From: Eutreptiella sp. 'Long Island Sound 2002'
Taxonomy: Eukaryota > Protista > Euglenida
Direction of reading: 5' to 3'
Assembly: GCA_964036045.1 (NCBI GenBank)
Contig: OZ038378.1
Coordinates: forward strand, 130,448,001-130,512,000
Length of the DNA: 64,000 nucleotides
Part shown: piece after piece, positions 1 to 64,000 of the stretch
Numbering within the stretch: the first letter of the stretch is position 1
Layout of the letters: every line of letters starts with the position of its first letter
The notes under the pieces: model-generated
What the model was told of the DNA's origin: nothing
Database searches by the model: none
What the model saw: only the letters and a program-made list of their open reading frames with translations
Program-made: the position numbers and the translations under genes

Positions 1-1176
1 CCCGTGTGAGAACAACACACAATTTTGGAACACTACTTCCACTTGATGTGGGGCAATGTTGGGAAGAATCCGAACCATTCTCAAGAGTTTGCCGTCAAAA
101 ATGTGCAATAAAATTGTCAAGTACCCAGCATTACCCCTGGTTCAAAGCATTCACAAGTGCCTCTGCAGCCCTGCACCTGCTGATCACGCGTGTTGTCGGC
201 ATCCATGAATTCCCTTAACTCCTTTGCCAATGGGGATCTAGTTCAGCTTCCTCGGCCATTGCTGGTTCATCTTCTCCAAAGCGGTGCTTTTCAAGCTCAT
301 CTAAATCGGACATGTAGGTATTGAAGAAGGTGGAGTCTATGATTTCTTCGGCCATAAGAACTTGTGCAAAAAGTCGCAAACACTCAAGGGAATACCCACG
401 TCTGTGGGCATTGTTTAAAGGTTCTCTTGCGTCCTACTTACAACCGTGAAACAATCCTCGATGAATACACTCCTCCATGTCTGTTTTACTGACATTGTTG
501 GAAGAGAGGAATTTTCGTTCGTGGTCTACTTTTGTGAAGGGCTGCGACACTAATATCTTTTGCAAGAAATACAATTCGGCATCTTCTCCATACGGGAGGT
601 AAAAGTGCAACTTGTGGATCGCAGTTCGCCTTCGCAGAGTCCACTTTTTTCCCACTCGTTTGTGAATGTCTTCTCCAATTTGTTTGGCGGTGCCGACCAC
701 CAATATGGTCGTTCACCCTCATCCGGACATACATTTGCTTGAAAACGATCTCCGCTCGCCACGTCATGTGATTCACTAGAAGGATAATCATACACAAAGT
801 CCTCGGCGGGGTTGCTTGCTATAGTGTTGGTGCCTCCGCGTTCACCTTGTGTTCGCCGATAATAGCGATAGTAGTTGGGGTACTTGATGGGGTTTTTAGC
901 AATTGGGCGCTCCAACTATTGGTCATAGAGATCCAAATACCAAACGTCTGTTGACGTATCTTCGTCCGGGAGATGCTTTCGACGCTTCTGCTGTCCTAGT
1001 TTTAGTTATGGATATGTTGGAATCCATACCACCTCTCCGCTACCCCTACATTGATGACGTCCTAAGAGCATCATTCCGTTCTCCATGCGTCCCAATGAAC
1101 GCAGCTTGTGCAGACGCTCCACCTCGCTTGCATCAAGAGAGATGGTGATGGGCACTGTCAACATTTTTGCGTGCGT
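1..1176 (-). pseudogene. Helitron RepHel remnant, downstream part (end of Rep, linker, start of Pif1 helicase; Walker A would fall just off the left edge)
   Basis: Minus-strand fragments continue the Rep sequence interrupted at 7733: HAKMLTVPITISLDASEVER..LGRMENGMMLLGRHQCRGSGEVVWIPTYP. Later fragments are ALVNALNQG*CWVLDNFIAHF and ..PKLCVVLTR at the window edge. Several stops and frameshifts. Confidence 0.75.
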
Positions 1177-1347
1177 CAGTCCTAGTGAAATTATGAGCTG
1201 AGGTTGCCATTGGACGAAAGGTTGGGGTACAGACAAAGCCATATCATTGTCACTGTTGTCTCAGACCTCAACATGCTTCACTAATTTGTTTGCTTTTGCT
1301 TTGTTGTGATCAGTCCGTGTCTTCGTCCTCAACTCTTCCCTAAGTTC
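1175..1347 (+). repeat. PLE-1 left pseudo-LTR (173 bp)
   Basis: Near-identical to 7524-7733 except for a net 37-bp internal deletion and one substitution. Confidence 0.95.
1208..1319 (+). ncRNA. Candidate type-II hammerhead ribozyme, G3:C8 core variant (left copy)
   Basis: ggac-GAAA-ggtt ... gacc-TC-aaca ... tgtt-GTGATCA-gtcc. Stems II, III and I all pair. Predicted cleavage after 1269. Confidence 0.65.
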
Positions 1348-1405
1348 TGATCTATCATTGCCGAATTTAAAGGCGTGAGGCGTCCCGAAACACCACCTTC
1401 ACATC

Positions 1406-3454
1406 ATGTCTGACTCCATCGATTTGAGTGCCGCGATTTCGAAACAGCTTGACAAACTCATCCACCAACGCCTGCAAGCGGCTCTTGCCGGCGACGACAA
1501 CCGATCGGAACGACGCGCTGCCCAAGGGCCCAACCCCGGACAGGCTAAGAAGGCCACGAAGCCCAAGAAGACGAAGTCCTCGCGGCCTCTGCAACTGGAT
1601 GACTCGGACAATGACAGACTTGCTGCCGAAGCTAACGGGCCTGCCGTGCAGCCGGTTACACAATTGGTTAACGGTGGGCCCGGTGGGGAACCTGCATCTG
1701 TGACTGCATGGTCTCAGAATAATCCCTGCTACTTATGCCTGCGATTTGGCTGTGTGGCACGCCGCCACGGCAATGGATCTTGGGACAACGGCACCAAGCA
1801 TCATTGGGAGCAGCACAGGGCCATTTGGACCGCCGTTCGGGGATTCATGCAGATAGGCCTCAGTCTGCATGATGCGGCACATCGTTTGCAGATTGATGTC
1901 CAGGGCCTGAACAAGCTGAAGGGACAGAAGTTGGCCTCTGAGATTGTGCTGCGCGCGGGTGGCCTCGGGGCATGGCCAGAGGAAGCAGCCGTGGTGCCTG
2001 ACAACACGTCCAAGTCTCTGAGGATGCATCCCACTCTACAGCCTGTTGCGAATTCCACGACGACGGTCACGGACGATGCACAGCCCATGGACCATTCGGC
2101 TGCCGACAACGAAGCGCCAGCGGCCACGCGAGGTTCCAGGGTGCGTGGACCTAGGAGGAGACGGAAAGCGGACACCGCGTCCTCGCCCTCTGGCGCTTCC
2201 GCGGACATGGCCCCTGCCACCCGGGGATTTGTTCCACCGCCGCCTACGTTCGCCGCGCCTTCTTTTGACTTTGGGCCCTCCGCGCCACCCACGACGTCCG
2301 CGCCCCCTGCGGCCCCGGTTGACCCTCGCCTGATTAAGCGTGTGGTGCGTCCTGAACACAGTCATGGCGACGGTCAGACAGCTCCCTCTACCCCGTGTCC
2401 CCTGGAAGGGCGTATTGTGAAGGCGGAGCACGACATTACTGCCCTCAAAGGGTCTGTGGCCCAGTTGGAGACAAAATCGTCCGTCTCCATGGCACTTCAG
2501 GTCCGCGCCCTCATGGCCGCCAACGTCCCTCAGGAGGAAATCGACCAGATTGTGCTAAGTGAAACACAGCGGCACCAGGGACAGGTGCCTCCCCCCACGG
2601 TTGGCTCGTCTCTGTCCCCCTTGTCTGGGGGATTGCCCCCGAATCCTGCTCCGCCGTCCCCGGACCCCGCTGATGAGTCGCCGTCCCAAGACCTGCTGGG
2701 TGTGGGGAGTGATGGCAGCCCGGCGTCGGTGGACGACGCGCGCACGGATTGTCCGAAGAGAGCGTTCTGCCCATCGGACCTGGATGACGACCCGGAGGCC
2801 AAGCCTGTGTCAGTCTACAAGCTGGAGGACCTGCTGAGCCGTATCTGCCTGTCTGTGGGTGTTGACTCCCCGCCACAGGCTATCTCGCGGAAAATCGACT
2901 GTGTGCACCTCCTGAGTCACGCTAAGCCTCATGTGGGGCTGTGGGCAGTGGTTCAGGTCCCCGACTGGCTTGCGTTCTTTGCCACACCGTCCCCCGATAT
3001 TCACGGGAACCCTGCTGCGGGAGCTTCCTCGTCGCCCGGGTCCCTAACGTCTCCAGCGCCTCCTGCTAGCATCACTGAACCCCCGGCGGCTACAACTCCC
3101 CCCAAACCCAAGCATGAGTGGGTCGTCCGCCAAGTCCGCAGCCTTGGTACGTCTGAAGTTGACGGTAAAGTCCTGGTTTGCCACGAGTCTCTCCCCCAGA
3201 CCAAGCTTGACTGGGGCAAGGCGCCGCGCGCCCCTCGGCCGTCCGCTGATGAGGTCGGGCGCTGGTACGTACACATGGACCACCTGTTTTTCAGTCGTGA
3301 ACAAGCTCAACTGTGCTGCGAGTGGTACCCCCCATTGCAGCAGATGGGCCTTCACAGGAGGGATGGAACGCTTGATCACGGATTCTCTACGATGCACAGT
3401 CTCTGTGGATTCCAACCCCCTTGCCTCACCCACTGTGAAAATTTGCTCCTCTGA
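1406..3454 (+). CDS. PLE-1 ORF1 (682 aa): CxxC..H..HHW zinc-finger-like motif, Pro/Ala-rich region, coiled coil, C-terminal globular domain
   Basis: Intact ATG-to-stop ORF just inside the pLTR. Motif CYLCLRFGCVARRH..KHHW; heptad-like LEGRIVKAEHDITALKGSVAQLETK. Confidence 0.75.
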   Translation: MSDSIDLSAAISKQLDKLIHQRLQAALAGDDNRSERRAAQGPNPGQAKKATKPKKTKSSRPLQLDDSDNDRLAAEANGPAVQPVTQLVNGGPGGEPASVTAWSQNNPCYLCLRFGCVARRHGNGSWDNGTKHHWEQHRAIWTAVRGFMQIGLSLHDAAHRLQIDVQGLNKLKGQKLASEIVLRAGGLGAWPEEAAVVPDNTSKSLRMHPTLQPVANSTTTVTDDAQPMDHSAADNEAPAATRGSRVRGPRRRRKADTASSPSGASADMAPATRGFVPPPPTFAAPSFDFGPSAPPTTSAPPAAPVDPRLIKRVVRPEHSHGDGQTAPSTPCPLEGRIVKAEHDITALKGSVAQLETKSSVSMALQVRALMAANVPQEEIDQIVLSETQRHQGQVPPPTVGSSLSPLSGGLPPNPAPPSPDPADESPSQDLLGVGSDGSPASVDDARTDCPKRAFCPSDLDDDPEAKPVSVYKLEDLLSRICLSVGVDSPPQAISRKIDCVHLLSHAKPHVGLWAVVQVPDWLAFFATPSPDIHGNPAAGASSSPGSLTSPAPPASITEPPAATTPPKPKHEWVVRQVRSLGTSEVDGKVLVCHESLPQTKLDWGKAPRAPRPSADEVGRWYVHMDHLFFSREQAQLCCEWYPPLQQMGLHRRDGTLDHGFSTMHSLCGFQPPCLTHCENLLL

Positions 3455-3467
3455 CGCACCACCCGCG

Positions 3468-4040
3468 ATGTTACGTGCTGAGGCACCCACAAATGTTTTT
3501 GTGTGCTCTTATCTGTTCAAACCTGGCACAGCTAGGTACTTGGATACCATACTGCATACCACCACCCATGGTGTTTGTGTAGCCCTTGAGCGAACAACTG
3601 GGAAACCAGCGGCTAAATGGCTGCAGCCGTGGGTGGACTGTGGGCGGGCAATGTGCCTACTAGAAGCAGAGTCCCTGGTCTTCAGACAGTTTGATACCCA
3701 CTCATCGGGAAAGGAGATATGGCACCAGCAATCTGGACTGTGGGAACTCTACTTTATAAAACCCCTGAACCCCCTGGATCTGTCACAATGTATCTCCCTA
3801 TCAAGCCTTACGATAGGACTGCAAAACATCACGCAGTCTATTCGTAAGAGGGGTCACTGTGCACAATGCTTCCTCCCCACACCCGCCGACATGCATCCTG
3901 CCAACTCTGATGACCCAGCCCATTGGCAGGCTGTGCAGAAGTTTTGGCATCGGTGGGATGAGCTGGCGGCAGAGAGGGAAGCCCTGCTGAAGGACAGGAA
4001 AATTGACTGGGCGAAGATGGCAGAGTTGTACACTGCCTGA
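3468..4040 (+). CDS. PLE-1 ORF2 (~190 aa), unknown function, C-terminal CxxC..H..HW motif
   Basis: First ATG at 3468, 13 nt after the ORF1 stop, within track ORF 3114-4040. Contains HCAQCFLPTPADMHPANSDDPAHW. Fills the gap between ORF1 and ORF3. Confidence 0.6.
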   Translation: MLRAEAPTNVFVCSYLFKPGTARYLDTILHTTTHGVCVALERTTGKPAAKWLQPWVDCGRAMCLLEAESLVFRQFDTHSSGKEIWHQQSGLWELYFIKPLNPLDLSQCISLSSLTIGLQNITQSIRKRGHCAQCFLPTPADMHPANSDDPAHWQAVQKFWHRWDELAAEREALLKDRKIDWAKMAELYTA

Positions 4041-4100
4041 AATTTACTATTGTCAAACTGCCCGGATAGGCGCCTGCAGCGCCTGGCACGCCTTTCCACC

Positions 4101-7100
4101 ATGCCTCTTGACCATCCCCTGACTGTGGCAGATACTCTAGTGTATGTCTTGTATGGGCCCATCTGCCCATATGTTGGGCAGTGTGGCCGTGATAAGCCAC
4201 GTGCCCTCATTCTGCGAATGTCCGAACACGAAGCACGCGCCGCCGCCGTCCGGCGTGCATATCTGGGCAAGAGGGTCACACGTCACAAAACGTTCTTGCG
4301 TTTTCGGCGCCCCCCGTCTGTTTCTCGGGCCATGGCGCAATTGACACCAGGGAAAATGTCCATCCTTCGTGTGCAACAGACCTCTCGTGCTAAACTTAAT
4401 GGACTGGAGCATAAGTGGGACTGCCTGATGTACCCCACCCTCAATGCGGTCGCCCCGCGCAAAGATGCCTCCTCCATTTTCTGGGAGGGGGTGTTTACGC
4501 AAAAGGCTTTCCCGACCCGATGCTCTTACACCGCCAGGTATGTGAATGACATCCTACAGTCCAAGGGTCTTAAGCACTCGATGGATGAATTGTTTCACTG
4601 CTTATCCACCTGTTGGCCTTTTGTGCATGATAAGCTGTACCAGCGTTTGTTTCGCGTTGTGTCCAAGAGGTTTCATGACACAAGCCTAGCACGCCTGCCC
4701 AGAAGGATCACCATTCGTGTGCCCCCCCTCAGCAAGGAAATCCAGCACAGGACCAGAACTTTAGTCAAGGGCAGAATTATGCAGAGCAGTGCGCCGGCAC
4801 CACTGAAACAATGGTACACCACAGCCATTAACTTGGTGCCCCTACGCCTGCCTAAGGTACAGGGTGCGTTGTCCACCAGGCCCCGCCTGAGATTCACAGC
4901 GCAGTGTGTATCCGCGCTACAAAAGATTGTGTCACCAGGCCAGTGCACTGCGTATATCCTGCCTGGGACGTACACTGTAAGCGCTTTGTCTGAGCGCCAG
5001 ACGACCAAACTGCGCCAATTGTTGCTACATTGTCTCCATACTCGACGGTGCAAGTGTGCGCGCCTAATGCGCCAGCATCCGTGTCTCCGGAATAATCTGG
5101 GACATATCCTGGTCCGGCGTCCAGAACAGTGGGCTGCTCTGACACAAACAGACACGTCCTGTGTACTGAGCCTGCACGCACGCAGTGCACTGTTACCCAC
5201 TGCACGTGACACACAGGTGGCGCTTAATTCCTTCATTCTGTCCCTCCAGTCCATTAGGATTTTGGGCTTACACAGTACGGACCCGTCCACTGTGGGTATG
5301 CCTGGATCATTTTCCTCTGCTGAAATTGCTGACATTGTCAATGAAGTAATGAGCCTAATGCGTCTGGATACCGTGGGCGCTTCGCCCACTTCTGAAAGCG
5401 CTAAGGCCATGGGGGCCGATCTGCGCAAACAGGGTTACGGCATGGGTATCTGGGACCATCATTCTCATACACCTGCGCTGTACTGTAACTACCTGAGCGA
5501 ACAGCGCTTCATCTCTGACATCCTCACAGGGGACAGGTTCACTGTGTGGGGGTGGGCTGACACCCCACAAAGGGCTAGCCTTGCCTGTGCTTATGAAGTA
5601 TTTCAACGGGCCTTTGACTGCGGCCTTGTTCCTGAAATCCTGCACTTGGGGCTACAGACCCGTATCCCTAAAAGTATGGACCAGGTGCTCCCTTACCTCC
5701 ACACATCCATGCAACTCCGCATTTCGGACGGACATCCAAATGACTCCGACAGTGAAGCGGACTCTGTGTCAGCATCACAGGTGTCTTATAGCCTCCCTGC
5801 GGGTCTCAACCTGAGTGCAGGGCGCCCTATCCGGGCGCCGACACTGTCCTCTATCCCCAAGTGGAAGAGCTCAGAACACCTTGTTAGCGGTCCTTTCATG
5901 AAGTGGCGTGACATTCTGAACTTTTCCACAGCGCCCTTGAAAAGGACAGCACAAAATGTGTCGCAATGCCTACAGCTCCTGTTGGTTGAGGTAATTGACA
6001 TTGTCCCTAACATGTGCCTGCCTACATCACTGGGGGTACGTGACATGGTAACCACAGTGAAACGGCTGAGCTCCACAGACACGGTCTTAGCATGGGAGAG
6101 GGATATGGAGGACATGTTTTGGAAAATAGATAAGCAGGAGGTGGAGACAGCCGTCTCGCAGCTCGGACGTGCCCTGCTCAAACATAGGCAATCCACCACG
6201 CTCTTCTATGCTATCCACAGACAGGAGAAGTCGTTCGACCGTGTAGGCACAGGCACTGGACGTGAGTATTGGACCATACCACACGCTTTTGTGGAGAAAT
6301 TTGTTAAATGGGACTTGCACAAGAACGTCGTGTTTGTTGTGGGCTGCCTGATCCTGAGTCAAGGGCAGGGATGTGTGCCAATTGGTGGCCCGCTGTCCGC
6401 GCCACTTGCGGACCTGTGGTGTGCCTGGCGCGAAATGGTATGCCTCGGTAAGGAAGGCCTGCAGGATTTTCAGATATGTGTGGTGCAGGGGTTACAGGCT
6501 GCAGGTGTACAACCCATGCCCACAGTCACTATGGCGCATGACGATCTGTTTATGCCGCTCAGCGCTGTACATGACATGCTGCCTTCGTCACATATGTGGG
6601 CTGCACCGCGATCACAGCGCGTTGGTGCACCAGTCAGTGCGGTCCTCTCGAGTGGGCTTGAGAGTTGGTGGCAGCCCTTACAGTGGGTGGTGGCCTGGCT
6701 GTCGTTCCCTGGTGCTGAAATCCCCCTGCTCCGAATGTCCCTGTGGGATGGGGCAATAGGGGGGCGGCTCCACACAATAGCCAAACATGCTGTGCGGTGT
6801 GACAGGCACTCCATTACTACATTTTTTATGTCCTTTGATGCGGTACAGGCTGTCCTGCCTGACATTGTGCAGCCCCGATCACCTGCTGTTGCGCCGTTCC
6901 CTTATGTGCTTATGGCCAGACTAAAGGACAATGTGTACATTTTGTGTGTCGACATCCCTGACAGGTATGTTCCATCAGTGCGACGCCTCCTGGAGGTGTT
7001 TCTGGACCGCCTGTACCGTATACCCCTGAGGTGGGAGCCCGAAGGCCCGGTGGTCGCGTGGTGCTGTTCCCACATCCTGTGCGGGCCGCATAGAGGCATT

Positions 7101-7550
7101 GGCCTGCTTCGTAAAGGGGTAACATGGGACCTGATGGCTAAAGGACCAGAGCAGGTTGAGTGGTCGAAATGGCTCCCGAAAACTGCACTCAACGCACGCA
7201 TGGTCATGTCTGCATACCTGCCGTCCCTGGCACATCAATCTGTGTGGCATGCGACGACTCTGCCGGAAGTGTTGCAGAATTTTCGGTCAATCTTTATGGG
7301 TGTTGGCGCCCTAGACTACCCTGATGCCTGGTGGAAGCAAACACTAAAATCTGCAATTAGGACACTGCACCTTGGGGACCACATCACGGTCTCCATGTGG
7401 ACTTCCTGGGTCCAGCTGGGCCGGCACTGGACTGTGCTGTGGTCCAGCCACAGGGATGCATGTTACCCTGCACTGCCCGCTGCACATGCATGCAAAGGAC
7501 TGACGGAGGGAGGGTGGGTGGGAGTCAGTCCTAGTGAAATTATGAGCTGA
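4101..7550 (+). CDS. PLE-1 ORF3 (~1149 aa): GIY-YIG endonuclease, CxC linker, PLE-type reverse transcriptase
   Basis: ATG in CCACCATG context. VYVLYGPICPYVGQCGR..RMSEH..LEHKW..TLN (GIY-YIG); RRCKCARL (CxC); IPKWK..KWRDIL (motifs 1/2); ERDMEDMF (A); QGQGCVPIGGPLSAPLA (B'); RLKDNV (C). The stop lies inside the right pLTR. Confidence 0.92.
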   Translation: MPLDHPLTVADTLVYVLYGPICPYVGQCGRDKPRALILRMSEHEARAAAVRRAYLGKRVTRHKTFLRFRRPPSVSRAMAQLTPGKMSILRVQQTSRAKLNGLEHKWDCLMYPTLNAVAPRKDASSIFWEGVFTQKAFPTRCSYTARYVNDILQSKGLKHSMDELFHCLSTCWPFVHDKLYQRLFRVVSKRFHDTSLARLPRRITIRVPPLSKEIQHRTRTLVKGRIMQSSAPAPLKQWYTTAINLVPLRLPKVQGALSTRPRLRFTAQCVSALQKIVSPGQCTAYILPGTYTVSALSERQTTKLRQLLLHCLHTRRCKCARLMRQHPCLRNNLGHILVRRPEQWAALTQTDTSCVLSLHARSALLPTARDTQVALNSFILSLQSIRILGLHSTDPSTVGMPGSFSSAEIADIVNEVMSLMRLDTVGASPTSESAKAMGADLRKQGYGMGIWDHHSHTPALYCNYLSEQRFISDILTGDRFTVWGWADTPQRASLACAYEVFQRAFDCGLVPEILHLGLQTRIPKSMDQVLPYLHTSMQLRISDGHPNDSDSEADSVSASQVSYSLPAGLNLSAGRPIRAPTLSSIPKWKSSEHLVSGPFMKWRDILNFSTAPLKRTAQNVSQCLQLLLVEVIDIVPNMCLPTSLGVRDMVTTVKRLSSTDTVLAWERDMEDMFWKIDKQEVETAVSQLGRALLKHRQSTTLFYAIHRQEKSFDRVGTGTGREYWTIPHAFVEKFVKWDLHKNVVFVVGCLILSQGQGCVPIGGPLSAPLADLWCAWREMVCLGKEGLQDFQICVVQGLQAAGVQPMPTVTMAHDDLFMPLSAVHDMLPSSHMWAAPRSQRVGAPVSAVLSSGLESWWQPLQWVVAWLSFPGAEIPLLRMSLWDGAIGGRLHTIAKHAVRCDRHSITTFFMSFDAVQAVLPDIVQPRSPAVAPFPYVLMARLKDNVYILCVDIPDRYVPSVRRLLEVFLDRLYRIPLRWEPEGPVVAWCCSHILCGPHRGIGLLRKGVTWDLMAKGPEQVEWSKWLPKTALNARMVMSAYLPSLAHQSVWHATTLPEVLQNFRSIFMGVGALDYPDAWWKQTLKSAIRTLHLGDHITVSMWTSWVQLGRHWTVLWSSHRDACYPALPAAHACKGLTEGGWVGVSPSEIMS

Positions 7551-7733
7551 GGTTGCCATTGGACGAAAGGTTGGGGTACAGACAAAGCCATATCCAGTGT
7601 ACTAGCAGTTTGGCGTTGCTGTAGCTTATTGCTTGTCACTGTTGTCTCAGACCTCAACATGCTTCACTGATTTGTTTGCTTTTGCTTTGTTGTGATCAGT
7701 CCGTGTCTTCGTCCTCAACTCTTCCCTAAGTTC
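7524..7733 (+). repeat. PLE-1 right pseudo-LTR (210 bp)
   Basis: Direct repeat of 1175-1347; overlaps the ORF3 stop codon. Confidence 0.95.
7557..7705 (+). ncRNA. Candidate type-II hammerhead ribozyme, G3:C8 core variant (right copy)
   Basis: GAAA 7565-7568, CUC site 7653-7655, core GTGATCA 7692-7698, stem II ggac/gtcc. Confidence 0.65.
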
Positions 7734-10700
7734 GTGAGATACTTGGCGAAAAATAATTCCCAACCCCAAGGTGTAATCCGTTGCACATTATTATGGCAGC
7801 GGAGCCGGACCAACAAACGGCGATTGTGCGGCACAACACATGCATCTTCAGCTTCATATCTGCGATAAAGCAAGCGACCTCCACTGTCATTCATTTCTTC
7901 TATCTCCTGCGGCATGCTAAAGGGATACTTAGAATTGCACTTGGTGCATACACACCCATGACCAATATTGAAACACTTGTCGGGGTAGCATTGATGCACC
8001 ATGCGGCACTCCTTGTGCAGTTCCCCTGAACGCTGTATTGAAGTTCTCATGGAGGCTGTCAGTTGAAGGGACAGCAGCATTATCTGTCTTGACCGTAGTT
8101 ATGAACTGCAGGTTGCTCCCTTTGCACTGTGGTTGGCAGGTTAGTCTGCATGTGGAATGCAATGCCTGTTCGTCCCGTGCTTGCTTTTGTTGCTGCATTT
8201 GTCTGCCCTGCGAACGACAGCCGGTTTGAATTCGTAGGTACGCTGTGAATTTCGGATGGAAGCCGTCAATTTCATGAGGCATTGTTGCACAAATCACATC
8301 CTCCGGGATGTTCTTCCTTTCACGCCATACCACGCCATGTAAATGCAGCCGGCGTCGCTGTTGATATTCAAATCGAAACCAATTATCCCGCACCTTTCCA
8401 AAATGGACCATTTTTGCCAATAGGCAAGAACTTACGCTTGAAGATCTCTACCCGCTTGTGGAACGCCACACAAGCCTCCATATATCGGCCATCTTGGATT
8501 CTCTTGTTTGGCCCTGTGCTTTTGGGGTATTCTCCAGGCCACACAGCTCCTGCAGGGCACCCTTTTTGCACAGCAGCTTGCAAATCAGCCCAGTTGTCAT
8601 TCATGGTCAAAGTGATGAAAAGGTCTGCCTTGCCAAGTTCACGACTCATGGCTGTAAGATCTAAATGTCGTGAGGCCTAATAGGAACGGGTTCCAACCGA
8701 TTTGGAAGGTACATAACTTCCATACAAATAATGCGGGTTGAGGTTGGCAGTACCTTTATCCGTCCCCTCGCGCTCGAGATGGTGGTTCGTACACTGTACA
8801 CTGTCTTGGTAGCATGGGTGCGGCTTTTTGCCTAGAGTAGTAGGCGGAGTTGACGACGATGTTGACGTTGCTGCACACTGGGAACAAAATGGAGGGTGTT
8901 GGGTGCTTTCGGTTGCGGATTCTGAAGATTGACTCGGTTGGGTGCATTGACCTGGTTGCGGACACTCTGGGGTGGTGTGTGGTTCTTGTGAGGTAGATTT
9001 CGTCAGCGCCGGTTTGGGATTTGTGGAACTCCTCGCACTTCTCAAATGTGCTGCAGTAATGTCCTCCACTCAAACCGCACATTGAGCCTTGAAAATTTGT
9101 TGATTCGAGATCAATTGGTCACGCATCTCTTTGCTCACTTGGAAAAAGCACCACCAGTGGTCACGACGCCATCGGCCATCAAATGCAAGATAACGACTAC
9201 GGTAGTAGGCGGCACACCCAATTCTGTACCTATCGTATATCCACCAACGCTGCCGGGATACAAATCGGGCCCCAGACACGGCACCAACTTGGGGTTATTA
9301 AAATGCAAATAAGTGTCATTGGCCAATGATTGAGCGGATGTGATAACGTTCCCACCGTCTCCTTGGAAGGGTGTCCGATGGAGGAGGCCCACTTTGTCCG
9401 AGTGATGTGGGGCATCACACTCCACAGCCCAAGGAACGGACTCATCTTGTAGACGGTATTCCAAGTGTTTCATGTACTTTTCTTTATAGCAGCGATGTGT
9501 CAATGTGTCCATGGTGGAGGCTGCATTCTTCAACTATCAGCACAACGTCACATAGTGCTCCAAAAGTCGAGAAAAAAACGGTGAATTTTCTTGAGCAACA
9601 CTAACACTGCGTTCATTTGCTGGGTGCTTTGCTCACTGTCCTTGGGCTTCTGATCATCACGGATAATATCCTCTTTCATTGTCATTAAACCGCAAACTGC
9701 ATTGTAGTGTTGGCTTGGCTTCCGGCCGACGCTGACGGTACCCATTGCATGGTGCCATTGCTTCTGACGGAGATACACGTGCTTCACCGTATTTGAGTGG
9801 AGGGCCCCAAGTGCAATTGGTCGCTTTTGGTACTCGGTGAGGTCCGCAATCTTTGAGGGGATATTGGGTTGGATGTCCCCATCCAAAGTGTAGCCATAGT
9901 TGATGGGGTCATACTTCGCGGAATACTTGCCACACACGTGGTAAGCATACATACGCGTAGCTGAGTGCCAAACAAGAGTGTCACACACCACAAAGCGACT
10001 TGTTGTAGGTGCGGGACATCGCAGCGGAACAGAGCGGAACTGGAAACGGTGCAGTCTTATACTTCAAACAATTGGCGAACACCCCATTGCGGAACACAAA
10101 TATCCCATTTGTAACCACATCTTTGCGTGGCACGCCAAACAAGATTTTTTTGCGCAACTCGCCATCGGTCTGTGGAACCGTAAATTTTCGCCCGCCACCT
10201 ACCGGGCCCCAAAGGAGTTAACCACACCGGTAGCAAAGTGCATCAAAAAGTGGTGAGTACAAAGTGTCCACCCATCAAGCCAATACTCTCGTACAGACTT
10301 CAAAGAAATGTTGGACGGAGACAATGGATTGACACGGAACAACTCCCGTGGCACACTACGAGCTACCCCGGGAGAACGACGCCGCTATGCCTTGATGTGT
10401 TGCTTCTCTACCGTATTGTTGTGTCCATCAACGATGCCCTTATTCCGTTTGGATTATGGCGTGTTTTTTTTCCTCCACAAGAACCCTTGGCCGCTTGAGA
10501 CTCCGCGGTGTTCTTTTTGCCCTTTTTGGCTTGGGACTCTGCATTGTTCTTATTGCTACCGCAAGAAAGCTTGGCCGCTTGGGATTACCTGGTGTTGTTC
10601 TTGCCTTCACAAGAACCCTTGGCCGCTTGGGACTGTGCAGTGTTGTTCTTGCCTCCACAAGAACCCTTGGCCGCTTGGGACTGCGTGGTGTTGTTCTAGC

Positions 10701-13512
10701 CTCCACAAGAATTCTTGGCTCCTTGAGACTCCGCGGTGTTCATTTTGCCCCTCTTGGCTTGGGACTCTGCATTGTTCTTCTTGCCTCCGCAAGAACCCTT
10801 GGCTGCTTGGGACTGTGCGGTGTTGTTCTTGCCTCCGCAAGAGCCCTTGGCCGCTTGGGACTGCGACGTGTTGTTCTGGCCCCCACAAGAACCCTTGGCT
10901 GCTTGAGACTCCGCAGTGTTCTTTTTGCCCGTTTTGGCTTGGGACTCTGCATTGTTCTTCTTGCCTCCTCAAGAACCCTTGGCTGCTTGCGACTCCGCGG
11001 TGTTCTTTTTGCCCTTTTTGGCTTGGGACTCTGCATTGTTCTTATTGCCTCCACAAGAACCCTTGGCCCCCTGAGAGTACGTGGTGTTGTTCTTGCCTCC
11101 ACAAGAACATTTGGCCGCTTGGGACTGCGCGGTGTTGTTCTTGCCTCCGCAAGAGCCCTTGGCCGCTTGGGACTGCGTGGTGTTGTTTTGGCCACCACAA
11201 GAACCCTTGTCTGCTTGAGACTCCGCGGTATTCTTTTTGCCCCTCTTGGCTTGGGACTCTGCATTGTTCTTCTTGCCTCCGCAAGAACCCTTGGCTGCTT
11301 CGGACTGTGCGGTGTTGTTCTTGCCTCCGCCAAAGCCCTTGGCCGCTTGGAACTGCGTTGTGTTGTTCTGGCCTCCACAAGAACCCTTGGCTGCTTGAGA
11401 CTCCGCAGTGTTCTTTTTGCCTGTTTTGGCTTGGGACTCTGCATTGTTCTTCTTGCCTCCTCAAGAACCCTTGGCTGCTTGCGACTCCGCGGTGTTCTTT
11501 TTGCCCTTTTTGGCTTGGGACTCTGCATTGTTCTTATTGCGTCCACAAGAACCCTTGGCCCCTTGAGACTACGTGGTGTTGTTTTTGCCTCCACAAGAAC
11601 ATTTGGCCGCTTGGGACTCCGCGGTGTTGTTCTTGCCTCCACAAGAACCCTTGGCCGTTTGAAACTCCGCGGTGTTCTTTTTGCCCTTGTTGGCTTGGGA
11701 CTCTACATTGTTCTTCTTGCCTCCGCAAGAACCCTTGGCCGCTTGGGACTGCGCGGTGTTGTTCTTGCCTCTGCAAGAACCCTGGGCCGCGTGGGACTGC
11801 GTCGTGTTGTTCTCGCCTCCACAAGAACCCTTGGCTACTTGAGACTCCGCGGTGTTCTTTTTGCCCTTTTTGGCTTGGGACTCTGAATCGTTCTTCGTGC
11901 CTCCACAAGAACCCTTGGCTGCTTGGGACTCCGCGGTGTTCTTTTTGCCCTTTTTGGCTTGGGAGTCTGCATTGTTCTTATTGCCCCCACAAGAACCCTT
12001 GGCCCCTTAAGAATACGTGGTGTTGTTCTTGCCTCCACAAGAACATTTGGCCGCTTGGGACTCCGCGGTGTTGTTCTTGCCTGCACAAGAACCCTTGGCC
12101 GTTTGAGACTCCACGGTGTTCTTAGACTTTTTGTCCTTGTTGGCTTGGGACTCTGCAATGTTCTTCTTGCCTCCGCAAGAACCCTTGGCCGCTTGGGACT
12201 GCGCGGTGTTGTTCTTGCCTCCGCACGAACCCTTGGCCGCGTGGGACTGCGTCGTGTTGTTCTGGCCTCCACAAGAACCCTTGGCTACTTGAGACTCCGC
12301 GGTGTTTTTTTTGCCCTTTTTGGCTTGGGCCTCTGCATTGTTCTTCTTGCCTCCACAAGAACCCTTGGCTGCTTGGGACTCCGCATTGTTCTTTTTGCCC
12401 TTTTTTGCTCGGGACTCTGCATTATTCTTATGCTTCCGTAGAAAGCTTGGCCCCTTGGAACTGTGTGGTGTCGTTGTTGCCTCCACAAGAACACCTGGCC
12501 GCTTGGGACTGTGTGGTGTTCTTCTTGCCTCCACAAGAAGCCTTGGCTGCTTGAGACTCCGCGGTGTTCTTTTTGCCCGTTTTGGCTTGGGACTCTGCAA
12601 TGTTCTTCTTCCCTCCGCAAGAACCCTTGGCCGCTTGGGACTGCGTCGTGTTGTTCTGGCCTCCACAAGAACCCTTGGCTACTTGAGACTCCGCGGTGCT
12701 TTTTTTGCCCTTTTTGGCTTGGGACTCTGCATTGTTCTTCTTGCCTCCACAAGAACCCTTGGCTGCTTGGGACTCCGCAGTGTTCTTTTTGCCCTTTTTT
12801 GCTTGGGACTCTGTATTATTCTTATGCTTCCGCAGAAAGCTTGGCCCCTTGGGACTGCGTGGTGTCGTTGTTGCCTCCACAAGAACACTTGGCCGCTTGG
12901 GAATGTGTGGTGTTGTTCTTGCCTCCACAAGAATCCTTGGCTGCTTGAGACTCCGCGGTGTTCTTTTTGCCCTTGTTGGCTTGGGACTCTGCATTGTTCT
13001 TCTTGCCTCCGCAAGAACCCTTGGCCGCTTGGGACGGCGTGGATTTGTTCTTGCCTCCACAAGAACCCTTGGTTGCTTGAGACTCTGCGGTGTTCTTTTT
13101 GCCCTTTTTGGCTTGGGACTCTGCATTGTTCTTTTTGCCTCCACAGGAATCCTTGGCTGCTTGGGACTCCGCAGTGTTCTTTTTGCCCTTGTTGGCTTGG
13201 GACTCATCGGTTTTCTTCTTGACTTCACAAAGAACCCTTGGTCGCTTGGGACTCCGCGCTGTTCTTCTTGCCACCGCAAGAGCCCTTTGCGGCTTGCGAC
13301 TCAGGAGTGTTCAAACTTGCCACCGTTGCCGCTTGGATCCCAAGTGCGGTGCGGTTTTGCAATCGGTTCATCAACGTGACACGCAACTCCGCATGGCGCC
13401 GACGGATGGTAGGCCGGGGTACCTCGCTTTGCAGCTTGATGAACTCCGCCACCGGAAAGTGAACGTCGATGTCCAAGCATTGTCGCAATTTGTGCTCCCA
13501 ACAATTTGACAT
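7733..13512 (-). pseudogene. Helitron RepHel remnant, upstream part (N-terminus with repeat array, Zn-finger-like region, HUH Rep domain)
   Basis: Helitron Rep motifs in the expected order on the minus strand: PCLGPDLYPGSVGGY; FDGRWRRDHWWCFF; ADLFITLTMNDNWADL; FRFEYQQRRRLHLHGVVW (HUH); HQCYPDKC..CNSKYPF..RRYEAEDACVVPHNRRLLVRLRCHNNVQ..FAKYLT. Many stops and frameshifts. Candidate ATG at 13512 (MSNCWEHKL). Confidence 0.85.
10472..13310. repeat. Compound minisatellite of 48-bp and 84-bp units with ~492-bp and ~394-bp higher-order periods
   Basis: 48-bp unit cctccacaagaacccttggccgcttgggactgcgtggtgttgttcttg alternates with an 84-bp form carrying a 36-bp extension. Diagnostic variants recur at 10731/11223 and 12423/12817. 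Confidence 0.95.
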
Positions 13513-14149
13513 GGTGTGAAATAGACGCTGGCTCCGGTAAGAGTAAACCCTTACTCCAAGACCAACTGCCGAGAGCAACAAAAGACAACATGTTTGTAAC
13601 AACAAACTCACCACTTGGGGGCGTAGATACATCCCAAGCCTAAGAATGTTGCTTGACAGGTTACGATGGGATCTTATTGCCCAATGTTGGTAACACTTAT
13701 ACTTTTAGAGCCTCCACCCAAACCCAATGGCAATGTGTTGTTTTGCGTTGGTGGGCCTTATCCTCCCCGAGTAATGACCCACATTCCTACCCACTAGTAC
13801 CGAAGCCCAAACATAACCTCACCCTTTGGTACTCTTGGAAGAACAAAGCGCACAAACGGCAAAACACGGCACGGAACGACTCGTCCCTCTTGTTCTAAAC
13901 ACTCCCCAAGATTAGACATGGCGTGAACGTGAAGGTAACTCCGTTCAGAGTACACCTATACTCCAACACCAATCACCAAGAGCAAAGGGCACAATAAATA
14001 AAGCACGACAACTCCCGCAAACAGCAAGAATTAGCAAAATGCTAGTGCACGCATGCACCGTACAAAGAACATGGATGTGGACCGGGCCACTTCCCGATCA
14101 CAACTCCTTTGTCTCTATCGAATGGTCAACGATCATTATTTTTCAATGC

Positions 14150-15420
14150 AATTATCACACATAGAGGGGCCAAAGTGGCTCTGAAGGAGCTCCAAATGGG
14201 CTCTTTTCACTTGTTTCTGCCCCACAAAGGGTGCACGATCACTTTTGGAAAAACGCGTTTTTGACCCTCTATTGACCCGTCTTTCGTCCCACAATGGGAC
14301 ATTTTCAAGGCATTTTGGCATTTTCCATGGGCAAAAATGTGTCACCACGGGCTCAAAACGGGCTAAACACATTTGTTTGAGCATCCACAATGGCCTAGGA
14401 TCACTTTTGGAACAATGTGTTTTTGACCCATTTTCGACCCATTTTCGGTCCCACACAACGGCCCATTTTCAAGGCATTTTGGCATTTTCCATGGGCCAAA
14501 ACGCATGTTGTGGGGCTCCAAATGGGCTAAAAACACTTGTTTGAGCATCCTAAGTGGTCCAGAATAATTTTCGGAAAAATATGTTTTTGACCCATTTTTG
14601 ACCCATTTTTGGTCTCAAAACGGCCCACTTCCAATGCATTTTGGGATTTTCCGTGGCCCAAAACGCGCCACCTAGGGCTCAAGATGGCCTAAAAGCACTA
14701 GGAACAACTTTGAAAAAAAATGATTTTTTCCGCCCCGGGGACCCCGGTGGACCCACCGTTGGCCCCAATCGTGCGCGGGCCGAGCTGCCCTCCGGCTGCA
14801 CCATGTGACCACTGGTACCGGGGGCTAGACATGTCGTTCGACGATTCTAAGGTTTGTAAACCACAAAAAGTGGGGGTTGCGGGCGGAATAGGTGCCCCCG
14901 GAATTGGGTTTTCAGCCACGTAGCACAAGATACGGCCCGTTTTTGGTTTCGGGCCTGTTTGACACAAACACCGCACATTTTGGGCCACTTTTAGCCACTT
15001 TTGGGCCATTTCCCGGATACATCGTGGAGCTAGAGGGGGACAAAGGGCTCTTGGTTAGGGGGCAACCAAGGAGCACGTGGACTGTAGCAATTGTTCCCCT
15101 TCGTTTGTCCGTTTTGACTTGGTTTCGGGGCCGTTTTGGGCCAGAAAGGGCTGCTTTGGGGCATAAAATGCGCACTTTTGGAAGGGCACCTCCCGACTTG
15201 GCGCCCCCGCCCCGGGGCGCCACCGCTAAGTTTATGGCTGAAAACTTGGATTTGGCAAGGCCACCACCTAGGCTCTAGGATGGCGAGAGTAGAGTGGAGC
15301 CCGGAGCGATGAGGCGGAGCATTGACCAAAACGGAAAGGAGAAGTGCTTGCTTGTTGCTTGTGGCTTGCTTGCTTGTTGCTTATTAGCTAGATCTAAGGG
15401 GAGTGGGATGTAGTAGTGTA
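14150..15420 (+). repeat. Dispersed non-coding repeat with ~162-164-bp tandem units and a conserved downstream tail (copy 1)
   Basis: ttgagcatcc recurs at 14377 and 14541. The tail aaaacttggattt..caaggccaccacctaggctctagg..tgcttgcttgttgc..tagatctaagggg is shared with 44380-44540. Confidence 0.8.
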
Positions 15421-15424
15421 TGAG

Positions 15425-15520
15425 ATTTGGACGGAGGGGGGGGTCTATTCGTTGAAAATTGGACGTAGGGGGGGGGGTCTATTCAATGAGAATTCGACGG
15501 AGGGGGGGGTCTATTCCTTA
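15425..15520 (+). repeat. Three ~31-32-bp tandem units (ggacggaggggggggtctattc)
   Basis: Direct inspection. Confidence 0.7.
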
Positions 15521-17496
15521 AACTAGCAGGGTTTTCCCGGTGCGGGCTGAATTTCGGAACAATCTTGTTCCCTAGGTAGGGGTATGTACAACCTTTATGG
15601 AATCTCCTATAAAATGGCTTTTCGGATATGTATGGGTTAGGGGGTGGTAGGAGACCACATTTTTGCGGAATTCAGTGCACAAGTCGGACGCTTCCAGGAT
15701 TTTGTGCCGCTTGTGCAGAATACATAGGTCACCACTTGGGGTTTGGGAGAGAATCTGTCATAGTTGCAACATACCGTAAGTGCAACCAAAAACCATAGAA
15801 CGTATACTGATGTATTTTGATGTGCCAAGTTAAAAAATCCCACAAGAACGGTCCAACAATGTGCTCAGATCAAGCAACGCTCCATTTTCTGTCACGCTTT
15901 TGTGTCCTCATTTTTATCGGAACGTGTCACTCCGACTCCATCAGTGCTTGCGCATGTGTTGGGCATGGCATCGGCATATTGTGCAATTACAAGGAAACAC
16001 CTAGATTTTCGAAATCGGAACATGGAAACACATCAACTTATCTCAACATTTTCTGTAAATGGACAATCTATTCGTGAAATTAAGGGCACAAGGTAAGTAT
16101 ACTGCAAAGCAGCTAGGTACCGATCATCTGTTTTCACGATTTCCAAGCCGTATAGCCCCGCCTCCGTTACAACACGCAACGAGACCCCTTTTTTTTGGAT
16201 TACCCACGTTCAAAATAGGAGGGAGGGTTATATGCAACTCCCAAAATGGTATCACACACGGGGTGTCTGAACCGCGTTTCTAGAAAATCAGGAGCTACTT
16301 TATCAAACAGGGGGGCCTCGTGTCCAACTCCCATATATATAACTTCTTTCGGCCGCCAAGTGGTTGGTGCTACTTTGGGTGGTGATGATACCCCCCCCCC
16401 CCCCCTCCAACCTTATAGTAAGTTTGGGCAATCCACAAAAAATACCTTCCATGCATTGTGAAATGCTAGCAGGACGGCCAAGACAAGGCTTGTCCACAAC
16501 ATGCACAAAAAGGATATGATTACCACCTTGGTGACCGCCCGGACTACCGGGTAAAGTGATTGCCACTCCGCAAAACAATAGCTATTGTGCACACTTCTCG
16601 TTATCAGACATGGTAATGCATGGGCACAAAACACCAAAGCATGCATAAAGTCAATGTTCTGTGTTGAAGTACAAAAGTGCTTCCTGCACCAAAGAAGTTC
16701 GAGGAGGAAATTGCTGCCGATCATCCAACGTCGAAATGCAAATGGACGGATGTGGCTTCGAACCGGCCCTACGGTCGTTTTCGACCTTTGTTGTTTGTCC
16801 ATTGCGGTATTTTTTGATGTTCTGTTGTATTTCCTAATCAACCACATTCCTATCGCAATAGCAAGGCAATTGGTGGCAACACGAAGTCATGGGCCACCTC
16901 ATGTTCCGGGAAGCACTCTGTCGGTGCCAAATAGGATGACGGCATGTTGTAGCACGAAGCAATGGGACTTGTGCTTGGGATATTGGCTCATGTGCTTCCG
17001 TGTACGCCCTTTGTTATGTGTCATGAACTCCGATGTTGTGGGCATTTTGTTACATTCGCAAACGAAGAATGGAGTTTTGGAGCGTCACATTGCCGGAGTG
17101 GGACCAAAGGGGGATTACCATTCTTGGGTTTGCTTTTGTAGCGTCCCGTTGCATCCCCGGCAACCCGTGAACCACCCCCTGTGTATGATTTTCCCATCCA
17201 CATTGCATGTCGTTGTAGCACAAAAAGAAGCAGAGTCCCCCGTACGTCGAGGCTAGGTGAAGAAGGCCAATGCAAGTAGAAGGCAAATACAACCCGCCGA
17301 TTGGTGGCATCTACATGTTGAGACCGAGGGGATCGAAGCCATCAAGAACTTTGGTATCGTCCACATCTTCATCAAGGGCATCATCAATTGCTATTTTACT
17401 CCGCACAAGCCCACACACTTTGAATGCAGGGTCATGAACCAAGAACCCTAGGCCCAACGTTCTCAGTTTCTATTTTTTTTCGGTGTCTTATTTGCC

Positions 17497-19183
17497 ATGC
17501 TTGCCCGGGCCCTTGTGGCCTGCCGGCAATGGTCGCTGACAACGACGCATCGAAGCACCTACTGGCAGTCCGCCGTGAACAACTCGAGTACTCGGGTAGG
17601 CCCAATGAGTGCCAAAGAGTACATGCAGAAATGGAGGGTGCACGGAGAGCCGCGCATCACCATCACGGAGGCCAAGCTGATCTATCATCTGATGAATCTG
17701 AATGAGTATCAATTTGTGGTGCGGTCATGCAATTGCATGCACAACCTGTTTGATCAAGGAACCATGATGTCACTGCAAGGAATCACTGAAACGGACACTA
17801 CTGACCAGCTACAGGCAATCATGTTTGGTGAATCGCTGAATGTTGTGATGGTTATTCCAAAGCAGGAAATCTTGGAAATGCAAAAATCTGTCAACAAAAT
17901 ACTTGCTGCACTCGGCAACTTGAATCGCATAGCTCTGATCATTTTCAATGACACATCCTAGGAGGTGGGACTTGCATCTGCAGGCATCAAACTGAATGAA
18001 TCAATGCAAGTGAACATTCATTCTTTGGTTAGATTCGAAAGGAAGATCACAGACGTAATTGCGCATTTTGAATGTTGGACATGGTTTCTGTGTGAGTGAC
18101 CAGCGATCCAGGGAGTCCTCACTGGCACTGGTTTTCAAAACACAACGAATGTTTCGGCTTGGTGCTGACCCGGAGAGCAGGATCTTCAAGGATGTCGCCA
18201 TAAGAGTCCATCACTTTGCAGTCCAGGCACACACCTTGTGGATTAAGGATGCTATTGGTGAGGCCAAACACGTTACCATCATGCCCGGCACAATCTACTA
18301 TGAAAACACTCTAATGACTAAACAAGGGTATCGACAATTCACGGAAGCCCAGGCGATTGACTTCATCAAAAAACATGGGTCCAAGACTTTCTTCCTTATG
18401 GAGTATTACAAATGGATTAACAACAACCAATTGAAAAATCTACCCCACAAAAATGAAGTATATGTGCAGTCCAGTCACAACACCAAGACGAGCCCTTTCT
18501 TCCTTCATCTAGTGCTCTGTCTGTTTGGCAACCTGTCAAATGTGCTCACCAACATGGAGGACCTTATCATCAATGTCGTGTCTGCGAAGAACTCGCGTAT
18601 TGGCCTTAGTTACAGGGCAAATGCACTCTTACAGCAACACGTGGAAACAATGTACAACAACCATTGTGTGTCTTTCTACAGTGCTGAATTACGTAGAGTT
18701 CTAGGGGAAATTGATCTCATGTCGGACGCTGCCAGCGATGCCGGATCCAAAGGCTCAACAGCACTGGCCAGTGATCCCATGATCCTTGTTGATGTACCAC
18801 CCTGCTGGGCTGCCCACAAACTTCGAACTCCTCTGCGCTCCATCATTGAAACATTTGAGGACTGTGACCTACGAAGGCTGCCATTCTCTGTCGGTGCTAT
18901 ACGCACGACATGTTGGAGAGCAATCAAAAAGGAGATAAGCAAATTTGCAAGTACGGTGTTCAAGAGTGCAGATGGTCTGGACAAATTTAGGGCCATCTCT
19001 GCAGAGGAATACTATGCCTTGAGAAGTGTCAAAAACAGACCGACGGGACGAGAAGCCAATCAGGAGAACAGTTCATCCTCCTCTTCCAATGTCGGAGTCA
19101 ACATGGATATTGATGAAAGCCTGCTGAACTTTGCGAAACCGTGTGGCAACAGAAGCCTATGGTATGAAGATCCCAAGAAATGA
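17497..19183 (+). pseudogene. LINE-R ORF1 (broken: 17497-17961 and 18059-19183)
   Basis: Lies directly upstream of the APE. Aligns by eye with ORF1 of the LINE at 62.3-64 kb (DLRRLPFSVGAIRTTCWR..ISAEEYYALR vs FVRRGPFTPGDATLVAWR..MSGKQYAAAR). Confidence 0.6.
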
Positions 19184-19249
19184 GCATAGTCCAGGACATT
19201 GCCCTCCACAGTGGAGGAGTGGACACGTGCCCAATCCCGACAACTTCTT

Positions 19250-19673
19250 GGTGATGACCTACAATGCCACTGGGCTCAACGCTGATGTGACTCGAGGGGA
19301 CAGGGAGTACCAAAGACATGTTCTTTTGTTGGGAGGAGCAGTCAAACACGGTGTTTCTGTTGTGGGAGTTCAAGAGCCTCATGGCAAGCTGTGGCACGAT
19401 TACACTTCCATTCACCGTACGGCAGAACTGAGGTCCTTTCACTTCATGCGTACCCTGAATCCAGGTGGAGGGGGGGCCTCAGCAACATACTGGTCTGATG
19501 TTTGGGAACACATTTCCAGCTTTTCGCTCTCCCCCAGACTTATGTTTGTGTACCTTAGGCATAATTTCGGTTCCAAATTTTTCTTCATGGTGGGTCACTT
19601 GCACCATTTACCCACCCTGCGTAAAGAACAATGGTTATTGCTCAAACAAATCATCAAGAATTTTGAGGGACAT
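19250..19673 (+). pseudogene. LINE-R APE endonuclease, N-terminal half
   Basis: LVMTYNATGL..VVGVQEPH..KNFEG(H), cut by PLE-2. Confidence 0.85.
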
Positions 19674-20227
19674 TGCTCTAGTCCCAATGCACGTCCCACC
19701 CTGCGCTCCTCTGCCCCCAATATGTTCCGCTGTAGCTTGAAGTATTCCTTTGGTCGCAGAGACATCCTGGTTAACCTTATACGCTATACCGTCCCACTCC
19801 GTCTGTGCTATCCCCCCGTGTGGTGGCGGCCTCTATTCCTGAAACGTGCAGATGCCATGGGAGTGGACGCTTTATTGCGAGCGGCGCTCTCTGTCCCGCT
19901 CCCACCCGTGCCTGAGCCTGTAGCAAAGAATCTGTACGTCGCCAGAAAATAGGCACCGTAGCAGGATAGCCAGTTGGTGTTAACCCTTGTAGCCCACGGC
20001 GAGCCTTCTTCACAAGTGACCACGTTGTGGCTTGAATTTTCGTTGAACCTATGTGTGAACGTGTCGCCCGCCATGGCGCCAGCACTGTCATGCCCTCTAT
20101 TGCAGAAACCTGTCACGTGACGGTAGCGGTTTTTTCTCTTTGTGCATGCTCCCTGCTTGCCGTGTGAGGATCAACCCCCGCCAGACGAAGCAATAGAGTG
20201 CATTTCAATCTTCAAAATAAATTTCGA
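19671..20227 (+). repeat. PLE-2 left pseudo-LTR (5'-truncated copy of the element's 3' end)
   Basis: High identity to 26470-27017, with a 9-bp in-frame indel and scattered substitutions. Confidence 0.95.
20095..20198 (+). ncRNA. Candidate variant type-II hammerhead ribozyme (left copy)
   Basis: ctctattgc-a-GAAA-cc(t)gtcacgtgacgg-TA-gcgg..ccgc-CAGACGA-a-gcaatagag. 9-bp stem II, palindromic stem III, U4A core change. Confidence 0.45.
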
Positions 20228-20323
20228 TCATTCAAACTTCTGATGTCAAGGCCACTCGTAACTCCCGATCTCCAATCCATCAATCAATCAATCAATCAAC
20301 CAATCTGATCTACTAGCGACATC

Positions 20324-22246
20324 ATGTCTAACAACTCCTTGCCCAACACATCGCCGCCGTACAACATGGCTGCCAATGCTCAAGTTCCTATCTCACAAGC
20401 TCCCCAATACCACAACAACCCGCCGACGATGCTGCCGCAACTGAACCCGGGCTCAATGCCAGGAGCCACTCCGTTCATGCATCAATCACCGACGCCAGAA
20501 ACCAGGACCCGCCTCCTACGTTTTTCCGCAAACAGCTGCAAGCGTGCCACCATCCATCGCTCAACCTAACACTGCACAGCTGGCCAATTTCATGTCGGCC
20601 TTCTTGGCTGCGCAAGGTACACCCCAGTCCACAGCGTCGTCTGCTACCTCGCCGTCCACAAACCAGCAACCATCGCCGACGAGTCCTCCTGCTTCAACAC
20701 CTCACCTTTCCCCCTTACAGCCTCAACAACTCTTCGGTTCACAGCAAGTGCAACCGACGCCACATCTGCCTACACACCAGTCCCACCAACAATCTGCCCC
20801 AGCGAGTGAACCTCCAGTTATGCGAATTTCAGGCGAACTTCCAGTGGGTACGCAGATGCTTTGGTGTGACGGCCTGTACTGCGGCTGGGGCAATCACACA
20901 ACCGCGCGCCACGCCGAAGCAATGGCTCTACAAGAAACCCATCCCGATACCGGCCCCATTTATTCACGAAAAGAGGGATCCTTCAACCCGGCTGCAATGA
21001 TCTGCAATTGCTGCGGAAAGACTGGGCACCAATTCAAAAAATGCCCACATGCGGGAAAGCCGGGTGCTGCCGAACGGATCGCCGAGGGCATCTTCAGGGT
21101 GGAAAATAAAAAGACGCGCACAAAAAACAACGTGGACGCGGTGAATTCGCTTCTCGCTGCTAAAGGAGTTGACACGCAAACGCTGTCGTTTCATGGAGAC
21201 TGTGGTGATGGAGGCACGCGCTCAGCGAATACCTCACCACCAGCCCCACGACCAGCTTCAATTCCATCACCTACAACCCCACTGGGACCATTGCAAGCGA
21301 CCACCCCAGACATGGTCACGTGCATGCTGCAAGCCCTGCAATTGTTTTCGCAAACCCACGCTCAGAATCCAGCACAACACCAGCCTCCACCTCTACACGT
21401 ACCTATAATTATAATGTACACCCACCTAGTCCTGGTTCCGCGTCGTCCCACAATCGGAAGTCCGTTGGCCGTACGTTGTCCCCAGTACCGGAGCCCACTA
21501 TCGACAACTCTTCAACCGCCTCGGGAGCACAGTCCATGTCATCAATCCCCTCCGCCGCATCGGGCGCTACCTCTGAAGGTCGAGACAGCCAGAAACGTGC
21601 CCGAGAACGCCCTCCAGCAGTGGATGCGGACGTCACCCCAAGCCCAGCGGCGAAACGGAAAGGACGGGCTGACGGCTCTAGCCCCAACTTTGCCATGCCA
21701 GTGGATGACACTGTCCAAGCGCTGTTTACCGGCCCCAACGAAGCTTCTTCCTCTGCCCCCCCGCCAGGTCCCGTTCCTGCCGAGGTTGCTACACTCCGTA
21801 CCGAACTAGCTGGACTGTCGACTACCCAGGAAGCCCAGAAGCAGCAACTCCGAGCCCTTGAAGCAAAAATGGACAAAACTGATAAAAAACCGGAACGCCT
21901 CATCGCGGCGCAGACGGCCCGGAAGTCGGCGGCCTGGCAAACACGAGGGGAAGTCGACGTTGCTGCCCAGAAGGCCTTGAAAGGCCACATCAGAAAAGCG
22001 GCCAAAGGCTCGAAGCTGTTCGCCATATCGTTGCAGGATGACGGGTTCTACAAGTATGGCCCTGTACTGGTACTCGAGGATTCCACGAAGGATTCATTCC
22101 TATTCACTACCCGCGTGGACTTCAAGGGGGCCGACGAAGAACTAGCCGACGACGACATGGGCTCATCCCCGTTCGCCTTCACCTTCCGGCAGGAAGCGGA
22201 CGCCCAGAGGGTAATCGTTGTCCTGAACGACATCCTGCGTGAGTAG
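20324..22246 (+). pseudogene. PLE-2 ORF1 (two frameshifts: 20324-20569, 20544-~21400, ~21400-22246), gag-like CCHC zinc knuckle plus coiled coil
   Basis: CDGLYCGWGNHTTARH; CNCCGKTGHQFKKC (CX2CX4HX4C); Q/P-rich tracts; EVATLRTELAGLSTTQEAQKQQLRALEAKM. Confidence 0.7.
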
Positions 22247-22354
22247 GACAAGCTATAGACCAGCGCCCTGAGCGATCCTGATGCAGGCTCTCCGAACACA
22301 AGTCCCCATGCACCTGAACACCAGCCGCCAGCTACCGCTCCGTTCTTCGAACGT

Positions 22355-23256
22355 ATGGCCAGTCTGGCCTCAGAGCTCCAACAACTGATCTCATTTCTTC
22401 ATGCGACTCCAGCTGCATATCACTGGAGTGAGCTGACTACAGCGGCGTCTACACTGTTCTCCGTCTGCGTGGCGTTTGTCAAGGATACCACCCCTGCGCA
22501 CTACCACACAACCCCACCACCTACAGCCGGATCCCACCCTCCGCATGGCCACCCCATACCACAGCAACGTTTGGATTCTCAATGGCTTCCTGACCAGAGC
22601 TATCCCCCACTACAACGACCCCGGGACCTCCAGCAACAACAATCGGACGACATCTTGCACCAGGCGTATGCTACAGCACTATCCGAGCGGAAGGACATTA
22701 CCAATGCTATTTCGGCCATGAGGACCTCTACTGAGGCCCATGAACTTGCCACGCCTGGCGCTATCTGTGCTCCCCATGGGACGTTCTTCGACCCCCGCAC
22801 CCCACTGCCGCGCTCTTGTGCGAAGCGACCCCTGCCTCGCTATGGCGTACCGCCCTGTTACGTTCACCGCTGCTGCAGCTGCTGTTCTCTCGATGGATGC
22901 ACAGGCATTGCAACAGCGAGTGGTACCAGTTTTCAGATGTACTCTTCCTAGAGTTCTGTGGGACATTCCAAGCCACCGTACAGGATGTCATCGGCTATGC
23001 GGCATCGGCCATGTGGCCGTCGTTCCTGTCCATCCACTGGGCCAATGTGCTGTTTCGTACCTTTGGCGTGGCGCACCAGTACGGACCCCAATCCCTGCTG
23101 TCACCGTTCTCTTTGTCGCAACACGCGACGTCGGCCGATCGCCCTGGAGTCCTCCTCCCACTACATACCACCTCAGCAGCAACCACGCACAGCGCCATAG
23201 AAGCCGCCTACGCTTCGGTGTGGAGTACACTGGCGACCCTCACACGCAACGATTAG
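22355..23256 (+). pseudogene. PLE-2 middle ORF(s), probably one frameshifted ORF2 of unknown function
   Basis: Overlapping ORFs 22355-22951 and 22816-23256 fill the gap between ORF1 and ORF3. No motif recognised. Confidence 0.4.
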
Positions 23257-23325
23257 CGCAGGCCAATCCCCTCGTGCATTTTCGCAGCACCCCACACATA
23301 CCAGGCGGAATACATACAACACCGT

Positions 23326-26300
23326 TTGGCATCTGCATCTCAGGTGCCTGCACAAAACCAGCCCCACATCACATTGCTGACTTCAGCCGTCCCCCTCTCA
23401 GCCCTTGTCTCCCGTCTAGCAGGCCCTGACTCCCAAGTCCGGCTATGGATGCTCTCCACCCGTAGCTCACCACCTGCTTTGTCCCCATCTGCCGCTATCC
23501 GCTTCCGCAATGTGTTTGCACCAGCCCTTAGACGCTATAAAGCCTTCCCCTACCGATCGGAACCTGTCCTACAAGGTGACGTTGGAATCCAGGGAAAAGC
23601 CCTCTGTAAAGCGGAATTCAGTCGTATCTGGGCAGCCGAGGTGACCGTCAGGCGCGATGCACTGTCACCCTGCTGGGACCCACGGAGGCGTGTGATCACG
23701 AGGCGAAGACGCAAATGGGAGTTGGTTGAGCGGTCCTGGGATAGAGTGAACTCCGCGCTTGATTATTCCACTGCCAAGCACATCCGAAAAATTGCTGACC
23801 TGCGCCTCACCAATGTGTCTGTGTCCCAACTGGGATCCTTTGTGTACGTTGCGTGGGTGAAAGGCGATGGCCGAGTATGTATTGGCCAAACCGGTGGGCG
23901 TTTCAAGAGACGTTCAGTAGGGCAACGAGGCCGCGAACACGTACGTACTGGTATGGACGTGGTGCGACTTCGACATGGACAAAAAATTCACGTGCCCTCG
24001 GACCTGTACCAGCTGCTGCGCAGGGTTGGCGTTGAAAACCTGGTCATTACCCCGCTTGAAAGTGTCCCACCCCATAAGTTGGATGAGTGGGAAATGTGGT
24101 TGATACGCAAGTGGGGACTAGGCCAGGTGCTCAACCGGCAACTACCCTCTCTCAAATCTGAAAAGTGGAGCTTTCTCTACCGGCGCAAAGTGTGGGAACG
24201 TGAGCTCCAGGAACGGGGCGGTTCAGTAATGAGCCTGGCCAGGGAAATTATCGCGTCACCGCGCACACTGAATACCCCAGGAGCCTACCCGCCTCCCCTG
24301 CAGCTTCTGGTCGTTTCCGCCAGTGAACGTCTCCTATCTGCCAGCGAACACCGACGGCTGTTTGATGCAGTGCAACAGTGGTTTATAATACACCACGAGG
24401 TGGTCTTGCCGTACAGGGTGCCCTTCCGAGTACCGCTACTGCAAGCCTCAGCGAAGCCTACAGTACTCGCAAAAATTACGGAAGTGTTTCGACCTGCACA
24501 TTTTTGGCCAGCGCCCCTGCAGGACTTCTTGCTGTCTCGTGTCAAAGTCATTTCAGGAAAAACAACGAAAGTGAAAAATCTGTTGATCTCTTCAAAACCC
24601 CCGGATGCATGCACCGATGTGTTGTTCCAACCGCAGCCCACCCGCTGTGCGTGCCATTCGCTGCAGCGCCATCCTCAAGTTGCCTACGTTCATGGACATG
24701 CGGTTTTTCGGGACCCCAACGTCCTGACCTCCCTGCACCGTCGCCTGTCACCAGCAGTGTTCGGGCAAAATCTCAAAAACTCCACAGTGCCTCCATGGCC
24801 ACGTATCTATGCCGACATTAAAAAATCGCTGTACAAGTTTGCTCAAACCCTCCCTGACCATCGAGCTGCAGTTTTTGACCAGCTGATTCTGCCCATCACA
24901 CGCGCGCTAGAGTTTGAATACCAGGCCATTAGCTCAGCAACTCCACGCCATATGCACTCCTCCTTTATCACCAGACAGCGTCGATTGTTGCCTCCTTTTC
25001 TGAAGGTTATGTTTTTTGACGAAGCCAATGAGGTGGTCGACTTTGGGTGTCATTTCTTCTTGAAAATTGTCCATGCGCAGCTCCTGTATGGGTCACCCCG
25101 GTTTCAAGAAGTTGCACGCTTCTCCAACAGCACTGATGCCAACTTTTTCCTGTTTTGGCGCACCATGGATGGTTTCTGTCTATCCCAACTAGGAACCTAT
25201 TTTGCTCTGTCCCGCCACAAAGGTCTTTCTGCACTACACCCTGACGAAGCCCTACGGGCCTTTGGCATTTTTCAGCGACACAAGAAAAGTACCATGTACC
25301 ACAATCAGTGCAAGTTGGTTGAAACCAGAGCCATCCACCAGTTGAAGCGGTCCTACCCACAGTGGGATCGCCTGGCACCCCCGACAGCACACCTCTTCCC
25401 GACACTCACGGCAGCACATCCTCGCAAACGAACCTTTCCTGACCCGTCGAGTTTGCCTACGTTCCAACCCACACCGCCTTTGCCTGACGGGTCTGCCTTT
25501 TTTATCCCTGTCTCAAAGGAACCCCCAGCTCAGCCTGCATACCACTACCCGTCTCGTCTCCTCCCTGAATCAAAACAGCCATTGGGAGTGCCCGATGTCC
25601 TGCCTATGCGCAAATTTAAGTCGAAGGAATTCGCAGTGCCCCAAGTTGTCAAGTTTCGTGAAATCGTTAGGCACGCGGCCTCACCGATAAAAATTACAGC
25701 CAAGTTTGTTAGCAGAGCCCTCACCGTGCTTTGGAAGTTAGCAATGACACATTGCCCAGCGTTTGAGTTCGTCGGGCTCGAGAGCTTCGTAGACCGGGTA
25801 CGAGAATGGCGAACCCGGGGATACACCGGCACGCCGACAGAGCTCGACTTAGTAGAAATGTTCCCCAATGTGCCCCGCGATGAAATCCCGGTGGCCATCC
25901 AGTTTTTCTACGACCGTGTGACTGAAGCTCTGAATCTGGGCCTAACAGCTTGGTTTAATTTGCACCGTGATAACCTACGGGCCCTGGATTTTTTCAGGAC
26001 GAAAAGCAAAAACCCGAGTTTCGTGTCCTTCTCTCTGAGTGACGTGCTGTCATACGTGGGTGTTGAACTCCTGTGCAACGACGCGTTCGCGTTTTATTCC
26101 AGCATATTTCGACAGACCACGGGTACCGCGATTGGAGGCAGTCTGTCTGCACAGTTTGCGAGCATGGTAGTCATGTATAGGGAAAAGGACTTGCACGCTG
26201 ACCTGTTCTTCCGAGACCTACCACTCTGCCGCTACCGGGATAACTACGGGACACTGTCGCCGAGTGCTGAATTTTTGTCCTCCCTGTGCACCCGGCCAGC

Positions 26301-26742
26301 CACCGCACTGGGCATGCAAGTCACAGTGGAAACACAAGGCACAGAAATTCCTTTTCTGGGTTGCACACTGGCATTTGACGAGCGAAATCTCCCCACTGCA
26401 CGCGTCAAACCGCCCTCCTTCTATTCTCAGCCTGGGGACTCCACGGCCTCCACCGTGCAACGCTGGGTTCATTGCTCTAGTCCCAATGCACGTCCCACCC
26501 TGCGCCCCAATATGTTCCGCTGTAGCCTCAAGTATTCCTTTGGTCGCAGAGACATCCTGGTGAACCTTATACGCTATACCGTCTCACTCCGTCTGTGCTA
26601 TCCCCCCGCGTGGTGGCGGCCTCTATTCCTGAAACGTGCAGATGCCACGGGAGTGGCCGATTTATTGCGAGCGGCGCTCTGTGTCCCGCTCCCACCCGTG
26701 CATGAGCCTGTAGCAAAGAATCAGTACGTCGCCAGAAAATAG
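23326..26742 (+). CDS. PLE-2 ORF3 (up to 1138 aa; first ATG ~23447): GIY-YIG, CxC, RT
   Basis: FVYVAWVKGDGRVCIGQTGGR..RGREH..DEWEMWLI..VLN; TRCACHSL; PMRKFK..KFREIV; ELDLVEMFPNV (A); RQTTGTAIGGSLSAQFA (B'); CRYRDNY (C); VETQGTEIPFLG (E). Confidence 0.92.
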   Translation: MASASQVPAQNQPHITLLTSAVPLSALVSRLAGPDSQVRLWMLSTRSSPPALSPSAAIRFRNVFAPALRRYKAFPYRSEPVLQGDVGIQGKALCKAEFSRIWAAEVTVRRDALSPCWDPRRRVITRRRRKWELVERSWDRVNSALDYSTAKHIRKIADLRLTNVSVSQLGSFVYVAWVKGDGRVCIGQTGGRFKRRSVGQRGREHVRTGMDVVRLRHGQKIHVPSDLYQLLRRVGVENLVITPLESVPPHKLDEWEMWLIRKWGLGQVLNRQLPSLKSEKWSFLYRRKVWERELQERGGSVMSLAREIIASPRTLNTPGAYPPPLQLLVVSASERLLSASEHRRLFDAVQQWFIIHHEVVLPYRVPFRVPLLQASAKPTVLAKITEVFRPAHFWPAPLQDFLLSRVKVISGKTTKVKNLLISSKPPDACTDVLFQPQPTRCACHSLQRHPQVAYVHGHAVFRDPNVLTSLHRRLSPAVFGQNLKNSTVPPWPRIYADIKKSLYKFAQTLPDHRAAVFDQLILPITRALEFEYQAISSATPRHMHSSFITRQRRLLPPFLKVMFFDEANEVVDFGCHFFLKIVHAQLLYGSPRFQEVARFSNSTDANFFLFWRTMDGFCLSQLGTYFALSRHKGLSALHPDEALRAFGIFQRHKKSTMYHNQCKLVETRAIHQLKRSYPQWDRLAPPTAHLFPTLTAAHPRKRTFPDPSSLPTFQPTPPLPDGSAFFIPVSKEPPAQPAYHYPSRLLPESKQPLGVPDVLPMRKFKSKEFAVPQVVKFREIVRHAASPIKITAKFVSRALTVLWKLAMTHCPAFEFVGLESFVDRVREWRTRGYTGTPTELDLVEMFPNVPRDEIPVAIQFFYDRVTEALNLGLTAWFNLHRDNLRALDFFRTKSKNPSFVSFSLSDVLSYVGVELLCNDAFAFYSSIFRQTTGTAIGGSLSAQFASMVVMYREKDLHADLFFRDLPLCRYRDNYGTLSPSAEFLSSLCTRPATALGMQVTVETQGTEIPFLGCTLAFDERNLPTARVKPPSFYSQPGDSTASTVQRWVHCSSPNARPTLRPNMFRCSLKYSFGRRDILVNLIRYTVSLRLCYPPAWWRPLFLKRADATGVADLLRAALCVPLPPVHEPVAKNQYVARK

Positions 26743-27017
26743 GCACCGTAGCAGGATAGCCAGTTGGTGTGAACCCTTGTAGCCCACGGCGAGCCTTCTT
26801 CACAAGTGACCACGTTGTGGCTTGAATTTTCGTTGAACCTATGTGTGAACGTGTTGCCCGCCATGGCGCCAGCACTGTCATGCCCTCTATTGCAGAAACC
26901 TGTCACGTGACGGTAGCGGTTTTTTCTCTTTGTGCATGCTCCCTGCTTGCCTTGTGAGGATCAACCCCCGCCAGACGAAGCAATAGAGTGGAGTTCAATC
27001 TTCAAAATAAATTTCGA
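26470..27017 (+). repeat. PLE-2 right pseudo-LTR
   Basis: Direct repeat of 19671-20227. Confidence 0.95.
26885..26988 (+). ncRNA. Candidate variant type-II hammerhead ribozyme (right copy)
   Basis: Same stems and core as 20095-20198. Differences between the copies within this motif fall in the stem I loop. Confidence 0.45.
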
Positions 27018-30000
27018 ACATCCCATACTCTTGTGTGATCACAACTCTGTAACAATACCCGGACTTAACAGCCTGAGACCTGACATCACCCATACCTCTG
27101 CGGTCATGCAGAGCAGGGAAGCTGAGCTCGGGGCCCTGGCTTAAGCAAACTTAAGTGACTCATGGGTCACTCCGTTTCGGAATCATGATGATTTAAGTTT
27201 TTACCCTTTTGGCCGGACTTATGGTTTCGGTGCGATTCATAGAGATCAAGATGCACCAAATGTCAAAAGAGGGAAAACTTATACACCACAACAACCAAAT
27301 GAGCACACATCCACAACACCGCATATCCTGAGGAGACTTGACAAAGTGCATGTAAGTGACTGTGATGTGGGTTGTGTTGGTGGGGCCTTTGCCACATTTT
27401 TAGCACAGTTTGGCCACAAAGCAGTCATTGTGTCCATGACATTGCGCCTTCGCTCGAAAAAGGGACACAGACACAGGGTTCGTCCTGATGTACTTTCTTG
27501 TGACGCCTCCACAAATGAACTCCGACGGCAGTTGGAATCCATCCCAAAAGATGCAGAAGACTGGTGGGATGTGTCAGCCTCCCTGATACGGGAGGCGGCA
27601 GCGCATTATAGCCCGGTTAGGAACGGAAATTCCAAAGGTGTCAGTCAGGTTGCCTCTGTATTATATCGAGCTGGGTCAAGAGAGTTTGTGGAGAGGGATG
27701 GGACTCGCTTCGCGATCGGGGAATGGAGCCACCAACACATGAGATTGCATACAAGGCACTGAGTCAAATTGTTGATAAATTACACCAAGATTTTGAGGGA
27801 CAAACTGTTTTGTGGAAACGGCAGGATCTTTTGACACAAGATGACGAATTCGATCTCAATTGCAGCGAAAGGGTAAATCAGGTATATAGGCTGATGAAAC
27901 AATTGAATAATCTCAGGAATGTGTGTGCGATCCGTGAGTCTGAACACATAATTACCAATCCACTGGATGTAGCGGGAAGGATGAAGGCTTCTGGAACACA
28001 GCAATGGTGCAGGGCACCAGCACGGTCTCGGAGATTACCGTGTATCTTAAAAGCCTTCCGAAGTTCCACAGACGTGCAGTGCAGTCAGGTTTGCTCCTGC
28101 GATCCTATGCTTACTCGCTGACAGCCATAGCACTCAACAGATTCAAAACATGACCTTCACCAGGTGAAGATGGCATACCTGCACACTTCTATCAGACCTT
28201 GGGTGAGAATTTCTTGCCTCAAATGCACTCCACTATACAACGCATTTTGGACACAAGAGTGATACCACCCAACTGGGTGGTAGGCTTGATCAATTTTGTT
28301 CCTAAGGTTACAGCAGGCCCACAATTGGAACAGCTGAGACCAATTGCACTGCAAAATGTAATACTCAAATGGTTCAGTAACATACTATTTCTAATGTTGG
28401 AACCCTGCATTGACTACCTCCTCCCCCTGTCTCAAAAAGGTTCCATTCGTTGTAGGAAAATCTTTGAGCATATTTGGGATACAATGGGAGGGTGGTTTCA
28501 CATGGAGCATGGTGCGTTCCTTTCGGTTGACTTCTCCAAAGCCTACGACACCATCCGGTTTAATTTCTGCTTTGCGATCTTTCAAGTCCTGGGAATTCTA
28601 CAGTCATTCAAGTCATGCAAGTCATTCTTGCACTGCTGCAAGGACCACGCAAATGCATTGTCAATGCACAAATTGTACATGAGATCATGCATGTGCCTTA
28701 GTCAGGAATTAGACAGGGTGATCTGCTCACAGCTTTTTTGTTTGTGCTTATGGTGGCCCCACTGTTGTATGATCTACAGCAGCACTGCCCCAGTGCAGTG
28801 CTAAGAATGTATGTTGATGATTTGGCTTTCATTTTCACAGGTCAGAGTATACAGATGCATGCTATGGTTATGTAGGTTTTTCAGAGACGGCGCATTTTTT
28901 CCAAGCTCTCCGGGCTAAAAATCAATGTGGACAAGAGCAAGGTGCTCCTCAAAGGGGACCTGAGCCCTGCTACCTACGAAGACACACAGCTACTCATAGT
29001 CTCCTAAGTGAAATATTTGGGAGTCTGGATTGGCAACACCACAACGGAACAGGCATTTGCTGAGTGTCTCGCAATAGCATTGAAACGAGCACAGTTTTTG
29101 CACAAGCTGCCGTTTGGTTTGAATGAAAGGGTACTGATTCTCAAAATTTGGATCCTGCCTCTCTTGAATTTCACGGCCCGAGCGCATCAGCCCAATGACC
29201 CGGTCATTTCACAACTCCGCAATATATATTGGGTGGTCTTCAAGCTTACCAGTTTGGTTGGTCACATTACCAATACTATCACAGTGGCTAGGGAAAGGGG
29301 GGTACAACCTACTACAGCAAGGGGCTTACCTGCACCCCCAATTTGCACACATGTTTGTCAGCTTCACTAGGCAAACACACAAACTATCGGCTGGCATCGT
29401 GCATCCAATCACAAACTGGTCCAAACACATTGGGCTGGTTCTTTATCCAGGGTTCTTGCCACTGCTGCAAATAGGCATCACAGAGTGGAAGCATGTGCCG
29501 TATTTGGGGTATTGGAGGCAAAAGTTTTTCTTGGCTCAAGCAGCGAGATCAACCGTACGCCTCACCACTGGTCTACCTGCAAAATCTACCTCTGTGGCAC
29601 GATGCACTGTGTCGAATTGAGAATCATCACACTCATCGCTGTGGTCAGCTGGTCAGGAAAGGAGTAGCATACTGGCACGACATCTCTCATGATGCCCTGA
29701 CTCAAGGAATTGTCCACACCTACAAATCCCCTACCGCATTGCCGCTAGGAGCTTGTTGCATTGTGCCCACTTAAATCCAATTGAACTCTCTTGTCCCAGC
29801 TTCTAGGAGACCCGGGGATCCCGAGATATGGTCAAACACATCCTTACTCTTCCTGTTGGATTCTGCAAAGAGTACTGTTTCCATGGAAATGCTTCAAGCC
29901 CAATCAGTATCCACGCCAGCTCAGGGATTTCATACATCCGGCGCCGTGGGGAAAACTTAGCAGAGAAGACATAGTTCAGCCACTGTCGCAGCACGTCATG

Positions 30001-31221
30001 GGATGTCCCATTTGTGGTGCCGATGAAGATAACCTGCACTTCCTTTTTCATTGCTCCCTGATTAAAGTAGCTGCTCATTGCATTGACAAGACTTTGCGTA
30101 GTTACATAGATGTGCATGGCATATCACACTCAATTTTGCAATTTGCAAGCACACATGAAGGAGAGACCCTCACAACCCTGCCGGGTAAAGTGCCGTGGAC
30201 AGCACGACAGGCGACGTGGGTCACACGTTGCCTATTCCGATTTAATGCATTGCCTGACAAACGCAAGTACCAGACATTTTTGTCTATATGGGGCCAGAAA
30301 CGAATGCAACTAGCCAGGTGGCCAGGTGCCAGCAACTTCTCGTCGTATTATCATTCTATACGTTATGCAATCCTTGAGCTCCTCAACACAGGTGCGTTCG
30401 TGCCGTGACTTTTCATGGGGGATTGGTCTTTCACCCAACAGGGCAGCCAGAGATCCAAACATCGCAAACTCAATAAGGAGGCAAGAGTGGCTCCGGCGTT
30501 GGCTGAGCTGCAACCATATCTGTATGGTGATTGGCTTGTATTTTACACACATGGGTCCTCTGTGCGTATAGATTTGGTGGGATGGGTCGGGGGCTTTGGT
30601 GTCTACTGTCCGCAGCTTAGGATAAAGCATGCCATGCGGAACCCGGAAGGAGAGAGGCAGACAAACAATCCGGCAGAATTATTTGCTGTGCTTTGGGTCT
30701 TGGAACGCTTCACCACCAGTAAAATTGTGACTGCGTTGGACAGCAAGATCGTAAATGACGCCATAAAGGGAGGGGTGCAGCAATGGAAAGACAATGGCTG
30801 GAGGTGCACGACAGGACCGGTGGGTAATGTACATTGCTGGTCTGCCGTGCTACACTTTTTGAACATGCTAGGGAGAGACCTCAGAATGGTCCTACTCCCC
30901 TCGCACTGTGACATCAGAGGAAATGAAGTGGCTAATGATTTGCCTGAATTGGGTAGGAGCCGCAATCCCCTTAATGTGACACATACAGACAGAATGCAAT
31001 GCAGAGCAGAGCTCCTCAATGAAACGCCTTTGCCTGGGAGGCAGCGACCCTGTTCTGGTTCAGATGGGACGCCAGCTCAGACAGACTTTGACACAGACTT
31101 TTACATTGATGTTGATGTGGGTGCGGACTCAGGCATCTGGGGCACACCGTTGCGCCCAGACGATCAAGACTTCCTTTCTACGGCTAAGGAATCAGATGTA
31201 GCCAGAAGGTTGTTCCAGTAG
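27018..31221 (+). pseudogene. LINE-R ORF2 remainder: APE C-terminal half, RT, zf-RVT-like region, RNase H
   Basis: HPILLCDHNS; FVPK..LRPIALQN..QKGS..SVDFSKAYD; GIRQGD (~28705); MYVDDLAF (~28810); KYLGVWIG; CPICGADEDNLHFLFHC; RNase H motifs FYTHGS..TNNPAELFA..LDSK..SHCDIRGNEVA. Many stops and frameshifts. Confidence 0.9.
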
Positions 31222-32417
31222 CAACAACCCCAATGGGCGGGTGCCTGGTGGCCTTTTGCCACTTGACGGCGGGCCGCTAGGCAACTTTTTGCCCACGAAG
31301 ATACTGCATCCATTTGATCTGTTGCCTGTCCACATTTGTACCCTTCGTGAACCGGCCGTTTGAATCCGAGATTCACGGTACCGTGAATTTCACCCAATTT
31401 TGCTGTGTTTTGCTCGTAACTTGGTGCTATCGTGTGCTTTTGTCGTGCTATCTTCGCCCAAAGTAAGATCCAACAAATGTGTGCAATTTACAGTTTTGAA
31501 GTAGCCGCATGGTTCAACACATTTGGTGAGATTGGCGTGAATGTGAAATTCACGCACCCAAATTCACGCATAAATTCACGCTAGATTCACAGATTCACGA
31601 GAATGTGAAATTCGCACGAATTTCGTACGAATTTCGTGCGAATTTTGTGCGAATTCGTACGAATCGGCCCCAATTTTGTCTTGTCACTGCTATTTGTTGC
31701 ACACATTGGATATTGAACAATTTGTTTTGTAGATCAAATCAAAACATTACACATTACATTTCTTAATCTTTGTTGCGTTGCTCACAAATTTGTTGGGAAG
31801 GGCATAGGTTATAGGTGATAGTGGATGCAGTGGTGGGGGGTCCATTGGGGTCAAACCATTGTTGCCTTGCTCACACAGTTGTTGGGAAGGGCAAAGGTGA
31901 TAGTTGCTAGTAGATGCATGAGGGTGGGGTGGGGGGGTCCACTGGGTCAAACCATAGGAGCGTAATCAACCACGTCTAGGGTTGGGAGGGGGGGGGGGGG
32001 GGCAAGGAGACCCCCCACTTACAGCCCCTGAGTGTCTGGGTGTGGGGTTATGAGGGTGTCTTGCTTGTTGCAGTGCGGTTAAGGTTAGGGAGGGTATCCT
32101 TTTTCTCTTCACAGGTTTTGTGTATTGAGTCGCTTCCCAATGGTGTTGCCTGGCTTCTCACCACAGTCAGCCGCATCGCGTCGCGGCACGGCCTGGCTCT
32201 GCAGGATCCAGCACGAGCATTCTGTAGAAGCGGTGATTGGGAGCACAGATTGTGGGGTATTGAGAGGCCTCTTCTTGTGCACTTTCCAATGTTGAACAGG
32301 GACGGCATTGCTATTTCAGGATTGCGTACAGATGGGGTGTAGCCTGTGCTGATATGAAAGCAAACAGGTATGTTTGTGTTTGTGTTTGGGTTTGTGTGTT
32401 TGTGTAGGGGTTTGTAT

Positions 32418-32418
<1 letters not shown>

Positions 32419-32513
<95 letters not shown>
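32419..32513 (+). repeat. (TG)n microsatellite
   Basis: Pure dinucleotide run of ~95 bp. Confidence 0.98.
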
Positions 32514-32514
<1 letters not shown>

Positions 32515-32559
32515 CGGGGGGGCAGGTATCGGGAAATGTGTGTGCTTGGTTCTTTGGTC

Positions 32560-32567
32560 ACCTCACG

Positions 32568-32606
<39 letters not shown>

Positions 32607-33994
32607 TGTGTGTGTGTCTGTGCGGTGTGTGTGTGTGTGTACATTGCTGCACTGTATGTGTGTGTGGGTTCCGGAGGGGCAGGTATAGGGAAATGTGTGT
32701 GGGTGTGGGGACTCCGGTACATGCATAGGTGGTGTTGGTGTGGCTCTTCTGCCAGTGTCCTGCAAAAATGGTGCGAGATTCGTACGAAGTTGGCACGAAA
32801 TTCGTACGAAATTCGTGCGAATTTCGTACGAATTTCGTCCCTCAATACGTACCGTGAATGTGGTTGTTACGAATTTCGTACGAATTTCGTACGAAATTCG
32901 TACGAAGTTCAAACAATTTGCATGAATTTGTGTCATTTTTGTGTGTGTGTGGGTGTGCTTGGTCGGAGGGGTTGTTGTTTGTGTGGGCGTGGGTGCATGG
33001 TGTGTGCGTGCCTGGGTGATATGTGCATGCATTGGTGGTTCTTGGGTTCTTGGGTGGTTTTGTTGAATCATGTGGGACAATACTTTTGTGTTGTTTGTAG
33101 TTTGTGACTGTCTGTCGTTTGTGTTTGTTGCTGCTGAATGTCATTATGTGTGTTTAATGCCTGCTTTTCGACTGCGTTGGTATCGCTGTTTTGCTTGCTG
33201 CTTGTTGTGCTTCGTCTGTCTGCTGCTCCTCACTGGTGACTGTTGCTGATGACCTGACTGTGTTGTTCTTCTGTGTTGTTGTTGTGTTGCTGTGCTGTGT
33301 GCTATGAGTGGGTGTGGATGGTTGGATGGGTGGCTGCCTGTTGTTGAATCATGTGGGACAATACTTTTGTGCTGTTTGTAGTTTGTGACCGTCTGTCGTT
33401 TGTGTTTGTTGCTGCTGATTGTCATGATGTGTGTGTAATGCCTGCTTTTCGGCTGTGTTGGTACCGTTGTTTTGCTTGCTGCTTGTTGTGCTTCGTCTGT
33501 CTGCTGCTCCTCATTGGTGACTGTTGCCGATGACCTGACTGTGTTGTTCTTCTGTGTTGTTGTTGTGTTGCTGTGCTGTGTGATATGGGGTGACTGTGTT
33601 GTTCTTCTGTGTTGTTGTTGTGTTGCTGTGCTGTGTGCTATGGGCTGAGTGTGTTTGTTCTGCATAAAAATGATACAAATTCATGTAAATTGGTCGAAAT
33701 TCGTACGAAATTCGTGCGAAATTCGTGCCAATTTCGTACGAAATTCGTAACAACCACATTCACGGTACACTTTGGGGACGAATTTCGTACGAAATTCGCA
33801 CGAAATTCGTACGAAATTCGCACGAATTTCGTACGAATTTCGCACGAATCTCGTACGAATTTCGTGCGAAATTCGTGCGAATTTCGTACCATTTTTGCAG
33901 GACACTGGCAGAAGAGCCACACCAACACCACCTATGCAATAACGAAGTCCCCACACCCACACACATTTCCCTGTACCTGCCCCCCCCCCCCCGG

Positions 33995-34028
<34 letters not shown>

Positions 34029-34050
34029 CACAGACACACACACACACCCA
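32560..34050. repeat. Internal long inverted repeat (~32560-32945 vs ~33660-34050) whose spacer holds a ~290-bp direct duplication
   Basis: ggtgttggtgtggctcttctgccagtgtcctgcaaaaatgg is the reverse complement of ccatttttgcaggacactggcagaagagccacaccaacacc. gttgaatcatgtgggacaatacttttgtg occurs at ~33062 and ~33343. Confidence 0.9.
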
Positions 34051-34359
34051 TGCACAAACACACACATACCCTCAATGAAAGCAAACAGCCCCCCATGCAC
34101 TCGACCCACACCCACACACTGCCCGCTCACACACCCTCATACGTACCTGGACAGTGGATGTGCCACGGTTAGATGTTTAGGGGAGGGGGGTTCTGTGTTT
34201 GTGTGTGTATGTGTGTCTGCCTCTGTGTGTGGATGGGTTTCTGCGGATGTGTGTGTGTGTGTGGGTGGGTGGGTCGTTGTGTCCATGTGTAGTTGGGTGT
34301 CCGGTTGTGTGTGTTTGTGTGTATGCGCGTGTTGGTGTGAGGTGCAGGAAGGGTGTGTC

Positions 34360-34401
<42 letters not shown>

Positions 34402-35037
34402 GCTTGTGCGTATATCTGGTTTGGTGCTCCTCACATCCTCACCCGCCCAACACACACAGGCGCACGCCCACACCCATAACCAAAAAGACAGTCATACACC
34501 CCCCCCACACACAGAGACACACACACACCCATGCACAAACACACACATACCCTCAATGAATGCAAACAGCCCCCCACTCGACCCAAACCCACACACTGCC
34601 CGCCCACACACCCTCATACGTACCTGAACAGTGGATGTGTCACGGTTAAATGTTTAGGGGGGTGATTCTGTGTGTGTGTGTATGCGTATGGTTTGTGCGG
34701 ATGCGTGTATGTGGGTCGGTGTGTCCATGTGTAGTTGGGTGTGTGGTTGTGTGTGTTTGTGTGTGCGCGCGTGTTGGTGTGAGGTGCGGGAAGGGTGTGC
34801 GTGTGTGTGTGTAAGGCTTGTGTGTATATGTGCATGGTTTGGTGCTCCTCACATCCTCACAGACAGTCGTACATGTACCCCCCCCCCCCCACACACACAC
34901 CCACATGCCATTAGTGGAATCAAACCGCCCTGCCACCCCACCCACACCCACACACTGCCCAGCCACACATACGCACACACACCTGCATAGTGGATGTGTC
35001 GTGGTTAGGTGTGTGGGGCGGGATCATTGTGGGTGTG

Positions 35038-35068
<31 letters not shown>

Positions 35069-35360
35069 TGATTGGTTTGTGCGCGTGGGTGCGCGTTTGT
35101 GTGTGGGTGTGTATCCATGGGGCCGTGGTTGTGTGTGTGGGTGTGTCGGTGTTGGTGTGAGGTTTGGGACGGGCTTGTGTGCGTATGTGGTCGGGTGGCC
35201 CCCACATCCTCACACACACCAACACACAGACGCACGCCCGCACGTAGAAACAAAGAGGAAGTCCCACATCCACCCACATGCAAACCCAACCATACAACCA
35301 TACACAAACCCATACAAACCCACACACCCCACACAAAGGCACACCCACACACATGTGCAC
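34000..35360. repeat. Alternating CA-rich/TG-rich modules, about three diverged copies (~360-480 bp period)
   Basis: acagtggatgtg/atagtggatgtg junction at ~34151, ~34629 and ~34988, with shared flanks. Confidence 0.75.
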
Positions 35361-36689
35361 ATGTTGCCTGTAGCCAGGGTGCCTGCAGGGGTGTTTGGGG
35401 GGGAGGTACCCCGGGTGTTAGGACAAATGAGGGGGTGCACAAGGGTGAAATTGGTATGAATTCACGTGAATTCACGTGAAATTCGTACGAAATTCGTACG
35501 AAATTCGTGCGAATTCGTGCGAATTTCGTACGAATTCTCGTGAATTCACGGCCGTGAATCGGCTACAGGCTTGCCGGGTTTCGGCACCTCTCGTTTTGGG
35601 CACGGTTCGGACATGATGGATGCTTTTGGGGCGGGACCTTCATTGGATGATGCGTAACGAAGCTAGGGGAGGAATTTTGGCCCCTCAAATCCCTCGGAAT
35701 GAACCAATAATATGGCATTTTCCCCCAAAAACCTCAAAATTTGGGTAAATTCACGTGAAATTCACGCAATTATTCAAACGGCCACTTAACGGCCGTTCAC
35801 GAAGGGTACATTAGCGTTACAGCCACCAGTGGCCTTGAGGGAGAACCTGGGAGGTTCACTCTGCTTTATGCACACAGTGCCATGGACTGTTCAAGTCATG
35901 GATGTCAGATGTTAGAGCAGCTTCGCCGGGCGGGTGCCTGGTGGCTTTTTGCCCCAAGATGGCGTGTCATCAGGCACCTTTTGCCCATAGAGGCTCCTGC
36001 CATCGACCGAACCGCTTTGACACCCATGACTCGACTTAAAGCCTCCAGTGGTCATGTGCGAGACACAAAGAGGTTGCACTCTGCTTCCTTGTTTTCCTTA
36101 CTCAGGACATGTCAAGACGTGCATGTCTGGTGGCAGTGCACAGCAGTGCATGCTACCACAGATTGCACTGTATGTCTGACCTGTGGCACACATGTTTGCG
36201 GATGCTAATGTAGGTGTGCACAACAGATGCGCTGTGAGTGCATAGGCCATGCTGCACACAGGTATGTCACCGTGACCTTGTGTTCAGCCAGACTGGCTGA
36301 TGGTTTTGGATGGCAGTACGGTCTTTGGGGCACATCGCTGTGAGCATCCTCAGAGGACACAGAGAACTGAGGGGACCTGAGGCTTGTCGGTGCTCACTAT
36401 TGGAGAGTGTTGATGTCGCCCTTCCCGTGTTGAATGTTAGCTACCTGCATTGTGTTCATAGCAATACACTGAACTGATTTGGTTTAATGATGTGAGAGGC
36501 CTAGGCCCAACCAAAGGAGGTTGGGCTTGGCAAGGTGCCTAGGTCCCAATCCCCAGCATGTGCTGTTGGGGTTACTGCTGGCGCAAGAAATAGGCTAACA
36601 GGAAGCAAGAGTAGAGGCAGAGGTAGAGGCACGGTTGCTCTACAACAGGGGTCTAAGGTACGCGAACAGTGTACCACTTGGTGGATTCA

Positions 36690-36920
36690 TTTCGCTAAAA
36701 CGGCCTCGAAATAGGCTCAAAATGCGCGCAATTATCGTGTTTGAGCACCCACAGTGGTCAACTATCATTTTTTCGGAAAACTTGTTTTTTTTGCCATTAT
36801 GCACACATTTTTTATTAGAGGATGGCCCATTTTCAAGATCTTTTGGGACCGTAAAGGGTCCAAAATGGCTCACAACAGGCTCAAATGGGCTCATTTCACT
36901 TGATTGCGAACCTACTATAT
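36690..36920 (+). repeat. Fragment of the ~162-bp-unit dispersed repeat
   Basis: gtgtttgagcaccc..ggcccattttcaagatcttttggg..ggctcaaatgggctc matches the unit. Confidence 0.7.
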
Positions 36921-38779
36921 ACTAACAAGTCAGAGGTATGAGGTTGTCATGTAGACAACCACGGGCACATGGTGGTCTTTCTTTTGTTTGCATGTCTGCG
37001 TCACCTTTCTTTTTTTTTTGTGGGTCATGTGTGCTGTTAATTCTCAACCCCAATGCTGCATGCCTTGCAACTATCTTATGGAACCAACACAAGGAGCAAG
37101 AAGAGGTTTCTCAAAGCCCAATCACACCGCCCTCCGTCCCTAATCCCGGGCTAGCCCCCCCGAAGCCTACGCCTCCCCCGTCCGCACCATCAACACCATC
37201 CTCTTTGGACGCCCCCCCCCCCCCTCTATTCTTCCACGTGCCCAAGGCAACCCCAACCTACCACAATCCCCTACCCCCCCGAGGGAGCCTACAAGATTGC
37301 CTTACCATCTCCATTCCCCCCTCCAACCCCGAAGCCTATGCCCAAAGACAACCCCATCCCCCAAACCCACGGTGTGTGGCCCCAACAGCGCAAAGACTAG
37401 GCAGCTGGTTAGGGTCAAGCATGGCCAGGGGACTGATTATTTTTGTCGAGGCAACTTTTGTGCGGCGAAGCATGTACACCTTTGCCTTGATGAAACCTGA
37501 CAGGTTTCCCGTGTTATTGTGGCAGCAAGAGCTCCTTGTTATACACTCCCATTTCCTCCCCAAAGATGTCAAATACGCAGTAGCCATACTAGACATCGTT
37601 CATAGTCTCCCGACATGTCGCCAGGAACACAAACATCATGCCGTCCTCACCGCCCGCCAACCCCTCCCCACACTAGCAGAAGGGCAACCCACCCCATCGA
37701 ACAGGCATCACCGCCTCTCCCTGCTCACCCAATTTGCTCCGCGTCGGAAGAGTGCCGGCTTCATCCTCCCACCCCATTGCCCTCTCTCCTCCTCTCTCCA
37801 ATTTGGCTCTTTGGTGCCCCCAGCAATGCTCAGGTGCACAAGTCTACCGGGGCTACCCTAGTTTGGCTCTTTGTTGCCCACAGCATTGCGCGGCGTCACC
37901 ATCCCCCCGGGGTTACCTCATTTGGACTCCTTGCTACCCCATTCCACCAACCTTCGGGGGCCCATCGCATGCGAGCAAAAAAGCAAAGTCACCTATTGCT
38001 ACATTTGCTCCCTCATACTAATAGGACCCAATGTGCCACCGTAGGTTTATTGTCAACAACCACACTGTGTGGGTGAACGGGGAGGTCTCAAAGCTTGCCG
38101 CTTTTGCCTGCATCTGTCCCACCCCAACACGCCAATTCGTGGTGTGCGGCGTCGTCTTGAGCCTCCCACTAACTCGCCCTTTGGCTAGGAAGGAGTTGGA
38201 CACGCTGCCCCGGCCACCTTGTAGTGCACTTGCTGTTGTGCATCGCTCAATAGGCCCTTTACCTGCCACCAGGACAGGTCCCGTGGCCCAAACAAAAGCT
38301 CCCTAGGTCGGCCCACTATGTCTACAGCATGAGCACGTTGTCACCACAGGAGTGCAGCAACCCCTAGATCGTCTCCAAACTGCGGCACGTTGGTCCATGG
38401 TGGCTTCGCAGCAAGAAAAGGACCTCCATCTTGTTTCGGTGGACTACTCCTTGAGCCACACTGAAGTGCTGCCACAATTGTGCCACTTGCTGGTGCAAAA
38501 TTGTGGCATACTAGCCGCACAATAGCGCCAACAACCCTCAGCATCCAATGCCACTCTCGCCCTGGGCATGTATGGAGACGGCTACTCAGCGGTGGTGCCC
38601 CACGGGACGGGCGCTCAAAAGGGAGGTGCCCTCACATATCTTCATTAGCGGGCAAAAAGACCCGTTTGTAGCCGTAAATGCCCCCCTGAGCCCATCCAAA
38701 ACGTCCAAACCAAGGAGAATGGTTGTTGCATTGCATGTGCGGCTTAAACGCTGTCTGATAAACAGCCCTTTGTTGCCCA

Positions 38780-39470
38780 CTAACCCCAGTATATATTCAA
38801 CAAACGGCAAAAAATGCTACAATTACTACATCTTGCTCCCCTTAAATCTAATTAACATCCAGCAAGCAACCAACAAGCATATCATCATTCCGCTTTGGCC
38901 ACCACTCCGTCCAAAGGATTCGGATAGCTTACTAACCTAGCAATCCTATAGCCGAGGTAGTGGCCTTGCCGAATCGAAGATAAGAGGCCCACACCCACCG
39001 TTGGTGGCCCATGGCGGAGATGCCAAGTCGGGTGCCAACCCAAAACTTGCGCCATGTGCAGCAAAAAATAACCCTTTTTCTTTTCGGCCAAAAATGCCTC
39101 CAGGACCCATTCAAAAAGGCGCAACGGAGTGAATCGGTTGCTCCAATATAAGTGCGGCTTGACTTCCTCGTGACAAAGAGCCCTTTATTGCCCTTTCACT
39201 CCATGATGTACCTCACTACTGGTGGCCCTGGGCAGTGGCGCCATGTTGGGACGTACCCTTTTAGGCTTGCACCAATTAAGGTAAAACAAAAGCCATTTTT
39301 TCCCCAACCCTAGGACCCATTAAGCACAGCCAAATGGGGAGAAAATATTGGTAGGCTACATGTGCGGCTGGCCTTCATGGTGAGTCCTTTGTTGCCCTCT
39401 AAGTGCACAATATGCCCGAGAAACGGCCCAAAAGTGGCTAAAAAAGAAACGGAATGTGCGGGGGCCGCAA
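38780..39470 (-). repeat. Diverged inverted copy of the tail of the same dispersed repeat
   Basis: attactacatcttgctccccttaaatcta and gtcctttgttgccctct..cccgagaaacggcccaaaagtggct are reverse complements of segments in 44280-44560. Confidence 0.7.
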
Positions 39471-42239
39471 CTTGAGGTCGAACACAAAGTATAGAAGATG
39501 CAAAATGTCAAGAAAATGCGAGGTATATGGCTTGGAAATTTGGAGAGTATTGAGCACTAATGCTCGGCAAATGGGAGTCGTATCGCAAGGTACATTTGAC
39601 AAAACGGTAGCAAAATTTCCTCCAAGCTACCCGGGGACGGTTGGCTAGAAGGTCCATGGAACGTTCCTGGCGATATCAGTTCCGCTTTGAGGCCAGTTTG
39701 GCTGCGAAAAATTCCGAGGAGTTTTCGGGGCGATTTTCAAAACTTGCACGTATTTTCTCTTCGAAGACTTCCAGCGACATTGCTTGCGTTTCGGGGCCCA
39801 ATTTTGGTGCCTAACCTTCCGATCATTTTTCCAAGCAAGTTTGTAAACTTCCTAGCATCTTCCCAAAAATGTCTAGTGCATTCAACGATGGCAATGTTGC
39901 CACCCGGATATGTCACTTCACTAAAGACACATCCAAAACATAAAACAAAGGGGCCATGCCAATGCATAAAAAATTAGAGATCCGTGTTTGGGGAGGCAGT
40001 GGGGAAGTGGAATCGTTCAACATCTACATTATGGGCCTGCAACAGGAGTAGTAGCAACAACAATACAAGTAGTAGTAGTAGTAGTCACAATGGGACTAAT
40101 AGTAACCCTGCTTATGGTGGTTCGGATGATGATGATGAGGAGGAGGAGTACCTGTCTGGCGGCTTGAAAATAAGTGCCGGAGTCTTAGATTCCTCCTCAT
40201 CTCATGGCAGTCCAAACCTCAACCCCAACCCAAGAAGTATCGCCCGGTGGCTGTTCGAAGCAACCGGGAAGGGGTGGTGCATGTTGACGCCATGTAAAGT
40301 GATGGTTGGCCTAGAAGATGCCGAGCGAAGTGGAGTAACACCTTCACAGCTCATGTTAAGAACCATGGTCCATTGGCTTCTTTGCACAATGTCACTTCTT
40401 CGCTCGGATACCACTTGAGTTCAAGAGGGTATGTCGCCAGTATGTGCTTTAGAAACGTATAATGGATGCCGGGTTGTTCATGGCATGTGGAGTCGGTTTC
40501 TAGATGCATAAAGAAGTTCCTTTTGATTGCAAGTATGACAAATGATGTGGAAAGCATTGGAACATTTCATGGCACATTGCATTGGCGGCCACCATACACG
40601 TCTCTAAAACAATGGTGCAATGCACAGGAGGTCCACATTATTGCATATGGCAGCTTCTTCTTCTTCGCTGGAGCCTTTTGATACCGTTCATGATTTAAAT
40701 CTTCGCGGATGCTAGAGTCGCGCCTACCGTTGATCACGGAGTCATATCTTTTTGCCTGCTTGGGCTCCCATTCCCTTGCCTTTTTGGAGTACACCATGGG
40801 AGTACGGAGGTTGAACCATGTCTGGAACGACCCATGCATAGATCACCCATGCATATATAGAGTTGCCGTGCAACTCTCTTCTGCAAATTCGGGGATGATC
40901 CCCATAACATATGTGTACAGCAACCCCAAAACTTGCCATGCAGCGGTTGGCAAGTCATTGCAGCCGTGAAAAAGGTGCTTCACAAGGCAAAACGCTAGAA
41001 CTAAGGAATGGAAGGGCAATGGGGGAACCACACCCCCTGCCGATCTACCTATGGTTGTGCGGGCTTCATGCCCTGTTATGGAAATCTTAGATTGGAATCA
41101 GCCATGTAGAAGGCACATGTCCTCTCGGTTGTTGCGAGGTAGCGACGTAGGATCATACCTCCTAGCCGCATGAGATATCACTTGTAGCAACTCGTGCCTA
41201 CACAGCCGTGGTACAATACGTCGAATGACACCAAAGAGCCGACGGGCTCCTCTTTTGGTGTTGTGCAAGACTTACTATTAAATATAAACATCTTCGGGGG
41301 TAGAGGAGCCCCGGATCTAGTGGCAACACAGCACTAGATGCAAACGACCCCCGCCCCCCTTGTGCTAAAATATCTTTGCAATGCCATTCTTATTCATCCA
41401 TGAGCAGGCAAAACATCCCTTTTGTCAACATTCGGACCATAGGTGGTGGCCATCAGTTCTCAAGCAAGCAACCTTTACACGGAGTATCGTGGTGCACTCC
41501 GTACCACCGCTCTTGATATGGTTCATAATTGTATAGGAGGGCATGGCTTGTAGGGCCTCCGCTCGCTTGGGTACCCACTGCCCATCAATAACTTTGGGCA
41601 GCTCCATCCAGGTTATCATATTTGCGTATTTGGGCACAAAATCAAACAAAGGGAACCCCAGCAAATCATATCAATCTTAGTGTTTATGCTTAGACCGCAC
41701 GTGCGCTACCCATCTGCCAAGAACAAGTAAAGGCGGGCACAACTTTCCAACCATAGAGGCCCACTGGTGTCTCAAAATTAATCCATTAAGGTGTGTACAT
41801 TTGGAAAATCTGCGTGTAATCTTACTACTCCACAATATGATGAAGCAATGCAGGGATGAACGGGTTGCCTTACTAGGAGTTGACATGACAAATGAACCGA
41901 AGAATGTGACACAAAAACAGGAGGGCAAAAGATCCGTATCTTTAGTTGTCCACCTTGTGGGACCGTTATTCTCGCATTTTCGAACTCGGCACAGCAGAAT
42001 ACATTATGGTACCGCGTATGGTCTTTCCGTGTATTGATGATGGGTTTCATCTACGGTTCATTCTATGCCAAAACCGCACCTGTGTGTTTTGTATACAGGG
42101 CCCGAAAATCTAGAAGCGTCCGATTTCGGCCACGAATTCCGCAAAAAAACCCACCACCACACCATAGTTTTTCGAAAACCCCTTTTCTTGGACGTTTGAA
42201 AAATATGTCCATACTCCTACCTGTGGAACACCATATTCC

Positions 42240-42271
42240 CACACACACACAAACACACACACACACACACA

Positions 42272-42311
<40 letters not shown>

Positions 42312-42350
42312 CACACATACACACACACACACACACACATACATACACAT
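42240..42350 (+). repeat. Compound (CA)n(CT)n(CA)n microsatellite
   Basis: Direct inspection. Confidence 0.9.
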
Positions 42351-42356
42351 ATGGCC

Positions 42357-42958
42357 TCATATGCAATGTATCCACCGAGGTGTAGGAGTAGAGGTTGGGC
42401 TTAGGGACGCAAGCAAGCCCCCTCTAATTTGATGGCAGGAAACACCAAACAACATGGTTATGTAGTGAATTTAATAATTTTTGGTTGGTATTTGCCCCTC
42501 CAAGGGCTCGCTTTGGCTATGAATAGGGTATGACATCACTGTTTGGAGGCTCCTAGCAACATCATACAGAAAGCCCCTTTTCCCCGAAAAAAGAGCCACT
42601 CCAAACCCTAAACCAACCCCAACATGGAATCATGTAATATGGCATTGTTTTCTACCTTCTCCTTCACTATTTTGTTGAGAAATGTGGTAATCCCGATATA
42701 ATCAGCCGTGTTTATACGATTTGCCACCGATATGGGGTATTTTTGATAATCTCGATGGGGTCCAAAAACAGCGATACCATACCCTATTTATGTCCATAGT
42801 GAGCCCTTTGTAGGGGCAAATACCCACCCAAAATGATCCCATTCACTTCCAAAGCAGTTTTTTTTTGTTTTTTGTCATCATATTGGGGGCGGGGGTATTT
42901 ACTTGCCTCCCTAACGCCACCCGGTACCCCTACACCCAAGTAGGTATATTGCATATGA
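42357..42958. mobile_element. ~600-bp MITE-like element with long imperfect TIRs, lying between CA tracts
   Basis: tcatatgcaat..ggtgtagg..ttagggacgcaag / cttgcctccctaa..cctacacc..attgcatatga. The inner IR ggtatttgcccct..aatagggtatg / cataccctattt..aggggcaaatacc. Confidence 0.7.
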
Positions 42959-42961
42959 TTT

Positions 42962-43030
<69 letters not shown>

Positions 43031-43052
43031 CACGCACACACACACACACACA
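42962..43052 (+). repeat. (CA)n microsatellite
   Basis: Direct inspection. Confidence 0.97.
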
Positions 43053-43169
43053 CATCCTCTAATCTACACCGCTCTCCCCACGTCTGGGTGGCTCAAGAAT
43101 ATGGCTCTAAGGTACGTCTGAAGGGTACAAGGTGCCTGCATGGGGCGGAAGGGCCTAAGCTGGGTCAAA

Positions 43170-44560
43170 ACGGACTCATAATGAGTTTATTTGACTTGTT
43201 TGAGCATCGGTGCTCGTCTACGATCACTTTATGAAAAACACGGTTTGACCCATTTTGGACCCCTTTTTGATCCCAAAACGGGCCATTTTTACGGCATTTT
43301 TGGATGTTCCATGGCCCAAAACCCGTCACCACGGGCTCAAAATGGGCTAAAAACACTTGTTTGAGCATCCCAAATGGTCGAGGATCACTTCTTGAAAAGC
43401 GCAGATTGACACATTTTTCGCCCACTCTTGGTCCCACAACGGCCCATTTTCAAGGCATGTTGGGAGTATTGATGGCCCAAAACGCGTCACAACCGGCCCG
43501 AAATGGGCTAAAAACACTTGAATGAGCATCCCAAGCCGTCCAGGATCACTTTGCGGAAAATGCGTTTGGCACGTAGTTTTGACCCATTTCTGGTCCCAAA
43601 ACGGCCCATTTTTAAGGCATTTTTGGGACTTTCCATGGGCCAAAAAACGTCACCAGAGGCTCAAAACGGGCTAATAACACATGTTTGAGCATCCTAAATG
43701 ATCTAGGATCAATTTTCGAAAAGCGCGCTTTCAACCCACTATTGACCCATTTTCGGTCCCACAATGGGACATTTTCAAGGCATTTTAGCATTTTCCGTAG
43801 CCCAAAAGCGCCACCACAGGCTCAAAACGGGCGAAAAACACTTGTTTGAGCATCCCATACGGTCCACAACCATTTTTAGAAAAATGCGCTTTTGACCCAT
43901 TTTTCACCCATTTTTGTTCCCAAAAAGCCCCATTATCAAGACATTTTTGGGATTTTCCATGTGCCAAAGCCCGCGCTCACAGCGGGCTAAAAACACTTGT
44001 TTGAGCATCCCAAGAGGTCTAGGAACAACTTTTGAAAAAATGATTTTCGCCCCGCAGACCCTAGTGCATCCACCGTGCGCGGTGTGGGTTGCCCTCCGGC
44101 TCCACATAGTCACCGGTGGTATAGACCCGGGTGTAGACGTCTGGTTGGGCAAATCTCAGGGTTGGAAACCACATAGAGTTGGGGGTTGCGGGTGGACTAG
44201 GTGCCCTTAGAATTTGGCCTTGAGCCATGCAGCCCAAGATACAGCCCGTTCTTCGTTTTGGGGTTTGTTGACACAAACTGCGCACATGGTAGGCCGCTTT
44301 CAGCCATTTTTGGGCCGCTTCTCGGACATATCGCGGATTCAGAGGGCAACAAAGGACAACGGTGGGTTTTTGGCTCAAAACTTGGATTTCCCAAGGCCAC
44401 CACCTAGGCTCTAGGGTGGCTAGAGTAGAGTAGAGCCCGGAGCGATGAGGAGAAGCAATAGCAAGACCCGAAGGAGGGGTGCTTCGTTGTTGCTTGCTTG
44501 TTGCTTGCTTGCTTGTTAGGTAGATTTAAGGGGAGAGGGGTGTAGTAATTTATATATGGG
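43170..44560 (+). repeat. Dispersed repeat with ~6 tandem units of 155-163 bp plus conserved tail (copy 2)
   Basis: tgagcatc recurs at ~43200, 43361, 43522, 43685, 43846 and 44001. The tail is homologous to 14720-15420. Confidence 0.85.
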
Positions 44561-46061
44561 GGTTTTACAGAGGGGGGGATTCCGACGCAAAATGAGCAAC
44601 ACTTTGGTTTTCGCCGTTTTTATCAAAAATATTTTTCCATAGGGCGGCGGGGGCGTATTGTCTACCTTTTCGAAATATCCAAGGAAAGGCCGTTTCAAAG
44701 ATGTATGGGTTTGGGGGGGGGGGGGTAGGAGACCATTTTTTTGAGTAATGGGGACGCATTTTTCGGCGTTGCGGGTGTTGCAGGGGTTTTTTGCACGTTT
44801 TTTGCACCGTTATGCCTTGCTTCCTCTCCCGAGAGAGTATCCCTTATTTTCCTTCATTTTAGTGATGGCCACCAATCCCCCTTCTTCAAGCAAATCCCCT
44901 TCTCCAAGGAAACAATCCCTCTCCACGACCCTAAGCCCCAGCCTGAAGACAAGGAGCCCCCGACCATGCGGAATGGTTGAGGCGAGCGGTTTGCGAAGGG
45001 CATTAGTGACGGGGAATGATGGAGGCCATAGATGCCGAGCAGCCTGAGCAAATGCTTGCAGAACTCCAAAGTGGCAAAAAACATATTGTGAATATTTTGA
45101 AGATGATTTGCGGCTCCGCCATACCATTCAAGCATTGATCAACGCCTACGTAGCGTTGTCCCGCCGTAGCCTGACATTGTGCACCCTTTTGTGGGACAGG
45201 GTGCAGGAAAGGCTGTTGTACACGATGAGAAGCCAAAAGTCGATATCTTTGGATCGGCTCCTCGTGGATAAAGTGGCGGACACTATGTGTCAATTTTTTA
45301 TGAAAGCAAACCAAGTGTGCCCCCCTTAGGGGGAAACGTCTCCCAATATGAAGAGTACATGTTCGAAACCTTACTGGGAACGGGAGTTGCAACTGCCACA
45401 GCTCAAACCATCACGGGCATCACAAACAGGTTCAAACGGGCCTCCGTCGGCATGTCAGGCGGGGTAAAATAGTGCAATTTGCCATGATTCTGCGCCATGT
45501 GCCTTGCCCAGAGGTATGCTTTGTGTATGAATAAACAGTATGTGGGTGAATGGACCACATTGCAAGTGGCACAAAATTAAAAACGAATAAAATCCTTTGA
45601 GTGGTGCATGATTTGGTCCAACGGGTAAAACAGGCGGGGTTTTTTCCAAAGTGGCCCCTTTTGGCGGCTTCGCCCTGACCTAATCCCCCACTGTTTCAAA
45701 TCAAGTCAAAACCTTGACTTTTGAATTTTCCGCATCCAAAATAGGGGGGGACCGTCTTTTCAATAATAATCCTACTGACAAGACGGAGAAGATCCAACAA
45801 CCGCCCAAAAATACGGACTTTGCGTCGTTTTGGCCAACACCCCACCCGTGCAACATGCCCATATATGTACTATAAATATGCTTCATGTGCCCCCCCCCCC
45901 CCCCCATGCCCTCCATCCCCTCCCCCCCTTCGGACCCCCTGGGCCGGGCCCAAAGGGCCCGCGTGGCGCCACAAGCCACCGATATGCCGGAATACAACAT
46001 ATGCCACCCCGCTTACCCGGGTTCCCACCCGTTTGCCCGTCGACCGTGGGAATCGTGGTGT

Positions 46062-46312
46062 GTAGTCTGTAGACACTATGTACCCCATGTAGACATAGCC
46101 CACCCTAGGTAGACGCGGTGTGTTGTCGTAGACGTTCTCAATAGCTACCGCAGGATAGGAGTCTTGTTATTTAACGGGGGTATGGGGGCTGGCCACCGCG
46201 CCGAGCGCAGCAAGCTATAGGGTTTCAAGGCTTTGCGGTGAATAGGGGCGAGGCAGTGGATACTTTGTAGACACTTCTTGACCCAAGTAGACACTGCCTG
46301 CGGATTGTAGAC
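46062..46312 (+). repeat. Phased GTAGAC motif array
   Basis: GTAGAC at 46069, 46089, 46109, 46128 and 46267, 46287, 46307 (19-20-bp spacing). Confidence 0.75.
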
Positions 46313-48701
46313 GCTGCCTGCCTGTATGGGACGCAACGTGCCAATAGTCCGGCCCCCATCCGGAAAATGCGATGCTAAGAGCGTTTACCCGTGCTGAATA
46401 AGGCACATGGAAGGGGAAAGTACCCCCGGACCGGCGCCAAAGGCGCGGGACCGGGTGCCGGACGCTACCGGTGGGGGGCGGGGGGGCACGGAACGGGGGG
46501 GGGGGGGGCAGGGTTCACATAAGCCACATGTGTCTGTGTGTGTATGTATATATGGAGACCTTTGGATTGTGATGCTTCTGTTGCACGATGCTAGTGATAG
46601 TAGCAACCACACACACCACATCTATAGAGAGATTTGGTTGTTGTTACCCCCGGCCGGTAACGCTTAGTCACACCTATTCATCCTCACTATCTCTTTCCAT
46701 AGCTTCGTCACACTATTCAAGAGTATCAGCAATATGGGCGCAAATAAGAACCCGAGGAGGTGTCACAATGTCGGCATATGCCCATAAACGAGGGGGGGGG
46801 GGGTCAAACAGGCGGATATCCATGCACCGCGCGACATTTTTCCACCTCTTTCGCAATTTGTTTGACATATCGTGGAGTTTGATGGTATTCTTTCCCCCTT
46901 GCGATGGCTTTATTTCACACTTTCCAAAGATGTGTCCCTTTTTTCCAACTCGCTGGCTTTTGGTTTGTGCAATGAAGGGAAGTGAGGGACCCTAGGCCAA
47001 GATGGCTCTTCCACCTGTTGACGTGGCAAGCCGCCATGAATGTCCACAGGGTCATTTATCTAATATATCGCCACTTCCATGAATTTTGCCGGGGTAAAAA
47101 GCTGCCGATTTTTATGCTGAATCCATTGGGGCAGGTCCTAGTTTCTATCTCAACGACATGTTGGAGAAATTCTATTGCCTTCGGCAACTCCACCTCGCAC
47201 ACAATCTACCACAAGCAACAGCCACCCAAAAAAAGGGTAAAAACTACATAAATACGGGCTAAAACATGCTTTACATATCTTGAATGGTCATTTTAGGTGA
47301 TGACAATATCATAAAAAAGTTTCAGAAACTTCGATTTTTGAGCTGTATCCGCTAGACAAGTGCATCGGCAGGTTGTGTACCAATCCCATTTGACAGCCCC
47401 CCCAACCCACCCACCCAATAGCCAAATAGGGAGAAAATTACATACATCCGGCCCAAAGCATGCTTTACATACCTTGGATGATCATTTTGAATGATCGCGG
47501 TATCAAAAAAACAAGTTTGACAACTTTGATTTTTGAGCTGCCCAGGGTGAAAGGCTGCATAAGCGGGCTGTGCACCGGCCCATTCACTCATGCCATTATT
47601 GGTGGAAACAATCATTTCGTGTCTTTGGCACGGGATTTGACCGCCCTGCGGCAAGGCTACAAACTGCCAAAAAACATCTTTTCATATGGTTGTAGGCATA
47701 TATTGTCACCACATCCGCACTCACACCCCTCAGAGTGGGTAGCATGGGGCCACCGAGGTTGCCAACGCCAACATAGCAAAGATCGTTGAAAAAAAGATAA
47801 ACTCCATTAGCGCTCGTCCCACTCCGCCCCATACAAACCCCATGGAGTTGGGACCTCGAAACACTTTTTCGGCTCAAAATTGACAAATACCAAAAGATTT
47901 AGGCGATTCGACCCAAAAAAAAGGAGGGGGGTCATTTTTTCGACATTTTTGACCACCCCACCCCACCTCCCCCAAAACCTCAAAAAAGTGGTTTTCAAGT
48001 GGGGGAGGGTTTGGGGGGTCCGGACCAAAATCTCATTCGGGGATGCATTTTTTGGACAAAATAATGATTGTACAAGAGGTTGAACAAACGATTGAACCCC
48101 TGAGGTAGGGTACGCCAATAGGCCCTAAAACACCCAAAAAGGGGGGGTATGTGGCATTACCCCTATATACGGGCATGCGTGGCTTTTTTCTCACAACCTC
48201 TGCGAGGTGATTCACGAAGAATAGTCTCGTTGCCTACTTGGAACACCAACCGGTGGCTGGCCACCCGTGCATATTACACAATACTTCGTGAAGTTCTCCC
48301 ACACATGGTTGAGTTAGAAACTGAGACCAACACCAATGGGTTGGGCATGAAAACATGCATGTTTTTACCTCCTTACAAAATTGGATGTCGTGACAATATG
48401 CTGGAGAAATGACCCCCGAAAGCTCTCTGGGTATGTGCATGGTCTGCAGCAGACCGGCAGACTTGGGCCTCTGGCACCGAAACGAGTTTTCCATTTGGGC
48501 TAGCATTTTAGCACACCGTTAGTTGGACCCCCACTCAAATTTCGTTGAAAAGCCAAGAGTGAGCACTTGTCCGAAAGGTAAAACATCACCACGGAACCAT
48601 AGCTTTGAGCAATTGGCCCGGTCCGTGCAAAACGGCGGCTAGCACGAGGATTTACCCCTCTCCCCCCCTCCTTTTGGGACATATATATGTATATATTATC
48701 A

Positions 48702-49295
48702 CATATCTTTACTAATGTACCCACTTTCGTGGGTCACATGGTGAGTTTTGGGAGGGAAGTAGGGACCACCCCCCATTTTGGGGTGGGGAAAGACAAAAAA
48801 ACATTGGATGCTTGTTAGTGTGTGTTTGCCCCTATGAAGAGGCGGCGATGGCTAGAAATAGGGTACGACGTCATTACTAGTAGGATGCTAACTTGCACAC
48901 TAAGAATAGGTAAATTTGTGGTCCAAACCCCTATTGCTAGCCCTTTCCACCACAAATATTAGTTAGAGGGAGATCCAAATGAACAAGAGTACGTTAAAAT
49001 GTGCGAATTACTTTGTTATTGGCTAGATATAGGGGTGGTGTGGGGTAATTTTAGGATTTACTAGTTATTTTTAGTACGCAAATTAGGATCCACTTGGTAG
49101 TGCCGCCATACCCTATTTTCAGCCATCGCCGGCCCTTCATAGGGGCAAATACGCCCCAATCACCATCCAATTCACTTGTAAAACATGTTTTTTTTCTGTT
49201 TCCCGGTCCCAAAATAAGGGAGGGGGGGGAGCTACTTCCCTCCCAAAGCCCACCTTGTGACCTTGCACCCTACTGGGTACATTAGTAAAGATATG
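48702..49295. mobile_element. 594-bp MITE-like element, related to 42357-42958
   Basis: Perfect 22-bp TIR catatctttactaatgtaccca / tgggtacattagtaaagatatg plus ~170-bp imperfect arms. Shares the cataccctattt..aggggcaaatac motif with the 42-kb element. Confidence 0.8.
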
Positions 49296-49339
49296 CCACA
49301 TGTAGCATCCATTCTCTTTGCGCTCGTGTTCGACTGGGT

Positions 49340-52300
49340 CGTCACTCGTAATGCTTTGCTTTGTTCTTCTCCTCCCTCGACCCTGGACCCTGGACCCCGG
49401 ACCCTGAGCTGTGAGCTGTGTCCTCTGCGCTCTGCGCAATGTTCACCTCGCCCTTCGCCCTTTGCCTTTCGCCCAGTTTGTTGCTCACCGCACTATGGAC
49501 ACTGTACACTCCGTGTAACATCCAACCAATGAACATGTGAAACAGATCATACTGACCAAAGGCCCAACTAGCCCAACAACCATGTCGCCCTCACTCCTCA
49601 GTCAATACCTGTTCATAGTTCCCTGCTTGCCCTTTTTCACCGCGCTCTGTGCACACTCTGTAACATCCAACCAGTGAACATGTGAAACAGACAATACTGA
49701 TCAAAGGCCCAACTGGCCCAACAACCATGTCTCTGCCACTTTCAAGTCGGTATCTGTTCATTGCTCCTTGCTTGCCCCCTGTCGCCCTGGCCTCTCGCAC
49801 TCGGCCGCTTCCCCGTGGAACATACACAGCCCAACATGCGAAAGTGATCATACTGATCAAAGGCCGAACTGGCCCAACAACCAGCTTGTCCCTCACTCAC
49901 TGATGATTATTGGTGACGACAACGAGACCTGAGATGAGTCGCTGTCCATCCTTTCATCATCACTCCTCTCTGCAGCCGGCTCTGACGCCAAAGAAAAATT
50001 TGAGGCTGCACCCGTGTCCGCCGTTGACAAAATCTCAACGGTCGAATCCAACACCATCTGGATCCGTTGTCGCTGCAGCGCGTCTACCATTGCGCCCTGA
50101 AACAGCTCCTGCACTGCCTTTTCCGCCGCTGCTGGCAGCGACCACGGAAACGCATCGACCGCTCCTCCTTGCATTTGTGTGTGCACCCCCCCCCCCCCCA
50201 TGCCTCTCGCGGTGTCTTGCCTAGCATAAGTTCATTAGGTTGCAGTAGCCTGTCCTGCATGGACGAAGTCGGAATGTTCTGGACAGCTGCATTCCAACAG
50301 AAAACGGTCAGCGGCGCACATCTTGGCACTGTAATTAACAGCCACGTAATCGCACGGAGCAGTTGGTGCTCTGAAGACATCGTCACCTGTGTGGCGTCCG
50401 CATGTTTGGTGACCCCCCCATCCCCCACAGCACCGCATATCCCCTGGGCTGGCTTAGCCCGAACGCCCGCAGGCGTGTTGGATTGCGTGTTGTGACCAAT
50501 GAGCCTCTGTCCTGAAATCTGGCTTGCACCGCCGGCACCTCTGCCTCGAGGGGCATGTCTCCATCCGCCGTGCGAAAGCAAAGCTGCTGAGTTTGCAGCC
50601 GAAGTGACACCCGTGTGCTGAGTTCCAGAGTATCGGACCGCGGGATTGAGGGGTCGTGCTCTACCGCCCATGCCCCGAGAATACCGTGCAGCCGGGCCAG
50701 CACCCTGCCTGGATCCGGCCGCACGCGCCCAAAGACCACGTCACAACGATGCTTCCAGCGTGCCAAAAGCACCGCCCACATGAAAAGACCAACATGCGTG
50801 TTCAATGAAAGCTGGTGCAAGTCCCTGCAAATGCGCGAAGGGTCCGCCCATGAGTGCTTGTAGAATCGTAGCGACCAAGAAACCCTGGCTGAGGCAATCC
50901 CGCCCTATAGAAAGGGGCACGACTTCAACGCACGATGGTGATCCTCTCCACCTCCGCACAGCGCACAGACCGCCGTTGGAGCCCGACGGCACAGCAGCAT
51001 GCGGACTGAGACCTCAAGCTTCCGCCATAGTGCCTTGTGCACAAAAACCTGCAGCCTGGTCGGCAAACGCAACTTAGCAAAGGCATCCCAAACTCCCAGG
51101 GCTCGGCGGCCCTCAAACTCTGCTGCTGGCGCGCAGCCCGCTAATAGTTCCCGCATCGACCAGGACTCCAGCTCTGGCAATGTTCTGCCCGGTATTTGCA
51201 CCCCTGTTCCGTTCTTGATCCCCAAGGCCATAAACGTCAACCGCCTCTCGTAAAGATCCCTGAATGATGTCGCAATCTTAGCCAGCGCACGTGCATGAAT
51301 ATCCCCATTGGGGGAATGGATGTCCCCCACTGTCAATACTCGCGCCTTGGATAACGCTTTGCACAAACACGGCCTGCCTTGGGCCGTCAAAAACACTCTG
51401 AAGCACCACAGTGCTTTTCACCGTACACAGTTCCGTGGGATCCACGGCCCTTGCATAGCCTTACCAAAGTGTGAATACGCCGCCGCGGACGTCATCAACG
51501 TCGGCGCGCCCTGCTTGGGCTTGCGATGGCGGCAAATGAGCAGCTGCTGATACCGGGTATCCGGAATTTTCCTTCGGTGGGTCATAGCCTGTTTCATCTC
51601 CTCCCACAGGGTCGTGTGCACGGGCCCCGGTTTTCTGAGATACTCCACGTACAAGCACGAGTGCGCCCACAATGCATAATCCGAAGCACACCTAATCTAC
51701 ACCCCTCCCCTGTCCTTTGACTGCATCATTTGTGCCACTGGGAGACCCCACGGCTTGACCCCCAGTGCCCAGCGCATGCACGCATCCATCTGCCGACGCA
51801 CGACATCCGTCAGGTAGAAAAGGGTGGCTACATAGAAGAGGGTAGGGAAGGTTCACACCCGCAGGACTTCCACCTTTTGCGCTAACGTAAGCGGTAGCGT
51901 GGCGATAAGCACCGTCTTGTCGCGGAATGCTCTCAACGTTTTGGCAAAGTGATCGTCAAATGAAACGTTTCCCAGCCATGTGCGAAGATGTTCCACCCTC
52001 CGGACCACTTTAATGCCCTGATGTTCCCCCTTGGCTTTCAAATCCGCTTCCTCGAAAGATCACCGCTGTGGTAATAGTTTGCATTTGTGCATATTCAATT
52101 TATACCCTGAGACCAGAGTATATTGGTACAGAACCTCTCTCACTCGTTTCGGTCTGACTAGTTCTTGGCTGCGACCGCCTGGTATCCAGATCAGCGTATC
52201 GTCTGCATAAAGATATGGCACCGCTTCACGGCACTTCTTTTGCAGGTCGTCCACCAAGAGCGTTGTCTGCAACGTGAACAAGTTGGTGACAATGTGTCGC

Positions 52301-52386
52301 CCTGCTTGATCCCACATTTTGGCTATAAGACGTCGTCTGCCAACATTGGACCGACCAAGAACTTGAGCTCACTGCCGAGAAGGTCC
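49340..52386 (-). mobile_element. LINE-A: 3' part of a decayed L1/Tx1-like LINE (RT end, zf-RVT-like domain, 3' repeats)
   Basis: YLYADDTLIW..YKLNMHKC; VEHLRTWLG; WDAFAKLRLPTRLQVFVHKALWRKLEV..CALCGGGEDHHRALKSCPF. Three ~150-170-bp repeats at 49500-49900. Cut at the YR-element repeat. Confidence 0.88.
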
Positions 52387-52599
52387 CCCTGTACGTTGTA
52401 TTGAAGTTCCGATGGAGTATGTCGGTAGCAGGGACGCGAACAGTCACAGCCATAGCTGTAGTCTGGACTGTAGGTTGCTTTTCTTTCCCTGTGCAGTCTG
52501 TTTTTCATTTTTACATGAGCAGACAGGCCCAGTCGGAGGCATCCCGCGACTACGGGTGCCTTTCTCATGCCGTGGGAGCGTCAACAGTTCGCCAACGTG

Positions 52600-53600
52600 G
52601 AGAAGTGGTCGGGAACGACGATGACCAGACCGGCCGACCGGGATATCAGGACGCGGGAGAAGCCGGGCCGCGCCGCGGTGGGCCTCGTGACGGCGACGGT
52701 GGAGTGATCATGGGCAACGTTGATGGCGGCCTGCCCCAAGCCCAGCCCGGTGGGGGCAATTGGGAGCGCGAGCGTTGATGCGAAGGCAGCAAGAACCAGG
52801 GGAGGCACGGTGCGGATGTGCCCTGTAACCCCCCCGCAATGACACAAGCGGATGATGCCCGCGAAGCAGGCCAGCCCGGAGATGGACCCTGTGGTGATGA
52901 AGGTGAGGGACTCACTGGAGCAGACGACAGCCCCGCCCCGGCCCAGTCCGGTAACGACGACTGCGGGCGGTGGTGGGGATGCAGCGCCCGCAGGAGCACA
53001 AGAGAACTATGTACAAAAGTGCCCGGTGACCCCCGCGTGGCGGCAAACGCCAGCGGTTCCCGCGAAGCAGGCCAGAATGGTGGTGGAATTCGCTGTGCAG
53101 ACGGTGCGAGGCTCGCTGGGTCTAGCCTCCCTCGGTCCCGGTCGAGTAGCGCCGGCTGCTGGCGAGGGCAGGGGTGCAGCGGCGGCAGGAGAACAGTAGA
53201 ACTGGGTATGGAGGTACCTGGTGGCCCCACATCGGCGACACACACCGGTGTATCCCGCAAAGCAGGCCGACCGGGCGATGGAATCCACTGTGACGACGGT
53301 GAGAGGCTCGCTAGGTATGGCCTCCCTTGGACCCGGTCCAGTGGCGACGGCTGATGGCAAGGGCGGGGAGCAGCGGCGGCAGGAGCGCAGGAGAGTTGGG
53401 TACGGACGTGACTGGTGGCCCCACGACGGCGACACACGCAGACGGGGCATCGGTAACCACTTGCTAGGGGAATAGCCTACACCCTTGCTCGCCAAGCGCG
53501 ATGCGTGCTTATTCGGGCGGGGTCTGGCAGCCCCGGGGGTACAGCAGCAGCGGGAGCACGGAAAAGCTGGGCACGGAGGTGCCTGGTAGCCCCCTTGTGG
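52600..53600 (+). repeat. ~195-201-bp GC-rich tandem repeats (4-5 diverged copies) at the 5' of the YR element
   Basis: cccgc(g/a)aagcaggcc at 52858, 53059, 53254; gcggcggcaggag..ctggtggcccc recurs. Confidence 0.85.
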
Positions 53601-53820
53601 CAGGGGAAGATGATTTTGGGGGTGTGGACTGTGCGGCTGAGGAAGAGCTCGTGGAATGGTGGCATGATCAAGAGGAAGGTTGGGACTCGGATACGGTACT
53701 GGATGAGTGGGACAGTTTGCGGGCTGGTGACGGCTTCACTGAGGTACACAAGACGGTGTTCTTCCCGGAAAGTGTAGACGAGCGGCCACTGGACCCGGAG
53801 GGGCAAAGTCGGTTTGGGAT

Positions 53821-55068
53821 CGTCACGTTCTATTGCGTGACCTACGTGGAGCCGTGCACCAGGTGCCAGTGCAACTAGACAAGGACTACAGGCAGTTTGC
53901 GGCATGGTGTCCTGAACAGCGTGAGCACGTCATCTTCATCGCAGGGGCTACGGTGTTGGTGAGGAATGTGAGCCTACGAGACCTCGGTGTCGCACCTGGG
54001 ATGCTGCTGGAGATGAGGGCCCGTCTAACGGGGGGAGCTGGGGACTCACACCCGCTGGCGGCGCTGGCCGTCTTCCGTGTGCAGAACCACGAAACCTGGA
54101 GGGAGTATTTGGCCGGATCGCCGACGACAGCCGGGGCATTGACACGTGCCGTAGAGAAGATGATAGGCAGGTTTGCAGGCAACTTGCCTTATCTGTTGAC
54201 AGACGTCAGCGTCAACCGCCAAGGGCTCGAGCCGGAGCATATGTGGAAGTTGCTGGGATGTTTTGAAACGTATGCAGGTGCCCCGTCGGACTTCTCCGTG
54301 ATGAGATGCGTGCAGGTACGCCGCGAGGAGTATCACGACCCTGATGACTTGGATGCGTTGCAGGAGGCCCGCACAGAGTACGACGAGGTGGAGCATCAGC
54401 TCCGGTTGGACGGAGCGAACAGAAAGGAGCATGACGAGAACCTACGAGAGCTCGACAGTAGCGACGAGGAGGAGAGCCCGTACGAGGTCCTGAACCTGGA
54501 GAACGTGCGCAAAATCAGGAAACGGCCGGGTGCACCCAAATGGAGATTGAGACTCATCAAGGCCCTTCGTGACTTCCTGCAGCAGCCAGAAAGGGCGGAC
54601 GAGCACCGCCTGGCAAATGCCATATGGGACGTCATGCGCAAGATGGATCACCAAGGGGGTGCTTACTTAAAGGAAGAATGGAAGAAGAAGCACAAGAAAG
54701 AAAAGAAGAAGCGCCACAGGGAACGCAAGAAGGCGAAAAAGGCAGGCCACAAGAACAAGAAGGGTAGAAGGCACAAGTCGAGGAATAGTGACTCCTCCAG
54801 TGGAACTACGAGCGAGTCCAGTGACAGCTCGGACAGCTCGTCATCCTCCCAGTCCAGTGGCAATAGTGGATGTCAAAAGGCTACACAGCCATCAAACGCC
54901 GGACGCAAGGGAAAGGTGGAAATCCGGGTCGTGGACGGGCGACGCGAGTTTTGGTCCAAGAAGAGCCACAGGTGGATCGACTGTACCAACCCGCCAGAGG
55001 TGCCATGCCCCAAGTGTGGACAGCAGCACTGGTACCACGAGGCCGAGGCCTTTGGCTGTGGGGCCTGA
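53821..55068 (+). CDS. YR-element gag-like ORF with an N-terminal ubiquitin-like domain, K/S-rich region and C-terminal CxxC-H motif
   Basis: RHVLLRDLRGAVHQVPV..HVIFIAGATVL..SLRDLGV..LLEMRARLTGG, then a helical region, then CPKCGQQHWYHEAEAFGC. The true start is uncertain (probable upstream frameshift). Confidence 0.7.
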   Translation, partial: RHVLLRDLRGAVHQVPVQLDKDYRQFAAWCPEQREHVIFIAGATVLVRNVSLRDLGVAPGMLLEMRARLTGGAGDSHPLAALAVFRVQNHETWREYLAGSPTTAGALTRAVEKMIGRFAGNLPYLLTDVSVNRQGLEPEHMWKLLGCFETYAGAPSDFSVMRCVQVRREEYHDPDDLDALQEARTEYDEVEHQLRLDGANRKEHDENLRELDSSDEEESPYEVLNLENVRKIRKRPGAPKWRLRLIKALRDFLQQPERADEHRLANAIWDVMRKMDHQGGAYLKEEWKKKHKKEKKKRHRERKKAKKAGHKNKKGRRHKSRNSDSSSGTTSESSDSSDSSSSSQSSGNSGCQKATQPSNAGRKGKVEIRVVDGRREFWSKKSHRWIDCTNPPEVPCPKCGQQHWYHEAEAFGCGA

Positions 55069-55069
55069 C

Positions 55070-56344
55070 TACGGGAGCAGAGGGGGGGGGGCGTTGGATG
55101 AGGTGGATAGAGGGGCTCGGGGACTCCGTGAGGCTGTGCAGAAGTACGTGGATGTCATCGAATCGGAGCGTGGGCAGTCGTGGCTCTCGGCAGCGGCACA
55201 TGCCCTGGAAGGCAGCACCACGAAGGGGTACGCGGCGGCACTCTGGAGGCTACGGAAGCGAAGTCGGGAGCAGTCTGGGGCGAGCCCACACAAAGTTGCG
55301 GAGTTGGAGATCAAGGAAATGGTGGCAAGTGCGAACGCGGAGGGGAGCCTCAAAAAGTTATTGTCCGCGCGCAGACAATTGGACAAGTTACGGCTTCATC
55401 CCAGGATTGTGGAGACAGGTGGCTGGCAGGTGGTCAAGTGGTTGGCCAAGCGACGGGTACAGGGCGAGTCAGCCCTGGTACGCCGGGCGCCGATGGACTT
55501 TTTCGTCTGGCTGCCGGCGCAGGTTGTGGACCTGGCAAGCGCCGAAATCGTGGTGTTGGCCTGCATCAGCGTGGCATGCCTGCTACGAGTGGGAGAGGCG
55601 GCTACAATACGCACCAGTGCACGTGGGGACGTCCGGTTCAACGGCGAAAAAGGACGACCAGGCATCTGGGATGTGGAGGTGGGTCCGTGGACGAATTGGT
55701 GGGTGCTGTTCCTTTGGGAAATGAGACGGCTCAAGCACGGGCGTGCCGACTTGCCCTTTTCCTTCCAGGACGCGGCGTAGTTACAGGCAGGATGGAAAAA
55801 GATTGTTGGAGGGTCGGATTTTGAAGGGTACAGGTGGCATGCCCTGCGCAGGTGTGGAGCGGCAGTCCTGTGGTTCTGGGGCGCCCACATCCAGACAATC
55901 ATGCTCGCGGGGGGATGGGTCACCCCTAGTGTCGCCAAAGATTACTGCCACCCCACGCACGCGTGGTCTTGCGAAAGAAGGATGCAGCTCCCGGTTCCGG
56001 TGGACTGGTTGGGAGGGGGGACAGGCAGTGCGTTCCAATACAGGTCAGAAGAACGACTTGGGGACAGTCTATGGGCGCGATGGATCCGAGCGGATCTGCG
56101 AGACGGTGCACCTCAGGGATGCCCTGGGACTCAGGCGAGTGAGGTCGGCACCAAGAGAAGCAAAAGAAGCAAATCCAGTCTTCCCGATCCCCTGCGCGGG
56201 TCAATAGTAGCTGCTAGCCTCCTTAGCGCCAGTAGCCCTCCTGCCACAAGGCCCTCTGGCCTACGCGGGACATCCGGCAAGTCGCATCAGTCTCTCCACT
56301 TGCCTGCCGAAGATCTCCAATTCGTCACCGGTCACACTCCATGA
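55070..56344 (+). pseudogene. Tyrosine recombinase with one in-frame TAG (55778-55780)
   Basis: CLLRVGEA (R); WHALRRCGAA (HxxR); GGW..AKDY (W, catalytic Y). In frame across the stop. Confidence 0.9.
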
Positions 56345-58057
56345 ACCGGTACTCTCCTTCGTTGCTGGACTCGCTGTCGTACTCCGCGCGCGGCACCCTG
56401 GTGGGCTCCAGGGTGACGCAGGCCCTGGCGACCATCTGGGAGGAGGGCCTCAGTCAAGCGTCTGAGGAGTCATACTATGATGATGAAGAGTTGGAGCCAG
56501 TGAGCCTGCAGCTTGCAAGGCAAGGGATCGGAGACGTGGTAAAGGCTAAGATGGCGAATACTATTTGGCGGCGTTGCGTGCCGGGGGACCTGCTGCGTAT
56601 GTACCAAGCATGGGATAAGAAGTATGCCAGTGGTATACCAATGGTGGACAGCCCGGCCGTGGGTGACATGCTGAGCTCTATTCGCGAGGCGGGACCTCTG
56701 AAGAGGTGCAGCGAAACCAGAGGTACCAGCAAAGCAAGGGTCATTCCTAAGAACTCAGAGAAGTGTGCGCTCATTTTCGCGTGTGTTGGGTTGAACGACG
56801 CTGACTGGTGTAAACCGCCAAAATTCCGTTTGCCCGAGGTTTAACAGGTGACTCGCCTGATGACGACTGCGGGACATAAGGCATTTCTCGGGAAAATTGA
56901 CCCGAGCAATTGCTTTTGGTCTATTCGCATGCCGTACCGGTGGTGTCGGGTTTTCCGTGTGAGCACGCCCCAGGGATGTTTCCGTTGGCTTACTCTGCCC
57001 TTTGGGTGGAAATACTCGCCTCTACTTTGCCAAAAGCTTGTTTCCGCGCTTGTCCGAAGAGCCCTGTGTGACTTACGGGCGAGGGGAGTCACATACGTGG
57101 ATGACGTCCTAGTGTCTGCCGTGGGTAGAAACCGTCTGCGCGCTGCTGTGCGCCGCGTGAGCCGTGTTTTGGGCCGGGCAGGATTCCTGATTAGCCCTAA
57201 CAGTGTGATTGAACCTGTCCGGACTTTGGATTTTATTGGGAAGCAATTTTCTGCTGCTACCATGACTGTTGAGAATAAGCCCGGGGTTATTGGTGGGGTT
57301 GTTGCACTCTGGCTTTTCGGCATTGTCCAAAACAAGCTAAGCGCTCGGTTGGCTGCCAGACTGTTGGGCAAGCTTGAGTGGGCTGTGCGGCCCAATGCGG
57401 GACTGGCCCCATTTGTTGCGGGGGGACACCGTTGAAAGTTGAACGATTTTTGTGATTTTAGAAGAGGCGTGCGTAGGGCGATGATGACTGCCGTTGCCTT
57501 TGCCCTAACCCCACAGTGCTTTGCACCTTGGCCCCGGTTGCCTCAGCTGCGTGCGGCAGAGTGTGTTTTCTTCACTGATGCCGCTGAGAGGAGTACAAGG
57601 GGCAGGTACAGGATTGGGATTGTGCGGGAGGGCAGCCGGTGGCTCAGCCGTAAGGCACCAAAGTGGATCAATACTTTGCAGCAAGCAGAGTTGTATGCTG
57701 CAGTTTATGCTCTGCGCTTGGGTTGCTATATGCGCTTGCCGTATGTGGTAGTTGCCACTGACACTGACGTCGGTAGAGCGCAGATTTTGGGTATGTGTGG
57801 GGGTATTTTTTTTGCGCAGCCAGCAGAGACTGCTTCGTCAGCTGTTCTGGCTCAGGAGCTGGAATGATCGCCCTCTGGGCGTTTTCAGGGTGAGCACGGA
57901 TTTGGATCTTGCAGACCCGCCTAGTAGGTTGGCATCCCTTCACACGCACAGTGATGTCACTGACAGTGTTAGGCGCCTGTGGGCAGCTTGGAAAGGTAAG
58001 CCGAGTCGCTTTGTTTGTCTTGAATTTCTCCCGAGGTTTGCATGGCGTTTGCGATGA
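56341..58057 (+). pseudogene. DIRS-type RT and RNase H with in-frame TAA (56842) and TGA (57433) and a late frameshift
   Basis: ARVIPKN; KIDPSNCFWSI; LPFGWKYSP; TYVDDVLV; LDFIG; FFTDAA..QQAELYA..VATDTDV. The start overlaps the YR stop (ATGA, 56341-56344). Confidence 0.92.
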
Positions 58058-58886
58058 TCCTCACATTCGCTCTTATCAGGGTTGCCAGCTTGGTCTGCAT
58101 GTGGAATGCTTGCATTGTCCTTTGCATGCTTGTGTGCTGCTTTTGACTGCCCTGCGACCGACAGGCGGTTTGAACCCCTGTACGCTGTATTGAAGATCTG
58201 ATGGAGGATGTCCGTAGCAGGGACAACAACAGTCGCAGCCATAGTTGTAGTCTGGACTGCACTTCGCTTCCTTTTCCCTGTGTGGTCTGTTTTTCATTTT
58301 TACATGAGCAGACAGGCCCACCCGCCCACCCGGAGATTTTGTCTTTTTCCATGCGTACACTGGCACGGAGCGTCGCACCCAGGCAATCTAGGATGTTTGA
58401 TGTTGGCAGCTTGGAACCAAAGCCAACAAAGCAACAATGAACACACGCAGAAAGCGGAACACAACCACCAGCAGCTCAAACAGGATCATAATCCAAAAGG
58501 CAAGCAAACGAGGAACAACGTGCTGCCTTTTTTGGTTTTTTGAATTGTGAGTTTGTTTTCTTTGATGCGTTGTGTTGTTGGTTGGTTTTGTCGCTGTTTT
58601 AGTTTTTGCTTTTGGTTAGATGGTATGCCGTATGGTTTGCGGTTGGTTTGTGATGTCGGTAGCTTGTCTTTTGATGCTGTTAGTTTTGATAAGTGTTTGC
58701 TTTGGGTTTGTGTTTGCATGTCTGTGTTGCTGCATTTGTGATTACCGTGATGTGACTCTAGTTGGTTTTTGTATGTTTTCCTGCAGCGTGATAATGTCTA
58801 TCCACGCAAGTTTTTTGTTGAAGTGTTGTTTTGTCTTACGGTGTGTTTCCAAAGTGTGCCTGTTGATGATGTGATGAGATTTGTTG

Positions 58887-61800
58887 CTGGCTAAGGCTAT
58901 CCTGCCCTCTAGAAAGGGGCACGACTTCAACGCACGATGATGATCCTCTGTAGCTCCGCACAGCGCACAGACCGCCGTTGGAGCCTGACGGCACAGCAGC
59001 ATGCGGACTGAGACCTCAAGCTTCCGCCATAGTGCCTTGTGCACAAAGTCCTGCAGCCTAGTCGGCAAACGCAACTTAGCAAAGGCTTCCAAAACTCCCA
59101 AGGCCTAGCGGCCCTCAAGCTCTGCTGCTGCCGGGTAGCCCGCTAATAGTTCCCGCATCCACTCCAGCTCTGGCAATGTTCTGCCCGGTATTTGCACCCT
59201 TGTTCCGTTCTTGATCCCCGAGGCCATAAACGTCAACCGGCTCTCGTAAAGATCCCTGAATGATGTTGCAATCTTAGCCAGCACACGTGCATGAATATCC
59301 CCATTGGGGGAAATGATGTCCCCCACTTTCAATACTCGCGCCTTGGATAACGCTCTGCACAAACACGGCCTGCCTTGGGCCGTCAAAAACACTCTGAAGC
59401 ACCACAGTGCTTTTCACCGTACACAGTTCCGTGGGATCCACGGCCCTTGCATAGCCTTACCAAAGTGTGAATACGCCGCCGCGGACGTCATCAACGTCGG
59501 CGGGCCCTGCTTGGGCTTGCGATGGCGGCAAATGAGCAGCTGCTGATACCGGGTATCCGGAATTTTCCTTCGGTGGGTCATGGCCTGTTTCATCTCCTCC
59601 CACAGGGTCGTGTGCACGGGCCCCAGCTTTCTGAGACCTCCACGTACAAGCACGTGTGCGCCCACAGTGCATAATCCGAAGCACACCTAATCTACACCCC
59701 TCCCCTGTCCTTTCACTGCATCATTTGTGCCACTGGGAGACCCCACGGCTTGACCCCCAGTGCCCAGAGCATGCACGCATCCGAATGCCGACGCACGACA
59801 TCCGTCGGGTAGAAAAGCGTGGCTACATAGAAGAGGGTAGGGAAGGTTCACGCCGAGGACTTCCACCTTTTGCGCTAACGTAAGCGGTAGCGTGGCGATA
59901 AACGCCGTCTTGTCGAGGAATGTTCTCAGCGTTTTGGCAAAGTGATCGTCAAATGAAACTTGTCCCAGCCATGTGCCAAGATGTTCCACCCTGTGGACCA
60001 CTTTAATGCCCTGATGTTCCCCCTCGGCGTTCAAATCCGCCTCCTCGAAAGATCACCGCTGTGGTAATAGTTTGCATTTGTGCATGTTCAATTTATACCC
60101 TGAGACCAGAGTATATTGGTACAGAACCTCTCTCACTCGTTTCGGTCTGGCTAGTTCTTGGCTGCGCCCGCCTGGTATCCAGATCAGCGTATCGTCTGCA
60201 TAAAGATATGGCACCGCTTCAGGGCACTTCTTTTGCAGGTCGTCCACCAAGAGCGTTGTCTGCAACGTGAACAAGGTTGGTGACAATGTGTCGCCCTGCT
60301 TGATCCCACATTTTGGCTATAAGACGTCGTCTGCCAACATTGGACCGACCAAGAACTTGAGCTCAATGCCGAGAAAGTCCAGCAGGACCTCACACCATGC
60401 CTCCTATACCCCCAGCCAGAGCAGAAAGTCGCCCACTAGCGCGTGATTCGTGCTGTCAAATGCCTTTGCAAAACCCAGGCTTAACCTAACGGCCGACATT
60501 CCTTTTCGCCACTGAGAATGGACGGACAATAAGTGCGGCTTGGGATATCCTTTCGGAATAAAGCCTCTCTGCGACGCCAGCACCATGGCCATGATGATGT
60601 CGTGCATGGACATCTTCAAAATACGTGCGATCCATTTCACCTTGGTGTTGAGAAGGGTAATTGGACGGTGATCCTCCATGGAGAGTTTGCCTTGGCCTTT
60701 AGGAATGCGTCTCAGCATGCCCATCGTCTGGTTTGGTGGCAGACGTCTGGATCCATGCACTTCTGCCACGACCTCCATGATACTCCTCGAAAACTCTTTC
60801 GGAAATAGTTTGTAGAATCCCGCTGGAATACCATCTTCTTCTGGAGCTGAGTTCGGATCCAGTTTTGACAGCGCCTCCGCCCCCGTTGATACTATAGGTT
60901 CTTTTCAGAAGCGTCCCATCGTGCTCCATCTCCCCTGTCTGCCTGCCAAACAGCAGTCTCGCTCTGCTTTTGGAGGCCCCATTGGATGCCATAATGTGGC
61001 CCCAAAATCTGGGCAGCTCCTGCCCCACTTCCCGGGGGCCGGTGAGCAGCTCCCCCCGTGTCGACTTAATGGCAGTCTGTTGACGGCGTTCCTTCATCTG
61101 CCGCAGCAGCCTTTTTATTTGTGCTTGCCTATGCTTGGATTTGTCAGTCGTTTCGTCTTGCGACTCATTAAACGATACTTCCCTCTGTAACAGACAGAGC
61201 ACTTCATCCCCCTCGACTTTAGACTTCTCCCTCTCCAGCAAATACTGCAGGGGTCCGTACGCCTCCTTAGCGTCGCACGTGAGTGCCCCTTCCTTCATCA
61301 GGAGGTGCACCCCCATTGGCGAAATATGCTCTATCGTCGACTGGCAGCGCGCTGTCTGCATCGAACATACATCTGAATTACATCTTTTCTTATCTTTGTT
61401 CAACGACCTCACAAGTTGCTAGACACTGTCCAGCATAAAATTCCACCATTCAACTCCCCGCAGATCAGATTCCCCCATAATTCTTTGTACTCCCTGTTTG
61501 AACTCTCCGTCCCCCAAATTGTCCGCCAGCAGTCTCCACCTGGTGGGCCTCCCATACTACATTCCGGCACCAGTTGCACTGCGACTGCTTGATGGTCGGA
61601 CTTGCCGATTCCCATCCTAAATGCTCCGCGCAGCAAAGCTCCGTAGCTGGACGACAACAAAACCATGTCAATACGGCGATGGCCTCACGTGGCACCCACC
61701 ACCACCTCGTCATCCACATCATCGTAAATGTGGCGCCACGCATCCAGCAGTCCTAGTGGACTCATGACCCGCGCCTCTGCTGTGGACGCTTCTTTAATTG

Positions 61801-64000
61801 CCTGCGATTCCACCGCTGGTGGCCCTCCTTTCCATACGTTCAAGTCATCCTCCATCGGCAGGAGGATAGAGTTGTGGTCGGACAACAGAATAAGCGGGTA
61901 GCCCTCGAAGCTCCTGTGTACCGCTGCCAATTGGTCCCACGGCTACTGTTGCAGCTCTGGCTCATTTGGGAAATGCACTGAGATCGTCAACCAGGTCTCG
62001 CCTTCCTTGTCATGGAGCAAGGCTCCTACCGCTCGCTGTGTGATGGAGAAAGACCCCACACAATCCCATCTGTCTTTGCGCCAGAAGAGTGCCGCCCCTG
62101 GGTTTCCCCCAGACAGCAGTGCCACGTGCCCCCACCGCTTCGTCAGCGACTGAGACATCATAGTGTCGTAGGAACCCCAAGTGCGCGCATGATGCTCCTG
62201 CAGACCAATCAGCATTGCGTCCGTCCTCTTGGCCGCTCCGAATAGATGGTCATAGCGGATGGTCTTCTTGCCGTCCCAAATTTCTTCTCTGGCGTACCCG
62301 TTAATATTATGTGTCATTGTCGGTCTGACCCACCGACCCCCGGCTTCACTACCACTTCCCTCCATTTCCTTTTCCGCCTCCTTTGCCTCCCAATCTCGCT
62401 GCAGCTGCATACGTCTTCCATCTGGACACCTTGTCTACTAGCTCTGAAACGCGCTCCAACGTAGACTTCTTCTTTTGCGACTTCTTCGCTCCCTCGCAGT
62501 GCCTTTGTCGCGCCGCGGCATATTGTTTCCCCGACATGACATATATATTGTCGCCCGTGGTACTGTCTCGTAGGATGCAAGCCGCCAGTTACTGTACGTG
62601 CTGTCCTCTAATGCGCCAGGCCACTAGCGTGGCATCCCCGGGCGTAAACGGGCCTCTGCGAACAAACTCCAACTCCGGCGCGTTCTCTGCCGATGCTGAT
62701 TCCATCAGCTCGCGCACCTCTCCCTCCTTAGTCTAGATAGAAATGTCGTACATGATTATCTCGTCCGGCCCTTTGGCCACAGAGCTCGCTAACCCAGCAG
62801 ACCCATCGCTCAAGGCATCTTTGTGTCCTAAGCGCTGCCGTGTCCGCTCGTTCTTCACCTGAATGCCAGTCGTTTCCAGCTCCGGAAGGACTGTAGACAG
62901 CCACGTCTCTGCTGCCCTATCTGTCATCACGCCCAGCCGAATCTTGTACGCATTGAGCACCTGTGTTCAGAACTCCGGAAAATCCGGTGTGAGCGCCGCC
63001 GCTGTTGTCTTGTAGATGATGGACCGGAGCTTCGGTGCAATCTCGTCCTTGTGCGGTCCCACCGGGAAGCATTGGGCCACTGGGTGGCAGTCCAGAAACG
63101 CCCTGCCGCTGTGCGCTTTCGCTATGCTCACCGCGAACCATGGCGTATTCGCCAGGCTTTGTATCATGGAGTTCATCTCGTCAGGGTGCATAGTATGGAT
63201 AACCAATCGCGATTGCCCCTTCGTGCGCCCCTGTGTAGTGGCTTATTCAGACCCTTTCTTAGCCATCGTCTTGAGAACTTGCGGTATAATGCAGTTGCGT
63301 ATTTGTACGACATATTCGTTCTTCTCCGGCTGCCGCAGCGTTATCGGTCGGAGGCCGATCGACGCTCCTGGGTCCATCAGACAGATGGCAGGACTAAAGC
63401 GAGATTGCAACTTGGCTTCTCTGTCCTCCTGCGACGATAGCGCTACCGCGATATCCCTACACAACCCATCACTCATTTTGAACGCTCGAGAGAAAGTGCT
63501 CAAACTGCGCACCAGCCAGGGTATGTTGTCCGCCAGGCTCTGGCCTAGATTCGGTACTATAGGCTCCGCATCCTTGAGCTGTATAAGATCATCCACTCTT
63601 CCGCACTCCACCTTGGAACACAACTGTAAAGCCTGCCGATGAAAGGCATCCAGTTCCTCCTCCGCTACCAGCCCCAGCACATCCATGGTTTGGTGGGCCA
63701 TCGGCTGCTTCATTTGTTCCCGAGAGAATTCCTTGAGCGCTGACCACCGAACGGTCGGATTCCTGTGCTTGCACGGGAACAGAGTCTCTTCGTGAAATAT
63801 TTTCCTAACGGACTCCCATCGATACAACAGCAGCAACTGTTCTATGTCGCCGTCGCTGATCGTCGTGCCGCTTGCTGGCTTCGACGCCTTCTCTATCTGC
63901 TCACGCGCCGCTTTGACCCTCTCCACAACAGAAGTGGTGAACGCAGAACTCTGGGACAGAGACCCTCGCTCCTCTTGGCTCAAAGAACCGTCTTCTGGCC
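58887..64000 (-). mobile_element. LINE-B: same family as LINE-A, 3'-truncated, running off the right edge (ORF1, APE, RT, zf)
   Basis: THNING..LQEHH..FEGYPLILLSDHNS (APE); RPITLLN..QRGF..FAKAFDS; GIKQGDTLSP; YADD. 58887-60376 duplicates 50875-52386. ORF1 remnants at 62300-63983. Confidence 0.9.

Follow-up and report, generated by a model that had tools for sequence, protein, structure and literature searches.

The present analysis indicates that positions 1175-7733 of the window, the whole 64,000-nucleotide stretch of DNA analysed here, probably represent a young and defective copy of a retrotransposon that has two ORFs and a Penelope-like (Naiad/Chlamys-type) architecture. An earlier note on this DNA had described a three-ORF Penelope-like element (PLE) with apparently intact frames; its observations were partly confirmed and its interpretation was partly supported. 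The repeats and the three open frames were found where it had placed them. Direct repeats at 1175-1347 and 7524-7733 enclose ORF1 as read in the window (1406-3454, 682 aa), an apparent ORF2 (3468-4040, 190 aa), and a large frame termed ORF3 (open over 4050-7550, 1149-1166 aa; 1149 aa from the first ATG at 4101), and the gene calls of the source contig give the same sizes (682, 190, and 1149 aa). All features described here lie on the forward (+) strand.

The two repeats are pseudo-LTRs of 173 nt (5') and 210 nt (3'), which are 99-100% identical outside a 37-nt deletion in the 5' copy. The first 27 nt of the 5' pseudo-LTR are the final 27 nt of ORF2, including its TGA stop (1199-1201), and the 3' end of ORF2 is likewise contained in the pseudo-LTR of PLE-2, a second element in the window. 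The element ends in ...CTCTTCCCTAAGTT, and poly(A) was absent from the 3' end of the window copy. The 5'-truncated copies L001 and L009 were found at 97-98% identity.

The apparent ORF2 and ORF3 lie in the same frame and are separated by a single TGA (4038-4040). This codon is TCA (Ser) in all other copies that cover it (L003/L004, L006, L007, L008, and L009), and the aligned residue of the relative P0002 is likewise Ser. The tblastn HSPs obtained with P0010, P0021, P0017, and P0047 (approximately 26-32% identity) each pass uninterrupted over the stop as a single HSP, and P0002 is likewise fused across the ORF2/ORF3 junction. On the basis of the shared frame, the TCA in other copies, and the relatives fused across the stop, we read the two frames as one interrupted ORF and the TGA as a copy-specific nonsense mutation.

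Alignment with L003, L006, L008, and L009 revealed that 589 nt are missing at a junction at 3319/3320. The segment, which is kept in L003/L004, L006, and L008 (588 nt in L009), comprises the last 14 codons of ORF1, the ORF1 TGA, the ORF2 ATG, with which that stop overlaps as ATGA, and approximately 183 ORF2 codons, which are open and in the ORF2 frame. By frame bookkeeping, the genuine part of ORF1 in the window therefore covers 1406-3319 (638 of 652 codons), and the remainder (3320-3454; 44 codons and a stop) is an artefactual tail of ORF2 sequence read out of frame. ORF2 resumes at approximately residue 184 with its N-terminal extension (3320-4037), which includes the apparent ORF2, and continues beyond the TGA from 4041 to 7550, the former ORF3. 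Because ORF1 ends, and the apparent ORF2 begins, on either side of the deletion junction, the window copy is not intact, contrary to the earlier reading. The deletion joined ORF1 to ORF2 sequence read out of frame and took away the ORF2 start, and a TCA-to-TGA change then split the remaining ORF2 in two; together, these events account for the apparent trio of 682, 190, and 1149-1166 aa. The deletion is common to the window copy and L007, whereas a 16-nt duplication is common to L006 and L007, a conflict that requires recombination or a recurrent event.

Intact and near-intact copies show that the family is built as pseudo-LTR, ORF1, ORF2, pseudo-LTR. In L008, an intact copy with two ORFs, ORF1 is 652 aa long and ORF2 approximately 1,590 aa (uninterrupted over 1,584 codons or more, as far as the contig end), with ORF2 in the -1 frame relative to ORF1. 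ORF1 is 652 aa long in L003/L004, L006, and L008 and in the cluster members P0170 (mmetsp) and P0172. The earlier claim of a family with more than one ORF stands; L008 has two ORFs, and ORF1 is kept in the diverged element L017.

Other readings of the open frames were weighed against this two-ORF layout. In a genuine three-ORF element with all frames intact, a LINE-like PLE, the 682-, 190-, and 1149-1166-aa frames would yield separate products, and L007, a second transcript-like contig, has the same 682-aa form of ORF1. That form, however, is the deletion product with the 44-codon out-of-frame tail, one ORF spans the junction in relatives, and the model is contradicted by the shared frame of ORF2 and ORF3, by a stop found in the window copy alone, and by the two-ORF L008; we give it very little credence. 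The TGA might instead be programmed, through stop-codon readthrough or as selenocysteine, so that the copy would still make full ORF2. The codon is indeed UGA, selenoprotein PLEs exist among Naiads (PMC8557442), and the related intact element L010 has ORF1, a TGA, and ORF2 all in one frame; nevertheless, TCA in all other copies, Ser rather than Cys in P0002, and the additional loss of the ORF2 start through the deletion make programmed decoding highly improbable. Finally, the 589-nt segment could be an intron or an alternatively removed sequence, with the window copy and L007 being retro-copies of processed RNA and the short form a regular isoform. The two copies differ by 27 mismatches yet have exactly one and the same junction, and non-conventional euglenid introns with non-canonical borders are known (PMC3935182). 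The segment, however, is open, in-frame ORF2 coding sequence carrying the ATGA overlap, its ends are not GT/C-AG, two marks of non-conventional introns, the CA (+4,+5)/TG (-7,-6) signature and a 3' pyrimidine, are lacking, and its removal abolishes ORF2 translation; such processing is unlikely, and a deletion remains the preferred explanation.

In ORF1, low-complexity regions rich in Pro/Ser accompany a zinc-knuckle-like CX2CX4CX4H motif (1727-1768) and a coiled-coil-like segment. Every full-length copy carries ORF1 between its pseudo-LTRs, and in L017, which also shows an inverted segment, an ORF1 with 25-27% identity (E ~1e-14) adjoins an ORF2 with approximately 30% identity. A foreign origin of ORF1, by insertion of a nested element or from part of a host gene, could be argued from its low complexity, from a Pfam search of ORF1 that gave no match, and from pN/pS values of approximately 0.85-0.95 among close copies, a time scale at which constraint was undetectable. 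This origin is hardly tenable in view of the constant position of ORF1 between the pseudo-LTRs, its ATGA overlap with ORF2, its conservation in L017, and its positional and zinc-knuckle analogues in L010 and PLE-2. The sequence comparisons thus assign ORF1 to the element.

ORF2 comprises, in order, the N-terminal extension, GIY-YIG motifs, a CxC motif, and an RT-like domain. The extension holds a conserved FWxxWD...PDxRLxRIARL block and is contiguous with the GIY-YIG motifs in single ORFs of P0002, P0010, P0017, P0021, and P0047. The GIY-YIG-like core (approximately 4140-4445) reads VYV..PYVGQ..R..EH..E..PTLN in the window (VYV 4140, PYVGQ 4167, EH 4224, E 4407, PTLN 4434) and belongs to a conserved family constellation, Y..YxGxxG..R..R..EH..E..N, the spacings of which we take to resemble those of I-TevI. 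The CxC motif (RCKCA, 5046-5060) is followed by P...GH, like a zf-CDGSH-like motif. The RT-like domain (approximately 5850-7440) contains ExDxxxMF (motif A, 6096), QxxGxxIGGxLS (motif B, 6360), R-L-K-D-N (motif C, with L-K-D-N at 6921), and YPxAWW (7317). An insertion of approximately 170 aa is listed with these features between motifs B and C and is described elsewhere in the analysis as lying between motifs A and B, at the IFD position. Across the family, motif C invariably reads R[YF][RK]DN rather than xxDD, with DN in place of the catalytic DD.

The motifs and their order agree with the GIY-YIG, CxC, and RT domains of the earlier note, but Pfam at E<=1 detected neither GIY-YIG nor RT in ORF3. 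RVT_1 and GIY-YIG were not found by Pfam in 109 of 111 family members, and profile searches of PDB sequences gave no RT or GIY-YIG match. The relative P0115 matches RVT_1 (E 4.8e-4), and P0125 scores 22.1 bits for GIY-YIG, below the cutoff of 22.6; the nuclease assignment is thus suggested by motifs, with a weak match in a relative as indirect support. An AF2 model built from an alignment of 111 sequences had pLDDT >90 over residues ~630-1130 (the RT region) and low confidence in the N-terminal (nuclease) part. In a Foldseek search of the PDB, ranks 1-13 were all telomerase RT (TM-scores low, 0.2-0.4), followed by DRT2 and the RTs of group II introns, and R2 ranked 42nd; the best match of the predicted RT fold is thus telomerase RT. 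It is from the recent copies only that we infer RT activity.

The architecture and the fold ranking suggest membership within PLEs, in keeping with the earlier note. The family might instead be an independent, deep telomerase-like RT lineage that gained GIY-YIG separately, which would alter the classification and leave the mechanism the same. We consider this possible but doubtful: DN in motif C is universal in the family and sequence-level similarity to known RTs or nucleases is lacking in Pfam and PDB, whereas the order of GIY-YIG, CxC (with downstream P...GH), and RT with an A-B insertion, the pseudo-LTRs containing the ORF 3' end, the 5' truncation, and the absence of any hammerhead ribozyme are all Naiad/Chlamys traits.

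The closest known systems, if the PLE placement holds, are the Chlamys elements, N-terminal-EN PLEs of green algae, spike mosses, and slime moulds (Craig et al. 2021, PMC8557442). The family shares with them an N-terminal GIY-YIG (here at motif level) without the conserved CCHH motif, CxC between EN and RT, the long spacing of RT motifs A to B at the IFD position, pseudo-LTRs, 5' truncation, the absence of a canonical hammerhead ribozyme, and a body length (6-7 kb) that falls inside the published range of 3.3-8.2 kb (PMC8557442). Unlike Chlamys, it has an RT and EN so divergent that Pfam and PDB sequence searches fail to recognise them, DN rather than DD in motif C, a conserved N-terminal extension of ~300-460 aa ahead of the nuclease, a probable host among euglenids (Discoba), a group not listed for PLEs, and an mRNA that appears to be spliced-leader trans-spliced. 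The nearest among them is Chlamys-2_cBra, which carries an upstream gag-like zf-CCHC ORF, and in the same paper (Craig et al. 2021, PMC8557442) the Fig. 1 legend mentions an ORF1 that a frameshift can set apart. The earlier premise, by which descriptions of endonuclease-bearing PLEs include single-ORF elements only, is therefore not supported, and a layout with an upstream ORF was already published; what appears undescribed in the literature consulted is the lineage, together with its host group and the DN motif.

Naiads, the animal N-terminal-EN PLEs, share the order EN, CxC, RT, the pseudo-LTRs, and complex tandem or inverted insertions (as in L017). They differ from the family in being single-ORF elements of 3.4-4.4 kb with CCHH and CX2-5CxxC fingers and a DKA motif. 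In-frame UGA codons also occur in some Naiads; the UGA of the window copy is a plain mutation. TERT resembles the family in the RT-like fold and the A-B insertion at the IFD position; unlike TERT, which has DD in motif C, the family is mobile and multicopy and has a nuclease, pseudo-LTRs, and ORF1. Two-ORF LINEs with a Gag-like ORF1 and a stop-start overlap are similar in their bicistronic layout, the zinc-knuckle and coiled-coil features of ORF1, and 5'-truncated copies, whereas the family has a GIY-YIG-like nuclease rather than APE or RLE, an RT fold closest to TERT, and pseudo-LTRs without a poly(A) or simple-repeat tail.

The family, a large, very divergent, telomerase-like retrotransposon group, probably of euglenid algae, comprises 1,570 clusters at 50% identity. 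Its host is probably a euglenid, because the L007 contig, which starts ATTTTTTTTCG, opens with the last 11 nt of the euglenid spliced leader and joins the element at 1265, after the acceptor AG (1263-1264) inside the 5' pseudo-LTR. A spliced-leader-like sequence (23/28) also occurs within the window. The JGI contigs were treated as transcripts on the basis of the mmetsp label of P0170 and this end of L007. In the proposed life cycle, the element RNA would be trans-spliced inside the 5' pseudo-LTR and carry both ORFs, ORF1 would act as a Gag-like nucleic-acid-binding protein, and ORF2 would be translated through termination-reinitiation at AUGA. The GIY-YIG domain would nick the target and the RT would copy the RNA from the 3' OH, with such target-primed reverse transcription leaving 5'-truncated copies and the partial tandems seen as pseudo-LTRs. 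The deleted variant would be unable to make ORF2, and its copying would have to occur in trans.

PLE-2, which the earlier note held to share the three-ORF layout, is a diverged relative that also has an ORF upstream, but its three ORFs are decay products. Its pseudo-LTRs (19671-20231, 561 nt, holding the PLE-2 ORF2 3' end; and 26470-27021) are 95.4% identical. The ORF1 remnant (20445-22027) has a CX2CX4HX4C zinc knuckle (21003-21044) and is split by a frameshift, as its coiled-coil C-terminal part is read in a different frame from 21806 onward. ORF2 (22744-26742), with GIY-YIG-like, CxC, and RT regions and YRDN in motif C, is broken by stops and a frameshift (one in-frame stop at 23254-23256; upstream pieces in another frame, 21209-22948). 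These sequence features identify PLE-2 as a decayed two-ORF relative. L010 is an intact PLE-2-like element, the 485-aa ORF1 of which has CCHH and CCHC knuckles and matches the PLE-2 ORF1 remnant in tblastn (E 4e-6 and 8e-5).

We compared the element at 1175-7733 of the window (element 1) with its nucleotide and protein relatives, and the comparison revealed that element 1 is defective and belongs to a two-ORF, Penelope-like element (PLE)-like family. Its direct repeats occupy 1175-1347 and 7524-7733, the 5' copy having a 37-nt gap relative to the 3' copy; outside this gap the two are 99-100% identical. At its start, the 5' repeat holds the final 27 nt of the large ORF, stop codon included. The repeats thus have the partial-tandem signature of pseudo-LTRs, as the earlier note had claimed. 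The three ORFs listed in that note were also found where it had placed them, namely a 682-aa ORF1 (1406-3454), a 190-aa ORF (3468-4040, whose frame opens at 3048 and has an ATG at 3114) and a large ORF (4050-7550). The gene calls on contig ctg10686 of ENA assembly ERZ25074135, which contains the window, likewise comprise proteins of 682, 190, and 1149 aa.

The 190-aa ORF and the large ORF lie in one frame and are separated solely by a TGA at 4038-4040. In P0002, a 30%-identical protein relative, a single ORF runs through this site with Ser at the stop position, and tblastn of the relatives P0010, P0021, P0017, and P0047 against the window yielded single alignments that span the stop with the frame unchanged. 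The stop cuts through a block, FWxxWD...PDxRLxRIARL, that is conserved in a 20-sequence alignment. Because every other family copy covering the codon (L003/L004, L006, L007, L008, and L009) carries TCA, the TGA of the window is a copy-specific nonsense mutation; it marks no gene boundary and is not a site of recoding. At the 3319/3320 junction, the window lacks a segment of 589 nt (588 in L009) that other copies have. This segment contains the true end of ORF1, the ATGA in which the ORF1 TGA overlaps the ORF2 ATG, and approximately 183 codons in the downstream ORF2 frame. The ORF2 start is consequently gone from the window copy, and ORF1 measures 682 rather than 652 aa because 44 out-of-frame codons were appended. 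In the intact copy L008, ORF1 (263-2221) encodes 652 aa, and ORF2 starts at the ATG at 2218 and is open to the contig end for at least 1,584 codons, of a total of approximately 1,590 aa. These findings indicate that the trio of ORFs is the product of one deletion and one point mutation; neither the three-ORF layout nor the apparent intactness that had been attributed to element 1 is retained.

We considered whether the 589-nt segment could be an intron. This explanation was rejected: the sequence is protein-coding, it is not bounded by GT/C-AG, and the CA/TG signature that euglenid non-conventional introns bear (PMC3935182) is missing. L007 has the same deletion but shows 27 mismatches to the window, so that at least two copies are of the deleted form. 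L007 also carries a 16-nt duplication otherwise found in L006. The distributions of the deletion and the duplication among the window copy and L006-L009 do not fit a simple tree, which implies recombination or template switching, or recurrence.

The second element of the window, PLE-2, had been considered to share the three-ORF layout. Its pseudo-LTRs (19671-20231 and 26470-27021; 561 nt, 95.4% identical) enclose an upstream ORF with a canonical CX2CX4HX4C knuckle at 21003-21044 and an interrupted ORF2 containing stops and a frameshift. L010, an intact relative of PLE-2, has 294-nt pseudo-LTRs that are 100% identical, an ORF1 of 485 aa with CCHH and CCHC knuckles and a coiled coil, and, in the same frame after a single in-frame TGA, an ORF2 of 1,580 aa. 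The PLE-2 ORF1 aligns to that of L010 as two separate stretches, each in a different frame. The structures of PLE-2 and L010 therefore support a two-ORF family layout; an upstream ORF preceding the endonuclease (EN)/RT ORF is indeed shared with element 1, and a third ORF is not. The diverged relative L017 (4044-11970) has pseudo-LTRs of 1003 nt that are 99.9% identical. An internal ORF2 segment of this element is inverted, with residues ~273-774 on the opposite strand, reflecting an artefact of assembly or else a complex arrangement of the PLE type.

ORF1 is part of the element. Every full-length copy has it between its pseudo-LTRs, it overlaps ORF2 through the ATGA, and it was recognizable in the rearranged L017 at 25-27% identity (E ~1e-14), beside an ORF2 of ~30% identity. 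In element 1, ORF1 contains a CX2CX4CX4H pattern with zinc-knuckle spacing (1727-1768) and a coiled-coil-like stretch. No significant similarity was detected between the ORF1 of element 1 and that of L010 or PLE-2, which have in common only the knuckle-like pattern and the position. Among close copies, pN/pS was ~0.85-0.95 for ORF1 and ~0.4-0.7 for ORF2, both from small counts, such that ORF1 appeared near-neutral and ORF2 mildly constrained. The expectation that both upstream ORFs would show dN/dS below 1 thus found no positive constraint signal in ORF1 at the time scale of these copies, a value that is compatible with a fast-evolving, largely disordered Gag-like protein.

Standard domain models provided little information on either protein. 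Pfam searches with ORF1, the 190-aa ORF, the large ORF, the PLE-2 ORFs, P0002, and others returned no usable match; for the large ORF, no family at all was matched at E<=1, including RVT_1 and GIY-YIG. Over 111 relatives, Pfam yielded only two weak matches, namely RVT_1 in P0115 (E 4.8e-4) and GIY-YIG in P0125 (22.1 bits; cutoff 22.6). Sequence searches of the PDB with the large ORF, an RT-centred profile (A3), and an N-terminal profile (A5) returned no relevant match, and a search with A5 added only unannotated ENA proteins. An exhaustive profile search recovered 1,570 cluster representatives (50% identity level) with an E of 1e-3 or lower, of which 688 reached 1e-10 or lower.

For the RT-like region, a predicted structure was examined. 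An AF2 model built from an alignment of the 111 relatives had pLDDT above 90 across this region and low confidence in the nuclease-like N-terminal part; for the PLE-2 ORF2, AF2 on the single sequence gave a pLDDT of 37. Foldseek against the PDB placed telomerase RTs (TERT) at ranks 1-13 (best E 3.9e-6), followed by DRT2, group II intron RTs, Prp8, and viral RdRPs; R2 appeared only at rank 42, behind TERT, DRT2, group II RTs, and Prp8. The predicted fold of the ORF2 RT-like region is RT/TERT-like. Motifs A (ExDxxxMF) and B (QxxGxxIGGxxS) were conserved, with a median spacing of 89 aa from the A aspartate to the B glutamine (range 84-109, n=27), and the model contains two helices between them. 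Motif C read R[YF][RK]DN in all 31 representatives covering the region (P0004-P0153), DD occurring in none; it is L-K-D-N in the large ORF (window 6921-6938) and Y-R-D-N in PLE-2 (ORF2 residue 970). A canonical xxDD dyad was not found in motif C of these 31 representatives, the large ORF, or PLE-2. Element 1 carries an additional insertion of ~170 aa between motifs B and C.

Upstream of the RT-like region, an EN-like constellation, VYV-x7-YVGQxG-x4-R-x4-R-xx-EH ... E ... PTLN, was conserved in 20 sequences. Its nearly invariant residues (Y...YxGQxG...R...R..EH...E...N) lie upstream of a CxC motif, and the Y-to-R and E-to-N spacings seem similar to those of I-TevI. The CxC of the large ORF, identified at motif level, is RRCKCARLMRQHP...GH at residues 333-353 (CxC at 333-335) and was retained in 7 of 8 covering sequences. 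P0002, PLE-2, and other members do not share the cysteines that lie near PYVGQ in the large ORF. The order of EN motifs followed by RT was the same, at motif level, in the large ORF, P0002, PLE-2, and the L008 ORF2. If the nuclease assignment is correct, a GIY-YIG domain would lie N-terminal to the RT within one ORF.

We then weighed these features against known elements. In a LINE, one would expect an RT of the LINE clade accompanied by an APE or restriction-like endonuclease. Pfam found no such endonuclease in the ORFs of element 1 and its relatives, and in the Foldseek list R2 ranked behind TERT. With PLEs, the family shares pseudo-LTRs and 5' truncation and differs in having DN instead of xxDD in motif C. 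Similar to Naiad and Chlamys, it has a CxC (zf-CDGSH-like) linker between EN and RT, here at motif level, and possibly an insertion between motifs A and B at the place of an insertion-in-fingers domain (IFD), here judged from the spacing and the two model helices. As in Chlamys, conserved CCHH or CX2-5CxxC fingers near the nuclease core are lacking (PMC8557442). The architecture thus appears to match that of PLEs with an N-terminal EN, particularly Chlamys, a putative placement made by architecture and Foldseek ranking. The assignment to PLEs in the earlier note is consistent with this match; the novel layout is not, because one Chlamys type has a published upstream ORF that is gag-like and encodes a zinc knuckle (PMC8557442), and a multi-ORF layout is therefore not new among N-terminal-EN PLEs. 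The family differs from Chlamys in the extreme divergence of its RT and nuclease, in the invariant D-N of motif C, in a long N-terminal extension of ORF2, and in its probable host group, the euglenids. It seems to be a very divergent variant that is still undescribed; in our literature search, no paper connected PLEs with euglenids.

The mobility features were examined in the available copies. The pseudo-LTR includes the 3' end of the ORF, in element 1 from 27 nt before the stop. L001 and L009 are 5'-truncated copies of 97-98% identity, beginning at L003 position 3843 and at 594, respectively. The contig that contains the window carries a second family copy (L005 1-3370 / L009 7883-14471), which is 5'-truncated, starts within ORF1, and is 98% identical; it has the orientation of element 1 and lies ~4.4 kb upstream of the window start. 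Chlamys insertions are biased toward (CA)n, (C)n, and other simple repeats (PMC8557442). The L006 copy adjoins (TG)n, and L010 is inserted into a minisatellite, the same short-period tandem repeat occurring on both of its flanks (3719-3975 and 10987-11480); no such target is visible at the window copy. For a target-site duplication of element 1, the search turned up no empty site; the right flank of the element matches a Helitron-like repeat only from 143 nt past the junction. Rfam at the gathering threshold detected no hammerhead ribozyme or other family in the whole window, and at E<=1 over 1000-8000 nothing except a chance miRNA match; Naiad and Chlamys mostly lack the hammerhead ribozyme (PMC8557442).

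The 5' end of L007, a putative transcript contig, bears on expression and host. L007 begins with ATTTTTTTTCG, which corresponds to the 3'-terminal 11 nt of the 28-nt spliced leader of euglenids (PMC3621762). This leader joins window position 1265, immediately after an AG (1263-1264) in the 5' pseudo-LTR that is preceded by a pyrimidine-rich tract. The same cluster includes an ORF1 protein of identical length whose transcript label is "mmetsp". The dinoflagellate spliced leader was absent from the window, and a dinoflagellate host was rejected on this ground in favour of a euglenid one. A scan of metagenome_contigs for the leader/element junction returned only unrelated bacterial terminator-like sequences, and the L007 contig itself was also not returned. 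Judged from the junction, L007 probably represents a trans-spliced retrotransposon mRNA. We infer that a spliced-leader-capped RNA would carry both ORFs and that the host of the family is probably a euglenid.

On this basis, we tentatively propose, somewhat on the doubtful side, that the family is an undescribed, highly diversified deep telomerase/Penelope-like lineage in euglenids, with a universal DN motif C and yet recently active, and with two ORFs on a trans-spliced mRNA. A D-D dyad is thought to be necessary for RTs, and some RNA-virus polymerases work with GDN. If the proposal is true, the family would provide a natural RT working with a D-N dyad, and the invariance of D-N would bear on the evolution of the telomerase/PLE branch of RTs. 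If the family is PLE-like, the range of PLE-like elements would extend to Euglenozoa. A host spliced leader on a retrotransposon mRNA would offer a handle on bicistronic RNA expression in a trans-splicing organism. A family of 1,570 clusters is invisible to standard domain models, and repeat annotation of euglenid genomes will miss or mislabel it.

Several other features of the window were recorded. At 17455-17482 (+), 23 of 28 nt agree with the euglenid spliced leader (CAACGTTCTCAGTTTCTATTTTTTTTCG), and GTGTC follows. ORFs extend downstream of it to ~19670, including an AP-endonuclease-like N-terminus (19128-19700) that is cut by the PLE-2 pseudo-LTR, and an RNase H match (Pfam) is located beyond PLE-2 at 30415-31218. 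Together, 17455-~19670 and 30415-31218 look like a LINE with a spliced-leader relic or a spliced-leader-gene target, invaded by PLE-2. Weak Helitron_like_N matches adjoin element 1 (window 8383-8649, minus strand) and its 5'-truncated neighbour copy (L009 6175-6456, minus strand), and window 7876-8230 is 94% identical to L009 5674-6028. The interval 10472-13312 is taken up by a large array whose unit is 48 nt long and whose higher-order periods range from 84 to 492 nt; the array yields long spurious ORFs (10308-12125 and 12302-13222) and a strong AT skew. A satellite of ~161-164 nt occurs in two places (14237-14699 and 43222-44039), and (GT)n and (CA)n microsatellites are present at 32371-32640 and 42963-43054.
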